Positions 1 to 64,000 are shown, numbered from the stretch's first letter. The stretch: 64,000 bases of DNA from an uncultured Pseudobdellovibrionaceae bacterium (GCA_964360255.1 CAYHVK010000006.1:56191-120190); one strand, 5' to 3'. Notes: a model not told the origin generated them from the sequence alone. Numbers and translations: made by a program.

Positions 1-218
1 GGGTCTTCAGGATCAGCTGGAGGAGGTTCTTCTGGGTCTTCAGGTTGTTCCGGTGGCGGATCATCTGGATTTTCTGGTTCTTCGGGATTTCCGGTTGAGC
101 TATTCGAGATATCTTCTACGGATGACGAATCAAAACCACCACTGCAGGCGTTAAATGTCATCACGACAAATGTGACTAATATTAAATTAAGGTATCGTAA
201 CCAAATTAATTTTTTCAT
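1..218 (-). CDS. lipoprotein, N-terminal part only (gene runs off the left edge)
   Basis: Minus-strand ATG at 216-218 with AGGAG about 10 nt upstream. Translates MKKLIWLRYLNLILVTFVVMTFNACSGG (lipobox FNAC), then a Pro/Glu/Asp-rich linker. Open to base 1, so absent from the complete-ORF track. Confidence 0.6.
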   Translation of the reverse strand, partial: MKKLIWLRYLNLILVTFVVMTFNACSGGFDSSSVEDISNSSTGNPEEPENPDDPPPEQPEDPEEPPPADPED

Positions 219-509
219 TTACAATACGCTCCTAATTAAAACTCACATTATAGATTCACGTAATATCATCGGTTATAGAATCCGCTCTCTTGACCATTTT
301 CACCTGCAGTATCTAAAATGTGCGGCATTTTAGGCAAATGCTCGAACTTGAAAATAGATTCTACAAGAACGTCAAAAAGTTCTCCTTAACCTACTATATG
401 TATGCAAGAGGGAGGCCCCTCCCAATGCCCTTATAACTACTGGTAAAATTCATTTTGATACGTCAAAGGCCTGCACACTGTCGATGAAGAAGACGAATTA
501 AATGAGGCT

Positions 510-842
510 TTAAATAGACTTTTTAGAAGAATATTTCATTCTCAATTCTTCTAATAACTTTTTTTTGTACTCTATAGTTCGCAGTTCGATAAAGCGCATA
601 AGCGGAATTTTTAGAACTTTTGAAAGTCGTTTCAAAGTGTCGACTGGTGGTAGGCTGACGCCAGCCTCCCAATTTGCGATGTACTGAGGGTGGTATTCAA
701 AATGATGAGCTAATTGCTTTTGCGAAAGTTTATGCCGTCTTCGTGCGGATCCGATCAGTTGAGCTGATAACTTATAGAAGCCTCGCGGCCCAGAAGTTTT
801 TTTGCCAATGGCCTTGTGTATATTGCTACGTCTCTTTTTCAT
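510..842 (-). CDS. XRE/Cro-type helix-turn-helix transcriptional regulator
   Basis: 110-aa ORF. HTH core LSQKQLAHHFEYHPQYIANWEAGVSLP is typical of the XRE family. Divergent from the S24 repressor gene. Confidence 0.7.
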   Translation of the reverse strand: MKKRRSNIHKAIGKKTSGPRGFYKLSAQLIGSARRRHKLSQKQLAHHFEYHPQYIANWEAGVSLPPVDTLKRLSKVLKIPLMRFIELRTIEYKKKLLEELRMKYSSKKSI

Positions 843-866
843 ATAAGGTACTTTTTATACCTTATA
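842..866. promoter_or_regulatory. candidate operator palindrome in the divergent promoter region
   Basis: TATAAGGTA-N7-TACCTTATA, with 9-bp perfect inverted arms at 842-850 and 858-866. Lies in the 62-bp gap between the two divergent HTH genes and touches the start codon of the minus gene. Confidence 0.35.
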
Positions 867-904
867 AGGAATAAAGTAAAAAAGATAAAAATTAACATGG
901 AGCA

Positions 905-1651
905 GTGAAATCAAAGAAAAAAGTAAAAAAAAGGTATTTGAATAAACCATTTTTATTGGCGCTCGGAGCTCGGTGTCGCAAATTGCGTATACAAAAAGGG
1001 CTATCCATTGATCGGCTTTGCAAAGAAGGTTTACAGCTGAGTCCCGGGGCTATTCAGCGCCTTGAGACAGGAGCCGCCGATGTGCAGATTTCGCTCCTTT
1101 ACAGGTACGCAGAAGTCCTTGAAATCAATCTAAAAGAGCTTTTTTCATTTCAATATAATTTAGATGAAGATCCACTGGAAATTTTGCCTTATGAACAGGG
1201 TCGCCCTGCCCCTAAGGGGACGGTTCCTTATTATTCCATTGAAGTGGCCGCTGGAGCGTTCAAATCTGACAATTATGATTTAGAGCCCCAGGGCTGGGTT
1301 GAAGTTGAAAGGCGCGGCTCTTTAAAGGATTATTTTGTTGTGCGAGTAAACGGTAAATCAATGGAGCCGACTATACGCTCAGGTCAGCTGTGTTTAATGA
1401 AGCGTTATTCTGGGGGCTCTCGTAATGGGCAAATTATGCTAGTGCAAGCGAGAGGGCTTGTGGATCCGGAGTCGGGCGGTAGTTTCGTACTCAAGCGCTA
1501 TCAACGTATAACTCCAATCGGGGAGAGTGATTCTCGCGAAGGAGTGACCATACATTTGCTGTCTGATAATCCAAAATTTTTGCCAATTGTTTTAAAAGGT
1601 ATTCTGGAAGACGACGTGTCTACCCCAGCAGTTTTTGTTGAGGCTTTGTAG
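905..1651 (+). CDS. CI/LexA-like self-cleaving repressor (N-terminal XRE HTH + C-terminal S24 peptidase)
   Basis: GTG start. HTH LSIDRLCKEGLQLSPGAIQRLETG. LexA-type cleavage motif EVAAGAF. S24 catalytic Ser in VNGKSMEPTI and Lys in FVLKRY. Confidence 0.8.
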   Translation: MKSKKKVKKRYLNKPFLLALGARCRKLRIQKGLSIDRLCKEGLQLSPGAIQRLETGAADVQISLLYRYAEVLEINLKELFSFQYNLDEDPLEILPYEQGRPAPKGTVPYYSIEVAAGAFKSDNYDLEPQGWVEVERRGSLKDYFVVRVNGKSMEPTIRSGQLCLMKRYSGGSRNGQIMLVQARGLVDPESGGSFVLKRYQRITPIGESDSREGVTIHLLSDNPKFLPIVLKGILEDDVSTPAVFVEAL

Positions 1652-1719
1652 GGTACCTGCTTCCCGTTTGAAAATTCCGGACAAATTTGTCCGGAATTTT
1701 CAAACGGGAAGCAGGTACC
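1652..1719. terminator. 68-bp perfect palindrome; putative bidirectional terminator
   Basis: ggtacctgcttcccgtttgaaaattccggacaaa (1652-1685) is the exact reverse complement of 1686-1719. It fills the whole gap between the convergent stop codons (TAG 1649-1651, cta 1721-1723). No flanking T-tract. Confidence 0.5.
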
Positions 1720-1720
1720 T

Positions 1721-3136
1721 CTAGAACTCAGCTTCGTTGTCTTGGCGAAGGCCTTTTTTCTTAATTTTCTCAACGAGAGTTGTGCGGTTGAGTTTAAGTA
1801 GAAGAGCCGCTTGGTTACGGTTCCAGCCAGTTTTCTCAAGAGCCCGCATAATTAATGCATTCTCATAAGCATCAACAGCTGAGTTGAAGTCTAAACCATC
1901 ATCGCTGATATCAAGTGATCTAGAAGCCGGTGATCCGGTCACTGTCATTGAAGACATCGTGCCTCTATAGCGCTCTGGTAGATCAACTACATCGACTACG
2001 CCGCCACCTTTTAAGATCGCGAGACGCTCCACTAGATTTTCTAACTCACGAATATTACCTGGCCAGTTGTACTTCATTAAGTAATCCATAGCCGCTGGCG
2101 TAATACCAGAGAGCTTCTCGCTGCGCTCTTGGTTGAAGAGCTCCATAAAGAAGTGAAAAAGTAGTGGAATATCAGTGCGACGCTCGCGAAGTGCCGGGAT
2201 GTGAATCGGAATCACATTCAAGCGATAGAAAAGATCTTCTCTGAATTTGCTATCACGAACGGCGTGTTCAAGATTCACGTTAGTGGCCGCGATAACACGA
2301 ACATCACTTGTGAAAGTCTTTGTGCTACCAACAGGTTCAAAGCGACGCTCTTGAAGAACGCGAAGAAGCTTCACTTGAAGGTGAGAGTTCATATCGCCAA
2401 TTTCATCTAAGAAAACTGAACCACCGTTAGCCATCTCGAAACGTCCAATGCGGTTTGAAATGGCACCAGTGAAGGCACCTTTAATGTGACCGAATAATTC
2501 AGACTCCATCAGCTCACCCGGAATGGCGCCGCAGTTAATAGGCACAAAGGGTTGGGCCGAGCGGGCTGAGTTGTAGTGAATCGCTTTAGCTACGAGTTCT
2601 TTACCTGTACCGCTCTCACCAGTGATGAGAACTGTAGAGTCAGAACCTGATACGCGCTCGATGAGTTCAAGCACGCGTAAGATCGCATCGCTTTGGCCAA
2701 TAATATTGTCAAAGCGATATTTGCGGTGAAGAGCCGCGCGGAGGTGCTGATTCTCTTGTTCTAATTTTTTATGAGAAAGAGTGCGATCGATCAAATTGAG
2801 AACTTCATCGAGCTCAAAAGGTTTAGTGATGAAATGCTCTGCTCCTGATTTTGTCGCGCGAATAGCTGACTCAATAGTGCCGAAGCCGGTGAGAACGATA
2901 AACTGAGTGGCAGGATTATTGCGCTTGAGCTCGGTCATCAGGTCGATACCGTCGCCATCTGGCAAACGGAGGTCAACGAGTACGAGATCAGCAGGGCGCT
3001 CTGATTGTCCTAACTGAATGGCTTCTTTCATAGAACTAGAAGTAATAACTTGAAAACCTTTTCGATCAAGCGCGCGAAAAAGCGCTGTACGTAAAGATGT
3101 ATCGTCATCCACTATCATGATTCTTGGCATTTGCAT
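1721..3136 (-). CDS. sigma-54-dependent response regulator (NtrC family: receiver + AAA+ + Fis-type HTH)
   Basis: Receiver IMIVDDD...LVDLRLPDGDG. Walker A GESGTGKE. GAFTGA loop KGAFTGA. ESELFGH. C-terminal HTH WNRNQAALLLKLNRTTL. Start placed at MQMPRIM (GGAAGGAAG SD upstream); the ORF track extends to 3166. Confidence 0.9.
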   Translation of the reverse strand: MQMPRIMIVDDDTSLRTALFRALDRKGFQVITSSSMKEAIQLGQSERPADLVLVDLRLPDGDGIDLMTELKRNNPATQFIVLTGFGTIESAIRATKSGAEHFITKPFELDEVLNLIDRTLSHKKLEQENQHLRAALHRKYRFDNIIGQSDAILRVLELIERVSGSDSTVLITGESGTGKELVAKAIHYNSARSAQPFVPINCGAIPGELMESELFGHIKGAFTGAISNRIGRFEMANGGSVFLDEIGDMNSHLQVKLLRVLQERRFEPVGSTKTFTSDVRVIAATNVNLEHAVRDSKFREDLFYRLNVIPIHIPALRERRTDIPLLFHFFMELFNQERSEKLSGITPAAMDYLMKYNWPGNIRELENLVERLAILKGGGVVDVVDLPERYRGTMSSMTVTGSPASRSLDISDDGLDFNSAVDAYENALIMRALEKTGWNRNQAALLLKLNRTTLVEKIKKKGLRQDNEAEF

Positions 3137-3314
3137 CTGTCTTCCTTCCATGGCCGGCTGGTGCAAGCCCCGCGAAAATTTAGCGTAACTTAACTAACAC
3201 TCGCAGGGTTCGTGGGACTTAGTTTTCTAAGTTCGTCCCCACAGTTAAAGTGTAGGGGCGAGCTTTTGGCACTGTCAAATTTTCGAGCCAAAGTTTTGGC
3301 TGAAAACCCAGAAA

Positions 3315-5027
3315 CTAGACTGACGTGAGAGCAATTTTTACCTGTGTCCCCATCTTAGGCTGGGAATAGATTTCGATGCGACCATTGTGATCGTCAACAA
3401 TCTTGTAAGCCAGTGTCAAACCAAGTCCCTGGTTTCTTCTACGACTCTTTGTGGAGAAGAGTGGGTTAAAAATTTTGTTTTGATTCTCGAGACTTATGCC
3501 AACTCCGTTGTCGCTGATGTTCAGGAAGACTTGGTCTTTTTCTAGGCGCAAATCGATTTGAATGTGACCTTTGTACCGTGGGTTTTCGGTTAATTGCTCG
3601 GATACGGCTTCAAAAGAATTCTGCAAAAAGTGACTGATTGCTTGCGCCAAAAGATTGGAATGCCCCATGATTTTGACAGGGTGCTCAGGCCATAACATTT
3701 GTACTGTAACGCCAAGCGATCTTGCTTGTAGTTCAGTGATTTTTAGGGCCTGTCTTACAACATCACGAAGGTCGACTTCAGCGATGGCCTGTGAATCGTG
3801 CTGACGTGTAAAGCCCAAAAGATTTTCGACGATCTCTTTGCAGCGCTGACCGGCTTGCTCCATCTCGACAATATCGGCGTAAATGGCATCGTCTTTTTTC
3901 AAATCCATTTTCAAAAGCTGTAGAAAAGAAATCATTCCGCCCAATGGATTATTCAGTTCATGGGCGATGCTCGAGCCGATGGTGCCGATTTCAGCCATTT
4001 TGGCCGACTCAAAAATCTGTTTCTGAATTTTCTGTTGATCAGTAATGTCGCGAAAGAGAATCATAAAAATCGAATCTGGCTGTATCCGCTGAGCTGAGAC
4101 TTCATAAGTGCGGGGAGGCTCATTGCCGCGACTGATTTTCTGCACTTTAAAGGTCTGATCGGGCCGAGCTTGGCTTTCGATGATTTTAGCAGAGAGATCT
4201 TGCGTGGCCGCTGAGGCTCCGAAAAAGGAGTAGAAGCAGTTTGAGCCGATGAGTGATTTATAACTGAGGCCGCTAGCTTTAGCGAAGGCTGAATTCGTGC
4301 GTGAGATTTTGAAATTTTCATCTGTTAAGCAAAGCGGTTCAGAGATCGCATCGAAGGTGCTCTCCCACTGTTGCTTGAGACTTTCGGCTTGATCGAGCTT
4401 AGTGAGACGGTCAATAGCCAGGGCCACGCCATCAGCCACTTGTAAAAGTAGATCATTTTCAGATTTTGAAAATGGCCTCTCTTTCGCGCGCGCGAATATA
4501 ATTTTACCGAATTGAGTCTGCCCAATTATAAGTGCCGCTTTAAAGAGGCTGAGGTGCCCGTAACGATCGAGTTGGGCCTCCATATGTTCGTGGTAGCGAA
4601 AGAAAATACGGCACCACTCAAGGTCAAGGGTGTCTTTCAGCGCGCGCAAGAGAAGAGACTCAACATCACCAATAGAATTCGCTGTATGTACGGCCACGAG
4701 GGCTTGGTGCAGACTTTCGACCTGGCGATTGAGAGTGATGATACGTTTATTCGCACGCTCACGACTTTTCTGAGTTTTGCCCTCTTGAGGAGCCGACTCA
4801 AATTTAAGCCGCTCAATTTCAGCGCTGTCGAAAGTCTCTAAGATTTTGACCACGTTTTGCAATTGAGAAAGTTCTTTGAGCAAGGCGAAAGAAGGATTTT
4901 TAGAAATCACAACTTTCGGATTCTCGGCGGATTTTTTTGCCAGCTCTTTAAGGCGAGTCCGCGTCTCGGTGTCGAGATCGTTCGGGAGCTCAATGATCAT
5001 GAGAGAATCTTTCGATTCTTCAATCAT
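3315..5027 (-). CDS. cytoplasmic sensor histidine kinase (GAF/PAS-like N-terminus, HisKA, HATPase_c)
   Basis: H-box SSIAHELNNPLGG. N-box FLQNSFEA. G1 ISDNGVGI. G2 NQGLGLTLA. No obvious TM segments. Start overlaps the stop of the upstream M14 peptidase gene by 4 nt. Confidence 0.85.
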   Translation of the reverse strand: MIEESKDSLMIIELPNDLDTETRTRLKELAKKSAENPKVVISKNPSFALLKELSQLQNVVKILETFDSAEIERLKFESAPQEGKTQKSRERANKRIITLNRQVESLHQALVAVHTANSIGDVESLLLRALKDTLDLEWCRIFFRYHEHMEAQLDRYGHLSLFKAALIIGQTQFGKIIFARAKERPFSKSENDLLLQVADGVALAIDRLTKLDQAESLKQQWESTFDAISEPLCLTDENFKISRTNSAFAKASGLSYKSLIGSNCFYSFFGASAATQDLSAKIIESQARPDQTFKVQKISRGNEPPRTYEVSAQRIQPDSIFMILFRDITDQQKIQKQIFESAKMAEIGTIGSSIAHELNNPLGGMISFLQLLKMDLKKDDAIYADIVEMEQAGQRCKEIVENLLGFTRQHDSQAIAEVDLRDVVRQALKITELQARSLGVTVQMLWPEHPVKIMGHSNLLAQAISHFLQNSFEAVSEQLTENPRYKGHIQIDLRLEKDQVFLNISDNGVGISLENQNKIFNPLFSTKSRRRNQGLGLTLAYKIVDDHNGRIEIYSQPKMGTQVKIALTSV

Positions 5028-5746
5028 GCAAGCCCTAGCGTGTGGGGTTCAGTCACAAGTTTGATCAGCGCTTCAGAAAAACGGGGCCAGCACTCTTCAC
5101 GTGGAGTTGGATTTTTTTCTTCGGTGCAAATGATTGGAATTTTATGATCGAACCAAGCGTACTGACTTAAGCTTCCTGGTGTCGGATAACCAATGTCATC
5201 TTGTACATTGTAACCACTGACTTTGCCTAAAAGCTCAGCTGTCGGCAGAGCGGGCTCGCCAGCGTAAACTACGCAAGGATCCCATGAGTGAAAGTGAATG
5301 ATAAGGCGGGGTTTGTTGGCCGTGATCCATTTTACAAGATTTGAAATTTCGCTCTCGCTGCCAGGGTTCGGTCCTGGATAGTAGCGCTCAGCTTTTGTGT
5401 ACGAAGACCAGTCGGTGCTCGGGTAGTTGCGATTCAAATCAACTTTGTTTCCGTTCCAGCGAACGCCGCGTAAGTAACCGTCGGGATTTAAGCAAGGTAT
5501 GAGAGCCCAAGGTAATCTTGTTTTTTTTGCCGAGACACTGTCGCTTTTAAGCCACTCGAGAAGAGATTCTGCTAATGCTACGCCCTCAGGCTCATCACCG
5601 TGGACGCCGCCCATAAATAAAACCGGGCGTTGCAAGTTTTCTTCTGATTGAAACATCGGAATGTTTCTTTTTTCTGCAGATAGAGACCAATTTAGATTTT
5701 CGATAATTGCCATAATTTTTATTGTAGGGTAATTCTCATACACCAT
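5024..5746 (-). CDS. M14-family zinc carboxypeptidase / murein-peptide amidase (MpaA)-like
   Basis: Zinc-ligand motif GGVHGDEPEG (HxxE) and a distal His in IIHFHSWD. Size and layout fit small cytoplasmic M14 amidases. An alternative start at 5713 (MAIIENL) is possible. Confidence 0.65.
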   Translation of the reverse strand: MVYENYPTIKIMAIIENLNWSLSAEKRNIPMFQSEENLQRPVLFMGGVHGDEPEGVALAESLLEWLKSDSVSAKKTRLPWALIPCLNPDGYLRGVRWNGNKVDLNRNYPSTDWSSYTKAERYYPGPNPGSESEISNLVKWITANKPRLIIHFHSWDPCVVYAGEPALPTAELLGKVSGYNVQDDIGYPTPGSLSQYAWFDHKIPIICTEEKNPTPREECWPRFSEALIKLVTEPHTLGLA

Positions 5747-7154
5747 GAAGAAATCTTATTTTTCTGTGATTATTTTGGCGGCGGGTCGAGGCGTGAGAAT
5801 GGCTTCAGCTTTGCCGAAGGTTCTCCACCCCGTTGCCGGCTCGCCTATGGTTTTAAGGGTTTTAGAGCAATGTCGTAAAGCCGGTGCCGGTGAGATTCGC
5901 GTTGTTGTAGGTTTCGGAGAAGCTTTAGTTCGCCAAGTGGTTGAGCCATCAGGCGGAGTTTGTTTTCGCCAGGTCGATCAAAAAGGCACGGGTGATGCGG
6001 TGCGCGCCGCTCAACCAGAAACTTTAGAGGGCCCGGTTCTAATTTTAAATGGCGATCATCCTTTGATCGAAGCCGAAGATATTAAAAAAATTGTCGAGAA
6101 CTTCAAAGAGACTTCAAAAGATATCACACTGGTTACAGCTCGTTTGAAAACGCCAGGCAGTTATGGCCGTATCGTTCGCCAAGGGGGAGACGTTCGCGCC
6201 ATCGTTGAAGCGAAAGATGCCTCTGCAGACACTTTAAAAATCAAAGAAGTGAACACCGGCATCTATATGCTGGATGCCAAACTTCTGAATAAACTTTTGC
6301 CACTCGTGCAAAATAAAAATGCCCAAGGTGAATACTACCTCACTGATATTATTTCTCTCGGAATGGAGAGCGGCACTAAAGTGAACGGTCTTGTACTGAA
6401 TTCACGTGTGGCAACAGGTGTAAATTCTCAAGCGGAGCTTTCAAAGGCCACGGGCCGAGTTTACGCACGTAAAGCGAAACAGCTTCTTGATGCGGGAGTT
6501 ATGATTATTGATCCGAAGAACACTTACATTGAAGATTCGGTAGAAGTGGGCGCTTCAACGGTCATTTACCCAGGATGTTTTTTAAAAGGCCGAACTAAGA
6601 TTGGTCAGTTCTGCGTATTAGAGCCGAATTGTTTTATCAATCACGCTTTGATTGAAGACAGTGTGCAAATTCGCGCCGGTTCGTATTTCGAAGAGTGCGA
6701 AGTTAAAACTAAAGCGGTCGTTGGCCCCTATGCGCGCCTTCGACCTGAAACTGTGATTGGTCGCGAAGCCCATATCGGTAATTTCGTAGAACTGAAAAAA
6801 GTGAAGTTCGGTGATAAAGCAAAAGCCAACCATCTCACTTACCTCGGCGATGCCGAAATTGGCGAAGGCACAAATATCGGCTGCGGCACGATCACTTGTA
6901 ACTACGCAGTTGATCGCAAGAAATATAAAACTATTATCGGCAAAAATGTTTTTGTCGGCAGTGACTCGCAATTTATTGCGCCAGTTACGATTGGCGATAA
7001 CGCCGTTATCGGTTCAGGTTCAACTATCACTAAAGATGTGCCGGCTAACGCCTTAGGCGTGGCCCGTGCCAAACAGTTCGTCAAAGAAGGTTATGTTCCG
7101 TCTGCTGATGAGGCTACGGTTGACGAAGAGAAGCCTGAGTCGACAAAAAATTAA
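5745..7154 (+). CDS. glmU: bifunctional GlcNAc-1-P uridyltransferase / GlcN-1-P acetyltransferase
   Basis: N-terminal LAAGRGVRM nucleotidyltransferase motif. C-terminal left-handed beta-helix hexapeptide repeats (IGEGTNIGCGTITCNYAVDRK). 469 aa. Confidence 0.93.
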   Translation: MKKSYFSVIILAAGRGVRMASALPKVLHPVAGSPMVLRVLEQCRKAGAGEIRVVVGFGEALVRQVVEPSGGVCFRQVDQKGTGDAVRAAQPETLEGPVLILNGDHPLIEAEDIKKIVENFKETSKDITLVTARLKTPGSYGRIVRQGGDVRAIVEAKDASADTLKIKEVNTGIYMLDAKLLNKLLPLVQNKNAQGEYYLTDIISLGMESGTKVNGLVLNSRVATGVNSQAELSKATGRVYARKAKQLLDAGVMIIDPKNTYIEDSVEVGASTVIYPGCFLKGRTKIGQFCVLEPNCFINHALIEDSVQIRAGSYFEECEVKTKAVVGPYARLRPETVIGREAHIGNFVELKKVKFGDKAKANHLTYLGDAEIGEGTNIGCGTITCNYAVDRKKYKTIIGKNVFVGSDSQFIAPVTIGDNAVIGSGSTITKDVPANALGVARAKQFVKEGYVPSADEATVDEEKPESTKN

Positions 7155-7165
7155 GGAATTATTTT

Positions 7166-8992
7166 ATGTGCGGAATCGTTGGCTATTACGGCCCGAAAAA
7201 TCCTAAAGATGTTATTGTTGGCGGCCTCAAGTGCCTTGAGTACCGCGGTTATGACAGCGCCGGTGTTGCTATTTTGCATAAAGGCGAATTCAAAAGAGTT
7301 CGCGCCGAAGGTAAGCTTGGAAATCTTGAGGCCAAATTAAAAGGTGAAGAGTTTGATGGCCATCTTGGTATTGGTCACACGCGCTGGGCGACTCATGGTG
7401 CGCCAGTCGAGCGTAATGCTCACCCTCATATGGTGGGCTCGGTGAGTGTCGTTCACAACGGTATTATCGAAAACTACATGGAGCTGAAAGAAGAGCTCGG
7501 TGCCGGTACAAAATTTGAATCTGATACAGATACAGAGCTTATCGCTCACTTGATGAACGGCGAAATTAAAAAAGGCTCGGGGTTATTTAAGGGCGTACAA
7601 AATATTTTGCCTCGCTTGCGCGGCGCCTATTCAGTACTAGTCGTAACGAAAGACCAGCCCGATGAGATGGTGGCCTTTAAAAATGGTCCGCCGCTTATTA
7701 TCGGTATCGCTGACGATTCGGTTGTAGTGGCGAGTGACGTACAAGCCATCTTGCCTTATACAAATAAGATTATTTATCTCGACGATCACGAAGTGGCTCA
7801 TGTTAAGGGCCCTCTTGTTCAAGTTTACGATGAAAAAGGCAAAGCTTTAAAAAAAGAAATTAAGATAGTGGAGTGGAGCACCGAAAAAGCGCAAAAAGAA
7901 GGTTACGCCCACTTCATGTTAAAAGAAATCTTCGAGCAGCCGCGAGCCGTGGCGCGAGCGATGGCCCCGCACCTGGATACGGCCAACCATCAAGTGCATA
8001 TGGCCATTGAAGGTCTTGATGCCAGCGTTATTAAAAACTTAGAGCGCGTTTTCATCGTCGCCTGCGGAACCTCTAGCTATGCGGGCATGGTGGGCGAATA
8101 TTTAATCGAAAACATCGCTCGCGTCGCGGTTGAAGTGGATATTGCCAGTGAATTTCGTTACCGCAATCCGGTTCTGCCGAAAAACTCTTTAGTGCTTTTA
8201 ATCTCTCAGAGTGGTGAGACCGCTGATACATTGGCCGTGCTTCGTCAGGTGAAGGCCTTAGGTATACCGGTGATGAGTCTTTGTAATGTGAAGAATTCAA
8301 CTATCGACCGAGAAGCTGATGGCCATATTTACATGAATTCAGGTGTAGAGATTGGCGTGGCTTCAACGAAAGCTTTTGCTTCATCACTCGCAGTGATGAA
8401 TGTCCTTGCTTTGCATATTGCAAAAGTAAAAGGCGTTTTGTCTCAAGAAGACGAAAATAAATATGTGAAAGCACTTCTTGCGGCGCCCGCGCAGATGGAT
8501 AGCGTTTTGGCCTGCGAAAAGTTTTTTGCTGAAGCCGCGGTGACTTTAAAAGAGCACAAAGGCTTTTTATATCTTGGTCGCGGTGTGAGTTATCCAATTG
8601 CTCTTGAGGGAGCATTAAAGCTCAAAGAACTGGCTTACATGCACGCTGAAGGCTATGCCGCTGGTGAAATGAAGCACGGACCGCTCGCGCTTATTGATTC
8701 ACGCATGTGCGTTGTAACTTTAGCGCCAACCGATAACCTTTACGAGAAAACGGTTTCAAATCTTGAAGAGGCGAAAGCTCGTGGCGGTCAGATTATCGCA
8801 GTGGGCACAGCTCAAAATGAAAAACTCAAAAGCTTAGCAAAACACTATCTTTCATTACCGAAAGCAGAGTGGACGGTGAATCCGCTGTTAGAGATGATTC
8901 CGCTACAGTTGCTGGCGTATCACGTCGCCTCAGCCCTCGGTCACGATGTCGATCAACCGAGAAATTTGGCCAAGTCTGTGACGGTTGAATAG
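7166..8992 (+). CDS. glmS: glutamine--fructose-6-phosphate aminotransferase
   Basis: MCGIVGY N-terminal nucleophile Cys. Two SIS domains (GTSSYAG, SQSGETADT). Canonical C-terminus KSVTVE. 608 aa. Confidence 0.96.
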   Translation: MCGIVGYYGPKNPKDVIVGGLKCLEYRGYDSAGVAILHKGEFKRVRAEGKLGNLEAKLKGEEFDGHLGIGHTRWATHGAPVERNAHPHMVGSVSVVHNGIIENYMELKEELGAGTKFESDTDTELIAHLMNGEIKKGSGLFKGVQNILPRLRGAYSVLVVTKDQPDEMVAFKNGPPLIIGIADDSVVVASDVQAILPYTNKIIYLDDHEVAHVKGPLVQVYDEKGKALKKEIKIVEWSTEKAQKEGYAHFMLKEIFEQPRAVARAMAPHLDTANHQVHMAIEGLDASVIKNLERVFIVACGTSSYAGMVGEYLIENIARVAVEVDIASEFRYRNPVLPKNSLVLLISQSGETADTLAVLRQVKALGIPVMSLCNVKNSTIDREADGHIYMNSGVEIGVASTKAFASSLAVMNVLALHIAKVKGVLSQEDENKYVKALLAAPAQMDSVLACEKFFAEAAVTLKEHKGFLYLGRGVSYPIALEGALKLKELAYMHAEGYAAGEMKHGPLALIDSRMCVVTLAPTDNLYEKTVSNLEEAKARGGQIIAVGTAQNEKLKSLAKHYLSLPKAEWTVNPLLEMIPLQLLAYHVASALGHDVDQPRNLAKSVTVE

Positions 8993-8995
8993 AAC

Positions 8996-9053
8996 GTGCC
9001 CGGTTACTTTTCGGTGCCGCATTGCCGCACCGAAAAGTAACCGGGCACCTTTT
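8996..9053. terminator. bidirectional rho-independent terminator (22-bp perfect stem)
   Basis: gtgcccggttacttttcggtgc (8996-9017), 9-nt loop, gcaccgaaaagtaaccgggcac (9027-9048), followed by cTTTT. Sits between convergent glmS and the OM barrel gene. Confidence 0.75.
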
Positions 9054-10224
9054 AGATATCGAGGCTCAGCTCGAGCATGTAGCGGCGAGATTCAGTTTTG
9101 GTATCAGATGTGCCCACTTCTTCGCCCCATGAGGCGAGATCAATTTCAAACCAACCTAGGCGAGCGCCGAAACCAGCGGTCCAATAACCTTGGTTAATAC
9201 CAGCTGACCAGTGACCCTTCCACCAGTTGAACATCTTCCAGTAGAATTCGGCTCCCGCATGAAGACCTTTTGTGAAAGTCCAATTACGGTGGCCTATATC
9301 ACGAACATCGAACGCAAATTTCGGAGTGAACACCCAGAATCTCGGGAGTTCAAATTTAGAGCCGAAGTCTACGCGTCTCTCAAGCTTTGGCGGCTCTGCC
9401 GGGTCTTCGTCATTCAAGATTTCAAATTGAACCGGAAAGCCGTAATCAGCAATGTTACGAACCACCATTGAGAATGTTGGCTTAGCATACTTACCAAAGA
9501 AAGTTTTCGGTTTGAAGTAAGGCACCCACATCATGCCGATATCCATATCGACAGTGAGGCCCTCAGCAGATTTTTTCTCATCAAAAATATTATCCGAATC
9601 TTCGGCAATCGTCGCCGAGCTGACCACATCACTATAATAAGCGCGGTGAAGAGCTTTCAGTGTAGCACCGAGGGCCACTTTGTGTTTGTTTGGAACCCAT
9701 TTTTCTTTTAGCTGACGTGCATAGCCATAAGCCAAAGTCGAATCGATGTACGCATTCACACCAAGCGCTGGACCTAACTGACGATTGATGGCGGCATCAA
9801 CTGAGACATCTGCAGGGATAAAAGCGATTCCCCAACGCGGGCGAACCCACATGGCACCGATGGTCGGTACGCGAGAATAAAGGTGCTCACCATAACGTTT
9901 TTCAATAGCAGCTGCGACGGCCTGATCGTCATCACCCGCTTTATCAATATCATCAGCAAAATCCATCCAATTATCACTAATACCAGCACGAAGAAAGAAT
10001 CTCACTTGGCCATCTTCGCGAAAAGCTAAAGCGGCTGGGTTGTAGAAAAGCGCACTGTGGTCGTCAACGACGGCAGTGTAGGCATTGCCCATTCCAAGAG
10101 CCCGTGTCGATGTGTACTCTTGATGAATCGTATAATCGGGGGCATTACCGGCCTTCGCCTGAGGCCCGATCAATAAAGTTGAAAACACTAAAAACACGAA
10201 AAAAAGCGGTGTGAGGCTTCTCAT
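9052..10224 (-). CDS. outer-membrane beta-barrel protein with FadL/TodX-like N-terminal hatch motif (paralog 1)
   Basis: Signal peptide ...LIGPQAKA. Motif TRALGMGNAYTAVVDDHSALFYNPAALA resembles the E. coli FadL N-terminus ([25 protein letters not shown]). Alternating beta-strand pattern. Shares the C-terminal W-x-A-G...ASWGEE..G....R-Y block with the two paralogs. Confidence 0.6.
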   Translation of the reverse strand: MRSLTPLFFVFLVFSTLLIGPQAKAGNAPDYTIHQEYTSTRALGMGNAYTAVVDDHSALFYNPAALAFREDGQVRFFLRAGISDNWMDFADDIDKAGDDDQAVAAAIEKRYGEHLYSRVPTIGAMWVRPRWGIAFIPADVSVDAAINRQLGPALGVNAYIDSTLAYGYARQLKEKWVPNKHKVALGATLKALHRAYYSDVVSSATIAEDSDNIFDEKKSAEGLTVDMDIGMMWVPYFKPKTFFGKYAKPTFSMVVRNIADYGFPVQFEILNDEDPAEPPKLERRVDFGSKFELPRFWVFTPKFAFDVRDIGHRNWTFTKGLHAGAEFYWKMFNWWKGHWSAGINQGYWTAGFGARLGWFEIDLASWGEEVGTSDTKTESRRYMLELSLDI

Positions 10225-10314
10225 TGCAGGAGATCCTTTTGCTAAAATAAAAAAGTCAGTTCGATCTAATAGAATTTTATATTCTTTAAAATTGTGTCGG
10301 GTATAATCATTTGC

Positions 10315-10974
10315 ATGTCTAAGCCTTTCCTTGCCGTTTTTTTGACCTTTGTCCTGCTATCATCGCCGTTCGCGTCGCGAATTGTGCTGGCGAAGCCTCA
10401 TGATAACGCTCCGAAAGACAAGATCGAGCAGGTCGAAGAGGAGACGGTGAGTCCTGAAACTTTAGATGCCCTTTCGGTGACGCCAGTGAAACCCTCAAGC
10501 TTTGAAGAGTATTCTCGGCAGTTTTCGCGAGCGGATTACTTTCATATTTATAAAAAAGCCATCACCGTGCGTGCCGGAGCCGTCTTCGGCTTTGAAGATT
10601 CATCTGATGATGAAGATTTGACCAACGCACTTCTTGGTTTCAGTTTTCTGCTGCCGCGCAAACGAAGTCCACAAGTTGAAGTAGGCGCCGATCTTTCAAC
10701 TGTGGGACACGGGCATCTCACCTTGATGTCCCGTCATATTTTTAACGAGCGCAGCAGCTTTCGCCCCTACTATCGTTATGGACTCATGCATAAGCTTGAC
10801 CCAGATAATAAATTTGCCAGCTTTTCGGACTGGGAGAATTATCTGGCGCGTTTTGGTTTTGGCTTTGAGAATTCTACGCGCCGAGCTCGCAGCTGGCGCA
10901 TCGAAGTGGAAGTTGCAGCCGGGATGGATGACATCCTCGGCTTTTTAACAATAGGTCACGTCTACTCGTTTTAA
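10315..10974 (+). CDS. small secreted/outer-membrane beta-barrel-like protein
   Basis: Signal peptide MSKPFLAVFLTFVLLSSPFASRIVLA. Ends in an aromatic residue (GHVYSF). Start moved to the ATG at 10315; the ORF track begins at 10294. Confidence 0.45.
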   Translation: MSKPFLAVFLTFVLLSSPFASRIVLAKPHDNAPKDKIEQVEEETVSPETLDALSVTPVKPSSFEEYSRQFSRADYFHIYKKAITVRAGAVFGFEDSSDDEDLTNALLGFSFLLPRKRSPQVEVGADLSTVGHGHLTLMSRHIFNERSSFRPYYRYGLMHKLDPDNKFASFSDWENYLARFGFGFENSTRRARSWRIEVEVAAGMDDILGFLTIGHVYSF

Positions 10975-10977
10975 AAA

Positions 10978-11652
10978 TTATGGTTTGATTTGATTGAGTA
11001 AAAGCTGCGCCAGCACTTGTAAGTCACCACCCGCACTGGCTTCTGCCGATGCGATATCTTTGCAGATTTGCTCGTCAACAGATTCACCTTTGCAATAAGA
11101 ATCAGCAAGTACAAGTGCGCTTGAGGCAATGCTTGTTAAGTCACACTCGCCCGGGTTTGTACCTGGGTTTGCAATACAGGCATCAATTTGTGCACTGATA
11201 TCCCCGCCGGCTTGTGAGCTCACCATGGTGCCGATTTGCACGAGGGCCGCGATTTTTAGTAATCCAGGAATACCCGTTTTTTCACAAAAATCGTAAGCGG
11301 CATTGGCTTCAGCTGTAGAAGACAAAGAAAGATTCTCAATGAGAACAGCCTCTTTTTCATTGGCAGCAGCATCGCTATGAAGCTTAAAAGCATCGACAAT
11401 TTTAGATGTAGTTAAGCCGCCCATGAAGAATGTAGCCGAGCAACGAATGGTATAAGCACCGGTACTCTCAATGCCGGATATTTTATCCATGCAAGCTTGA
11501 GCTTCAGCATCCGATGATGCATCTGTCAGATCGTTCAAACATTTTTGTGCCTTGGCCACTTTGTTGTCCTCTTCTTCTTCGCATGAAGAGAGAGTGGTGG
11601 TTACAATGGCTCCGCAAACGAGTAACACTAGAATTTTGGTAAGTTTATTCAT
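10978..11652 (-). CDS. Cys-rich alpha-helical lipoprotein (type A)
   Basis: MNKLTKILVLLVCGAIVTTTLSSC lipobox with a GGAGA SD upstream. Ala-rich mature part with about 10 Cys. The ORF track extends to 11706. Confidence 0.6.
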   Translation of the reverse strand: MNKLTKILVLLVCGAIVTTTLSSCEEEEDNKVAKAQKCLNDLTDASSDAEAQACMDKISGIESTGAYTIRCSATFFMGGLTTSKIVDAFKLHSDAAANEKEAVLIENLSLSSTAEANAAYDFCEKTGIPGLLKIAALVQIGTMVSSQAGGDISAQIDACIANPGTNPGECDLTSIASSALVLADSYCKGESVDEQICKDIASAEASAGGDLQVLAQLLLNQIKP

Positions 11653-11815
11653 GAAATCTCCGTTGATAGGATCATTATCATCATACTTGGTTTCAAATGT
11701 ATGCACGAGACTCGACCTTAAGCGTGTCTGGTTTTAAGACGTTATCTCGACAAAGATCCTATCAATAATGTCTCAATTTAATCCGATCAATGTGTACAGA
11801 CCCAAGGAAGGGTTT

Positions 11816-12919
11816 ATGAAAAATTATGGATTAACTGTTCTTACATTTTTTTATGCATTCAGTTTCGCGCAAGTTTGTGTCGCGACTGAGCGTTTTGAGT
11901 TCTACAATGGAATTCGCGCATTAGGCATGGGCGGAGCCACGATTGCCGTGGTGAATGACGAAACGGCACTCATTCAAAATCCGGCTGCTCTTGGCAAGCT
12001 TCGTGATTACTATTTAACGATTATTGACCCTGAGCTCGATATCAGTGCAGATACGCAAGCTGTTGTTGATTCAGATATTGCCGCATTTATGTCACCGCAA
12101 GACACACTTGATAAAATTAAAAATAAACCCAGTCGTCACATGTATCAGCGGGCTCAGGTCTTTCCGTCATTTGTTTTGCAAAATTTTGGTATTGGTTTTT
12201 TTGGTAAATACGAAACAGTGGCGTTCATAGACGAAACATCAGGCAATGTAGAGATGAACTACATCAACGATTTTGCGGCCGTGATGGGTTTTAACATTCG
12301 CCTGTTTGACGGTATTGTTAAGATCGGTGGCTCGGGTCGTCTTATCAATCGCACGACTTATATTCGTGATGATATTTTAACTACCGATACGAATCTGACT
12401 ATTGATAGCCAAGGTAAAGAGGGTGTGGGTGTCGGTGGTGATGTATCTTTGTTGTTAGCCGCTCCGATCACGTTCTTACCGACTTTGGCTGTAGTTTATC
12501 GTGATGTGGGCCACACTCGTTACGATATGGGTAGTGGCATGCTTCATAGTACCACTGACGAGCCCGACTCAACTCGGCCTACACTCGATGCGGCTTTCGC
12601 TTTATTCCCGATCATTGGTAAGACGTCGCGTATGACGATCACAGGTGAGCTTCGCGATATTATGAAGGCCACTGAAGATGGACTGAACGGTCGCCAAGAA
12701 GATGACATTCAAAGACGTATGCACGCGGGAATCGAATTTAATTTCAGCGATATTTTCTTCTTAAGAGCGGGAATGAACCAGCGTTACTGGACGGCCGGCA
12801 TGGAACTCGCCATTTTCAATTATCAACTTCAACTCGCTAGTTATGGTGAAGATATAGGTACGGCCGATGACCCAGAGGAGGATAGGCGATATGTTGCTAA
12901 ATTCGCATGGCGCTTCTAA
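11816..12919 (+). CDS. outer-membrane beta-barrel protein with FadL/TodX-like hatch motif (paralog 2)
   Basis: Start at MKNYGL (AAGGAAGGG SD). Signal peptide ...FSFAQVCVA. Motif IRALGMGGATIAVVNDETALIQNPAALG. C-terminal ASYGEDIGT...RRYVAKFAWRF. Confidence 0.6.
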   Translation: MKNYGLTVLTFFYAFSFAQVCVATERFEFYNGIRALGMGGATIAVVNDETALIQNPAALGKLRDYYLTIIDPELDISADTQAVVDSDIAAFMSPQDTLDKIKNKPSRHMYQRAQVFPSFVLQNFGIGFFGKYETVAFIDETSGNVEMNYINDFAAVMGFNIRLFDGIVKIGGSGRLINRTTYIRDDILTTDTNLTIDSQGKEGVGVGGDVSLLLAAPITFLPTLAVVYRDVGHTRYDMGSGMLHSTTDEPDSTRPTLDAAFALFPIIGKTSRMTITGELRDIMKATEDGLNGRQEDDIQRRMHAGIEFNFSDIFFLRAGMNQRYWTAGMELAIFNYQLQLASYGEDIGTADDPEEDRRYVAKFAWRF

Positions 12920-13757
12920 CCGCAGACTGAGTTTTGCGGTTCGATGCTTTTGTACATTCGTAATTTCTTTATCCACCGGATGTGGTGGCTCGAATATGTT
13001 TGAGACATTTGCCACTCAAGATGATGGCCCCTCACTCATTCGGTCAGTGAAAGATTCCCTGGCGAATCAAGATTACGCGGGAGCCGTAACTACCTGTGAG
13101 CTGATGGAGGCCGACGATGCTGATGATGAAGAGGCGCTCTACGTATGTGCTTCGGCTTATGCCGGAGTTTGTGGTTACGATCTTTTCGCAGTGATCAACC
13201 AAATTACTGCTTATAATGGTACGACTCCCTTAATTTTTGAATATTTCATGACACAAAATCATGGCGCTACTCTTGCAAAAGTTGATGCGTGTAATACGGC
13301 GCTAACTAAAATTCGCACCATAGGTGCTGCAGCAGATCGTACCGGTGATCAAAACTATCTCGCACTTTTTAGTGCCTTTACAAATATGGGTGTGATTTTA
13401 AATCTACTGGCTGATGCTACAGATGACGATGCTCCGGATGGAGGTTTCGACGCCTGCCTTGTGGGAAGCATGACCAATGCCCAAGCTACGCAATTTGGTA
13501 AAGCTCTTTGGGAGCTTTATCGTGCAACAGAAGTGATTAGCAGTGCTATGACTGAAATTTCAGATCTAAAAACTGCTTTAGATGGGGTGAGTGCAGCGAT
13601 AGATCTCATTGATCCTACATTGAATTTTCTTTTGGCGTCAGTAAATCCAGATAGTTTTACCGCGAACCAACTGAGGGGCATCCGTACTCTTATTAAAGAG
13701 GGTCAGGTGTTGGGGCTCAATTACTGCGCTGATTTTTTAACTTGTTTATGTCCGTGA
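12891..13757 (+). CDS. Cys-rich alpha-helical lipoprotein (type B, distant paralog of 10978-11652)
   Basis: Start MLLNSHG preceded by GAGGAGGA; overlaps the end of the upstream barrel gene by 29 nt. Lipobox ISLSTGC. Cys spacing and Ala-rich helices resemble the type A lipoprotein. Confidence 0.55.
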   Translation: MLLNSHGASNRRLSFAVRCFCTFVISLSTGCGGSNMFETFATQDDGPSLIRSVKDSLANQDYAGAVTTCELMEADDADDEEALYVCASAYAGVCGYDLFAVINQITAYNGTTPLIFEYFMTQNHGATLAKVDACNTALTKIRTIGAAADRTGDQNYLALFSAFTNMGVILNLLADATDDDAPDGGFDACLVGSMTNAQATQFGKALWELYRATEVISSAMTEISDLKTALDGVSAAIDLIDPTLNFLLASVNPDSFTANQLRGIRTLIKEGQVLGLNYCADFLTCLCP

Positions 13758-13776
13758 GGTTTGAAAGGGGTTTTAA

Positions 13777-14976
13777 ATTTTAAATAAGAATAAACTTCTT
13801 ATTTTAATTTCAGTTTTCTTGCTGAGTTTACCGCTCGGCAGGACCGCTTTTGCCCAACAGTATTTTGAAACTCACATCAATGCTCGCGCTCTCGGTCTAG
13901 GTAACGCTTTCTCAAGTTTAGTCGATGACGAAGAGGCACTTTTTTATAACCCAGCTGGTATAGCAAAAAATGGCGGTATTTTTTGGACGCTGGCTGATCC
14001 GCGCGCGGGTATTACAGACGTGACGGATCTGGCTGACAACATGGATGCCTTCTCTGATTTACAAGACGCAGCCACGTTCGGTACTGCGCTCACAGGCCTT
14101 TATGGCGAGCCTATTCTCGCTAATGGAGGAGCTAAAACATCAGTGATATTGCCCTTCTTCGCCGCCGCCTATTACATCGACTACGATGTGGGCTTAATGG
14201 TCGAAAACCCAGTGAGTCCAACTGTGACCCTCAATTATATTAAAGATACGGGTATCGCTTTCGGAACCGCATTCCCAATGGGACCTTTTATCCAAACCGG
14301 TTTTGTAGGGCGACGGGTGGAGCGTGAAGGGACGCGTGCGGCTTATGGTCCATCAGTGATTGCCGACATTGCGGCGGGCAATTCTACTCCAGATGTGATT
14401 TTCGATAATCTTGAAAATAAAGGTATTGGTTATGGTTTAGACTGGGGCCTCAATTTAACGATTCCGCTTCCGATACAGCCGACAATTTCATTTGTCTGGA
14501 AAAATATCGGTAATACGAGTTTCTCCCTTGATGAAGGCAGTAAAGCTCCACCAACAGAGAAGCAAGAGTGGGTCATGGGTGGTTCACTTATGGTGGACGC
14601 ATGGCTGGTTCATATTGCACCAAGTCTCGAATTCAAACATATGAATGACGACGAGGGACAACTCGGAAAAAAAATTCACTTAGGACTTGAAGTCGGGATA
14701 CCTTTCGTTGATCTTCGAGTGGGATTGCACCAAGGCTATCTTTCTTACGGCGTAGGATTAGATGTTGGTCCGATCACAATTGATGCAGCATCATGGGGAG
14801 TTGAACTTGGCGGATACCCAGGACAACTTGAAGCTCGACAGTACATGGTTCAAGCAACAATTCGTTTAGGTCTCGATTTTGGTTTCGGTTCAGGTGGCAG
14901 TGGCAAAAAAGACGGCGCCCCTGGTTCGGCCTCTAGCCGAGCTCCTTGGAGACAAAAGTTAAAACAACGCCGATAA
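13777..14976 (+). CDS. outer-membrane beta-barrel protein with FadL/TodX-like hatch motif (paralog 3); probable ATT start
   Basis: Motif ARALGLGNAFSSLVDDEEALFYNPAGIA. C-terminal AASWGVELGG...RQYMVQATIRLG. The track start (TTG 13819) truncates the signal peptide. The frame is open from 13777 (ATT, 6 nt after AAAGGGG), which gives (M)LNKNKLLILISVFLLSLPLGRTAFA|QQ. Confidence 0.6.
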   Translation: MLNKNKLLILISVFLLSLPLGRTAFAQQYFETHINARALGLGNAFSSLVDDEEALFYNPAGIAKNGGIFWTLADPRAGITDVTDLADNMDAFSDLQDAATFGTALTGLYGEPILANGGAKTSVILPFFAAAYYIDYDVGLMVENPVSPTVTLNYIKDTGIAFGTAFPMGPFIQTGFVGRRVEREGTRAAYGPSVIADIAAGNSTPDVIFDNLENKGIGYGLDWGLNLTIPLPIQPTISFVWKNIGNTSFSLDEGSKAPPTEKQEWVMGGSLMVDAWLVHIAPSLEFKHMNDDEGQLGKKIHLGLEVGIPFVDLRVGLHQGYLSYGVGLDVGPITIDAASWGVELGGYPGQLEARQYMVQATIRLGLDFGFGSGGSGKKDGAPGSASSRAPWRQKLKQRR

Positions 14977-14992
14977 AAGGTGTTCGTTTACT

Positions 14993-17749
14993 TTGTTAAC
15001 TCCTGTTTCAACACATCCCAGTTTAGATCGTCGGCAAAGACTTGAGTCGTTTAATCCGTCGGCTATGACATGGGTGGTTTCAGATCTTGAAACAAAACTC
15101 GATATTCAAACCGAACTTTTCAAACGCTACGATTTTTTACCTGAAGACGCTGTCTTGCGCGCCAGCGAACTTTGGCAGAAGATTTTTATTTTTCAACGCC
15201 CTGATTATTCAACGATCTCTCAAAGTCTTTTTGAAACCCTTCTGCAAGACTGGATGTCAAAGCGTGAAATCGAATGGGCGAAAGGAGCCGGCGCCGTCCG
15301 TGCTTTAGGTTTTCATCTTCAGCAGTTCTTGCCTTTGTTCTTAAGCGAGTCGCTCGATCAGCAGTTTCGTGATTGGCTCACCGAAAATCAAAATGCCTTA
15401 CTTCGTTTGGGATCTTGGTATTTTCTGGCGCGTGAAGCTTGGCAAGAGTTCGCTGAGAAAAAAATGGCCCCGGTCACCTGGATTCCCGCTTTAATGATGG
15501 ATACTCAAGGTTGGTCGCAAACCTGGCCGCGAGAATTTATTTTCGATTTAGAAGCCCAGCTGACGGGCGGAGAAGTTGAGATTATTAAAAATTTGGCGCG
15601 TGATCATGAAGTGCAAGTGATTGTGCCAGATACATCTTGGCGTAATAAACACTCGAAAGTTTTGTGGCCCTATTCAGTTTTACTTGATGAGGCCATACCG
15701 GTTCAGCGCTCGGCTTCGAGCGAACAAGAGACTTCGCATATTCAAATTCGTCGCTGGACGACTCCCATTGCTGAAGTTCAAGGCGTCACCGCACAGGTTC
15801 GCCAGTGGCTGGAGAGCGGAGTGCCCGCAGAGAAAATTGCCATCTTCGCACCAGACATCGAACTCTATTGGCCCAGTCTTAAAGCTTATTTCAAAGTTGA
15901 AGGTATCCCACTTCATAAAGATACTGTGACAGCTATTCAAAATTTCAAAGACGTCAGTAGCTGGGTGGCGAGACTGCGCGTGGATTCAAAGAATTTCGAA
16001 TCCACCGATTTACAAGGATCACTTTACGCGACGGCGACGCGAAAACCGAAGCTGAGTTTTTCTGAATTTCGCTCGCTCTACGCTAATATTTTTGACGAAG
16101 CCGATCTTGAGCGCAATAAAGAAATTCAGTCTTACTTCGATCTCTCGCTTTCGCATAAATCGTTGATTCGCCGTCGCGAGTTTATTGCGTGGGCTCTTCA
16201 GCGCTGGGATTTGGCTTTTACCTTTGATCGCTTAGAAAAAATCATCGCCATATTGATGGGTGAAGCCACGCCGCAGCTGCAGCTCACTCTCGGTACCTGG
16301 ATAGCCTACTTAGAAAAAATCGCCGCTAAACTTGAGGTGCGTATTGAATATGCGGCTTCTGACGCCGTGGCCTTTGTGAACTTCGGTGCAAGCTTGCAAG
16401 AGAAGTACGACAAGTGCTGCGTGATCGGTTTATCTGACGATGCGGTGAAAAGTAGCACCAATGCCGGTTTATCGACGGGTGATATTCATAAGATCGGAAA
16501 TGATCTTGGAGTTTATCTCGATCACCCCGATAAATCAGAAGCCGAGTTCTACGCCGACTGGGTCTCTTCATGTGTGCGTGAAGGCCGCGAAACAATTCTG
16601 TCATTTGCGGCCACGCAATTTTCAGGCGAGGCTCAGGCTCCATCTCTTTTTTGGTTAGAAGCGGCCTTAAAGAAAAATATTAAGCTCGATGAGTATAGCT
16701 TTAGCGAGCGAACACGTTGGCAAGAGAAGCAGCATTTGACGTTAGAAAAGCTGGGTGAAGCTTGCGAAATGGATGGCGCCTTAACTCAAGTTCTTAAAGA
16801 AGATTTAGCGCAAAAAGAAATCGAGCCTACAAAACTTTCGCGCAAGCCAAGCCTCTCGGCTTCGCAGGTAGAGCGTTACCTCACTTGTCCATTTATTTTC
16901 TTGGCCGAGAAAATATTTAAGCTTGAAGATTATGAAGAAGTGGATTTCGATATCGATCGCCGCTCGCGTGGGCGTTTGCAGCACGCCGTACTTGAAAGGC
17001 TTCTCGAGCCGCCAGTTCGCTATGATCAAAGCGAGAAAGAGATTTTAGCTTTAATCGATGAAATCAAAGTTAAGAATAATATATACGTTTCTGACGAGCG
17101 CTTATGGCCGTATATTCGCCGTCAGTATTTAAATTTAGCCGTGCGCTTTTTACAATTTGAAAAAGCTTACGCTTCGCAATTTCCGAAAAATAAAAACTTG
17201 GCTCGTGAACTTGATTTTGAAGTGGCCTGGAGTCCGTCCAAGAAAACTTTCATTCCTCGCGAGTCGATGACGGCTAATGATTATGTTTTTAAAGGTAAAA
17301 TCGATCGCATTGATGGTGATTCTGGCAAAGCCTACGTGGTGATCGATTATAAATCGTCAAAAACAGATAAAATTAAAAACGCTGACACTTGGGTTGAAAA
17401 TCAGCAGATTCAATTATCGCTGTACTCACAGATTGTTGAAGCGGGCCTTACGCGCTTGCCGAAAGCTCCGGTGATTGCGGCGTTCTATTATGTTTTAAAA
17501 ACCTTTGATCGCGGTTACGGATTTCATCTTTTAGAAATCGAGCCACATTATTTTGAAACCGAATCAAAACGTAAAAACAAACTGACCGGCGAAGCGAAAC
17601 ATAATATTTATTCAGAAACGGCTGAGCTCTTGCAATCAGTTGTGACGGGTATTGAAGAGGGGCACTTGCGCCCAGACCCTCGTGACAAAGACGAAGACTG
17701 CCCTAAATGTAAATGGAGGTCGACATGTCGAGCCCCCCATCTCATTTAG
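14993..17749 (+). CDS. addB: AddB-type helicase-nuclease subunit (PD-(D/E)XK nuclease with Fe-S cluster)
   Basis: 918 aa. C-terminal RecB-type nuclease motifs GKIDRIDGD...YVVIDYKSS. Four-Cys signature (YLTCPFIF plus DEDCPKCKWRSTC). Overlaps the addA start. Confidence 0.8.
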   Translation: MLTPVSTHPSLDRRQRLESFNPSAMTWVVSDLETKLDIQTELFKRYDFLPEDAVLRASELWQKIFIFQRPDYSTISQSLFETLLQDWMSKREIEWAKGAGAVRALGFHLQQFLPLFLSESLDQQFRDWLTENQNALLRLGSWYFLAREAWQEFAEKKMAPVTWIPALMMDTQGWSQTWPREFIFDLEAQLTGGEVEIIKNLARDHEVQVIVPDTSWRNKHSKVLWPYSVLLDEAIPVQRSASSEQETSHIQIRRWTTPIAEVQGVTAQVRQWLESGVPAEKIAIFAPDIELYWPSLKAYFKVEGIPLHKDTVTAIQNFKDVSSWVARLRVDSKNFESTDLQGSLYATATRKPKLSFSEFRSLYANIFDEADLERNKEIQSYFDLSLSHKSLIRRREFIAWALQRWDLAFTFDRLEKIIAILMGEATPQLQLTLGTWIAYLEKIAAKLEVRIEYAASDAVAFVNFGASLQEKYDKCCVIGLSDDAVKSSTNAGLSTGDIHKIGNDLGVYLDHPDKSEAEFYADWVSSCVREGRETILSFAATQFSGEAQAPSLFWLEAALKKNIKLDEYSFSERTRWQEKQHLTLEKLGEACEMDGALTQVLKEDLAQKEIEPTKLSRKPSLSASQVERYLTCPFIFLAEKIFKLEDYEEVDFDIDRRSRGRLQHAVLERLLEPPVRYDQSEKEILALIDEIKVKNNIYVSDERLWPYIRRQYLNLAVRFLQFEKAYASQFPKNKNLARELDFEVAWSPSKKTFIPRESMTANDYVFKGKIDRIDGDSGKAYVVIDYKSSKTDKIKNADTWVENQQIQLSLYSQIVEAGLTRLPKAPVIAAFYYVLKTFDRGYGFHLLEIEPHYFETESKRKNKLTGEAKHNIYSETAELLQSVVTGIEEGHLRPDPRDKDEDCPKCKWRSTCRAPHLI

Positions 17750-20700
17750 CCGGTCTGCTAAGCACTCGCATAGTTCGTGCGGGCGCCGGAGCGGGTAAAA
17801 CCACGCAGCTCTCTGAGCGCGTGATTCAAATTGCCGAAGAGTTTTATAAAAAAAATCAGCGCCTGCCGAAGATTTTGGTCACGACATTTACACGAAAAGC
17901 CACGCAAGAGTTGAAAGAGCGGTTGGTGGCACTGGCTTGCAAAAAGAATCAACCCGAACTGCTACAGTTTGTCTCATCGCCTTCGTATTTATTTATTTCG
18001 ACGATTCACGGCGTACTCGCTTTATTTTTAAAACGCTACGGCCCGCTTTTTGGCTTCGACCCGGCTTTTCAGTTCTTAGATGAAAGTGCAGCATCAGGGC
18101 TTAAGAAAAATGCCTTTAGAAAAGCTTTTGCTCAGTGCTTAGAGGTGAACCCTGAGCTTTCTCTTCTTCTTGAATCTTATACTTCAAGAGAGTTGATTGC
18201 GATTTTAAATGATCTTGATATTTATCGTCGGCAGTTTACTGAGGCTCAGCCTTTTACTATTGAAGATTTTCAAGCCTGCCACGCCGCTAACGCTGAAGGT
18301 TTTATTACTCAAGGTCTGGATATTTTCTCGCAAATCGCCGCTTCAGATAATGAGTCTTGGTCGAGCTTCGCCCAAAAAGTTCTCAGTTTTGTAGAAGTTC
18401 AGGCCTTAAGTAAAACTGAAGAAGGTAAAAAATCGGGAATGCGCTTTTCGGCGGTTAACTACTCTGAGCTTTATGATCAGATCAAATCTCTGGGACGTAA
18501 ACCAAGTTTTGCCAAAAAGAATCCTCCCTTTGAAGAATCTCTACAAGATGAGCACGTGGCCTGGCACAAAACTCTCGAGAAGCGCGCTGATAAAAATTCT
18601 TACGACGTCAATCAGTTCGCGACTTCGGCTCAAGCTTTGAAGCTTCTAAATGAACTCAGTATTTGCTTCAGCGAAACCTTGCGTGAGAAAAAAAATCTGC
18701 GCTGCGGTTTTGAAATGTACGATATTGAACTTCTCACAGCTGAAGTCTTGAAGCGCGAACCGCAGGTAGCCGCAGGCTTTGCGACAGATTGGGATTATGT
18801 TTTGACCGATGAATATCAAGATACGAGCCCGCTCCAAGTTGAAATTTTAGATCAGCTTTTCGCGAATGTGCCGCAGTACTTCGTTGGTGACCCTCAGCAG
18901 AGTATTTACCTTTTTCGTGGCGCGCGTTCTGAAGTTTTCTTGAAGAAGCAAAATGAAATCGTTGAGGGCGAAGGTGCCTTTGATTCTTTACAGAAGAACT
19001 ATCGCTCAACTCCAGAGCTCCTTGAATTTATCAACGATCAGGTGGGTGTCTTAGGGGATGACTTTGCTCCCATGGAGCCAAAAGCTCCCGCTCAAGATAA
19101 AAAAGCTATCGTCGCCACTTTGGCTCCGGTGAGTAAAGACGAGCTGGAGCCTTACGCTCCAATAGCGCGCTATATCGCTCGGCATATGCGAAGTCATCGT
19201 TTCGATGACTTCGCGATTCTCACTCGAAAAAACAAAGAGACCATTGAAATCTCGCGCTACTTAGAATCGAAAGGCATTCCGACGCAAGTTCATGCCGCTA
19301 GCGGTTTTTTTCAAACCCGCGAAGTGATCGATGCCATTTCAATTCTGCGTTTTATAGTTTTACCTTACGACACTGAGAACTTGATCATGCTTCTGCGCTC
19401 GCCTTGGTTTAAAGTGCAGGATGCTGTTCTGGCCGAGTGGGCTGAGCCCACTAAAAAAGGTGAACTCAATTGGGATCTTGTTCTTTCGATGGGCGGCGAC
19501 GAAATAGGTGTGCAGAAGCTGCGCAAACTCATTGATGCTTCTTACTCAAGTGGTGTGTTTCTCGCTTGGGTGGATTCGCTGAGTGAGTGCGGAATTCTCG
19601 ATAGCTCTGTTCATTATGACCCCACCGGACGCCGTGAATCGAATATATGGAAGCTCGTCTCGCTCGTTCGTGAAGCTCAAAGGCAATCGGGGTTTAGTTT
19701 CACACAATTTTTAGATAAAGTTTCGCTAGGCGTGCAGCAGTTCGACGACGAAGAGGGCGAAGCCATTGCGGTGATCGAGCCGAATCGTGTGAATATCATG
19801 ACCGTGCATAAAGCTAAGGGTTTAAAATTCAATCAGGTGATTATTCCGAATATGCATAAACGTCCGCGCACGATTTTAGAAAATCGAGTGCAGAAAAGTT
19901 TAGTAGTCTTTGATGAAGATGCGAAAAAATGGGGCGTTCAGCTTCCGTTAGGTGAAGAGAATAAAAAAGAAGATCTGATTCCGTGTTTAGCTCATTTAGA
20001 GAGATTTGCTCAGCGTGAACTGGCCGAGAGCAAACGACTTTACTATGTAGCTATCACTCGGGCTGTCGAGAGCTGTTTCTTCACTTGGGTGGGTCAACCG
20101 GCACGAGATTCATGGGCGGAGTTCTTGCCTGGGGTTTCTATGAGCGAGTCGGGTGTACACGAGCAGTCAAAATATTCTATCGAGGTTTTGGTTGAAAGCG
20201 GCTCCGCTGAACCCGTGAATCAAACTGAACAATTCCATGAGACTTTGAAAGCTCCATTTAAAGAGCAAGAAGAGCTGCATCCGCTTTCACGCAGTCGTTT
20301 ATCGGTGAGTGCAATTCTTGAACTTGTTGAACAAAATATCACATCGGCTGAAGCCACAATTCAAGAGGCTCGCAGTGCTAAAGAAATTGAACTACGCCTC
20401 AGTCGTCCAGAATTTGGCGTGCGATTACATTCGGCTCTACAAAAACTCAAATACGATTGGGATTTTGATTTCACCGCAAGTGCTGAGCAGACTTCAGACC
20501 CAGAAAAATTTATTGAAGCTGTCGAGTTTGTTAAAGATCTTGAGAAGCCTTCACTACAAAAAATTATTCAAAATGGTGAAGTGGAGTGGGGCTTTCAGTT
20601 AAAAACGCAAAAAGGTGTGATTGAAGGTCAGATCGATTTATGGGGCGAAGCCGATGGGCAATTGTGGGTGGTGGATTATAAATCTGGTGACCCACGCTAT

Positions 20701-20865
20701 AGCGAAAAGGCCTTTAGACAGCTCGAACTCTATGCTTATGCTCTATCGAAATACCGCCCAGGTGTGCCTATTTGCCTGGCGGTGATCTATCCGCTCATCC
20801 AAAAAGTAGATATTAGGCCTCTAAAAGACATTGCCCAAGTGGGCGCGAATTACGGATTTTCGTAA
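17725..20865 (+). CDS. addA: AddA/UvrD-type ATP-dependent helicase-nuclease subunit
   Basis: SF1 motifs AGAGAGKTT, TFTRKATQELKER, DEYQDTSPLQ, QSIYLFRGA, NYRSTPELL, MTVHKAKGLKF, YYVAITRA. C-terminal nuclease IDLWGE...WVVDYKSG. ATG 17725 has GGAGG 5 nt upstream; the track start is 17713. Confidence 0.88.
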   Translation: MSSPPSHLAGLLSTRIVRAGAGAGKTTQLSERVIQIAEEFYKKNQRLPKILVTTFTRKATQELKERLVALACKKNQPELLQFVSSPSYLFISTIHGVLALFLKRYGPLFGFDPAFQFLDESAASGLKKNAFRKAFAQCLEVNPELSLLLESYTSRELIAILNDLDIYRRQFTEAQPFTIEDFQACHAANAEGFITQGLDIFSQIAASDNESWSSFAQKVLSFVEVQALSKTEEGKKSGMRFSAVNYSELYDQIKSLGRKPSFAKKNPPFEESLQDEHVAWHKTLEKRADKNSYDVNQFATSAQALKLLNELSICFSETLREKKNLRCGFEMYDIELLTAEVLKREPQVAAGFATDWDYVLTDEYQDTSPLQVEILDQLFANVPQYFVGDPQQSIYLFRGARSEVFLKKQNEIVEGEGAFDSLQKNYRSTPELLEFINDQVGVLGDDFAPMEPKAPAQDKKAIVATLAPVSKDELEPYAPIARYIARHMRSHRFDDFAILTRKNKETIEISRYLESKGIPTQVHAASGFFQTREVIDAISILRFIVLPYDTENLIMLLRSPWFKVQDAVLAEWAEPTKKGELNWDLVLSMGGDEIGVQKLRKLIDASYSSGVFLAWVDSLSECGILDSSVHYDPTGRRESNIWKLVSLVREAQRQSGFSFTQFLDKVSLGVQQFDDEEGEAIAVIEPNRVNIMTVHKAKGLKFNQVIIPNMHKRPRTILENRVQKSLVVFDEDAKKWGVQLPLGEENKKEDLIPCLAHLERFAQRELAESKRLYYVAITRAVESCFFTWVGQPARDSWAEFLPGVSMSESGVHEQSKYSIEVLVESGSAEPVNQTEQFHETLKAPFKEQEELHPLSRSRLSVSAILELVEQNITSAEATIQEARSAKEIELRLSRPEFGVRLHSALQKLKYDWDFDFTASAEQTSDPEKFIEAVEFVKDLEKPSLQKIIQNGEVEWGFQLKTQKGVIEGQIDLWGEADGQLWVVDYKSGDPRYSEKAFRQLELYAYALSKYRPGVPICLAVIYPLIQKVDIRPLKDIAQVGANYGFS

Positions 20866-21014
20866 AAAATTCAGGCTTTTAGCGCATTTTTAAAAGCTAG
20901 AACTCTCCTTTATAAGTCTATTTTAAGCTTAATTCGACACATAGCATAAATATCTGCTATAACCTGCTTATTACAAATTCACACAAAAAGCCCCAAGCGA
21001 AAGTTACTAATACA

Positions 21015-22370
21015 ATGAATCCAACGACTCATGCAATGCCTCTTTTATCGACAAATCTCTTCAGCAATTTCAATCTTATCGAACCTATTCAGCGCGCTAT
21101 CATCGATGCCGGTTACACAGAAGCCACTCCTATTCAGCAAGCGGCGATTCCGCAATTGCTCAGCGGTCGTGATCTTCTCGGTTGCGCGCAAACAGGAACG
21201 GGCAAGACAGCGGCATTCGCACTTCCAATGTTAAATATGTTAGCTAAAGGTCATCGTCGCCCCGAGCCTCGCAAACCACGCGCACTGGTTTTGACTCCGA
21301 CTCGTGAATTAGCAGTTCAAATCGAAGAGAGTTTTAAAACTTACGGTCGTCACTTGAAACTTCGCCACGCAGTTGTATTCGGCGGTGTTTCTCAAGGAGC
21401 ACAAGTTCGAGCGTTGTCTCAAGGTGTAGATATTCTTGTGGCTACTCCGGGCCGTCTTCTTGATTTGATCGAGCAAAGACATTTAAATCTTTCTCAACTT
21501 GAAGTTTTCGTTTTAGATGAAGCCGATCGCATGCTCGACATGGGCTTTATTCATGATATTCATAAAATTATTAAAATGCTTCCGCCACGCCGGCAGAATC
21601 TTTTCTTCTCAGCCACTATGCCGAAAGACGCAAAACGTATTGCAGATACAATTTTAACTGACCCCGCGGTCGTTGAAATTGCTCCGGAGTCGACAACAGC
21701 CGAGAAAATTCAGCAGTCTCTCATGTACGTTGAGAAAAAATCTAAGAAAGACCTACTTCTTCATGTTCTTAAGAATCAAGAGCTTAGCCGCGTGATCGTT
21801 TTCACTCGCACTAAACACGGGGCTAACCATGTGAGTGATATTTTGGCTAAGAACGGTATTAAAGCCGATGCCATTCACGGTAACAAATCACAAAATGCCC
21901 GTCAGCGCGCCCTCACTCGTTTCGGTGCAGGTGAAGTGAGAGTGTTAGTGGCGACCGATGTTGCGGCTCGCGGTATCGATATCGACGGTATCTCGCATGT
22001 GATTAATTTTGAAATTCCAAATATTGCTGAAAGCTATGTTCACCGTATCGGTCGAACAGCGCGTGCCGGAGCCGAAGGTATCGCCATTTCTTTTTGCGAC
22101 GCTGAAGAGCGTTCTTTCATTCGTGATATTGAGCGCATTATTAAAATGATCATTCCGGTAAATAAAAATCAGCCTTTTCACTCTGAAAGTGTTGAATCGG
22201 CTCGATTGATGTCTCCGGGTAAAGCGAAAGCCGCCATCGAAGGTAGAAGCGGCGGCGGACGCGGTCGTGGTCGCGGGCGTAATGGCGGCGGCGGAAGACG
22301 CGGCGGCCAGGGTGGTGGACGCAGTGGTCATGGTGGCGGTGGTCGCAGCAGCGGCTCGGGTCGTCACTAA
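21015..22370 (+). CDS. rhlE: DEAD-box ATP-dependent RNA helicase with C-terminal RGG-rich tail
   Basis: Q-motif [47 protein letters not shown]. Tail [23 protein letters not shown]. Confidence 0.9.
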
Positions 22371-22506
22371 CAAATACTGTTGCCATTTCGAATGCGATGA
22401 CCTGCGCAGGTCGTGAGTGTCGATTTTTTAGACGATCATTTCTTCATTTCAATCCCGGTTTTATCAAGTCTGCAGATCATATATATTGCTCAGATCAGAG
22501 GTATAT

Positions 22507-22980
22507 ATGAAAAATGCATTAAAGCTCACTTTACTTGCGACTGCTCTTTTTAGCTTAGTTGGGGCGTCGTATGGTTCGCCAAAAAATAAACTTTTCGGAG
22601 CATGGGTTCTCATTGAAAAAACATGTGAGCTTGATGGAAGTTTTCTTGAAAAATTAAAAGTTAAAGTTAATCGTGCAGACCAGATGGGTTACGCTGGTGA
22701 AATTTTGATTATTAGTGATGATAATGTAATTAGAAGATTTGATCAGAGTGGCCGTATGATTGTTGAGAATGATTACATTTTAGCAGATTCAAATAAATTT
22801 TTAGTTGAAAATGAACTTTTTGTAAAAGGCTCGCCTGGCCGCCTTAAAATAAGACAGCCATTAATGAATCGATTGATTACCGAACACAAGGGCGACTCGA
22901 AATGTAAAGGCGGAACCGTTAAGGCGAATTACACTAAAGTGCAAACTCGCCCTCACTATTCTTACGGAAATGAGCTTTAG
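22507..22980 (+). CDS. secreted hypothetical protein
   Basis: ATG 22507 with AGAGG SD. Signal peptide MKNALKLTLLATALFSLVGASYG. No recognisable catalytic motif. Confidence 0.5.
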   Translation: MKNALKLTLLATALFSLVGASYGSPKNKLFGAWVLIEKTCELDGSFLEKLKVKVNRADQMGYAGEILIISDDNVIRRFDQSGRMIVENDYILADSNKFLVENELFVKGSPGRLKIRQPLMNRLITEHKGDSKCKGGTVKANYTKVQTRPHYSYGNEL

Positions 22981-23594
22981 AAATTAAGTTCGGCCTGTGC
23001 TACTGAGCTAGTGAAAGTGAGTTTCACATTGCTCTTATCAACAGCACTCAAAGGTACCGAAAAAGTCACGTCATAAGGAATAGCCCAGCGGCTGTGAGCT
23101 GGGAATAGGGCCTGCAAGGCCTCTAATGGCTCTGTTCTTTTCGTCGCTTTACCTTCATATTTTTCGCCATTGGCTTCTAAGTAGATCTTCCAGATTGTAT
23201 TTGGTTTATGAAGATCGTTAAGTCGGCGAGTAGGAACAAAAAAGCTAACGAAGAACTTCGTACTATTTGAATTTTCTTGAAACATCTTTTCGCGAGCGGC
23301 TTGCGCTGTTTTAGAATCCCACTGTAAAATCTCAGATTGTTTTTGCAAGATTGCAGCCTGTACATCGCTGTTGATAAACGTCGAGCGTACTTCAAGAGTA
23401 TTATAGAAACCTTCGTACTTCTGAGCTGTTTTGGTATTTTTCTCAACCATAATGCGGTATTCAAGATCGCTCATGCGTGGGCCGACTTCGGTTTCATGAT
23501 TTTTCTCAGCTGAAGAGCAGCCTACTGTGCTCACTGCTGATGCGAGTCCAACGATCAAAGTTAAGCTTAGCACTAACGAATTTAAAAGGCTCAT
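22977..23594 (-). CDS. hypothetical lipoprotein
   Basis: Signal and lipobox ...LASAVSTVGCSS. 4-nt overlaps with both neighbouring genes. Confidence 0.55.
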   Translation of the reverse strand: MSLLNSLVLSLTLIVGLASAVSTVGCSSAEKNHETEVGPRMSDLEYRIMVEKNTKTAQKYEGFYNTLEVRSTFINSDVQAAILQKQSEILQWDSKTAQAAREKMFQENSNSTKFFVSFFVPTRRLNDLHKPNTIWKIYLEANGEKYEGKATKRTEPLEALQALFPAHSRWAIPYDVTFSVPLSAVDKSNVKLTFTSSVAQAELNF

Positions 23595-24442
23595 TCTTGA
23601 CTCGCTGTTTTTTGTAAGTAGTTTTTGAGATCACGGAACACGATATCACGCTCTAGATCATTGAAAATTTCATGTAAGCTATCTGGATAAATATGAATTT
23701 CTTTTTTCTTCGAGCCAACTAAATCGAAGAAACGCTGACTCTCTGGCGTATTCACAACTTTTTCTTGCCCTGCTAATTGCATTAAAAGTGGCAGGTGAAT
23801 TTCGCTCGCATGATCTATAACTTCTTTAATGGCTTCAACCATTCCCAAGTAAAGTCGTGGTGAGATCTTCTCGTGGCGGAGCGGATCGACCTGGTACTTT
23901 TTAATTAAATCTTTGTCTTTATGAAGATCGTGATAATTAATTTCGTTATAAAGTGTCACCTTCGGTAACCAGTCGGCTAAGAAGTGCGCCGCTTTTTCTT
24001 TAAATTTAGGCACGGCCACGCTGATGCCTAAAGCGGGGCTGCTGAGAAGAAGGGCTTTAATACCACCCGGAGCATTTTGCAAAACCGCCTTGAGAGTGAT
24101 GAGTCCGCCCATTGAATGCCCGAAGAGATAAAGTGGATGGGTGCGATTGTGAATTTGGGCTTTTATGAATTTGATAAAAGCATCTAAGTCTAAAGAGTAA
24201 TAATTAAAGTCTTCTACATAACCGCGCTTGCCCTCGCTCTTGCCATGACCGCGAAGATCCCAGCCTACAACCGTCCAACCATCGGTGGCTAAGTTGTTAG
24301 CGAATGCATGGTAGCATTCGGAGTGTTCGGCAATACCGTGTGTTACGACGATAGTCCCGCGAGTTTCTGTCGGTCGCCAGAGTTGGTAAAACAACTCGGC
24401 GTCTTTATGTCCAAAAAAAGTACCTTCTAGTCTTTCGATCAT
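23591..24442 (-). CDS. alpha/beta hydrolase (lysophospholipase / monoacylglycerol-lipase-like)
   Basis: HG oxyanion region VVTHGIAEHS. Nucleophile elbow GHSMGG. C-terminal DSLHEIFND (His of the triad). Confidence 0.8.
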   Translation of the reverse strand: MIERLEGTFFGHKDAELFYQLWRPTETRGTIVVTHGIAEHSECYHAFANNLATDGWTVVGWDLRGHGKSEGKRGYVEDFNYYSLDLDAFIKFIKAQIHNRTHPLYLFGHSMGGLITLKAVLQNAPGGIKALLLSSPALGISVAVPKFKEKAAHFLADWLPKVTLYNEINYHDLHKDKDLIKKYQVDPLRHEKISPRLYLGMVEAIKEVIDHASEIHLPLLMQLAGQEKVVNTPESQRFFDLVGSKKKEIHIYPDSLHEIFNDLERDIVFRDLKNYLQKTASQE

Positions 24443-24516
24443 GCTGAGAATATTCTAGGATATTAATGTATTACAGATCAAGCTTTGCATCACCGTGGGG
24501 ATAAGTTCTGGCAGCT

Positions 24517-25008
24517 TTGTTTCGACTTCTTATATTTAGTCTTGTGAGTCTTTCTCTTTCAGCAGTTTATGCGCAAGAAGGCGCTTCGACCGGTGCTCCA
24601 TCTCAGGTGGGTGTGTTCCTCGGTAATATGCTCCCTAATAATGTACCCGGGATGGATGAAATCACGCCACTTTGGGGTTTTCGCTACAGTCATCCACTTG
24701 GGAGTATGGTTTACGCCGAAGGCGGCGGAGTTTTCAGCCATAGTAATGGGGTGGATTGGAAGGGCGCTTTTGCCAGTCTGCGTATGGATGTCCCTTTAGA
24801 AACTATGATTGCTATGGCTTATCTCGGACTTGATTACACCAATTATTCAGGTGAAGGCCAGAAGACCACTAATAAAGGTGGGGGGCATGCTGGTGGTGGG
24901 GTTATGTCACTCATTGGCGGCAATATTTATATGCGCTTTGATATGAAACTGAATTCTCAACCTGGGACATCCCTCTATTTTGCCCTCGGATTGTCTTACT
25001 TCTTTTAA
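24517..25008 (+). CDS. small outer-membrane beta-barrel protein
   Basis: TTG start. Signal peptide MFRLLIFSLVSLSLSAVYA. Gly/aromatic-rich alternating strands. C-terminal LGLSYFF. Confidence 0.5.
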   Translation: MFRLLIFSLVSLSLSAVYAQEGASTGAPSQVGVFLGNMLPNNVPGMDEITPLWGFRYSHPLGSMVYAEGGGVFSHSNGVDWKGAFASLRMDVPLETMIAMAYLGLDYTNYSGEGQKTTNKGGGHAGGGVMSLIGGNIYMRFDMKLNSQPGTSLYFALGLSYFF

Positions 25009-25106
25009 CTGGTACCTGTTAAAACCTTAGACAGTAATATGATCTTTTAAGCCTAGACCTGCCTAGGCCGATAGATTTATTGGCTATAGAAGCCGGAGGT
25101 TTATCA

Positions 25107-25829
25107 ATGGAATCACTACTTAATTTTCTGGTCGATTACAAAGTCGCAGAAGTATGCATCCTGTTAACAGGATTATATGCACTAGCGCTTATTATCGATC
25201 GCTTCAAAGCACTCTACTTTGATTATGCGCTTCCGGCAGAACCATTTATGAAGCAAGTGATGAAGCTGCTTCATGATGATCGTATCGAAGAAGCTCTTAC
25301 ATTCTGCTCAGCCAATGAGAAGAAACCACTGGCTCACGTTGTAAAACGTGTTCTTGAGAGATCAGATCGCGATGAGCGCTCAATTGAGCAATCATTGAAT
25401 ATTGCGAGCTCTGAAGTGGCCCCGAAATTAGTGGCTCGTTTATCACAAGTACAAATGGTGTCGAACGTTGTAACGTTAATCGGACTTTTCGGTACGGTGG
25501 TCGGTCTTATCGTTGCCTTCAAAGCGATCAGCTTTGCTGACGTTTCACAAAAGCAAACGATTCTCGCGCAAGGTATTTCGATCGCGATGATGGCCACGGC
25601 AACAGCTCTTATGGTCGCTATTCCGACGATGTTTGCTTACACATTCTTATATGACAAGCAGACGAAGTTATTCGCAGAAATCGATGAGAACTCTCTTAAA
25701 ATCATCGAAGTTTTACGCGATCGTATTTATGTTCCGTTCCGTGCAGAGAAAGTTTATCCAACGACATTGAACGCAGATAAGCTGAACACGAACGGTCATC
25801 ACCCAGCGCCAAAAGCAAAGGTGTCATAG
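25107..25829 (+). CDS. MotA/TolQ/ExbB-family proton-channel protein (AglR-like candidate)
   Basis: ATG 25107 with GGAGG 7 nt upstream. Three TM segments. Conserved C-terminal region GLFGTVVGLIVAF...GISIAMMATATALMVAIP. Confidence 0.85.
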   Translation: MESLLNFLVDYKVAEVCILLTGLYALALIIDRFKALYFDYALPAEPFMKQVMKLLHDDRIEEALTFCSANEKKPLAHVVKRVLERSDRDERSIEQSLNIASSEVAPKLVARLSQVQMVSNVVTLIGLFGTVVGLIVAFKAISFADVSQKQTILAQGISIAMMATATALMVAIPTMFAYTFLYDKQTKLFAEIDENSLKIIEVLRDRIYVPFRAEKVYPTTLNADKLNTNGHHPAPKAKVS

Positions 25830-25830
25830 T

Positions 25831-26373
25831 ATGAGAGTCCATCGTTCAAGAAAATCAGAGGCGACGTTTGATCTCAATCTAGCGCCATTTCTTGATATTA
25901 TTGTGGTTATTATCCCGATGCTTCTTTTGAGTGTGGCGTTTGTTCAGGTGCGTATGATTGAAACCAACGTACCTCAAATCGTGGCTCAGAAAATTCAAGA
26001 GCAGAAAGATAATAAACAGCCCGAAATCAGTTTTGCTTTAAAAGCTGATATGAAAAAAGGTTATGTTTTAAGCGTACAAGAAAAAGGTAAAACGAAAGAT
26101 GTGAATATCATGCTGAAAGACGGCAAGCTGGATTTTGACGGCTTAACGTTAGCGGCGGTGCAGTTGAAAAAACAGCACACAGCGATTTTCTCTCTCGATT
26201 TTATGCCTGATAGCGCTTTACCCTATGAAAATATAGTTAAGACGATGGATGCGATCAGAAGATTACCTGCGAGCGAAGGTAAAGTCATGGTTAAAGACGA
26301 TAAAACCGGTGAGCTCTCACAAACGGATTTAATGTTTCCGGATGTGACATTCGCCAATGTGATTGAACAATAA
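25831..26373 (+). CDS. ExbD/TolR-family protein 1
   Basis: N-terminal LNLAPFLDIIVVIIPMLLL with the conserved TM Asp. 1-nt gap after the ExbB-like gene. Confidence 0.8.
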   Translation: MRVHRSRKSEATFDLNLAPFLDIIVVIIPMLLLSVAFVQVRMIETNVPQIVAQKIQEQKDNKQPEISFALKADMKKGYVLSVQEKGKTKDVNIMLKDGKLDFDGLTLAAVQLKKQHTAIFSLDFMPDSALPYENIVKTMDAIRRLPASEGKVMVKDDKTGELSQTDLMFPDVTFANVIEQ

Positions 26374-26389
26374 GCCCGAGGATTTGAAA

Positions 26390-26908
26390 ATGGCACGCAC
26401 TGGAATGAAAAGATACATGGAGAAGCGATTAACATCGGCTTTCAAAATTCAGATCACATCCATGGTGGATATGTTCGTTATCATTCTTGTGTTCTTGCTG
26501 AAGAGCTATTCAACTTCTCCAGTGAACATCAATCCAAGTAAAGATTTAACGTTGCCGGTTTCATCGGCAATGCAAGACCCTGAGGACGTATTAAAAATGA
26601 TGGTTTCAAAGCAAGGTGTGTTTGTAGAAGACAAACAAATCGTCGCTTTTGAAGATGGTCATTTTGCCGCTCGTGATATTGATTCTACGGATCCTTCTTT
26701 TATTCCGACTCTGTTTAAAGAGTTAGATGGAAAAGCAAAAGCCACGCAAGATATTGCGAAGGTCAATGATACGGTGAATTTCGACGGACGCGTTTTAGTG
26801 CAGGCCGATCGAGATATGCCGTACGCCATGCTTCAAAAAGTCATGTACACATCTATGCTCGCTGGTTACGCCAACGTGAAACTAGCTGTGGCTGCCAAAG
26901 ATTTCTAG
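26390..26908 (+). CDS. ExbD/TolR-family protein 2
   Basis: MARTGMKRY... with GAGGA SD. TM ITSMVDMFVIILVFLL with the conserved Asp. C-terminal periplasmic domain VLVQADRDMPYAMLQKVM. Confidence 0.8.
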   Translation: MARTGMKRYMEKRLTSAFKIQITSMVDMFVIILVFLLKSYSTSPVNINPSKDLTLPVSSAMQDPEDVLKMMVSKQGVFVEDKQIVAFEDGHFAARDIDSTDPSFIPTLFKELDGKAKATQDIAKVNDTVNFDGRVLVQADRDMPYAMLQKVMYTSMLAGYANVKLAVAAKDF

Positions 26909-26974
26909 AGAAGTGTCTCTATCTCAGAGACAAATTAATCAAAACTAGCCAAGTTAGATCAAGCACAAAAAGCA

Positions 26975-27073
26975 AGTTGCCCAGCTGAGCAAAACCAGCG
27001 CCTACCTACGATAAAACTAAGTTAAAATCTAATAGAACTTGTATACACATTAAATTTGCTCAGCTGGGCAACT
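26975..27073. repeat. 19-bp perfect inverted repeat enclosing 61 bp, inside a 453-bp non-coding gap
   Basis: agttgcccagctgagcaaa (26975-26993) is the exact reverse complement of tttgctcagctgggcaact (27055-27073). Confidence 0.6.
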
Positions 27074-27361
27074 CTTCATTTGCCAGGGGCAAGAAGTAAT
27101 AAACTACGCTAATTAATTACCCAGGGCTTAGGGAGAATAATCCAACCTCCACTCCTCGAGAGAAATAGAGTCTTTTCCCTCTGAAAATGTGCGTTTCTGC
27201 GAATGGAACGCAGAACTTTCAGACAAAATTCACGAGCTCAACATTCCAAAGAGAGAATTCTCTGAATGAGGCATTCATAAGCAATTACTTTCATATAGCG
27301 AGAATTTTAAAAAAACTCTCGGCATAACCTGTGCAATCTACTAGACTTAAGGGCAGGAAAC

Positions 27362-27730
27362 ATGATTCAAAAAGTAGTACGTCTCAAATTAATACAGGAC
27401 CTTAGCCTTGCATTTCTAGCACTGGCGGTGGCCATATCTCTTCTTCCTTCGACATCACAAGCGCAAGGTAAGAAGTATGTAAAGATCGTATTCGAAGAAA
27501 AAGAAAAATCTTCAAAAAAGAAAAACAAAGTGGCGCAGAATAAATACGGACGCCAGCGGATTCCGGCTTCAATTATTGAAGCTCCCACTCATGGCAATAT
27601 TGTTCAAGTTCACGATTATGTGCCTGATGTTGAAGAGTTAGATACTCCCAAGAAATCTATTGTTCCGAAAAATAAGAAGCCATTAGCTGAAGATGCTGAA
27701 ATTTCTCGCGATATGGTTATCGCTAAGTAA
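27362..27730 (+). CDS. secreted Lys-rich hypothetical protein
   Basis: Signal-like LSLAFLALAVAISLLPSTSQAQG. Highly basic mature part. GGCAGGAAAC precedes the ATG. Confidence 0.45.
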   Translation: MIQKVVRLKLIQDLSLAFLALAVAISLLPSTSQAQGKKYVKIVFEEKEKSSKKKNKVAQNKYGRQRIPASIIEAPTHGNIVQVHDYVPDVEELDTPKKSIVPKNKKPLAEDAEISRDMVIAK

Positions 27731-29357
27731 TAGGCGGATAATCTAAGTTGTAGTGAATCCCAATAGATTCTTTTCTCTCTAAAGCACAATCCACCGTGAG
27801 TTGAGCAAAAATCGCAATATTGCGAAGCTCAACAATATCTGAATTCACATCAAACTCTGAATAATACTGATCGATCTCTTGTAAGAGATTATCGAGGCGA
27901 TTCTTCGCTCTGAAGAGGCGGCGGTTGGTGCGCACAATGCCCACATAGGCCCACATGAGGCGACGAATCTCTTCCCATAAGTGGGTGATCAAATCGAGCT
28001 CGTCGTTTTTATTGCTTGAGCGATAAGAAGGCTGGGTTTGCGAAATGGGTCTCAGCATTTGATTATATTCGCTGTAGGTTGGCAGTGAATTTAGGGTGAT
28101 ATCATCTGCTATGAGGGTTCGTGAGTGCGCGGCGGCGTTACGGGCAAACACCAGGCATTCGAGTAGAGAATTAGAGGCCAGTCGATTGGCGCCATGAAGG
28201 CCGGTGCAAGCATTTTCGCCGATAGCATAGAGACCTTTGATGTCGGTGGCGCCATCGGCATTGGTGAGAATGCCTCCGCATAAATAATGAGCGGCAGGTA
28301 CGACAGGAATCGGCTGAGTGGTAATATCAATACCGTACTCAAGGCACTTTTTATAAATTTGTGGGAAGCGTGATTGGATAAATTCTTTATCTTTATGAGT
28401 GATATCTAAAAACACGCAAGGCTCAGCGGTTTTCTTCATCTCTGAATCGATCGAGCGGGCCACTATATCTCGAGGAGCTAAACTGCCTAGTGGATGCACG
28501 TCTTTCATAAAAGCTTCGCCCTTTTTATTCACCAGCTCAGCGCCCTCGCCGCGAAGAGCTTCGGAAATTAAAAAATTGCGCGCATTGGGATGATAAAGAC
28601 AAGTCGGATGAAACTGCATGAACTCTAGATTCGTGATGCGAGCGCCCATTCGGTGGGCCATAGCCACTCCGTCACCGGTGGCGCCGCTCCAGTTAGATGT
28701 ATAGAGATAAGTTTTGCCCGCGCCACCAGTGGCAAGAATTGTTGTTTTAGCTAAAACGGGTATAACTTCGCCGCTCGTGCGGTCAAGAACATAGGCGCCC
28801 AGGCATTGATCGGGGCCCACATACTTTTCGTCTATTTTTCGTTTTGAAATTAAATCGATAGCGAATTGATTCTCGAAGAGATCAATTTGTTTATTCGCTC
28901 GTACAAGTGAGAGAAGTTGTCTTTGAATATCTAAGCCTGTGTGATCTTCAACGTGAAGAATGCGGCGCTGTGAGTGGCCGCCTTCTTTTGTCAGTGAAAA
29001 TGACTGATCAGATTGGCGATCAAATTTTACGCCCCAGTTCACAAGATCTTGAATGCAGTCGGGGCCCGCGTCGACCACCATTTTGACGATGTCTTTATTG
29101 CAGAGGCCGGCTCCTGCGATAAGAGTGTCTTGAATGTGTTGTTCGGCAGAGTCATCTTTTGAGGTGACGGCGGCGATTCCGCCTTGAGCCATTTCGGTAT
29201 TACCAGTTTCAAGATGTGTTTTGCTTAAGATGCAAACTCGCCCGAAAGCACTGACTTTCAGTGCGAAAGCGAGGCCGGCGAGGCCAGAGCCGATCACCAT
29301 GAAATCGTAAGGGCCGCTTTGTACAGAATCTTGTAGCGAGGTGAACTCTTGTTCCAT
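27723..29357 (-). CDS. nadB: L-aspartate oxidase
   Basis: FAD fold DFMVIGSGLAGLAFA. Flavoprotein core EFMQFHPT and AAHYLCGGI. GANRLASNSLLE. 544 aa. Confidence 0.9.
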   Translation of the reverse strand: MEQEFTSLQDSVQSGPYDFMVIGSGLAGLAFALKVSAFGRVCILSKTHLETGNTEMAQGGIAAVTSKDDSAEQHIQDTLIAGAGLCNKDIVKMVVDAGPDCIQDLVNWGVKFDRQSDQSFSLTKEGGHSQRRILHVEDHTGLDIQRQLLSLVRANKQIDLFENQFAIDLISKRKIDEKYVGPDQCLGAYVLDRTSGEVIPVLAKTTILATGGAGKTYLYTSNWSGATGDGVAMAHRMGARITNLEFMQFHPTCLYHPNARNFLISEALRGEGAELVNKKGEAFMKDVHPLGSLAPRDIVARSIDSEMKKTAEPCVFLDITHKDKEFIQSRFPQIYKKCLEYGIDITTQPIPVVPAAHYLCGGILTNADGATDIKGLYAIGENACTGLHGANRLASNSLLECLVFARNAAAHSRTLIADDITLNSLPTYSEYNQMLRPISQTQPSYRSSNKNDELDLITHLWEEIRRLMWAYVGIVRTNRRLFRAKNRLDNLLQEIDQYYSEFDVNSDIVELRNIAIFAQLTVDCALERKESIGIHYNLDYPPIT

Positions 29358-29486
29358 GGACTGAATCTAATCCAAACACCTACTATGGTCTAGGTTTTTG
29401 AGGGCTAAGCCACACCCGACCTTGATCGAAGTGCGATCATAAAAGTAGAATTAAATCGCGAAGTTATACGCATTTCAAAGGTTTTA

Positions 29487-31412
29487 ATGGCATTTCACGT
29501 ACGAGCAACTTTGGTCGCAATAGCAGCAGTTTTGCTGACGGCGGGATACTGCGCTTGGCAACTTTCGCGGGCGGCACAAAATCATTTCAACGAGCAGAAA
29601 ATAAATGTAACGACTCAATCGCTCGCCATGACAAAAAAACAAGTTGAAGAGTATCTAGATAAAACGGCCAACGAACTCACTCAGCTCATTCAAACTGAAA
29701 TTAATCAAAATGAAATTTCAAATCAATTCAAGCAGAGTGATTTCATTGTTACGTCAGTGAGCAGCTTAGGCGAGGGCGGCAAGTGGGTCATCGATTGGTA
29801 TCGCACAAAAAATAATACCATCACTCAAGATTTTTTAACTGCGCAAATACCTGAGCTTGGTTTTGGCGAAATTCAAAACGATAAAATTCAAGTGGGCCGT
29901 GTTGAAGCACCTGATAAGCGCGTATATTTTACGGTGTCGGTGCAGATTCGTTTCAAAACTCCTGAAGGCGAAACGGTGAAAGTCGCAACAGGTCTTGTGC
30001 CGATTTCTTTCTTTCAATCTTTGTTCGATATAACGAAGGGCTCAAATGACGAAGGCCTTTTAGTTGATTCAAAAGGCTACGCGATTTCATATCCTGATCA
30101 GCAGTACGTGGGAGCCAAAGTTGACACCCATCCAGTGGTGAAGATGGCTCTGCAAGGAAGCTTAGGTTCAGAAGTGAGCTTCAGTCAGAATATCAGGGGC
30201 GAGTCTGTTATTGGTGGTTATGAAAAGCTCGGACAATCGAATTTGATTTTGGTTTTAAGTTCGCCAGTGATGAGCCGTAGCAGTGCCATGATGCAATCTA
30301 TATTACAGATCATTTTATTTTGTATCGCGACCATGCTTGTTGTAACCGGAATTTTAGTTTTCTGGGGCCGTCAGAACAAAATGAAAACTGATTTCTTGCT
30401 CAATCGCATTAGAGTTCTCGAGCAAAGACAGCAGAATCCGGCTGAGCTCAGTCTGTTTGTGGCTGAGCAAACAAAGAAAGAAATTCTTCGCGAGTTCGCC
30501 TTTGGAGTCGTGCAGATCTTGCGCACGCCTATGACGGCCATTATTGGTCAGGCTCAGCTGCTTAAAGACAAGGTCAGCGATCCTGAACAAAAATCAATCA
30601 GCTCGAAGATCGAGCGTGAGACTCGGCAGAATCGTGACTTTGTCGAGCAGCTCGCCATGAGTTACGGTCTAACCGATGTCAAGCAGACCCTGGTTGAAGC
30701 AGAGACTGTCGTGATGCCGGTGGTGCAAGAGCTTCAGGGCTTATTTGCTAAAAATGAAATTCAAATTGAAGAGAATATTAAAACTCGGGCTCGCGTTTCG
30801 GTTCCGCAAGGGGATTTGAAGGTGGCTTTAAAGCATGTTTTTAATCTGATGATCGATCGCCTTTCTTTGAAGACTGGTTATCGCAAAATTTCTATTAATG
30901 TAGAGCAGGCGGGACCTCATATCTTTATCAAGATCAGTGATAACGGGGCGAGACTTGAAAAAGATTTCCAAGCCCAAATTTTCAGTCCGTTTAAAGTGAG
31001 TGGATTGAATTTTAGTTTGTTGAGATCTCTAGTTGAAAGCGCTGATGGTCAAATCACGGCTAAAGACGCCGATGGTGGTGGGCTGGAATTTGTGATTCAG
31101 CTCACTGAAGATAAGAGTGAAGCGCCAGCTAAGAAAACTGAGTCTTCGATAAAAATCACAGCCGAGGCCACACCAAAGAGAATTGAAATACCGATGCCAG
31201 ATTCTATTGATTTAGAATCGATTATGTCAGCGAAAGAACCTGCCAAAGAAGAAGATTTGAAAGGTATGAAGGCTGTCGATATGGCCGCTTCGTTTGCACT
31301 ACCTGAAGTCCCGACGACTGAATCAATAGAGGCAGATGTTAAAAAAGGAATTGTAGCTGAAGAAGAAATGAAAGTTACAATTCGTAAGCCTAAAATGAGG
31401 TCTGATTCTTGA
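29487..31412 (+). CDS. membrane sensor kinase-like protein with degenerate H-box and ATP-binding boxes (pseudo-histidine kinase)
   Basis: N-terminal TM, periplasmic Cache-like region, second TM (ILFCIATMLVVTGILVFW). DHp aligns as FAFGVVQILRTPMTAIIG, so Gln sits where His is in SHELRTPL. G1 is ISDNGARL and G2 is SGLNFSLL, both degenerate. Confidence 0.7.
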   Translation: MAFHVRATLVAIAAVLLTAGYCAWQLSRAAQNHFNEQKINVTTQSLAMTKKQVEEYLDKTANELTQLIQTEINQNEISNQFKQSDFIVTSVSSLGEGGKWVIDWYRTKNNTITQDFLTAQIPELGFGEIQNDKIQVGRVEAPDKRVYFTVSVQIRFKTPEGETVKVATGLVPISFFQSLFDITKGSNDEGLLVDSKGYAISYPDQQYVGAKVDTHPVVKMALQGSLGSEVSFSQNIRGESVIGGYEKLGQSNLILVLSSPVMSRSSAMMQSILQIILFCIATMLVVTGILVFWGRQNKMKTDFLLNRIRVLEQRQQNPAELSLFVAEQTKKEILREFAFGVVQILRTPMTAIIGQAQLLKDKVSDPEQKSISSKIERETRQNRDFVEQLAMSYGLTDVKQTLVEAETVVMPVVQELQGLFAKNEIQIEENIKTRARVSVPQGDLKVALKHVFNLMIDRLSLKTGYRKISINVEQAGPHIFIKISDNGARLEKDFQAQIFSPFKVSGLNFSLLRSLVESADGQITAKDADGGGLEFVIQLTEDKSEAPAKKTESSIKITAEATPKRIEIPMPDSIDLESIMSAKEPAKEEDLKGMKAVDMAASFALPEVPTTESIEADVKKGIVAEEEMKVTIRKPKMRSDS

Positions 31413-32893
31413 ATATTCAAAATTACCGCGCATCTTTTACCGTCTCTGTTGTAAATTCAAATTTACAAGACTCTAAGATCGTTTCTGACGTACTAGAAAA
31501 TAGTGGTTACTCTGTTCTTCACTACATGAGCGAAGAAAATTTTGAGAGCGACTTCAAAGTTAATATTCCGCATATTTTGATTTTAAGTTATGAAAACTTG
31601 ATGAAGATGAAGCCGATGCACGCCGATGAGTGGATTGAAAATCTTCTGCATAAGCTTCCAGAGCTGCATATTATTATTCTCGCTGCTCGCGATAAATTAG
31701 ATGTGGCTTGTGATCTCTTTGAAAGCGGCGTTTATGATGTGCTCGAATGGCCGAACAAAAACACCCGCCAACTTTTACGGGCTGCCGACCGTGCCGCTGA
31801 AACTGATTACCATGTTTATTTGAATGAAGAGCTGAAAGAAAAATTAGGCGAGCAAACCATTCAAAGAGGCGAGGCCAGTTACTCGCTTTTAGCGGTTTGG
31901 CTCCATGAACTTTATAAAAGAAAAGACTCTAATTTTGCTTTGATGCATTTGATGAATGAAATCTCTCGCTACCTGTCAGGCGCGGAAGTCTTATTTTTCA
32001 AATACATTCCCAATCGCTCGATGCTGGTGGCGCAGAATAGCGTCGGTTTAGAGATGCGTTTATTAGAAAACATCGGCATCGATTTGAAGTCGACTGAAAA
32101 GCCTTTTAATGAAAGTCTACTTCTTAAGCCGCAAAGCCTGAGGGGGCTACAAGATCTGGTGGTGAATGGTTTTAGAAAAAAACATTACGCCGCTTTTCCG
32201 ATTATATCGGGGAGAGAAGTGCGCGGGGTTCTGGTTGCGATTCCGAAAGAACATCAGGGTGATGTGGTCAGTGATCCTTATATCCGCGTCTGTCTTGAGG
32301 CCCATCACCATTTTGAGCGCTTAATGGTTCTTCAGGGTCGCTTACAGAAAACCAGCTTGCTTGATGATCAAACCGAAGTCTTCAACCGCGATTTCATTCT
32401 AAAAAAAGTAAAAGAAGAAATCTCGCGCGCTCGTCGTATTTTAAAGCCGGTTTCGATTCTTCTTCTTTCATTAGATAAGTTTCAAGAATTTCAACTCAGT
32501 CAGCCACAAGCTGAGGTGGATAAGCTTCTGAAGAGTGTCGGTGGGCTTTTCACCCGTAATAGTCGTCTCAATGACCTAGTCGGCCGAGTTGAAGTCGACC
32601 AATTTATTCTTGTTCTGCCCCATACCGATAAAAAGGGAGCGGCGATTAAAGCCGAGAGGCTTCGCCGCATGATTGAGTCAGCGGATTTCTCTAAGATATT
32701 AAATCAGCCTGTATCTTTCACAGTGAGTATTGGAGTCAGTGATTACCCATCAGTTTGTCATGATGCCGATAGTCTTCTTGAAACTGCTGAAGAAGCGCTC
32801 TATCAAATTCGTAAAAATGGTGATAACAAAGTCTGTCTCGCCACGCCAAAGGGAAGCTTCGTCGCGGACTTTGAAATTAAAGAAGAAAAATAA
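31409..32893 (+). CDS. pseudo-receiver + degenerate GGDEF domain protein (RxxD I-site retained)
   Basis: TTG start overlapping the upstream stop. Receiver-like fold lacks the acidic pocket (VVNSN; ILILSYEN in place of the phospho-Asp). GGDEF domain VFNRDF...LLSLDKFQ...SRLNDLVGRVEVDQFILVL...SIGVS: EVDQF replaces GGDEF, and RLND lies 5 residues upstream. Confidence 0.75.
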   Translation: MNIQNYRASFTVSVVNSNLQDSKIVSDVLENSGYSVLHYMSEENFESDFKVNIPHILILSYENLMKMKPMHADEWIENLLHKLPELHIIILAARDKLDVACDLFESGVYDVLEWPNKNTRQLLRAADRAAETDYHVYLNEELKEKLGEQTIQRGEASYSLLAVWLHELYKRKDSNFALMHLMNEISRYLSGAEVLFFKYIPNRSMLVAQNSVGLEMRLLENIGIDLKSTEKPFNESLLLKPQSLRGLQDLVVNGFRKKHYAAFPIISGREVRGVLVAIPKEHQGDVVSDPYIRVCLEAHHHFERLMVLQGRLQKTSLLDDQTEVFNRDFILKKVKEEISRARRILKPVSILLLSLDKFQEFQLSQPQAEVDKLLKSVGGLFTRNSRLNDLVGRVEVDQFILVLPHTDKKGAAIKAERLRRMIESADFSKILNQPVSFTVSIGVSDYPSVCHDADSLLETAEEALYQIRKNGDNKVCLATPKGSFVADFEIKEEK

Positions 32894-32896
32894 TTT

Positions 32897-34081
32897 ATGC
32901 AGCATCGACCAACAGTCGCCATTATTAATTTAAAAAATATTGCCCATAACTATAAAGTTTTGCGTGATTTGCAAAAGAGCCAAGACTTATTTTATTGCCC
33001 CATGATCAAGGCCGATGCTTACGGGCACGGAGCCACTCGAGTGATGCAGACACTCTATGATTTAGGTCAGAGATATTTTGGTGTTGCGCTTCTTGAAGAG
33101 GCGATTGAGCTGCGCGAAGATTTTTCGAATCACCGGGACTTCTGTAACATATTAGTTTTTGCTCCTTTATTTGAAGAGAGCCTTGAGGCGGCTTTGCAAG
33201 CCCAGGTGACGCCAGTTCTCTCGTCATGGCGAGAACTTGAAAATTTAGAAAACGCCTTGAAGCAATTTGACCGTGAAGACTTGAAAATCAAAGTTCATCT
33301 TAAATTCAATACCGGAATGGCGCGACTCGGGTTTGATGCCTCTGAGGCCGATGCGTTGGCAAAATATTTTAGAAAAGGCAGCCAGCTTGAGCTTGAAGGG
33401 GTTTGCACTCATTTATCAGACGGCGAAGATGCGCACTTGGCTGGCGGTTGGTCCGCTGATCAAATCGAAAAATTTGCAGCTATTGAAAAATCTTTTTCTG
33501 GTTTCAAAATATTTTTTCACATGTTTAACAGTGCGGGTCTTATCGCTTCTAGTTTAGCGAAAACTCCGCAGAACCATAATTGGGGCGCGCGACCAGGACT
33601 TTCGCTTTATGGCGTGAAGCCAGTGATGGGAGATCTAAGCGCCGAGCAACTTGAAGCCTGGAAGAAAATTGATCTTCGTCCGGTTATGCAAGTTGAGACA
33701 CAGATCGTTTTGACTCGCGAGATTAAGAAGGGTGAGGGCGTTTCGTACAACAGACGTTGGACGAGTTCGCAAGACTCCCTCATTGCAGTTTTACCTATTG
33801 GTTACGCTGACGGATACCACAGACGCTTGTCTAACAAAGGTCTTATGTTGGTGCAAGATCGAGTGGTCCCTGTTGTTGGCACTGTGTGTATGGACTACAC
33901 TCTAGTAGATGTATCGGCGCTAAGAGAAAACAACCAGGATTTGTACGGCATGAGTGTCATTGTCATTGGACAAGATCAAACACAATCAGTGAAGGCAGAA
34001 GATCTAGCTGAACTTGTGGGCACTAATGCGTACGAAATTTTAACAAGTGTGAGTCGCCGGGTACCTAGGGTTTATAGATGA
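32897..34081 (+). CDS. alr: alanine racemase
   Basis: PLP-lysine motif CPMIKADAYGHG. C-terminal VGTVCMDYTLVDV and YEILTSVSRRVPRVY. Confidence 0.92.
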   Translation: MQHRPTVAIINLKNIAHNYKVLRDLQKSQDLFYCPMIKADAYGHGATRVMQTLYDLGQRYFGVALLEEAIELREDFSNHRDFCNILVFAPLFEESLEAALQAQVTPVLSSWRELENLENALKQFDREDLKIKVHLKFNTGMARLGFDASEADALAKYFRKGSQLELEGVCTHLSDGEDAHLAGGWSADQIEKFAAIEKSFSGFKIFFHMFNSAGLIASSLAKTPQNHNWGARPGLSLYGVKPVMGDLSAEQLEAWKKIDLRPVMQVETQIVLTREIKKGEGVSYNRRWTSSQDSLIAVLPIGYADGYHRRLSNKGLMLVQDRVVPVVGTVCMDYTLVDVSALRENNQDLYGMSVIVIGQDQTQSVKAEDLAELVGTNAYEILTSVSRRVPRVYR

Positions 34082-34920
34082 TCGCCATGTGGGTCGGAGT
34101 TCGCAAACATGTGAACGACTCGATAGACAATTTTTTTATTAAACTCAGCCTCTCGGTTGCTGAGTTCTTCTCGTCAGCTGGCGCCATTGTCATTTTCTTT
34201 GCTCAATCCACTCGACTGATTTTTAAAGCTCCTTATCGTTTCGAAGAAATCATTAAGCATGTTGAGTTCATCGGTAATAAATCGATTCTTATAATTTTAC
34301 TGACAGGCGCTTTCACCGGAATGGCTATGTCATTTCAGATTTACTTGGGCTTTAACATGGTGAATGCCACGAATTTAGTGGGCCCCACTGTAGCCCTTGG
34401 AATCACTCGCGAATTAGGCCCGGTTCTCACCGGCCTGATTGTCGCCGCGAGAGCGGGCGGAGCCATGGCGGCTCGCTTGGGTACGATGCGAGTGAACGAA
34501 CAAATTGATGCTCTCGAAGTGATGGGAATTGATCCGAAACAATATCTCGTTGCTCCGCGAATTATCGCAGCGTTTGTTTCGATGCCACTTCTTTGCGGTG
34601 TTTTCGATTTTATCGCCATGCTCGGTTCATATTTCTTATGCGTAAAAGTTCTCGGTCTTGATGAAGCCATCTTCTGGGATAAAATTAGTGTTTGGTTGAA
34701 CCCACGTGACATCAACGAAGGTTTGATTAAATCGGCGATTTTCGGTTTAACATTTACCGCGATTTGTACTTATCGTGGCTTCTTCACTACGGGCGGCGCC
34801 AAAGGTGTCGGTGAAGCAACCAACGGTGGCGTTGTGAATAGCATGGTTTTAATTATTGTAATTAATTTCTTCGCAACAAATATAATTCGTTTCTATTACG
34901 CAGTGATGGGGATCAAATGA
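34078..34920 (+). CDS. mlaE: MlaE-family ABC transporter permease
   Basis: Conserved GPTVALGITRELGPVLTGLIVAARAGGAMAA and EQIDALEVMGIDP. Overlaps alr by 4 nt. Confidence 0.88.
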   Translation: MIAMWVGVRKHVNDSIDNFFIKLSLSVAEFFSSAGAIVIFFAQSTRLIFKAPYRFEEIIKHVEFIGNKSILIILLTGAFTGMAMSFQIYLGFNMVNATNLVGPTVALGITRELGPVLTGLIVAARAGGAMAARLGTMRVNEQIDALEVMGIDPKQYLVAPRIIAAFVSMPLLCGVFDFIAMLGSYFLCVKVLGLDEAIFWDKISVWLNPRDINEGLIKSAIFGLTFTAICTYRGFFTTGGAKGVGEATNGGVVNSMVLIIVINFFATNIIRFYYAVMGIK

Positions 34921-35675
34921 GCGAAACCGCCATTGAGATTTCAAACTTGCGCAAAACTTTCGATGGTAAAGAGTATGTCATAAACGGCATGAGTCTTAAT
35001 ATTCCTAAAGGAAAAATTACCGTTATCATCGGCTTCTCGGGGACGGGCAAGAGCGTTCTTTTAAAACATATTTTAGGACTTCTCAGGCCCACGTCGGGCA
35101 CCATCAAGGTTTTCGGGAAAGATGTATGGTCAATGAATTTTGATGAGCTCATTGATTTGCGTTGTAAGCTCGGGGTTCTTTTTCAGAACTCGGCGCTCTT
35201 TGATGATATGACCGTACTTGAGAATGTGCACTTTCCGCTGATTGAGCATCGTCGTGATTTATCTTTCAAGGCCATTGATGAAATCGCTCGCGCAAAACTT
35301 CTCGCTTCTGGTATGGAAGAGAAGCATTATAATAAACTTCCGGGCGAACTATCAGGTGGTATGAGAAAGCGTGTGGCCTTGGCGCGTGCACTGGCGCTCG
35401 ACCCCGATGTGCTGCTTTATGATGAGCCGACAACTGGACTAGATCCCATTTTAACAGAGATGGTAGATGATTTAATTTTGAAAACTCATCAAAACCACAA
35501 AGGTTCAACGTCCGTAGTTGTTTCCCATGACATTTTAGCGGCGTTTCGATTGGCCGACTATCTAGTTATGCTAGACAAAGGAAAAGTCTTACTAGCCGGG
35601 ACGAAAGAGGACTTCTATAATACAAACATACCTTTAGTGAAACAATTTTTGTCAAAAGGCTTCAAGAGGGAATAA
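34917..35675 (+). CDS. mlaF: MlaF-family ABC transporter ATP-binding protein
   Basis: Walker A GFSGTGKS. Signature LSGGMRKR. Walker B LLYDEPTTGLD. H-loop VVSHD. Confidence 0.9.
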   Translation: MSETAIEISNLRKTFDGKEYVINGMSLNIPKGKITVIIGFSGTGKSVLLKHILGLLRPTSGTIKVFGKDVWSMNFDELIDLRCKLGVLFQNSALFDDMTVLENVHFPLIEHRRDLSFKAIDEIARAKLLASGMEEKHYNKLPGELSGGMRKRVALARALALDPDVLLYDEPTTGLDPILTEMVDDLILKTHQNHKGSTSVVVSHDILAAFRLADYLVMLDKGKVLLAGTKEDFYNTNIPLVKQFLSKGFKRE

Positions 35676-37048
35676 TGTTTTCGACACCTGAGTTTAAAGT
35701 TGGAGCCCTCGTCGTCATCGTTTCTGGATTGATTGGCGTCATGTCATTAAAGGTGAATGAGGGCCCTGGTTTATTCTCACGACAAAAAAGGTATTCTTTC
35801 AGTATCGGCGATGCCGGTGGATTGATTGAAAACAGCGCCGTAAAATCTTCGGGTATCAAAGTTGGTATTATCGAGAAGATCGAGCTAGCTGACTCAGGCG
35901 CACGTATTCATATTTTAGTGAATAGCGATTTAAAACTCCGCACATCAGGAGCCGTCGAACTTCGCTCTGATGGTATTCTCGGAGACCGCCACGTCGAGCT
36001 TGTGTTGGGTCATAGCGATGACCCTCTCTTAGAGTCCGGTGAAGAAATTCTCAGCGCCAAAGAAACGGGCTCGATGAACGCCATGATGAAAGAGATCGGT
36101 AAGATCACAGAATCTCTATCGGGTTTGGCGCAAACGCTAAACAAAGCCGCGAGCAGCCAGGGTGATAGAGAAACGACGATTGGCCGAATTATTCTCAACA
36201 TTGAAAAGCTCACGAGCGATATCGCCCAGATGACGGGCGAGAACAAAGAAAAAATCGGCGATATTGTTGATAACGTTCACTCAATCACAAATCAGCTGGA
36301 TGGTTTTATCAGCGACGACAGCCCAGAAGGTTTCAAAGCTGGCTGGGAAAAAGCGGTGGCCAGCTTACATAGAATCGATAGCACCCTTAAAAACTTTGAA
36401 GAGATCTCAGGTAAAATCAATCGGGGCGAGGGCACGCTCGGTCGTTTAGTGAATGATGAAGAGACAGTAGAGAAGCTAAACAGTGTTCTCGATGGGGCTA
36501 ACGATTTCATTGGTGGAGCGGGCACAATGGAGACGAGTGTAGACTTTCACTCGGAATTCTTAGCTGATGCGAGCTTAACGAAGTCTTACTTGAATATTAA
36601 AATTCAGCCGGGTCTAGATCGTTATTACTTATTAGGTATCGTAGATGATCCGCGCGGTGTGCTTGAAGAAACGCGTACAGAGACGAGCGGTACATCAACG
36701 GGCGATATCACAGAGATCAAAACTTTCAAAAACGAAATCAAGTTCAATGCAATCTTTGCGAAGACCTTCTATAACTTCACGCTACGTGGTGGTTTGATGG
36801 AGAGCGCGGGCGGTATTGGTTTCGATTACTCATTCTTGAGCAACAAACTTATTTTCTCAATGGATGCTTTAGACTTCGACGATGTGAATCTGCGCGCCTA
36901 CCTACGGTTTAATGTCTTCAAGGGCATTTACGTTACAGGTGGTGGCGATTACCTCAGCAATGATGAATTCCGCAGCAGCTTTATCGGCGCCGGTATCTTC
37001 ATTACCAATGATGACTTGAAATTGCTCGCAACAAAATTCGCGATGTAG
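35675..37048 (+). CDS. mlaD: MCE/MlaD-family periplasmic substrate-binding protein (long form)
   Basis: N-terminal anchor KVGALVVIVSGLIGVM. MCE domain (VKSSGIKVGIIEKIEL). Long helical C-terminal extension. 457 aa. Confidence 0.75.
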   Translation: MFSTPEFKVGALVVIVSGLIGVMSLKVNEGPGLFSRQKRYSFSIGDAGGLIENSAVKSSGIKVGIIEKIELADSGARIHILVNSDLKLRTSGAVELRSDGILGDRHVELVLGHSDDPLLESGEEILSAKETGSMNAMMKEIGKITESLSGLAQTLNKAASSQGDRETTIGRIILNIEKLTSDIAQMTGENKEKIGDIVDNVHSITNQLDGFISDDSPEGFKAGWEKAVASLHRIDSTLKNFEEISGKINRGEGTLGRLVNDEETVEKLNSVLDGANDFIGGAGTMETSVDFHSEFLADASLTKSYLNIKIQPGLDRYYLLGIVDDPRGVLEETRTETSGTSTGDITEIKTFKNEIKFNAIFAKTFYNFTLRGGLMESAGGIGFDYSFLSNKLIFSMDALDFDDVNLRAYLRFNVFKGIYVTGGGDYLSNDEFRSSFIGAGIFITNDDLKLLATKFAM

Positions 37049-37094
37049 TTCATCTCTATATTTAAGCTAGAATTACATTTTAATTAGAATTATG

Positions 37095-37119
37095 GGCCGC
37101 TTAAAGCGGCCTTTGTTTT
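37095..37119 (+). terminator. rho-independent terminator after the alr-mla operon
   Basis: ggccgctt-a-aagcggcc stem-loop followed by TTTGTTTTA. Confidence 0.7.
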
Positions 37120-37339
37120 ATTAAGATCTGTTGGGCCTGCGAAAAATCTTCCACCGCATTGCACAAAGTTGAATAATTTTAAATTCCCTCCATTGACAAT
37201 ACCATCAGTCACAACTATCGTAATTTCAGATGCGGCAAACACCCAAGAATTGCCGTATCACTTCGCGAGGTGTGACTCGCGAATTAAAAGTGTGAGATAT
37301 GTTTTGCAACGTAACGTAATTAGTGAATTTTGAAGAAAT

Positions 37340-37885
37340 GTGTGTGTAGACCGAAAAGTGAAACAGACGGACTTGTTTGCAAAGAAATCGAATCGCTTCG
37401 GCGGAGATGCTCGCAAGACGCGGGCGTCCCGCCTTTTTCGCCCCATATCCACTAAACAATCCATGCATCTCATGCTGAAGTCGACCAACGCTAAAGGTGA
37501 GTGGTCGTTTCTCAAGCCTCGCAATAAAGCCATCATCGCCCAACTCATTAAGAAGTATTCAGAGGCTTATAGCGTAAAAGTTTTTTCCTCCGCCAATGTA
37601 GGGAATCATCTGCATTTTCATCTCCAGTTTCGCTCACCACGCTCTTATAGAGATTTTGTGCGGGCTATGACGGGCGCGATTGCACTTAAGATTACTGGTT
37701 CAAGTAAAATCAAAGCTTTAAAAGAGCGCTTCTGGACACAGTCGCCCTATACGCGATTTGTTTTTGGTATTAAGGATTTTCTTAAGATTTCAGACTATAT
37801 CAAAATCAATCAGCTGGAAGGTTTTGGCCATGGGCGTGCAGTAGCCGAGTATTTGGTGAGAAATCGTAAGCATGAGTTTGGTTGA
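37340..37885 (+). CDS. IS200/RayT-like HUH (Y1) transposase-like protein, solo copy
   Basis: GTG start. HUH motif NHLHFHLQF. Candidate catalytic Tyr in SDYIKINQLEG (compare Y-x-x-x-N-P of Y1 transposases). No terminal repeats or second copy seen. Confidence 0.5.
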   Translation: MCVDRKVKQTDLFAKKSNRFGGDARKTRASRLFRPISTKQSMHLMLKSTNAKGEWSFLKPRNKAIIAQLIKKYSEAYSVKVFSSANVGNHLHFHLQFRSPRSYRDFVRAMTGAIALKITGSSKIKALKERFWTQSPYTRFVFGIKDFLKISDYIKINQLEGFGHGRAVAEYLVRNRKHEFG

Positions 37886-38043
37886 GGCTTAATTCGGTCT
37901 TTATCCTGAGCTGAATATTTTCTTCGCCTGATAACAGTTCGCTATCAAATGGTTAAAACCTTGTCATTTCGCAATAAGAATAGACAGTGAAAAACCCCTT
38001 CGCTACTATCGAGCCATCAAATCCTACTCCTTAAAGGATCCAA

Positions 38044-39612
38044 ATGGCTCAGTTCAAAAACGCTCTTGTCAGTGTTTCAGATAAAACCGGCCTCATTGAA
38101 TTTATCAAACCGCTCGCTCAAAAAGGCATGCGCGTCGTCTCAACAGGCGGAACCGCCAAATTCCTCGAAGAGAATGGCATCAAAGTCGTACAAATATCAG
38201 AGCAGACGGGCTTTCCAGAGGTGATGGACGGTCGAGTGAAAACGCTCCACCCCAATGTGCACATGGCTTTACTCGCTCGTAAAGATGAGGCCGATGATCT
38301 CGCCATTTTAAAAAAACATAATCTCGAGCCCTTCGATTTAGTTGTGGGAAATCTTTATCCCTTTGAATCCAAGCCTGACATCGAAAATATTGATATCGGT
38401 GGCCCTTCATTCTTAAGATCAGCTTCAAAAAGTTTTGATCGCATCGCGGTCGTGGTCGACCCACAAGATTATGCGAAGATCGCCGCATCAGCAGAACTCA
38501 CTCTCGACGATCGTAAACTTCTCGCGGCAAAAGTTTTTGCTCACACTTCGGCTTACGACTCAATGATCACCGCCTGGCTCGAACCTGATTTTGCGAAAAA
38601 GCGCGATCAATCAGTGGGCGGAAAATTTCAATCTGAGTTGCGTTACGGAGAAAACCCACAACAAAAAGCGGTTTGGTATCGTCAAGCGGGCGTTACGCAA
38701 GGTCTTCACCAAGCGAAAATTCTGCAGGGCAAAGAGCTTTCGTATAATAATCTTCTCGATTTAACGGCGGCCGTTCAAACTCTCAGAAGAATTACGACGG
38801 CGGCCAGCTCTTTAGCGGCTAACAGTCAAAGCGGCAACCAATCTTCTGCCGCCGCCTGCGTAGCCGTAAAACACAACAATCCTTGTGGTATCGCCGTCGC
38901 ATCAAGCATCGCCGAAGCCACAAAACTCGCCATCGAAGCCGACCCCGTCAGCGTCTTCGGAGGGATTTTAGCTCTCAGTCAGCCTGTCGATGATAAAAGC
39001 GCCGAAATTTTATCTGCTCTTTTCTTAGAATGTGTCGTCGCCCCGTCATTCACTCCAGCAGCGCAGTCGATCTTCGCTAAGAAAAAAAATCTGAGACTTC
39101 TCGAATGGTCAGAGATGTTAAAGCCCTCAGAGCAAGCGCTTTACCGCCAAATCGACGGCGGATTTCTTATGCAAACTCCAGACGACGTAGCATCAAAACT
39201 CGATTCAGCATGGACGGTTGTTGGCGAGAAGCCTTCACCAGAGATTGAGAAAGATTTGATTTTTGCCTGGAATACAGTGGCGCACCTAAAAAGTAACGCC
39301 ATTGCCATCACTTTAAATCAGCAAACCTTGGGCCTAGGTATGGGACAAGTGAACCGAGTGGATGCTGTTCAGCATGCTTTAGACCGCATGACCCAGGCTC
39401 ATGGAGAGAGAATTAAATCTCACCAGACGAAAGTCGTCCTCGCCAGCGATGCGTTCTTTCCTTTTCCTGACTCTATTGAGAAAATAGCTAAGGCAGGAGT
39501 GAAGTGGGTTATTCAACCAGGCGGATCGGTCAACGATGAGTCTGTTTTGAAAGCGGCACGAGAGTTCGGCGTTAACATGGTGTTAACGGGTCGTCGTCAT
39601 TTCTTGCATTAG
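38044..39612 (+). CDS. purH: bifunctional AICAR transformylase / IMP cyclohydrolase
   Basis: N-terminal MGS-like ALVSVSDKTGL and RVKTLHP. C-terminal VIQPGGSVNDE and TGRRHFLH. Confidence 0.95.
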   Translation: MAQFKNALVSVSDKTGLIEFIKPLAQKGMRVVSTGGTAKFLEENGIKVVQISEQTGFPEVMDGRVKTLHPNVHMALLARKDEADDLAILKKHNLEPFDLVVGNLYPFESKPDIENIDIGGPSFLRSASKSFDRIAVVVDPQDYAKIAASAELTLDDRKLLAAKVFAHTSAYDSMITAWLEPDFAKKRDQSVGGKFQSELRYGENPQQKAVWYRQAGVTQGLHQAKILQGKELSYNNLLDLTAAVQTLRRITTAASSLAANSQSGNQSSAAACVAVKHNNPCGIAVASSIAEATKLAIEADPVSVFGGILALSQPVDDKSAEILSALFLECVVAPSFTPAAQSIFAKKKNLRLLEWSEMLKPSEQALYRQIDGGFLMQTPDDVASKLDSAWTVVGEKPSPEIEKDLIFAWNTVAHLKSNAIAITLNQQTLGLGMGQVNRVDAVQHALDRMTQAHGERIKSHQTKVVLASDAFFPFPDSIEKIAKAGVKWVIQPGGSVNDESVLKAAREFGVNMVLTGRRHFLH

Positions 39613-39640
39613 ATAAACAGCAACTACTAGAGTCGGCTTC

Positions 39641-41413
39641 ATGAAGATTGGCAAAAACACACCTTGGCTGGTGAAATCAAGTGGACGCATCATTGGTCCA
39701 TTTTTTGAAAATGAAATTATCAGCCTATTACGCACACGTGAAATCGTTCTTATCGATGAACTCAGTCGTCCGTGCGGAAGATGGGTGTACGTTCGTGACG
39801 AGCCAGCTTTCGCAGCGATCGCCGAAGAGCTTCGCCAAAGAAATCTCAAGACTCTCAATGATGAAACTACGGCGCAAATCGAGCATACGGTCACTCCGAC
39901 GCAAACGATTAGTGTGACAGAATCTATTGATGATCGCACTGAAGAGATCTCGAATATTATTGATTTGAATCCCCAAGTTCATCAAACGATTAAAGACGTG
40001 ATGGGTTCGCGCCCGGCGCGCCCAGCAGGCTCAGCTAGTGGTGGTGGAGCAAAAACTCCTGCATCCGATGACACCTATGTTTTTGAAGGCGATCGCTTAA
40101 TTCAAAAAGAAAGCCAAGCTGTTTCAAAAATGCTTTGGGTTATTACGGCCATCGTTATTTTCTCAAGCGTGGGTTACGTCGCCTTTCGTCAGTACATTGC
40201 CAAACCTATTCAGAATAAAGCTACGGCGCTTGCAAGTTTAGATAAGGCGCAAACCTCGGTGAATATCGGCGATTACCCAACAGCTTTCAATCTTTACAAA
40301 AAAGCTCATTTAGCCGACTCACAAGATATGAGAACCTATCTGCCGCTTTCAATTCTCTACGTGCAGCTTGAGAGACAAACAGTGCAAGCCAAGCGTTTGC
40401 TAGAATCGTTACTTGCGAATCAAGAAAAAGAGCGCCAAAAAATTCTAACAGCCATGGGCCTGGCAGAATTAGTTGATCGTCGCTATTCTGAAGCTGAGAT
40501 GCGCTTCACTCGCGCTCTTGAAGTGGACCCACTTTTTAAGCCGGCGCTTATTAATTTAGGCATTACATCACTTCTGGCGGGCGACGCAGAAAAAGCGAAC
40601 AACTATTTACAGATTGCAATTAAAGACGGCTCACGTGAAGGTCTCGAACAAGTGATGGTTGTTGATGCTCTCACTCAGCTTTATCACAAAGAAAAAGATA
40701 AATCGTACTTAGCGCAAGCCGAGCGCTTCATCTCTGAATACATTCGGCCCAATCAACCTTACTACTTTGAGGGTTTAGTCGCGTCTATTTACGTGAGCTA
40801 TCTCATGCAAGATAGAGAGAAGATGTACGCTAAAATCAATATGCTTCTTGATTCTGACCCGATCGCCTCGTCTTTACATAAATATAATCTTTATGTTTAT
40901 AAAGGCGCTCTCGATTGGAGAAAACTCAATCAGTGGTGTTTAAAATCAACTGAGATTCTTGATCCTGTCGCAAGAGTCGTAGCGTTCGAGGCTCTTTGCT
41001 TGTTGAAATCTGAAGATCTTACTGAAGCCAGCAGAAAAATCGAAGATGCGGTTCAGCAGGCTCCGAGAGATTCATTAGTGCAGGCCACTTATGGTTATAT
41101 TCTTGAAAGCCTAAATTCTTCGGATCGCGCGAAAGTGGCTTACGAAAAAGCCGTGGATTTCGATCGCGTCAGATCATTTCAGTCACCTAGAATATATATG
41201 GCTCGTTACTGTGAGCAGACGAATCGTCCTGATTGTGCTTATGCTTACTGGCGTGAGCTTTTAGAAATTAATGGCAGCTCGCTACCAGCTCTCGCCGGTC
41301 TTTATGAGATGGCGGTAGAGAGAAAGCAAACGGACCAAGCCAATTTATATAAGAGCCGAGGCCAAGCCATTTCGACCACGTACATGCCATTCTTTGGCGT
41401 GAAGCGAGATTAA
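39641..41413 (+). CDS. GYF_2-like domain + TM + TPR-repeat protein
   Basis: N-terminal WLVKSSGRIIGPFFENEIISLLRTREIVLIDELSRPCGRWVYV (DUF4339/GYF_2 pattern). TM MLWVITAIVIFSSVGYVAF. Multiple TPR-like repeats in the C-terminal part. Confidence 0.65.
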   Translation: MKIGKNTPWLVKSSGRIIGPFFENEIISLLRTREIVLIDELSRPCGRWVYVRDEPAFAAIAEELRQRNLKTLNDETTAQIEHTVTPTQTISVTESIDDRTEEISNIIDLNPQVHQTIKDVMGSRPARPAGSASGGGAKTPASDDTYVFEGDRLIQKESQAVSKMLWVITAIVIFSSVGYVAFRQYIAKPIQNKATALASLDKAQTSVNIGDYPTAFNLYKKAHLADSQDMRTYLPLSILYVQLERQTVQAKRLLESLLANQEKERQKILTAMGLAELVDRRYSEAEMRFTRALEVDPLFKPALINLGITSLLAGDAEKANNYLQIAIKDGSREGLEQVMVVDALTQLYHKEKDKSYLAQAERFISEYIRPNQPYYFEGLVASIYVSYLMQDREKMYAKINMLLDSDPIASSLHKYNLYVYKGALDWRKLNQWCLKSTEILDPVARVVAFEALCLLKSEDLTEASRKIEDAVQQAPRDSLVQATYGYILESLNSSDRAKVAYEKAVDFDRVRSFQSPRIYMARYCEQTNRPDCAYAYWRELLEINGSSLPALAGLYEMAVERKQTDQANLYKSRGQAISTTYMPFFGVKRD

Positions 41414-41414
41414 G

Positions 41415-42107
41415 ATGGAGTGGCTCAAGATACTAGTTGTTCTTTTGGCACTCAGTCTATCGGTGTCAGCTTGCAAAAAAGAATCTGAAGCTGAAGAAGA
41501 ATTCCAAACTGGCGATGTGCATGAGACCAGTAAAAGTTTTATCTTTCCGGCGGCTTTAAAAACTAAAGTCGATGAAGAGTATGTGGCCTTTATGAAAACT
41601 CAAGGCCCGCCCTTTGATATTAAAACTCCTGAAGAGTTGTTGCTGCAGGTGCCCAGAGAGTATCTCGATATCGATTTAACGATTTCTCCTCTAGGGTCAG
41701 GTACACTTTCTGCGCCGACTATTTTTCGCTTACCGCGTGGTGGTGGATCCATTGACCTCAAAGAATACGTCAAAGGCGCCAAGGGCAGCTTCTTCGTCAA
41801 AATGTCAGCAAAGAAAACGACAGAACCAGAAGGTAAAATTTCAAAACTAAAAGTGTATTTTTTAAGCCAGGGTAAAAAACAAAAAGTAGATAAAGAAGAG
41901 TTTGGCTCGGGCTGCGGTAAATATATGGATATCACATCGTACGTTGAAGCCAAGGCCAACGACGGTATTCAAGTGAATGCCACGAACCAAAGATACGTCT
42001 CGGTTCTGGCGGGCATTTACTATTTCATCGGTTTCGAGAAAGAAAAAATATATTTAGCCGCAGTTAAGATATCAGATTCAAGATACTCAAACCTGCAATG
42101 CCAATAA
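41415..42107 (+). CDS. hypothetical lipoprotein
   Basis: Signal and lipobox LALSLSVSACKK. Starts 1 nt after the upstream stop. Confidence 0.55.
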   Translation: MEWLKILVVLLALSLSVSACKKESEAEEEFQTGDVHETSKSFIFPAALKTKVDEEYVAFMKTQGPPFDIKTPEELLLQVPREYLDIDLTISPLGSGTLSAPTIFRLPRGGGSIDLKEYVKGAKGSFFVKMSAKKTTEPEGKISKLKVYFLSQGKKQKVDKEEFGSGCGKYMDITSYVEAKANDGIQVNATNQRYVSVLAGIYYFIGFEKEKIYLAAVKISDSRYSNLQCQ

Positions 42108-42164
42108 AAGGTGCCCGGTTAGTTATCGGTGCTGCGCCGGTACATAAATGAATAGAAAGACCCA

Positions 42165-42704
42165 ATGACCTGGAAGAAATTAAAATCCGATAAAGTTTTC
42201 GAGTCTAAATATTTCCATCTCTCCGTCGACGAATGCGAAACATCAAGCGGTTTACGAGTGCCAAGATATTACGTTGTTGATTTCCCCGACTGGGTTCAAT
42301 GCGTAGCGGTCGATGAAGCGGGGAGCTTAATTCTCGTTAATCAGTATAGATATCCCGGCAAAGGTTTATTCTTAGAATTTCCTGGTGGCTCAACAGATGC
42401 GAATCGCGGAGAAGAGCCGCAAGTAGCTGCAGAGCGCGAGTTATTAGAAGAAACCGGCCACTCATCAAGTGAGTGGATTTATCTAGGCTCGCATTATCCG
42501 AATCCGGCACTGCAAACCAATCGCTGCCATTCTTATTTAGCTTTGAATTGTAAGAAGACGGCAGAGCTTAATCTCGACCCATTCGAGGAGCTGACCGTGA
42601 CGAAGATGTCGGTTGAAGATTATACGAAGCACTGCCGAACCCAGCCGCAGAATCACTCACTGATGCTGGCTACGATATTCTTGGCGCTGCCGTATTTGAA
42701 GTAA
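42165..42704 (+). CDS. NUDIX hydrolase (ADP-ribose pyrophosphatase-like)
   Basis: Nudix box GGSTDANRGEEPQVAAERELLEETG. Confidence 0.85.
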   Translation: MTWKKLKSDKVFESKYFHLSVDECETSSGLRVPRYYVVDFPDWVQCVAVDEAGSLILVNQYRYPGKGLFLEFPGGSTDANRGEEPQVAAERELLEETGHSSSEWIYLGSHYPNPALQTNRCHSYLALNCKKTAELNLDPFEELTVTKMSVEDYTKHCRTQPQNHSLMLATIFLALPYLK

Positions 42705-42813
42705 GTGCTCTCGCAGGGCCTTAAGGTGCAGTCACACCCCTTCAGGAAATGCGTTAAATCTCAAAATGAGCCGAAGCTCACATCAAGGTGAACACGCTGG
42801 AGACCTAAGAACT

Positions 42814-42924
42814 TCACAATAATCCAAACTTAGCGGCGATTATTAATACAAGACTAACAATCACCAAAAAATCCTTAACTAAAGCTAAAATTCGCCGATA
42901 AAACAAATAGCGTTCTTTGTTCAT
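42814..42924 (-). CDS. 36-aa hydrophobic small protein (candidate, below the ORF-track cutoff)
   Basis: ATG 6 nt after AAGGAGG. Hand translation MNKERYLFYRRILALVKDFLVIVSLVLIIAAKFGLL-stop: basic N-terminus plus one TM-length helix. A 9-bp hairpin lies in the putative leader (42960-42995). Confidence 0.35.
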   Translation of the reverse strand: MNKERYLFYRRILALVKDFLVIVSLVLIIAAKFGLL

Positions 42925-43236
42925 ATCGTGACCTCCTTTCCTTCCAGAAAAGAGTCACCCAAAGGGGAGTCCTGCGAGAGCAGTATTCCCCTTTGCATTT
43001 TAGGTGCCTCGCTGAATCTGCCTTACATTGTTTCTCAGTAGACGAGCCGTCCATTTCTCAAATTGGAAAATCCGGACACAAAAACCAAACAATAGTTACA
43101 TATCTTCATGATCTGAGGCAAAACCCCACGTCTGTGGCAGTTCGCCAAGCCAAAATCAATCAGCAGCTCAGCCACCAGGTCTAAATTTTGCAAAACTCCT
43201 GCACAGATGAATTATTAAAGATTGGCTGGGCCCTAA

Positions 43237-43794
43237 ATGAAGACTTATAAAAAACGAGATCTTGCGGTAGATAAAGTCAGAAGATTTCTCGAGCCTGGCC
43301 CGATTGTGCTAGTGAGTTCTAAATACAAAGATGAAATCAATATCATGACTATGGGTTGGCACATGGTCATGGAGTTTTCACCCTCTCTTATTGGCTGTTT
43401 TATATGGAATCAAAATTACAGCCACGATCTAATCAGGAAGAGTAAAGAGTGCGTGATTAATATTCCGACAGCCGACATGCTGAATACAGTTATCGGTATC
43501 GGCAATTGCGATGGCGATGAAGTGGATAAATTTTCTGAATTTAAACTGACTCCCATTAAAGGGAACAAAGTGAAAGCTCCGCTTATTAAAGAGTGCTACG
43601 CCAATATCGAATGTAAATTGGTCGATTCTAGTCTTATTAATAAATACAGTCTTTTTATTTTCAAAGTGGTGAAGGCCCATGCGGCTACGAAGCCGAAATA
43701 TCCGCAGACGGTGCATTACCGTGGTGATGGTGTGTTTATGATTTCTGGTCGGAATGTGGATAAGCGGAGATTGTTTAAGCCGGGGAGGCTTTAG
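43237..43794 (+). CDS. flavin reductase-like (FMN-binding split-barrel) protein
   Basis: PGPIVLVSS...NIMTMGWHM and the overall length fit the flavin reductase-like domain family. Confidence 0.7.
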   Translation: MKTYKKRDLAVDKVRRFLEPGPIVLVSSKYKDEINIMTMGWHMVMEFSPSLIGCFIWNQNYSHDLIRKSKECVINIPTADMLNTVIGIGNCDGDEVDKFSEFKLTPIKGNKVKAPLIKECYANIECKLVDSSLINKYSLFIFKVVKAHAATKPKYPQTVHYRGDGVFMISGRNVDKRRLFKPGRL

Positions 43795-44033
43795 ACAAAA
43801 ATATCTTCCCAAATTTGAGTGGCAGTTATTATGTGATTAGAGTTATAGCCACTAAGATGGTCATTACAAATTACACGAGGCGACAAGCCGCTCTAGAAGC
43901 CTTATCTTGCTTGGGCTTGAGGTGGTTCATCAATAAAAGCGTAAAATAATTAAGAGATTCTATTTTGACAAATATTCACTTTATCTTACAGACTCACTAT
44001 AAATAATTATATTTTATTTATTAAGAGGTTGTT

Positions 44034-47000
44034 ATGATATTGCGGTTGTTGGTGGTGCTTGGTTTATTATTGTGCACTCAGTTTTCTTTGGCTCTAACTT
44101 GTGATTCATCTACTTCACTTGGGGGCGTAACAGCTCTCCAGGACACTTGTTCTGATTTCGAGCCGCGATATTCTTGCGGTGAAGAGTGGGATGTTTATGG
44201 CCCACAGTTTACTCTAAAATCTGGAGTGGATGATTATGGATACCGCTATCTAGAAGCGCGCTGCGAAATCAAAAACTGCTTAGACAATTCTATATTCTGG
44301 ACCATCGGAGTAGCTCATGATTACCTTTCTGCTTGCGGTGGTGACTTTAATTCTAACAATAATAAAAATAGTAAGCAGAATCAGCCCAGCTGCAAAGGTT
44401 CGATTATTACACCAACAACAAGAACTGTTGGAGAAATAATTCCACTTCAAAATTCATCTTTCGACCTTGTTTATGCAAGCGATAGAACTCGTGGTTATGA
44501 AATTCCATATATTGTACGTACAAAGATGACAGGCGCTGATGTTCGATCTGATATAACTGATCTAGATATTGAAGTTCGTGATGAATCCAATACGCTTGTT
44601 GATTCACAAGACATTCCGAATACTGCAAACCAAACACATACCTATACTTGGGATGGTTTAGATTCTTCAAACAATGATGTTTGGGCAACAGTTAAGTACA
44701 AATTTAAAATTATTGAGACCTATGCAAGTTTTACTCTACCTGTTGTTAACGAAGTAGAAATGGGTAGTCTGAACATAAAAAAACTCGGTCTAGGCGGCTG
44801 GGCACCTTCAGTCTGGATGTTCTATGATGCTTCTGCGAAGACACTTTATCGAGGAGATGGCTCTAATCGTCAAGTTGAGGGCGAGGCTATTGGTGGAGGA
44901 GCCCATAGAGTTGCAGAAGAAGATGGATCACTTGTTCACGAGTTTAATGCTACAGGATTAATTACTTCAACTAAACTAGGTAAAACTGGTACCGCGATTT
45001 ATACGTTTACTTACTCAAGCGATAAGCTCACTCAAATCACTGAACCACATAGTATCGTCACATCCTTTACCTACTCAATGGGCAACTTAGTGTCTATTAC
45101 CAATCCGTACAGCCAAACATTTTCAGTAGGCTTAGATGCGAATGGATTCCTAGAAGAATTAACGACACCGGCCTCTGAAGTTTATGAAATGACATATAGT
45201 GCCGAGGGACTACTACTTACTTTTGAAAAGCCGAATGGAGCCATTAGTGAATTCACTTACGATGCCGAGGGAGTGTTAGAGCGGGATGAGCACTCTGGAG
45301 GTTTTTATGCTGATGTAGATGAGATTACTACGGGTTTTCCTCGTGAGTTTACATATACAACAAGAATGGGAAGAGAAACTCTTTTTTCAGGGGATGGCCG
45401 ATTGTATCCTCAGACCACTACACGACCTCATGGTGGACAAGAAGTTATGAATTTTAGCGACTCATCGAATTCGCGTATAGAGTCCGGAGTCACAGTTACT
45501 AAAGCATTTACTCCAGACGCTCGCTTTGGAAACACATCAAGATTTCAGACGGGAGAAACTGAAAGTGGGCCAGGCTATTCTATCAGCGAAACTATTGCTG
45601 ATACAGTCAACTTAAACTCATCTAACCCGTTCGATATCGACACGTGGACCACCAACATCACAAATGGAACTATCGATACGGATATTGTCTATGATGGATC
45701 AACCAAAGAATATAATGTTACAACTGCTGAAGGCCGCACTTATCGTCTTGAGATTGATACATATGAGCGTCCAGTAGAAGAGCAAATCGGCTCACTTACG
45801 ACTACGGCCTATACTTACACAGGTAAAAATCTAACGGGTATTACTCAAGGCGCACGTTCAACAACGCTTGCATATAATGGCGTTGGTTTAATTTCTTCAA
45901 TTACAAATGATCTGAGTCAAACTACATCATACGCTTACGATAGCGCCGGAAGACTTGATACTGTTACTTTACATGATTCAAGAGTTATCGATTACGATTA
46001 TGACTCCGTTGGCCGCTTAACCAGCGTGACACCAGAGGGAAGAACAGCGCATGTATTTGATTATAATACATCTGAACTTTTACAAGAGTACGCTCCGCCG
46101 CTTATTACTGGAGTACCGAATGTAACGACTGATTATACTTATAATAATGACAATCAGCTCACGCAAATCGACCGACCAGATGGTCAGACCATAGTATATG
46201 CTTATGGTGCAACCACGGGACTGCTTGACTCAATCACAACGCCGACACGTACAACGACAATTTCTTATTCATATGATTTGCCGACACTCTTTGATAGCAA
46301 TAGCAGTATTGATCTTTATCGCACATATGTAGGCAGAAAGATCACCCAAGAAGACTGGTATGACAATTCATCTAACTACTTAGGCTACTTCAGCTCAACG
46401 TTAAGTTCATCTTACCCAGATATTGCCTCCGATACAGTAGGTGGAGGAGCCAGCGGCACACGCACCATCACTTATTCATACGATGACGATCGCGTGCTAA
46501 CCGGTACAGGCGAGATCACTTTGACCTATGCAACGCCAAACGGAACACTCACCTCAACTGATTTCGGCATCATTGACGATGCTTATGGATACAATTCATT
46601 TGGTGAGATGACGGCTTACGATGCAACTGTAAGCAGCGTGAATAAATACTCTTTAGATTTTACCCGCGATGATCTTGGCCGTATTTCTCAGAAAATTGAA
46701 ACCATCAATGGTGGCACGACTTACACTTATGATTACACATACGACAGTACAGGCCGCCTGACTCAAGTCGATAGAAATTCTTCAACCTACGCGACCTATT
46801 CATACGATGATAACAACAACCGAACGGGTGGAGTTATCAACGGAGTCACAACAACTGGCGTGTACGATACTCAAGACCGCATGACGGATTACAACACGTA
46901 TGATTTCACATACGGCGCTAATGGCGAGATGTTAACAAAAACAAATACTCTGACCTCGGTAGTTTGGACATACACGTACGATGTTGAAGGGAATTTGCTT

Positions 47001-47864
47001 TCTGCAGCAAGTTCGTCGCCGGCAAAAACATACAATTATGAGGTCGATGGTCTTAACAGAAGAATTGAAAAGCGAGATGGCAGCACGTTTAAGGCTCGTT
47101 ATCTCTATGATACAAAGAATCGAATAATCGCAGAGATTAATAGCAACCGTACTTTAAAGCGTCGTTACGTTTACGTTTCAAAGCAGAATATTCCAGATTA
47201 TTTTTACGAAGGCTCAGCAAAGTTTAGAATTATTTCGGATCATTTGGGCTCGCCACGCTTAGTGATTAAGCAATCTGATGGCTCGATCAAGCAAGTTATG
47301 GATCACGATGCGTTCGGGTGTTTTGTGACTAATACTATTGATACATCTGGTAGTTATACGGCGATTCCGTTTGGTTTTGCTGGCGGCCTCTTCGATGCCA
47401 ATACTAACCTCCTCCGTTATGGTGCGAGAGATTATGACTGTGAAACCGGTCGTTGGCTTTCTAAAGATCCGATTTTGTTTGATGGTGGTGATACGAACTT
47501 GTTTGGTTATGTTCAAAATGATCCAATTAATTGGATCGATGTTAATGGTCTTGAGCCCAAGAGACCTGGCTTTATAAATACAATAAATATCGATGAAATG
47601 AGAAGTGGTGGAGGCGGTGGTGGAGGCTTTAGTCCATTTAGAGGAAAGTCGCCTCAGCAAATTGATACCATGTTTAGAGATAAAGGCTTCCAGCCGCGTG
47701 GTCCTGACCCTGTGGGTGGCAAAGGCGGTTATGTTAATCCTAACACTGGCCGTTCTTATCATATAGACTTTAATAATCGTTTTAATGAGCCAGCGCATGT
47801 GGATGTGAACCGACCAGGTAATTGTCCGATGCCGAAGCGTAAGTTTCCAGCAGGAGGAGAGTAA
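44034..47864 (+). CDS. secreted RHS/YD-repeat (teneurin-like) polymorphic toxin with unclassified C-terminal domain
   Basis: Sec signal MILRLLVVLGLLLCTQFSLA. Dozens of YD repeats (YTYDSTGRLTQV, YSYDDNNNRTG, YTYDVEGNLL). RHS core end DHLGSPRLV...RYGARDYDCETGRWLSKDP...DPINWIDVNGL (ends at 47552). About 103-aa tip at 47553-47861. Confidence 0.9.
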   Translation: MILRLLVVLGLLLCTQFSLALTCDSSTSLGGVTALQDTCSDFEPRYSCGEEWDVYGPQFTLKSGVDDYGYRYLEARCEIKNCLDNSIFWTIGVAHDYLSACGGDFNSNNNKNSKQNQPSCKGSIITPTTRTVGEIIPLQNSSFDLVYASDRTRGYEIPYIVRTKMTGADVRSDITDLDIEVRDESNTLVDSQDIPNTANQTHTYTWDGLDSSNNDVWATVKYKFKIIETYASFTLPVVNEVEMGSLNIKKLGLGGWAPSVWMFYDASAKTLYRGDGSNRQVEGEAIGGGAHRVAEEDGSLVHEFNATGLITSTKLGKTGTAIYTFTYSSDKLTQITEPHSIVTSFTYSMGNLVSITNPYSQTFSVGLDANGFLEELTTPASEVYEMTYSAEGLLLTFEKPNGAISEFTYDAEGVLERDEHSGGFYADVDEITTGFPREFTYTTRMGRETLFSGDGRLYPQTTTRPHGGQEVMNFSDSSNSRIESGVTVTKAFTPDARFGNTSRFQTGETESGPGYSISETIADTVNLNSSNPFDIDTWTTNITNGTIDTDIVYDGSTKEYNVTTAEGRTYRLEIDTYERPVEEQIGSLTTTAYTYTGKNLTGITQGARSTTLAYNGVGLISSITNDLSQTTSYAYDSAGRLDTVTLHDSRVIDYDYDSVGRLTSVTPEGRTAHVFDYNTSELLQEYAPPLITGVPNVTTDYTYNNDNQLTQIDRPDGQTIVYAYGATTGLLDSITTPTRTTTISYSYDLPTLFDSNSSIDLYRTYVGRKITQEDWYDNSSNYLGYFSSTLSSSYPDIASDTVGGGASGTRTITYSYDDDRVLTGTGEITLTYATPNGTLTSTDFGIIDDAYGYNSFGEMTAYDATVSSVNKYSLDFTRDDLGRISQKIETINGGTTYTYDYTYDSTGRLTQVDRNSSTYATYSYDDNNNRTGGVINGVTTTGVYDTQDRMTDYNTYDFTYGANGEMLTKTNTLTSVVWTYTYDVEGNLLSAASSSPAKTYNYEVDGLNRRIEKRDGSTFKARYLYDTKNRIIAEINSNRTLKRRYVYVSKQNIPDYFYEGSAKFRIISDHLGSPRLVIKQSDGSIKQVMDHDAFGCFVTNTIDTSGSYTAIPFGFAGGLFDANTNLLRYGARDYDCETGRWLSKDPILFDGGDTNLFGYVQNDPINWIDVNGLEPKRPGFINTINIDEMRSGGGGGGGFSPFRGKSPQQIDTMFRDKGFQPRGPDPVGGKGGYVNPNTGRSYHIDFNNRFNEPAHVDVNRPGNCPMPKRKFPAGGE

Positions 47865-47865
47865 A

Positions 47866-48108
47866 GTGTTATTAACAATCGAGATAGCAAATCCTAAAGA
47901 ATTAAATCAGGGCATGGCTGAAATTGAGATTTATTGTGATTCAGAAGGTCTTGATTCCTTAATCAAGCAGCTTAATTTTCTCAAAAATAATAATGAATCT
48001 CATGTTCATTTGATGACGAAGAGTTGGGCTGGCACTGAGCTTAGTGAAAAGGTTCAAGGTAAGGGCAATTTGCTTATACACAAAATGACTATTGCAAAGC
48101 CTAAATAG
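47866..48108 (+). CDS. putative cognate immunity protein (small, acidic; Imm32-like by recollection only)
   Basis: GTG start 1 nt after the RHS stop. 80 aa. Pattern EIEIYCDSEGLDSLIKQL...SHVHLMTKSWAGTELSE. Confidence 0.5.
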   Translation: MLLTIEIANPKELNQGMAEIEIYCDSEGLDSLIKQLNFLKNNNESHVHLMTKSWAGTELSEKVQGKGNLLIHKMTIAKPK

Positions 48109-48458
48109 TCAGATCGTGCCTAAAGCGTGCCATAAAAATTCAGAAAATTCGGAAAATTTTGGACAAAAACAGCTATCGGGTCTTTGTACATGAGCAAAAA
48201 AGCACTGCAAGCTGCGGTGCTGATTTATGCATAAAGACCATATATTTATGAAACATTTTTTAAATCAAAGCCCTTGCTGCTTGCACCTAACGGTGTTGAT
48301 GACTCTAATTAATGAGATCTAAATCGTACGAAGTGGCTTACCGCTATGCCAACTTTACCCCAATCCCATTATGATCCGATTCTCAAAATGGGCTTTGATC
48401 AAAATCAAGGCCTAACCTTTTCCATCAGACTTTAGCCTCAAAGAGCCGAAGAGTAGTT

Positions 48459-48944
48459 ATGGAACGTAATTTCTTAGGCATCTTACGCGCACAGCGCTGT
48501 GCAAACGAGCGAGGTTTCTCGCTTATCGAAGCGCTTATAGGAGTTGGGATGCTTGGGAGTTTGATCACTGGGGCGATGTTCATCAGTGGTCATACATCTG
48601 GTTCTATCCAGCAGCGTGATCGAGCTATCGACGCGGCTATCATTCTACAAAATATAAGCGAGACTTTGCTTTTTACTTCCAATGCTGGTGATGGCACTTT
48701 GGCTGCGGGCGAACATAGCAAAACTTACGCAAGCAACGGGCAAGAAAGCGCAGACGGCTACTTCAAAGCGGACTGGACAATCACTCCGAACCAACCAGTC
48801 AATAATGTCATGCGAATTAATATTACTTTAAGTTGGACCGCTGTAGGTCTTGATCGATCTTCACATCTAACTTTATATCGTAGTATGGTTTTAAAAACGC
48901 GCACACTCGGTGACGAACGAGTTTATGTAGGGCCACCGCCATGA
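48459..48944 (+). CDS. prepilin-type minor pilin (PilV/GspI-like)
   Basis: Class III signal ...ANERG|FSLIEALIGVGMLGSLI with Glu at +5. Confidence 0.75.
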   Translation: MERNFLGILRAQRCANERGFSLIEALIGVGMLGSLITGAMFISGHTSGSIQQRDRAIDAAIILQNISETLLFTSNAGDGTLAAGEHSKTYASNGQESADGYFKADWTITPNQPVNNVMRINITLSWTAVGLDRSSHLTLYRSMVLKTRTLGDERVYVGPPP

Positions 48945-49942
48945 AAATAAGCAATCAGCTTGGCCTCACTCTCGGCGAACTTATTTTAGCCATGGGCATT
49001 AGCTCAATAACAATAATGGTGGCGTCTACCTTCAGCGTTAGCACCTTTCGTTCGCTGCGCACAGCAGGGCAGAGGGTCGATGTGGGAATCGACTTACTCA
49101 TGATCAATAATTTTTTTGCTGGCAAGATACCTAGTAGTGGCGGACCTAACCTTCCGTTCGGCTCTTTCATCATGATTGAAGATGATTGCAAATCTCGCCC
49201 TGGCGGCTTTCCGGATTGTGATAATTCTGATCGACTCAGTCTTGTCGAGCAAGATGGAGCGCCGACGTGCTCAGTGATCGCTTCACAACTCAATATATTA
49301 AATCTTGAGAGACCTACACCTAATACATGCTGTCTTGACGGGCGCGACCACTTGAACCGTCACATCGTGCTGACGAACGGTGCGAACTTTGCGCAGCTTT
49401 TTATAACTCGTGTGAATATCGGTGCATGCGCCATTGAAGTCGCGGCGGGCCCGCTTGCGGGTAATGATAATTTGCCACAGCCTTGGGTGAATTTACCGGC
49501 TAATTTCTGGGTCGGAGCCCAACCTGTGCTCGTTCATATCGACACGTATTGGCTCGACCGCGAAGCTTATATCTTGTCCCGTTTTCATTACACCGGTGCT
49601 GATCGCAGGGGCGGTGAGAACTTTCAAATCATTGACCGTGTTTACGATTTTCAGGTCGCCGCAGGTTACGACTTTAAACCGGCCGACGGCACTTTGACCG
49701 ACACCGGCGATGATAATGATGAGTGGCTTTACAATGCACCGAACACGGCTGAAGTTTTTAATGATGTGCCACAGAGCTTGATCCGCATGATCAGCATTGG
49801 GCTTTTGTTGGGGGCTCCGGCCCCAGATACCAACAGCGTCAGCAATACTTTATTAAACGGACCTCGTCGTGAAATTCCGAAAACGGCAGTGCGTGGACGA
49901 GCGACAAAATTTGCACTACGAAGCACGGCGGTATTTCAGTGA
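48941..49942 (+). CDS. prepilin-type minor pilin (PilW/GspJ-like)
   Basis: MKISNQLG|LTLGELILAMGISSITIMV with Glu at +5. ATGA overlap with the upstream gene. Confidence 0.7.
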   Translation: MKISNQLGLTLGELILAMGISSITIMVASTFSVSTFRSLRTAGQRVDVGIDLLMINNFFAGKIPSSGGPNLPFGSFIMIEDDCKSRPGGFPDCDNSDRLSLVEQDGAPTCSVIASQLNILNLERPTPNTCCLDGRDHLNRHIVLTNGANFAQLFITRVNIGACAIEVAAGPLAGNDNLPQPWVNLPANFWVGAQPVLVHIDTYWLDREAYILSRFHYTGADRRGGENFQIIDRVYDFQVAAGYDFKPADGTLTDTGDDNDEWLYNAPNTAEVFNDVPQSLIRMISIGLLLGAPAPDTNSVSNTLLNGPRREIPKTAVRGRATKFALRSTAVFQ

Positions 49943-52452
49943 GAAGTATAATTCAGCCTCTATCTAATTCTAGCGGTAGTTCTATAGTTATCATACTCGG
50001 ACTTCTAGCTTCATTCGCACTTGGAATAATGGCTTTTAATGACTCGTTCAACACCGGCCATGCGTCACTCATATTTTTGCAAAAACAGAAAGAAGCTTAT
50101 TACGCCGCTGAGGGTACACGAGCAGTTTCGCTCGCATTAACTGGTGATTATCTCGGTACAGATGATACGCCGACCGCTGCCGAGTTGACGGACTATTTAA
50201 AACTAAAACTTGCACCAACACTGCCACCGAAATATAAAATCGTAAACGTACAAGCCGAGATTGCAAAAGAAGAGGAAGTCATAGAAATCCCTTCGGGTCC
50301 GTATAAAGGTTTTTTGGCGCCGCAATCAAAAGTTCATATTTCTTATGAAGTGAAAACAGCTGACGATTATCAAGGCGGACGTACTTCGACTTTTATTGAC
50401 TCCACTTCAATCATTGCCCAAGTGGGCGTTTTTCAGTTTATGATTTTCGCAGACAGTACTGACACACGGTTCGTGCCCGGCCCGGCCATGACCATCAATG
50501 GACGTTTTCACACCAATGGCAACGTTTGTTTCGGCAACGCGAATGCAACGTTAGCGCTTCACAGTGTGAGCGCTTCAGGTTCTGTGCGCTACGCAAAACT
50601 TTGCAACCCTAACGAAACTGCGACTAAAAATGTCGCTGTGGCCACCGATGGTACGATGACTAACTTTGCGCCCCTTCGTATGGACAACAGTCATGGCTGT
50701 ACGAATTGTGCAGGCAGCGGTATGGATTGGGCTGAATACGCCCTTGCCACTTGGCATGGCCGTCTGACCGATTCTGCTCACGGAGTACAACCGCTCAACT
50801 TGCCTCTGCCAGATGAGTCGACGGCACAACTCGGTGTTGATGGTACAGATAGTATGTGGGCCCGAGTGAACGATCGCAATCTGCGCTTCATTGTCGATCA
50901 TAAGTTGCCAGACGAATCCGAAGCCGTTTCTAAAATGAAATTCTCAGTGCAGGCCGATATTCGTATCATCGATGGAGTTTGGTATATAAAAGATCCAGAA
51001 AATGATTTGAATTGGCCAGGCTTACCGATTTGGTCAGACCATCCGGGAACTCATTCAGCTTACGGGTTGGACGTGGGTCAACGCGAACTTCGCGGGCGCT
51101 GGAACGGTATTAATACTTGGCCAGTGGGTAGCACACCGCGGGCGTATTCTTATTATGAATTTAATTCGGCCACTGAAAGTATTAACGACGATGGTAGCGG
51201 TGTTATTTCTTACGGAACAGTTCACCGTCAAGCGGGCGGGCCTTTTCCAGAATGGAAGCCAGGTTTCTGGCTGGCCGGACCAGGTGCGACTTCGAACAAT
51301 CTCTGTCGCGACAATCCACTGGCACCAGCTTTCCCGCTGACATTGGCGGGTGGTGGGCCGGTCGGTAATACGATTTATCGGTTCAATACGGCTTTGGATT
51401 GCGGTGGAGCGGTCGCTAATCCGACATCGGCCACATTGCTCTTGAATGCAACACGATCAGGTTTTCGTGAGCTGAGTTACCAACATTTCTTTCAAGCTTC
51501 AGATCGTCAGGAGCGGGCTCGGGTTCTACCGATGAATTTCGATGCGAAAGCTTTCGAGCAAGCTTTAGCAAATAAAAACCCAGGTGAACTCGGCTCCTAT
51601 TTTGGTGCCGGAAGTTTCTTGGGCCGCGAATTCAATGGGATTCTTTACATGTCTAACAGCTGGCCGGGTTCAGATGAGGGGTATTCTCCACGCGGAATTC
51701 CTCGGCTCTTTCCGGTGCAAGGGCAAAATGAAAATCGAATGGGTGGTACAGTTTTATCGGTTCCGGTCACTTCACCCAATCAGCAGCGCGCATTGCCTCG
51801 CCAATTATGTTCAGATGACAGCGGTATGTTACCGGGGGACGCTGGTCGACGCTTCGACGGTACGGATCGCTTTCAGGTTCCACATTGCTCAGAGTACAAT
51901 AATGGGGCGAACTCTTTGGCTTACACAAACGTGATTCGAATTATGAATGGCGCGAATCTTCAACCGAGCGCGTTTCCGAAAGGTTTGAGTTTAGTTTCTA
52001 ACAATTCAGCGTACGTACTTGGCAGTTACAATATGAATTCTGATACTTCAAGCATCGACGCCACACCATGGATGGCGTCTTTGATCGCGGCCGACAACGT
52101 GACCGCAATGTCGAACGGTTGGTCAGATCATCAGAATAATTGGAGTGTTGTGAATGTGCCGTCACCCGCCGAAAGTACTGTTTACAACTCGGCGTTTTTA
52201 ACGTCGCAAACCGAAGGCTATGGTTTGCCGTACATAGAAGACTGGCGCGACTTATCTTGTCGTATGACCGGTTCGTTCGTAATGGGGTACAGCTCGGTCT
52301 ACCATCGTTCATTCACGCAGTTCGATGTGAGAGTCTACTGGCCGCCAGATCGCCTTTTACTCTTTGATCCGCACTTTCGTCGTCCAGCTAACCAACCGCC
52401 GGGCGCGCCCACGTTTTTCGTCACATCCGTCATCGACTGGAGAGCCAACTAG
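49939..52452 (+). CDS. large PilX_N-anchored pilus-associated protein (PilX/ComZ/GspK-position; candidate tip protein)
   Basis: N-terminus GSSIVIILGLLASFALGIMAF...QKEAYYAAEGTRAV (PilX N-terminal pattern, no Glu+5). 837 aa. Beta-rich region with INGRFHTNGNVCFGN. Overlaps both neighbours. Confidence 0.55.
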   Translation: MRSIIQPLSNSSGSSIVIILGLLASFALGIMAFNDSFNTGHASLIFLQKQKEAYYAAEGTRAVSLALTGDYLGTDDTPTAAELTDYLKLKLAPTLPPKYKIVNVQAEIAKEEEVIEIPSGPYKGFLAPQSKVHISYEVKTADDYQGGRTSTFIDSTSIIAQVGVFQFMIFADSTDTRFVPGPAMTINGRFHTNGNVCFGNANATLALHSVSASGSVRYAKLCNPNETATKNVAVATDGTMTNFAPLRMDNSHGCTNCAGSGMDWAEYALATWHGRLTDSAHGVQPLNLPLPDESTAQLGVDGTDSMWARVNDRNLRFIVDHKLPDESEAVSKMKFSVQADIRIIDGVWYIKDPENDLNWPGLPIWSDHPGTHSAYGLDVGQRELRGRWNGINTWPVGSTPRAYSYYEFNSATESINDDGSGVISYGTVHRQAGGPFPEWKPGFWLAGPGATSNNLCRDNPLAPAFPLTLAGGGPVGNTIYRFNTALDCGGAVANPTSATLLLNATRSGFRELSYQHFFQASDRQERARVLPMNFDAKAFEQALANKNPGELGSYFGAGSFLGREFNGILYMSNSWPGSDEGYSPRGIPRLFPVQGQNENRMGGTVLSVPVTSPNQQRALPRQLCSDDSGMLPGDAGRRFDGTDRFQVPHCSEYNNGANSLAYTNVIRIMNGANLQPSAFPKGLSLVSNNSAYVLGSYNMNSDTSSIDATPWMASLIAADNVTAMSNGWSDHQNNWSVVNVPSPAESTVYNSAFLTSQTEGYGLPYIEDWRDLSCRMTGSFVMGYSSVYHRSFTQFDVRVYWPPDRLLLFDPHFRRPANQPPGAPTFFVTSVIDWRAN

Positions 52453-52454
52453 AT

Positions 52455-52856
52455 ATGGAAAACCCTACACCTTTTCGCCAGCGTCGGCGCATCTTGCTTA
52501 TCGATCATAAACCGCAGCTTTCACTTATTTTGTACGCCCTCGCATCTGCCACCGTCTCGGCGATTTTCGTTTTTCAAGCGACGGCTCATTGGTACCGCGC
52601 CCAATGGGAAGGGTTCGAGTATCGACCGTGGTTAGTGGCTGGTACTGGTTTCGCCCTTTTAGTTCTTATCGTACTTTGTGGTTTCTATATTACTAATCGA
52701 TGTTTCGGGCCACTTTTTCAAATGCGTCGACAGATTAAGCTGGCATTGCAAGGAGAGCGGGCCAAGATTCATGTGCGTCGTGGTGATCATTTCGCTCCAT
52801 TGATGGAAGACGTAAACGCGCTATTCGATAAATTGCAAACTCAGGATAAAAAATGA
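52455..52856 (+). CDS. two-TM protein with HAMP-like cytoplasmic helix pair
   Basis: TM1 LSLILYALASATVSAIFVF. TM2 GFALLVLIVLCGFYI. Then NRCFGPLFQMRRQIKLALQGERAKIHVRRGDHFAPLMEDVNALFDKL, which resembles a HAMP domain (P-x-x-x-L ... G ... D-E-x-x-x-L...N-x-M). Confidence 0.45.
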   Translation: MENPTPFRQRRRILLIDHKPQLSLILYALASATVSAIFVFQATAHWYRAQWEGFEYRPWLVAGTGFALLVLIVLCGFYITNRCFGPLFQMRRQIKLALQGERAKIHVRRGDHFAPLMEDVNALFDKLQTQDKK

Positions 52857-53341
52857 TCCGTCAGGTTTCGCAAAAAGGTTTTACGCTTGTAGAAACCATG
52901 ATGGTTGTGGCTATCGTGGCCATCTTAGTCTCTATCGGCGGAGTCTCGATGGTTTCGGGACGTCAGGCTTACCAGTTTGCGAACGAACAGTCGAAGCTCT
53001 ACCAAGTCCTCAGCCGTGCTCGCAATATGGCTATGGGTCGCCGTGAATGTGTGAGGGTTGAAATTGTCAGTAATATTGCGAAAACAGATACTTTCACCGA
53101 TAACTTGTCCAATAGAACCTGCGCGGGTGCAGTGAATCCAACTCATATGGATATCGCCGATGTCCAATTTATGGATAAAACAAATATCGGCCGTTTTCAG
53201 CCCGGCGAACAAACCGTAATTTTTTTCAATGGGAGCGGCGGTTTAGATGCGAGCAACGTTGTTACTATTGGAATCGGTGATGATACCAATTATTCGACTT
53301 TCAAAATATTTCCGGTGCTTGGACAGATTCGCCAACAGTAA
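52853..53341 (+). CDS. prepilin-type minor pilin (GspH/FimT-like)
   Basis: VSQKG|FTLVETMMVVAIVAILVSIG with Glu at +5. GspH-like size (162 aa). Confidence 0.75.
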   Translation: MIRQVSQKGFTLVETMMVVAIVAILVSIGGVSMVSGRQAYQFANEQSKLYQVLSRARNMAMGRRECVRVEIVSNIAKTDTFTDNLSNRTCAGAVNPTHMDIADVQFMDKTNIGRFQPGEQTVIFFNGSGGLDASNVVTIGIGDDTNYSTFKIFPVLGQIRQQ

Positions 53342-53348
53342 AAAACGC

Positions 53349-54533
53349 TCAATCGAAATCTAAAACCACAGCGGTAATATCATCGTCTTGGCTTACACCA
53401 CCAGCCCTTTGATCGGACTTCGTGAACAAAGTATCTAAGAATTGTCGAGGCGAAATTAAATTCTCGTTATGAGTCTGAATTAGCATGTTATTAAACTCAC
53501 GCTCTTTCATCGGCTCGCCATTCGCCATACGGCGCTCGACAAGTCCATCTGTCAAAAGCATCAAGCGCATCCCAGTACTCGGGATAGATCCTTCACCTAC
53601 GATAAATTCTTTGTTTTCAGAACCTAAAGTCGGAGACACGGGTTCGCTAACGAAAATCAATTGATTCCACTTTATATTGGCCAGCTTGCGAGGCAAGGCG
53701 ACTGCTGGTAAATGACTGGCATTGATATAGCGAAGTTTTCGGGTTTCAAAATCAGCTTCAACTAAAAACGCACTCATTAAAAGTTGACCGTTAGCACATT
53801 TATTAATAGCTGTTGTGAGAGTTAGATAAACTTTTTCGATGTTTGCCGTATCATCTTCTTCTATCACCCCGACGGCCGCTCGTGCCGCACTCGTAATTAA
53901 AGCAGCGCCTGCACCATGCCCGGTAGCGTCTGCGATTAATGCAAAGGCTTTTGTTTTTGTGCTCCAGTGCCACCACCAGTCACCACCGCACTCAGTGGCC
54001 GTTTGATAGCGACCCGCAATGTGGAGGCCTTTGTATTGGGCCCAAGCCTGCGGGGGCAATAAATTTTCTTGTACCGAACGAGCCGTTTTAAGTTCGCTCT
54101 GCATACGGGCTTTTTCAGAAGTTTCAGATATGAGACCACGGGCCAGAAATTTCAAAATTAGATTTCCGGTGCGAATTTGATCATCATTTTTAAGTTCACG
54201 CACCGTTTGCGGCGGCAGATTGATTTCATTTACATAAGTGAAATTCGTAGCGCCGAGATCAGTTAAGTAAACTGCATTGTTTTTCATTTCAAACAGGGCG
54301 TGTTGTTTACTAATACTGACTTCGCCAATTGAAATATCGCAGCTGGGTAGTCGACCCAGAACCATGCGCTCTTTTTCTAGGGGATACTGCCGACCAATCA
54401 CATCTTGTGGCCCTGCAATGATGACTAAACAGGCCGGCGCTTTAAATAAAAGATTGTGCTTAATCTTAACGGTTACACTTTGTGTAACAAACGTCTTTTC
54501 AGAAAAATCATCATCGGAATTATTGGCAGACAT
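53349..54533 (-). CDS. FHA domain + PP2C/SpoIIE-type Ser/Thr phosphatase
   Basis: FHA: MVLGRLPSCDISIGEVSISKQHALFEMKNNAVYLTDLGATNFTYVN. PP2C/SpoIIE: GGDWWWH, ADATGHGAGAAL, LLTDGLVE, DDDITAVVLDF. Confidence 0.85.
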   Translation of the reverse strand: MSANNSDDDFSEKTFVTQSVTVKIKHNLLFKAPACLVIIAGPQDVIGRQYPLEKERMVLGRLPSCDISIGEVSISKQHALFEMKNNAVYLTDLGATNFTYVNEINLPPQTVRELKNDDQIRTGNLILKFLARGLISETSEKARMQSELKTARSVQENLLPPQAWAQYKGLHIAGRYQTATECGGDWWWHWSTKTKAFALIADATGHGAGAALITSAARAAVGVIEEDDTANIEKVYLTLTTAINKCANGQLLMSAFLVEADFETRKLRYINASHLPAVALPRKLANIKWNQLIFVSEPVSPTLGSENKEFIVGEGSIPSTGMRLMLLTDGLVERRMANGEPMKEREFNNMLIQTHNENLISPRQFLDTLFTKSDQRAGGVSQDDDITAVVLDFD

Positions 54534-54613
54534 AGCATAATGTTAGAGAAGGCCGAGAGGGGGGACAAGCCACATCGATGTGACTCGACTCTAGTAGGGC
54601 CTTGGGGCAGTAC

Positions 54614-55330
54614 CTAGCGCTCAAACCGCCCCTTAATTACCCTCAAGCTCGTCGGCACGTCTTCTCGGCGCGAGTGGACAGTGTCCATAAAGATAATATT
54701 CACTTTCAAATTCGATTTTAAAACTTTATTAATAATCACCGGCTCATTTTCAAAAAAATAAACATGGTCATACTCACGAGCAATTTGCCCTAAGATTTGC
54801 ACTTTATAGTCTTCATCTTCAGCGAAGCCTTTGGCGGGCTTCATAAATAGATGTTTCGCTTCATCCTCGAGAGGGAAACCGCAGGCTCCTAGGCTCTCGA
54901 CAGTGCCCTTAAACATGTCGGGGCGATCACGACCTGTCAGATACATCACCGGCACACCGGCCTCACGTATGGCCGCTACGTACTCTACAGCTCCCTCATA
55001 CGGGACATCGTGTTTCAGATACTCATTGCTGAAGAAATGCTGACGCCAGTAGTTGCGTAATTCTTCGAAGAAATCGATTGGAGCTTCAAGGCCAGAGCGG
55101 ATCAGGGATTCTCGGATACCCCAATCACTCGGGAGCACTTGTATCGTTTTGAGGCGTTCTTTATGGGCAGAGTATTTCAGTCCGACATTTACGTCATTAC
55201 TAAAGTCTACCAGAATTTTCTGAGTTCTCGTACTCACATTATACAAAGTCGAATCGAGATCAAAAACTGAGACAGTTTTCTGATTTTTGCGCGTGTATAT
55301 TTCACTTAATATTTGTTTGGCGTTGGGCAT
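54614..55330 (-). CDS. HAD-superfamily hydrolase
   Basis: Motif I VFDLDSTLYN. Motif II LTGR. C-terminal acidic motif FFENE. Confidence 0.7.
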   Translation of the reverse strand: MPNAKQILSEIYTRKNQKTVSVFDLDSTLYNVSTRTQKILVDFSNDVNVGLKYSAHKERLKTIQVLPSDWGIRESLIRSGLEAPIDFFEELRNYWRQHFFSNEYLKHDVPYEGAVEYVAAIREAGVPVMYLTGRDRPDMFKGTVESLGACGFPLEDEAKHLFMKPAKGFAEDEDYKVQILGQIAREYDHVYFFENEPVIINKVLKSNLKVNIIFMDTVHSRREDVPTSLRVIKGRFER

Positions 55331-55544
55331 TCGAATCTTTCAAAAATTGTAAAATATGTGATCAGTTTTTAGCACATTTCCCTCGAGCGTGTCCAATAGT
55401 GAGAGAATAGAAGTGTAAACCGATTTCCACCTTAAGTCTCGGGTGTTTAGGGCCGATACAAAAGATGAGATAAGTAACTGAATTTTCGAGCTAAAACATA
55501 GTACTGAAAATTCTGACACTAAAAACTTTATCAGAGGTCGCTTC

Positions 55545-56435
55545 ATGCAAAGTCAATTCTATGTTTCACACTCCGGTCATCAAATGGGTCCGTACGCGAT
55601 TGCGGATATTCTTAAGCTCGTGACAGACGGCACTTTGTCTCCGCTTGATTACGTTTATGACGACGCGAAACAGGATTGGATTCTCTTTTTAGATCATCCA
55701 GAACTCACAGATAAAGTGAAAGCTTTGAAACCTAAAGCTCCACCTGCGCCGGCGGCTTCAACGGTTGCGGCCGTGAAACAAGAAGAACATAAAGAAGAAA
55801 AGAAAGCCCACGAACATAAAGTTAAAGAAGCCACGAAGAACCTTAAAGTGCCACCAGAGCTCGCCGAGCTCATGGGCCACGAGTGGTTCGTGCTTAAAGG
55901 TGAGAATCGTTTTGGCCCGTACTCATATATAGACGTAATCAAAATGCTTCAGCAAGGCGTCGTCTTTGAATTCGATTTTGCTTGGTATCAGGGTCTCGAT
56001 GGTTGGAAGCGCATGGCAGAAATGTCAGCCTTTTCTAAAGAGAACATGAAGATCTTAAAAGAAACTGTAATGCCAGAAGTGAGCGAGGCGTTCTTTCGTC
56101 GTCGCTACAAACGCGTTGAGTACGGCGGAACAGTATTAGTGCACGACAATAAATCTGTATGGAGAGGCAAAGGCATTGAGATCAGTGAAGGCGGCGCCGG
56201 TATCATCATGGAGAATTCTATGTGCGTACCTGGTCAGCAACTTTATTTACACTTCAAACCAGGTGATGGCGTTCCGCCCTTCAACGCAATTTGCGAAATC
56301 GTGAGCAAAGGCTTTAGCGACGACGTTAAAGATCCAAAAGCGGCGATTAAATACGGTGTTAAATTTAAAACAGTGAGTCCGGAAGCGCATAAGTTCATCA
56401 CGGACTACACAAAACGAGGAAAACTTGCAGCTTAA
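55545..56435 (+). CDS. tandem GYF_2-like domains + C-terminal PilZ-like domain protein
   Basis: GYF_2-like 1: HQMGPYAIADILKLVTDGTLSPLDYVYDDAKQDWILF. GYF_2-like 2: NRFGPYSYIDVIKMLQQGVVFEFDFAWYQGLDGWKRM. PilZ-like: RRRYKR(V) then IEISEGGAGI (RxxxR ... [D/N/E]xSxxG). Confidence 0.65.
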   Translation: MQSQFYVSHSGHQMGPYAIADILKLVTDGTLSPLDYVYDDAKQDWILFLDHPELTDKVKALKPKAPPAPAASTVAAVKQEEHKEEKKAHEHKVKEATKNLKVPPELAELMGHEWFVLKGENRFGPYSYIDVIKMLQQGVVFEFDFAWYQGLDGWKRMAEMSAFSKENMKILKETVMPEVSEAFFRRRYKRVEYGGTVLVHDNKSVWRGKGIEISEGGAGIIMENSMCVPGQQLYLHFKPGDGVPPFNAICEIVSKGFSDDVKDPKAAIKYGVKFKTVSPEAHKFITDYTKRGKLAA

Positions 56436-59400
56436 TAAACTATTATTAAGAATTTTGGTACTGATGTTATTGGCTACACCTAGCCAATATCAGATGGCAT
56501 TCGCCAAAGCTAAAACTGAAAAAGAATCCGGTCTAAAGGATTTAAAGTATAAGCAAGGCGATGAAAAAGGTAATGACATCAAAGCTCTTCAAACGGAGCT
56601 TTTGATTGCGTCGACTGAAGAGAAAGCCATCCAGCAAACTGAAAAGCTTATTAAGAAGTATAAAGGCAATATTTTAGAAGCTGATCTTCAGCTTCGTTTA
56701 GCGGAACTCTATATGAGACGAGCTAAAACAGATCGTTTCTTAGAACTGCAAAGAAAATCAAACGACATGATTTCGCTCGCGCCAAAGACCATTCAAAATG
56801 CGCAAGCTAAAAAGCACGTCATCAAAGCTATCGGGATTTATGATTACCTTGAGAAGCGTTTCCCGTCTTACGAGCGTTTAGACCAAGCTATTTTTAATAA
56901 TGCTTTTGCAAGCCAACAAATTGGCGAAGATAAAAAAGCCGAGAGATTGTTCGGTCGTCTGATTCATGATTTCCCGAGCTCAATGCTGATTCCGGATGCG
57001 CAATTGGCCGTTGGTGAAATGAAGTTTCAGCGTCGTGATTTTGCTGAAGCATTAAAGCACTTCCAGGCTATTAAAGCTTACCCAGATTCAATGGTGTATG
57101 CGTACGGGCTTTATAAGTCTTCATGGACTTACTATAATATGCGTGACACTTCGACGGCTCTTAAAGAACTCGAAGCGGTTGTGAAGTACGGTAAATTCGT
57201 ACGCGAACAAGGTATCGATTCACGTCTCGATTTACGTAAAGAAGCTCTCAGCGATATGACTCTCTTTTATGAAGAGGTTTTGCCAGCTAAGAATGCGTTC
57301 AATTATTTCGAGAAGCAAGCGGGCGAAATCGATATTGCTCCGATTTTGATTAAGCTTTCTGAGCTTTATAAGCGCCATGCGCGCTTTGAAGACAACCGCA
57401 TTTTACTCTCTGAATATATCAAGCGTCTTTCTACATCCGACTACTTACCAAAAGCTTATGTAGAACTTGCTGATTCAAATGATAAACTCAAGCGCCCTAA
57501 AGAAGTGATTCAGCTGATGACAGATCTGCAAAAAATGTGTGAGCCGGGCAGTCGTTGGGTGAAAGCTCAAACGGTTAAACCTGATAGCGCATTAATGGAT
57601 CTTGTTGATGAAGATATGAAGGCGCCCTACACGGCTGATGGTATTTGCTATAAAGTCTTTAGAAAAACAACAGTTCTTTATGCTAATCGCTGGCTTAAAA
57701 ACTGGCAGAAATTCTCTGACCAAAAATCATCTGACGCCAGACTTCACGGTGATGGAGCCGAAGAGGCCTTCAAACTTCACTTATCAAAAGATGATAAGTC
57801 AGAGAACTCAAATAAAGCTCGCTACGTATTTGCCGATTTACTCTTTAAGCGCGAAAAATTCCGTGATGCGAGTGAAAACTACTCTATCACTGGCGCTCAA
57901 ACGACGGATAAAACTCTTAGGCACGATGCTCGTTATTATGCGGTTGTGGCTTTAGAAAAAGCGACAAAAGACAAGTGGAACGACAAAGACGAAGCTCTTT
58001 ATAAAAAGCTCGCTGGTGACTATCTTCGTGAGAGCGAAAAAGGTCCGTATGCTTTAGATATTCAGTTTAAAACCGCTCTTATCGCTTACGAAAAAGCTCG
58101 TTACGACGAAGCGGCGACCCAATTTAAAGTATTAGGTGAAAAGCACGCCACAGTTGATAAAGGTATAAAGTCACAAGATCTCTATCTTGATATCTTGAAC
58201 CTTAAAAAAGACTATGCTGGTTTACGTGATTACTCGTTTGCACTTCGCAATAGCACTAAAGATGCGGCTCGCAAAGAGAAGCTCACTAAAATCTACGAAG
58301 AGTCTTATTTCTTAATTGTTCAAGAACTTGAGAAAAAAGGTGGCGAGTCTGAAGCCATCGAGAAATACGAACAGTTTGCAGCGACGAACGGGCAGTCTCC
58401 GTTAGCTCAAAAGAGCTTATGGAACGCTATGCAGCTTCAATTTAAACTGGGCAACTTGGTTGGAGGCTCAAACGCTTCAATCAATTATTACAATAAATAC
58501 CCTGAAACTAAAGAGGGCCGAGATGCCTTACTTAAAGCTGCAGAAACTTATGAGGCTTTAGGTCTATTAGATAAGGCGGCTGCAACGCTCATCTTATTAG
58601 CTAAGAGTGATCTTGCAAACCAATCTAAATGGCGCTTAATGGCCGCTGATTATTATACAGTTCTTGGCGATTATAAATTGTCGAAGCCACTCTATGAAGA
58701 GCTCAAGTCAAAGCCAAATTCACAGGCGCGCTCTCTTGAGCAGCTTGAGTTTATCGCGAAGGCTGAGAATAATGTACCGGCGCGTGAGAAGCTTCTTCGT
58801 GAGATCTCAGCTCTTGGCATTCAGCCACAGGCCAGCTTAGCTCAGCTTTATTTTGTCGAGAAGGCCTATACAGCAAAAGACTTTGAATCTACATTCAATC
58901 TTTCTAAGAAGCTTGTCGGCTCAAACGATAAAGGCATTTCAAACTATGCAAAAGCTCGTGCTCGTCTCTTGCAAGCTCACGTACTTGATAAAGAATATCG
59001 TAATCAAAGCTTGAAGAGTCAGGTCGACCGAGTTCATATCGTTCTTCAGTTAAAAACTGAAAAACTCAGTAAGGCTCAGATTGCCTTCCAATCAGCCGCT
59101 AATATGGGCGACCCAACGGTGACAGTTGATGCTTTAAATGCATTATCAGATTCATATTTTCATTACGTGCAAGCTGTAAAAGAAATGCCGATTCCAAAAG
59201 GTATTCCGCCTGAAGAAGAAGCGGTTTTCAGAGGCGAACTCGCTAAGATTTCATTACCAATGGAAGAAAAATCTATTGAAGCGAAAAGCTTGGCTTTAAA
59301 GCAAGCCATTCAAATGCAAGTGCGCGATGGTAGCATCGCTCGCTTAACATCTGAAATCGATCGCATGAACCAAACGGTTCGTATGGATACTCTCATCGAG

Positions 59401-60231
59401 TTCAATGGCCCAGAAAGCCTTCTCGCTGATGAAGACGGTTTCTATGGTAAATTACCTGTGATTTCTAAAGTGAACCCGCTTTCATGTCCATCAGGTGACA
59501 AGAACTGGACGAAAGAAAATCTTCGCGGACTTATTGGTATCTTAAATAACTGTGAAACTTTAAAGAAAACTGATCGCGTAAATACAATCGCGAGACATTT
59601 ATCAGTTGAGTTCTTAAAAGAGGGCTGGGGTCCATATTACCTCAGCTTAGCAGCGGCTAATAAAGGTCTATTACCACTTTCAATTTGGTATGCTGATCTT
59701 GGTTTGCGTCGTCAACCGAATTCAAGCTTACTCGCTTATCAAAAGGGTCGCATCCAGTGGATGCTGGGCGATTACAATGCGGCAATTAAATCGATCAAAG
59801 CGGCGAGCGAATCAAATCCACGCTTCTTAGAAGCCCATTTGGCTCTCGGTCGTATTTACTATAGAGATGCAGATTTAAAGAGCGCTTCAGTACATTTTGA
59901 TCAAGTTCTAAAAATTGACCCTACAAATGCTGTAGCACTTGTAGGTCTAGCCGAACTTCGTCGCAAGAAAGCAGATAACAAAGAGGCCCTTACTCTCTTA
60001 GAAAAGGCCGTCAGCAGTTCACCCCGCTCACTCGATTACAGACTTCGCCTCGCGGATCTCTATGAAGTTGAGCAGCGCTACGAAGAGGCTTTAACAGCTT
60101 ACAAACGTATTAAGAATTTAATTAAAGAGCAAAGAACTCCGGCACAGGATTCATTTGCCAATATCGATGAGAAAATCAAAATTCTTGAAACCCAAATTGC
60201 CAAGAATTCTGAGAAAAGGACTAGCAAATGA
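56425..60231 (+). CDS. large periplasmic TPR-repeat protein (GltD/AgmU-like position and size)
   Basis: TTG start overlapping the upstream gene by 11 nt. Signal peptide LLRILVLMLLATPSQYQMAFA. TPR-like repeats throughout, canonical near the C-terminus (AYQKGRIQWMLGDYNAAIKSIKAASESNPRFLEAHLALGRIYY). 1268 aa. Confidence 0.6.
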   Translation: MQLNKLLLRILVLMLLATPSQYQMAFAKAKTEKESGLKDLKYKQGDEKGNDIKALQTELLIASTEEKAIQQTEKLIKKYKGNILEADLQLRLAELYMRRAKTDRFLELQRKSNDMISLAPKTIQNAQAKKHVIKAIGIYDYLEKRFPSYERLDQAIFNNAFASQQIGEDKKAERLFGRLIHDFPSSMLIPDAQLAVGEMKFQRRDFAEALKHFQAIKAYPDSMVYAYGLYKSSWTYYNMRDTSTALKELEAVVKYGKFVREQGIDSRLDLRKEALSDMTLFYEEVLPAKNAFNYFEKQAGEIDIAPILIKLSELYKRHARFEDNRILLSEYIKRLSTSDYLPKAYVELADSNDKLKRPKEVIQLMTDLQKMCEPGSRWVKAQTVKPDSALMDLVDEDMKAPYTADGICYKVFRKTTVLYANRWLKNWQKFSDQKSSDARLHGDGAEEAFKLHLSKDDKSENSNKARYVFADLLFKREKFRDASENYSITGAQTTDKTLRHDARYYAVVALEKATKDKWNDKDEALYKKLAGDYLRESEKGPYALDIQFKTALIAYEKARYDEAATQFKVLGEKHATVDKGIKSQDLYLDILNLKKDYAGLRDYSFALRNSTKDAARKEKLTKIYEESYFLIVQELEKKGGESEAIEKYEQFAATNGQSPLAQKSLWNAMQLQFKLGNLVGGSNASINYYNKYPETKEGRDALLKAAETYEALGLLDKAAATLILLAKSDLANQSKWRLMAADYYTVLGDYKLSKPLYEELKSKPNSQARSLEQLEFIAKAENNVPAREKLLREISALGIQPQASLAQLYFVEKAYTAKDFESTFNLSKKLVGSNDKGISNYAKARARLLQAHVLDKEYRNQSLKSQVDRVHIVLQLKTEKLSKAQIAFQSAANMGDPTVTVDALNALSDSYFHYVQAVKEMPIPKGIPPEEEAVFRGELAKISLPMEEKSIEAKSLALKQAIQMQVRDGSIARLTSEIDRMNQTVRMDTLIEFNGPESLLADEDGFYGKLPVISKVNPLSCPSGDKNWTKENLRGLIGILNNCETLKKTDRVNTIARHLSVEFLKEGWGPYYLSLAAANKGLLPLSIWYADLGLRRQPNSSLLAYQKGRIQWMLGDYNAAIKSIKAASESNPRFLEAHLALGRIYYRDADLKSASVHFDQVLKIDPTNAVALVGLAELRRKKADNKEALTLLEKAVSSSPRSLDYRLRLADLYEVEQRYEEALTAYKRIKNLIKEQRTPAQDSFANIDEKIKILETQIAKNSEKRTSK

Positions 60232-60482
60232 AATTATTAATTTTCGTTCTACTATCAGTCTTTGTTATGCGTAGCGCTTTTGCAGCTGAACCGGCGAAGA
60301 AGAATGTGCAGTATCGTAAAACGCAAGAAGTGAGTTTTGAAGCTTCAGATGTCGAAGGGGCGATCCGCACTCCGGATGGCGCTTACGTGAATCCGAAGAA
60401 GAGCGTTAAGTTCATGCCTTTATACAAAATTGATCAGCAATTCGACCGAGACATTAAAGATTCAGTGGAGTACTTAAAATGA
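60228..60482 (+). CDS. small secreted protein (GltF position)
   Basis: 84 aa. Signal peptide MKLLIFVLLSVFVMRSAFA. ATGA overlaps on both sides. Confidence 0.5.
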   Translation: MKLLIFVLLSVFVMRSAFAAEPAKKNVQYRKTQEVSFEASDVEGAIRTPDGAYVNPKKSVKFMPLYKIDQQFDRDIKDSVEYLK

Positions 60483-62017
60483 ATTCAACAGCAAACAAGA
60501 TTATGCAGCTTGAATTAGAGCATCACTACAAGAATAAGTTTTTGGGTCGCCACGCTATATCTCCGAAGGGAAATGTAATGGTTCTCGGCTCGTCGCCGAC
60601 GGCCCACGTGCGTCTTTTAGGCTCTGATGTTGGCGAAGTTCACGCCTACCTCGAGTATGCTGATGGACAGTGGTATATTATCGATGCCGGCAGTGAAAAA
60701 GGCACGTGGGTGCAAAAACATCCCATCGTGCGCGAAATGATCGAATCAGAAATGACCGTGGCCATCGGTGGTCACCAATTGAAGTTCCATAAACGTGCAG
60801 TAGAGACCTCGCTTTTTAATGCTAAGAAACTTGAAAAAAGTGAACCTGTGACTAAGACAGGTACAACTCTCTATCACCAAATGATTATTAAAAAACACAA
60901 TGTGACTTATAAAACTGAACTCGCGCCGATGACTCAGTTCTTCACATTCGTCGTGGGCGATAAGGCTCATCAGTTTTCGCCTCCAAAAGGCGAGGGCGAA
61001 GTTTTAGAAAATAAAATCGGTGATTTTACGTTTATTCAACGTTTAGTGCGCTCGAATACCGCTGAAATGACAGTTGGTAACTATGTCCACGAACTTATGC
61101 ACAGTGATGTGCGTCGTCCGCTGATTACGGCGATTGGTTTTATGACTTTAGCTCTTGTTGTTTTCTTAGCTATGCCATCAAAGCCTCAAGAAGAGCTTGT
61201 GACTCCTGAACTCGATCAGAACAAGTTCACTCGTATGATTTTAGATGCAAAATTAATGAAGCAAAAGCGCACTGAAGCTCGCGAGCGTCAGAAGCAGCTA
61301 GAGCGTGCACCATCAAGTGGTCAGGGTGTAGCTTCGACGGAAAAAACTCCTTCAATGACGACTCCGACTCCTACAAAAGGAGCCACTCCGAAAGTGATCT
61401 CGAAACTTAAGACTCAGGGTCTCACGGCGCTTTTAAGTAAAATCTCAAGTCGTGCAACGGCTTCGGGTTTGAAAATCAATTCGCAAGGTGTGACAGCTGA
61501 TTCGCAACAAGGTCTCGGCCGTGCGACGGCGGTGGCCGCAGTAGGTAGTCTTCAAGGTGTTGGCGGTAAAGCTGGCGCTGAAGGCACGCATCGTATTGGC
61601 GGCATCGGCACGATCGGCAAAGGCGGCGGCACTTCAATGGTGGCGGGCGTTGGCGGTTTAGCAATTGGTGCAGCCGGTAGCGCATCAGTGGGCGTGCTTG
61701 AAGAAGAAACTGAAATCGAAGGCGGTCTTGATAAAGACGTGATCGCACGCGTGATTCAATCACAGCTCGGTGAAATTCGTTATTGTTACGAGCGCCAGCT
61801 CAGTGCTGAGCCAGAGCTATACGGTAAAGTTATTTTGCGTTTCTCGATTGATGCCAACGGCATCGTGAACTCGCAAAAAATTGGTTTAACGACATTAAAA
61901 AGCGCCATGGTTGAGGGATGTATTCTGCGGCGTGTGACGAACTGGAAGTTTCCAAAGCCGAAAGGCGGAACAACCGTGCTCGTCTCATATCCGTTTTTAT
62001 TTAAGAGTACTAACTAA
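60479..62017 (+). CDS. FHA + TM + low-complexity linker + TonB-C/AgmX-type C-terminal domain protein (GltG-like)
   Basis: FHA-like VMVLGSSPTAHVRLLGSDVGEVHAYLEYADGQWYIIDAGSEKGTWV. TM LITAIGFMTLALVVFLAM. Pro/Thr then Gly/Ala-rich linker. C-terminal GGLDKDVIARVIQSQLGEIRYCYERQL...GKVILRFSIDANG...WKFPKPKGG. Confidence 0.65.
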   Translation: MNSTANKIMQLELEHHYKNKFLGRHAISPKGNVMVLGSSPTAHVRLLGSDVGEVHAYLEYADGQWYIIDAGSEKGTWVQKHPIVREMIESEMTVAIGGHQLKFHKRAVETSLFNAKKLEKSEPVTKTGTTLYHQMIIKKHNVTYKTELAPMTQFFTFVVGDKAHQFSPPKGEGEVLENKIGDFTFIQRLVRSNTAEMTVGNYVHELMHSDVRRPLITAIGFMTLALVVFLAMPSKPQEELVTPELDQNKFTRMILDAKLMKQKRTEARERQKQLERAPSSGQGVASTEKTPSMTTPTPTKGATPKVISKLKTQGLTALLSKISSRATASGLKINSQGVTADSQQGLGRATAVAAVGSLQGVGGKAGAEGTHRIGGIGTIGKGGGTSMVAGVGGLAIGAAGSASVGVLEEETEIEGGLDKDVIARVIQSQLGEIRYCYERQLSAEPELYGKVILRFSIDANGIVNSQKIGLTTLKSAMVEGCILRRVTNWKFPKPKGGTTVLVSYPFLFKSTN

Positions 62018-62028
62018 GGGAGGGGACT

Positions 62029-62892
62029 ATGCGTCTTCTTAACAGAACCTCGATCGTAGCAGCATTGGTGTTGTTTGTAGCCACTTCTGGCTTCGCGCAA
62101 TCGAAACAATATCAGAGAAAAAAACCAGCTGAGGCTCCAGCCGCCGCAGCACCAGGTGCACCTGCAACTGCTCCATCGAAAGATGGCAAAGCGGCCCCAG
62201 CCGCGAAAGCCACTCCTGAAGTGCCAGCTCAGCCAACTGGCGACAAGCTTGATATTTCAGAACTTGAGCAAAAATACTGGGCACCGAAAGATACAGATTT
62301 TAGCGTGGTTCAAAACAGAACCTACACTAAAGCCGGTAAACTTGCGGCCAGCTTTATGTATGGCCCTATCGTGAACGACACGTTCAGCTCGGGTATGAAC
62401 GCCGGCTTACTTTTGAACTATTATAAGGATGAGCGTTTTGGTTTCCAGGCGCATTACATCTCTTCTGATCTTTCAAACAGTGATGCGACTAAAAAGTTCT
62501 TTAAACTCTCGGGCGGTGCAACAGCGCCGGATTTCAACAGAGTTAAAGACTATTACGGTCTTGGTTTCAACTTTGTTCCGTTCTACGCGAAAATGAGTGT
62601 GATGGGGCAAAAAATTATCTATTTCGATATGCAAATCACACCAACAATTGGCATGACGAAGTATGAGCAACAACAAGAAAACGGCGGAGGCAAAAGCGAG
62701 AACAGCTTCTCTTACGGTCTTGATGTGACTCAGTACTTCTTCTTCTCAAAAAGCTTAGCCGTCAGATTCGATTTACAGAATCGTTGGTATAAACAAGACG
62801 TTGTGGCCTACAAATCACCATTCGCAAAAGTGCGCTCTGGTGAGACTGAGAACACAACTATGTTCTTGTTCGGTTTAACGTACTTTCACTAA
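62029..62892 (+). CDS. outer-membrane beta-barrel protein (GltA/B/H-like, myxobacterial OMP type)
   Basis: Signal peptide ...LFVATSGFA. Pro/Ala-rich spacer. DISELEQKYWAPKDTDFSVVQNRTYTKAGKLAAS followed by an alternating-strand barrel. C-terminal FLFGLTYFH. Confidence 0.6.
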   Translation: MRLLNRTSIVAALVLFVATSGFAQSKQYQRKKPAEAPAAAAPGAPATAPSKDGKAAPAAKATPEVPAQPTGDKLDISELEQKYWAPKDTDFSVVQNRTYTKAGKLAASFMYGPIVNDTFSSGMNAGLLLNYYKDERFGFQAHYISSDLSNSDATKKFFKLSGGATAPDFNRVKDYYGLGFNFVPFYAKMSVMGQKIIYFDMQITPTIGMTKYEQQQENGGGKSENSFSYGLDVTQYFFFSKSLAVRFDLQNRWYKQDVVAYKSPFAKVRSGETENTTMFLFGLTYFH

Positions 62893-62906
62893 TTAGGGGA
62901 TACCTT

Positions 62907-64000
62907 GTGAAAAAGTTTAATTTATCAGCACTCAGTCTTCTACTGGTTCTGGCATTTAGCCAGCCAGCAGCGGCTGCCGGTTGGGATTGGGAGTCTTTGA
63001 AAAAAGCCGCTTCTGAAGCTACTGCCGAAGCTGAAAAGAAAGTCGAAGAACTTGTCAGTTTAGCTCGTGCAAAATGGGCTGAATGGAATAGCGGTGGTGC
63101 AAATCCAGCTGAACAACAACGCAAAACTGCGTCGGATTCGGCTCCAGTGCCTGCTGCTGAAAAAGTGGCGCCAATTATTCCAGCTGCTGGCGAAACTGTG
63201 AATGTCACAACACAAAAAGATCGCGCCGATTTTGAACGCTTAATTGAAGCTTCAAAAAAATCTGTGGCTGAGAAATCAGCTGTACAGGTGAGTGTGCCTG
63301 GTCGTGCGGCTGACAAAAGCCTGTTAACCACAAAATCGGGAGTACCAAAGTTTGATCTCACACGCTCAAAAATCGCTGTCGAAAAGATTCCACGTCTTGA
63401 TGTGGGTTTAGAGAAAAGCATTTCTAAGAATGATCTGATTTCCACTGATATTATAGTGGGCTTTAATCCGCTTGAAAAAGCAAAAGCGCTTTCATCACCA
63501 GGTTTCATCAGTAAATCTGAGCTGAATAAAGCTCTTAAGATGAAAATCACAAAAGTTGATAAATGGATGGGGCCAGACCGTGAAAAGTTAGGTATCGGCG
63601 AAATCGTAACTCAAGAAAAAGTAGATAAAGTGAATGTGGATATGAATCCACTTAAGACTTTAGATGCTGAGAAGCCATTAGCTAAAGTGACAGAGAATGA
63701 TTTGAAAATGCTCGGTGCTTTACAAGTGAATAAAAAAGGTGATCGTTGCCATATCGTCAGCGGCCTTTTTCATGATCTTTCAAAAGATCCGGCACACATC
63801 GAAGAAGCCAACTTTAACCTCGGTCTATGCGCTCACAACATGGGCCTTCATTCAGAGGCGGTTCAGCGACTTCTTAAAGTGGTGAAAACAGAAAATCCTG
63901 AATACACTCCAGATGCGATTGCCAGCTTAGTTGAAGATCTTCCTCGTGAGTTTGACACTCAAGTGGCTTCGGCAATTAAGGCTGTGAATAATAAGTCGTT
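62907..64000 (+). CDS. secreted TPR-like protein, N-terminal 364 codons (runs off the right edge; GltI/GltC position)
   Basis: GTG 62907 after AGGGGA. Hand translation has no stop to base 64000. Signal peptide (M)KKFNLSALSLLLVLAFSQPAAAAG. TPR-like EEANFNLGLCAHNMGLHSEAVQRLLKVV. Absent from the ORF track because it is incomplete. Confidence 0.6.
   Translation, partial: MKKFNLSALSLLLVLAFSQPAAAAGWDWESLKKAASEATAEAEKKVEELVSLARAKWAEWNSGGANPAEQQRKTASDSAPVPAAEKVAPIIPAAGETVNVTTQKDRADFERLIEASKKSVAEKSAVQVSVPGRAADKSLLTTKSGVPKFDLTRSKIAVEKIPRLDVGLEKSISKNDLISTDIIVGFNPLEKAKALSSPGFISKSELNKALKMKITKVDKWMGPDREKLGIGEIVTQEKVDKVNVDMNPLKTLDAEKPLAKVTENDLKMLGALQVNKKGDRCHIVSGLFHDLSKDPAHIEEANFNLGLCAHNMGLHSEAVQRLLKVVKTENPEYTPDAIASLVEDLPREFDTQVASAIKAVNNKS

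Follow-up and report, generated by a model that had tools for sequence, protein, structure and literature searches.

The window, a stretch of 64,000 nucleotides, derives from a Bdellovibrio-like predator that is a hitherto unrepresented member of the Bdellovibrionales. Analysis of its open reading frames bore out an initial annotation of this DNA in placing six co-directional, tightly linked genes at positions 55545-64000. Genes 1 and 2 overlap by 11 nt, and genes 2 and 3 and genes 3 and 4 by 4 nt each; gaps of 11 and 14 nt separate genes 4 and 5 and genes 5 and 6, respectively. The features considered here, with the evidence for each, are as follows:

25080-26908, plus strand: a MotA/TolQ-like gene and two ExbD/TolR-like genes, an AglR/AglQ/AglS-type motor set (TolQ/ExbB and TolR matches)
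55331-55544, plus strand: 214-nt intergenic region between a divergent HAD-hydrolase gene and the GYF-PilZ gene
55545-56435, plus strand: gene 1, GYF_2-GYF_2-PilZ protein, 296 aa (Pfam)
56425-60231, plus strand: gene 2, secreted TPR protein, apparent GltD-GltE fusion, 1268 aa (TPR families, alignment to relatives)
60228-60482, plus strand: gene 3, GltF/CglF-like small secreted protein, 84 aa (NCBIfam)
60479-62017, plus strand: gene 4, GltG-like protein, 512 aa (FHA, NCBIfam GltG and AgmX/PglI C-terminal domain)
62029-62892, plus strand: gene 5, outer-membrane beta-barrel of the GltA/GltB/GltH type, 287 aa (TIGR04565)
62907-64000, plus strand: gene 6, GltC-like secreted TPR protein, cut by the window end so that its N-terminal part is covered (signal peptide, orthologue in locus L004)

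The intergenic region upstream of gene 1 probably represents the 5' end of the operon and its promoter, and an AGAGG sequence lies 7 nt before the gene 1 ATG. An Rfam search of 55331-55544 revealed no riboswitch, a promoter scan upstream of gene 1 gave no signal above chance, and a 68-aa open reading frame on the minus strand of this region had no family match.

Two stretches of the gene 1 product matched Pfam GYF_2 (PF14237; 58.1 bits, cutoff 25.8) and residues 185-289 matched PilZ (PF07238; 42.5 bits, cutoff 22.5), confirming the GYF-GYF-PilZ architecture originally proposed. The AlphaFold2 model (pLDDT 79) is in agreement: it contains both GYF modules and a PilZ barrel, and residues 65-87 form a disordered linker. 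The top Foldseek structures for the PilZ domain were YcgR (5y6g, 1.8e-5), MotI (5vx6), MapZ (5xly) and Alg44 (4rt0), with TM(target) values of 0.6-0.7 against solved PilZ structures, and the predicted six-stranded beta-barrel resembles those of solved PilZ:c-di-GMP complexes. When a profile of the family was compared with PDB sequences, the sole match was the GYF domain of GltJ/AgmX (7z3c, E 6.9e-4), which was also recovered by Foldseek (9.5e-3, rmsd 2.9 over 63 columns), more weakly than the PilZ structures. The gene 1 product is thus predicted to be a soluble cytoplasmic protein combining a cyclic-dinucleotide sensor domain with two docking modules.

A search with the gene 1 protein returned 377 homologous clusters. 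Both PilZ motifs highlighted by the initial annotation, RRRYKR and EISEGGAG, could be confirmed, and alignment A1, of 23 sequences, shows no variation at their key residues. These include R185, R186, R187 and R190, with the RxxxR motif formed by R186-R187-Y-K-R190, as well as S214 and G217 of the second motif, the first position of which is occupied by E212 where D or N is canonical. RxxxR was found in 119 of 120 homologues. At the second motif, 78 of 79 loci have ExSxGG and 108 of 120 hits have ExSxxG; matches to the Bd1482-type paralogue described below carry SxSxxG (117/120). Judged by its sequence, the second PilZ motif is therefore non-canonical, being ExSxGG or SxSxxG as opposed to (D/N)xSxxG, and the presence of glutamate, or of serine in the paralogue, at the D/N position makes ligand affinity and specificity uncertain. 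To our knowledge, no PilZ domain is known to bind cGAMP.

Inspection of the genes downstream points to components of a Glt-type envelope machine. Gene 2 has a TTG start codon, a signal peptide and matches to TPR families. Its residues 26-988 align to a separate GltD-like open reading frame in two related loci (L004 and L012), and residues 1021-1265 align to a separate GltE-like lipoprotein in the same loci, the lipobox being missing; such an in-frame GltD-GltE fusion was observed in 1 of 35 loci. No NCBIfam GltD or GltE model matched gene 2; the assignment agrees with its size and position and with its signal peptide and TPR content. Gene 3 matched NCBIfam gliding_CglF, equivalent to GltF (4.6e-13, 49 bits, equivalog cutoff 90), and has a counterpart at the same position in more than 30 loci. 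The gene 4 product comprises a cytoplasmic FHA domain (Pfam, 6.4e-9), one transmembrane segment, a low-complexity periplasmic linker and a TonB_C-like AgmX/PglI C-terminal domain (myxo_SS_tail, 109 bits, cutoff 40), so both terminal domains initially assigned to it were recovered. As its match to NCBIfam GltG (3.5e-57) reached 194 bits against a cutoff of 650, it is regarded as a GltG homologue and not as an equivalog.

The barrel encoded by gene 5 exceeded the cutoff of the myxobacterial outer-membrane protein model, as had been anticipated (TIGR04565 OMP_myx_plus; 64.6 bits, cutoff 60). For gene 6, which extends past the end of the window, the most likely start codon is GTG 62907, preceded by an AGGGGA ribosome-binding site, and a signal peptide is visible. 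The full-length orthologue of gene 6 in locus L004 (846 aa) matched NCBIfam gliding_GltC (1.2e-30, 107 bits, cutoff 450), as did the counterpart in locus L087 (5.4e-36). Gene 6 is accordingly considered GltC-like; an identity as GltI was ruled out by the signal peptide and by this orthologue. The last two genes, which had been equated with gltH and gltI, are instead a GltA/B/H-family barrel and a GltC-like protein. GltI, GltJ and GltK were not found in the cluster or in related loci, where matches to the GltJ model reflected shared domains only. The operon is best explained as encoding periplasmic and outer-membrane parts of a trans-envelope machine of the Agl-Glt type, which serves "adventurous gliding" in Myxococcus. 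These parts would be a GltD-E fusion, GltF and GltG, together with GltC and a barrel of the GltA/B/H type.

The neighbourhood of the GYF-PilZ gene was compared across 71 species-level Bdellovibrionota loci, each with at least 2.5 kb of downstream DNA. The gene adjoins agl motor or glt genes in 37 of these and a CglD/MIDAS-like adhesin gene in another 27; the remaining 7 have neither. Five arrangements were observed: motor-PilZ-glt, PilZ-motor-glt, PilZ-glt, PilZ-MIDAS-motor-glt and PilZ-MIDAS. In most loci the PilZ gene has an HAD-hydrolase gene nearby, with or without glt genes following. Linkage of GYF-PilZ to glt genes is therefore deeply conserved across the order and is not unique to the window genome. 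Of the two phyla in which conservation of this adjacency was to be examined, it holds across Bdellovibrionota; no Myxococcota locus was present among the best 80 genome loci.

The AglRQS-type motor set within the window sits 28 kb from the cluster. In 26 related loci a motor set is adjacent to the GYF-PilZ/glt cluster, and the window set is 60% identical to the one that immediately precedes the PilZ gene in loci L001-L005, the closest relatives. It is thus probably the partner of the Glt cluster. AglR is a homologue of MotA/TolQ. Of 116 AglR-like proteins of these operons, 101 contain a "PP" within the C-terminal 16 residues and in no other part of the protein, a count that covers operon-linked members of the MotA family. 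The conserved PPxPxxK tail at the predicted cytoplasmic C terminus of AglR is a candidate GYF ligand, as is the KPKAPP sequence in the linker of gene 1 itself.

In Bdellovibrio bacteriovorus HD100, the orthologue of gene 1 is Bd3100 (CAE80862/Q6MIQ1, at ∼3.009 Mb), a protein of ∼37% identity that shares the GYF-GYF-PilZ architecture, the motifs and the HAD-anchored neighbourhood. Bd3100 differs in that only the vWA/MIDAS gene bd3099 follows it immediately downstream, with no glt genes, and orthologues across the genus Bdellovibrio are not beside glt genes. Bd3100 has been reported among the pilZ genes that are down-regulated when cells leave attack phase, and the bd3099 "gliding gene" transcript is up on surfaces in a manner dependent on cGAMP synthesis by Bd0367. 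A second PilZ gene, Bd1482, located where the gliding operon Bd1473-Bd1483 has its 5' end, was proposed as a candidate gliding receptor (Hobley et al. 2012, PMC3271064). Like gene 1, it is a PilZ gene heading an agl/glt operon in Bdellovibrionota and a proposed nucleotide receptor for gliding. A Bdellovibrio sp. metagenome-assembled genome encodes a GYF_2 plus PilZ paralogue in a MIDAS-PilZ-aglR-aglQ-aglS-glt operon, matching the published Bd1483-Bd1482-Bd1481-Bd1480 order. Read from this protein in the Bd1482 position and not from the HD100 sequence, the paralogue has one GYF module, ∼186 aa and the SxSxxG motif, is preceded by the MIDAS gene and is 27% identical to the window protein (E 2e-26). 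No characterisation of Bd1482 was found in the literature searched; transposon insertions in Bd1481 and Bd1483 impair biofilm predation.

These published data modify two elements of the initial annotation. Its statement that no receptor had been assigned and that such a placement was undescribed is superseded, since the core receptor idea was already published for Bd1482, where a GYF_2 plus PilZ protein is encoded in the metagenome-assembled genome. Its choice of c-di-GMP as the gliding messenger is outdated, as gliding requires the 3',3'-cGAMP output of Bd0367 and not c-di-GMP (Lowry 2022). The interpretation as a whole is thus partly supported.

The cluster could alternatively be a Glt/Nfs-like paralogue serving prey attachment, invasion or surface-polymer transport, with the GYF-PilZ protein regulating that process. 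B. bacteriovorus possesses four paralogous agl/glt sets ("expanded core complexes") that differ in expression, so a gliding role for the set in the window is only a candidate one, and one of the four, Bd0412-0420, is induced during predation and not on surfaces. All Glt NCBIfam matches in the cluster and its relatives fall below equivalog cutoffs, and GltH, I, J and K, which Bdellovibrio has been reported to lack (Luciano 2011), are missing. This explanation is nevertheless judged unlikely. GltF, the myxobacterial-type barrel and GltC belong to the "group A" or expanded-complex genes, which have been linked to gliding species (Luciano 2011), and bd3099 and bd1480, neighbours of the HD100 GYF-PilZ genes, are surface-induced and lowered in non-gliding mutants.

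It is quite improbable that the GYF-PilZ protein acts as a general cyclic-dinucleotide adaptor, its gene adjoining glt genes through ancestral synteny or operon hitch-hiking. The HAD-hydrolase neighbour, retained regardless of glt genes, does suggest a stable chromosomal anchor around which glt and motor genes come and go, and the orthologue in the genus Bdellovibrio and 7 of the 71 loci lack such neighbours. Linkage has, however, survived at least five rearrangements, in all of which a motor, glt or CglD-like gene lies within ∼100 nt and in the same direction; the independent Bd1482-type paralogue has the same agl/glt linkage, and the GYF modules are closest to that of a gliding protein, GltJ. 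That the downstream genes form an ordinary Tol-Pal or TonB nutrient-uptake system is scarcely credible. Gene 2 scores just above the YbgF/CpoB cutoff (93.6 versus 90.1 bits), but this repeat-driven score is summed over four stretches of a protein five times the length of YbgF. The TonB_C and TolQ/TolR matches are weak, TolA, TolB, Pal and a TonB-dependent receptor were not found, and the matches to GltF, GltG, the AgmX C-terminal domain, OMP_myx_plus and GltC are specific, in keeping with the Glt-type assignment first made.

The favoured reading, held with slightly better than even confidence, is that the locus is an Agl-Glt gliding-machine envelope operon headed by a cyclic-dinucleotide-binding, motor-docking GYF-PilZ adaptor. 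In the mechanism that we infer, the C-terminal PilZ barrel of this soluble cytoplasmic adaptor would bind a cyclic dinucleotide via RRRxxR and ExSxGG, and the two GltJ-like GYF modules would dock it on one of the machine components via a short proline-rich motif of that component, the likeliest site being the PPxPxxK tail of the motor protein AglR. The nucleotide level may then control, in an activating or inhibiting sense, engagement of the motor or its assembly with the Glt complex. Points against this reading are the glutamate or serine in the second PilZ motif, the reliance of B. bacteriovorus gliding on cGAMP, the position of the Bdellovibrio orthologue away from glt genes, the 7 loci with no gliding neighbour and the 28 kb between cluster and motor genes in the window. 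New here are the deep conservation of the linkage, the non-canonical second PilZ motif, the proline-rich AglR C-terminal tail and the finding of GYF modules that resemble the GltJ one although GltJ is reported missing from this lineage.

Docking on the AglR tail would make the adaptor comparable to YcgR of Escherichia coli and MotI/DgrA of Bacillus subtilis, the best structural matches to its PilZ domain. Both are PilZ receptors that act on the MotA-family proton channel as a flagellar brake or clutch. Their N termini carry a YcgR_N or second PilZ-like domain, in contrast to the GYF modules of gene 1. The Myxococcus xanthus PilZ-domain proteins PlpA, PixA and PixB also affect gliding, but they influence reversal frequency or polarity, are encoded outside agl/glt operons and are described with no mention of a GYF domain (Kuzmich et al. 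2021, PMC8316039). In M. xanthus the Agl-Glt machine likewise exposes a GYF domain of the bacterial type to the cytoplasm, that of GltJ (AgmX), which binds a proline-rich sequence of AglZ (Attia et al. 2024, PMC11135422). GltJ is, however, membrane-bound, its periplasmic end is TonB_C-like, and the zinc ribbon of its ZnR-linker-GYF switch senses MglA-GTP, whereas the gene 1 product is predicted to be soluble, has a second GYF module and carries PilZ where GltJ has the zinc-ribbon switch.

Inspection of positions 55545-64000 on the plus strand revealed six co-directional ORFs; neighbouring ORFs either overlap by 4-11 nt or lie 11-14 nt apart. The 296-aa gene is taken as the first of the operon, because a 214-nt gap separates it from a divergent HAD-hydrolase gene. 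The products were assigned by searches against Pfam and NCBIfam models as follows.

Genes of the window operon (plus strand).
Gene 1, 55545-56435, plus strand: 296 aa; Pfam matches to GYF_2, twice (58.1 bits against a cutoff of 25.8), and to PilZ (42.5 bits against 22.5)
Gene 2, 56425-60231, plus strand: 1268 aa; signal peptide and numerous TPR matches
Gene 3: 84 aa; match to NCBIfam CglF (= GltF), 4.6e-13
Gene 4: 512 aa; FHA domain; GltG model match, 3.5e-57; AgmX/PglI C-terminal domain match exceeding its cutoff
Gene 5: 287 aa; above the cutoff of the myxobacterial outer-membrane barrel model TIGR04565
Gene 6: continues past the window end; the 846-aa orthologue in related locus L004 matches NCBIfam GltC, 1.2e-30

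The ORF junctions, together with the GltF, GltG, AgmX/PglI C-terminal domain, TIGR04565 and GltC matches, confirmed the six-gene co-directional Glt-type cluster described in the initial annotation, and the Pfam matches, all above cutoff, likewise confirmed gene 1 as a GYF-GYF-PilZ protein. The proposal that genes 5 and 6 are GltH and GltI was abandoned in view of the TIGR04565 and GltC matches, which point to a GltA/B/H-family barrel and a GltC-like protein, and of the report by Luciano et al. that B. bacteriovorus is without GltH, I, J and K. Current models treat GltI as a protein that partners, in the cytoplasm, with the FHA domain of GltG and the GYF domain of GltJ. A Tol-Pal/TonB reading of the cluster was rejected, given that the YbgF match is repeat-driven and that no TolB, Pal or receptor is present there.

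Residues 26-988 of the gene 2 product align to separate GltD-like ORFs of relatives, and residues 1021-1265 align to the GltE-like lipoprotein of relatives, the lipobox being missing in the window protein. On these alignments, the 1268-aa product is an in-frame fusion of a GltD-like and a GltE-like part. This fusion was found only in the window among the 35 loci with both parts, the other 34 having two ORFs. The paralogous cluster in locus L087 likewise has one single TPR protein, of 1208 aa. Rfam searches of the window and of four related loci turned up neither a GEMM nor any other riboswitch, and scans for promoters and terminators gave no excess over shuffled expectation.

An AlphaFold2 model of the gene 1 protein (23 homologues as input, mean pLDDT 79) comprised small alpha/beta modules at residues 1-60 and 112-175, a charged, disordered linker at 65-87, and a beta-barrel at about 190-277 followed by a C-terminal helix. 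Foldseek searches of the PDB grouped the barrel with c-di-GMP-bound PilZ domains, YcgR being the best match and MotI/DgrA, MapZ and Alg44 the next, and matched one of the GYF modules to the GYF domain of M. xanthus GltJ, a structure solved by NMR. The sole PDB sequence match of the family profile was this GltJ/AgmX GYF domain (E 6.9e-4).

The RxxxR motif (R185, R186, R187 and R190) is invariant in the alignment of 23 sequences. The second PilZ motif retains its Ser and Gly but reads ExSxGG instead of (D/N)xSxxG in 78 of 79 loci. Its first residue, E212 in the window protein, is E in 108 of 120 Bd3100/window-type sequences (P0001-P0120) and S in 117 of 120 sequences of the Bd1482 type (P0407-P0526), these types being named after two B. 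bacteriovorus HD100 genes. In these alignments, this position is thus subfamily-specific and departs from the canonical D/N. The linker between the GYF modules carries a near-invariant KPKAPP (window residues 62-67), in which K62 and P63 are invariant and P67 is near-invariant. Loci L084/L085 show that orthologues can lose the first GYF module: the neighbouring genes there are of the Bd3100 type (response regulator, PilZ, 330-aa gene, phn transporter, HAD, HrpB), and the protein (P0227) is just 204 aa long, with a single weak GYF module.

The GYF-PilZ family comprises 377 clusters at 90% identity, all with both Pfam domains, and 148 representatives at 50% identity (E < 1e-30). Searches of GTDB species genomes gave 121 matches, the best 80 of which were all from Bdellovibrionota save a few evidently mislabelled MAGs. 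Every B. bacteriovorus copy that this search recovered was of the Bd3100 type. The best protein match to the gene 1 product (55545-56435) was 86% identical, on a short Logan contig, and the best match in a GTDB species genome was 60% identical; the species representatives searched seem to include no genome close to that of the source organism.

Neighbours were mapped by tblastn and counted in the 71 loci whose downstream sequence extends for 2.5 kb or more. The agl motor and/or glt genes adjoin the GYF-PilZ gene in 37 of these 71; in 27 the sole flagged neighbour is a 325-350-aa lipoprotein with weak matches to the Bdellovibrio MIDAS adhesin and CglD models, and 7 have neither kind of neighbour. 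Five arrangements were distinguished.

Arrangements of the GYF-PilZ gene and its neighbours.
Arrangement 1: motor-PilZ-D-E-F-G-barrel-C; closest relatives
Arrangement 2: PilZ-motor-D-E-F-G-barrel-C
Arrangement 3: PilZ-D-E-F-G-barrel-C; window type
Arrangement 4: PilZ-MIDAS-(motor)-D-E-F-(G)-barrel-C
Arrangement 5: PilZ-MIDAS alone; genus Bdellovibrio

These arrangements track clades in a neighbour-joining ordering of the PilZ proteins, which indicates that the GYF-PilZ gene stayed with gliding-associated genes through repeated rearrangement. The adjacency, which the initial annotation proposed to test in both Bdellovibrionota and Myxococcota, is thus kept across the former, but no Myxococcota were present among the best 80 of the 121 GTDB matches. 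In one clade (L023, L025 and L064; PilZ-MIDAS-D-E-F-barrel-C), the search picked up no GltG homologue in the stretch from GltF to the barrel. The GYF-PilZ protein is therefore unlikely to have the FHA domain of GltG as its obligatory partner. In the genus Bdellovibrio, the GYF-PilZ orthologue has lost its glt neighbours.

In the window, a MotA/TolQ gene and two ExbD/TolR genes (25080-26908, plus strand) lie 28 kb upstream of the PilZ-glt operon. This AglR/AglQ/AglS-like motor set is 60% identical to the L004 set that abuts the PilZ gene. In L001-L005, the closest relatives, its orthologue is directly upstream of the PilZ gene; a rearrangement has therefore separated the motor genes from the machine genes in the window. 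The following features are located between the motor and the operon.

Features between the motor genes and the PilZ-glt operon.
44034-47864, plus strand: RHS-repeat protein with RHS-associated core domain
48459-53341, plus strand: gene run, one product of which carries a prepilin N-methylation motif
53349-54533, minus strand: FHA-PP2C (SpoIIE-type) phosphatase

None of the three was kept beside the operon in related loci, and the FHA-PP2C gene was left out of the system for this reason. Elsewhere in the window, a histidine-kinase gene (29487-31412, plus strand) precedes the gene for a 494-aa GGDEF-domain protein (31409-32893, plus strand; TIGR00254 match, 8e-30), whose active site reads RVEVDQF in place of GGDEF and whose RxxD I-site (RLND) is intact. 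Judged by these motifs, this degenerate protein could be a c-di-GMP receptor, in likeness to B. bacteriovorus CdgA.

A conserved PPxPxxK(A/S)x tail, set at a fixed distance from the C-terminus, marks the AglR-like proteins encoded in these operons. It was seen in the window protein (25080-25829), in those of L001-L032 and L087, and in P0287-P0406, a collection with no unlinked MotA paralogues to serve as a control. Of 116 AglR-like proteins, 101 have 'PP' inside the last 16 residues and at no other place, and in 73 it lies about 9 residues from the C-terminus. This proline-rich tail and the KPKAPP linker of the GYF-PilZ protein itself are possible GYF ligands.

The HD100 family member, CAE80862/Q6MIQ1, lies at about 3.009 Mb of BX842601. 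Three grounds equate it with Bd3100: it lies 79.5% of the way along the chromosome, Bd3100 has been listed as a pilZ gene, and the adjoining gene is of the vWA/MIDAS kind. This adjoining gene, bd3099, is one of two published "gliding genes", with transcripts up on surfaces and down in the delta-bd0367 and S214D strains. According to published annotations, Bd1483 encodes a MIDAS lipoprotein, while Bd1481 is aglR and bd1480 is aglQ. A MotA-based search led to a Bdellovibrio sp. MAG with the same gene order, in which the place of Bd1482 is taken by a GYF_2+PilZ protein of 186 aa with 27% identity to the window protein over GYF2-PilZ (E 2e-26). The subfamily defined by this MAG protein comprises 274 clusters. 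By sequence comparison, the window gene is the Bd3100 orthologue and the Bd1482 type its paralogue, the latter being represented here by the MAG protein in the HD100 gene order. Both HD100 genes head transcription units containing the reporter genes of the 2022 cGAMP study, and each stands immediately upstream of one of these two reporters. The placement, which the initial annotation had not recognised as described, was anticipated by Hobley et al. 2012 (PMC3271064), who suggested Bd1482 as a gliding receptor candidate, and the central idea is a broadened rediscovery of that suggestion. A literature search found nothing on Bd1482 past that sentence, and no publication on GYF-PilZ fusions.

Gliding in Bdellovibrio serves surface scouting and exit from exhausted prey. 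It needs the nucleotide output of one GGDEF enzyme, for which, to our knowledge, no receptor has been demonstrated. According to Lowry et al. (2022), the gliding-relevant product of Bd0367 is 3',3'-cGAMP, so a canonical c-di-GMP receptor is not an obvious fit. The E/S position in the second PilZ motif might, speculatively, leave room for altered ligand specificity. We know of no documentation of 3',3'-cGAMP as a PilZ-domain ligand.

The analysis demonstrated an envelope operon of the Glt type, a soluble protein of GYF-GYF-PilZ architecture whose ligand-binding motifs are strongly conserved, and a persistent agl/glt/CglD-like linkage. The reading of gene 1 as a c-di-GMP input for gliding accordingly stands as to cluster, protein and linkage, but is weakened by cGAMP as the signal and, as to novelty, by the 2012 publication. 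B. bacteriovorus possesses four paralogous sets of agl/glt genes that differ in expression, so the window set might instead serve another envelope function. Under the gliding-input reading, the PilZ barrel would bind a cyclic dinucleotide, the GYF modules would dock onto a proline-rich motif in the way that the GYF domain of GltJ binds AglZ (Attia et al. 2024, PMC11135422), and nucleotide occupancy would control motor engagement or assembly with the Glt complex. It is improbable, on present evidence, that every element of the fullest version holds, namely that the family (Bd3100 and Bd1482 types) is the missing gliding receptor for the signal of the Hypr-GGDEF enzyme Bd0367, with PilZ binding 3',3'-cGAMP and the GYF modules docking on the AglR tail in replacement of the lineage-absent GltJ GYF domain. 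The search for a receptor is narrowed to a single protein family, of which B. bacteriovorus has two paralogues; with two genes named and a candidate docking motif at hand, the nucleotide-receptor question can now be tested directly.

The motor is favoured as the target by analogy: MotA is acted on by YcgR and MotI, and AglR belongs among the MotA/TolQ homologues. The analogy makes AglR a tentative, rather doubtful, candidate. The putative GYF-PilZ adaptor represents an uncharacterised variant among PilZ motility regulators, its candidacy having been flagged in 2012; if the mechanism is true, it would show how a GltJ-less lineage couples the cytoplasm to the Agl-Glt machine and would carry PilZ control beyond flagellar stators to the homologues of these in gliding.
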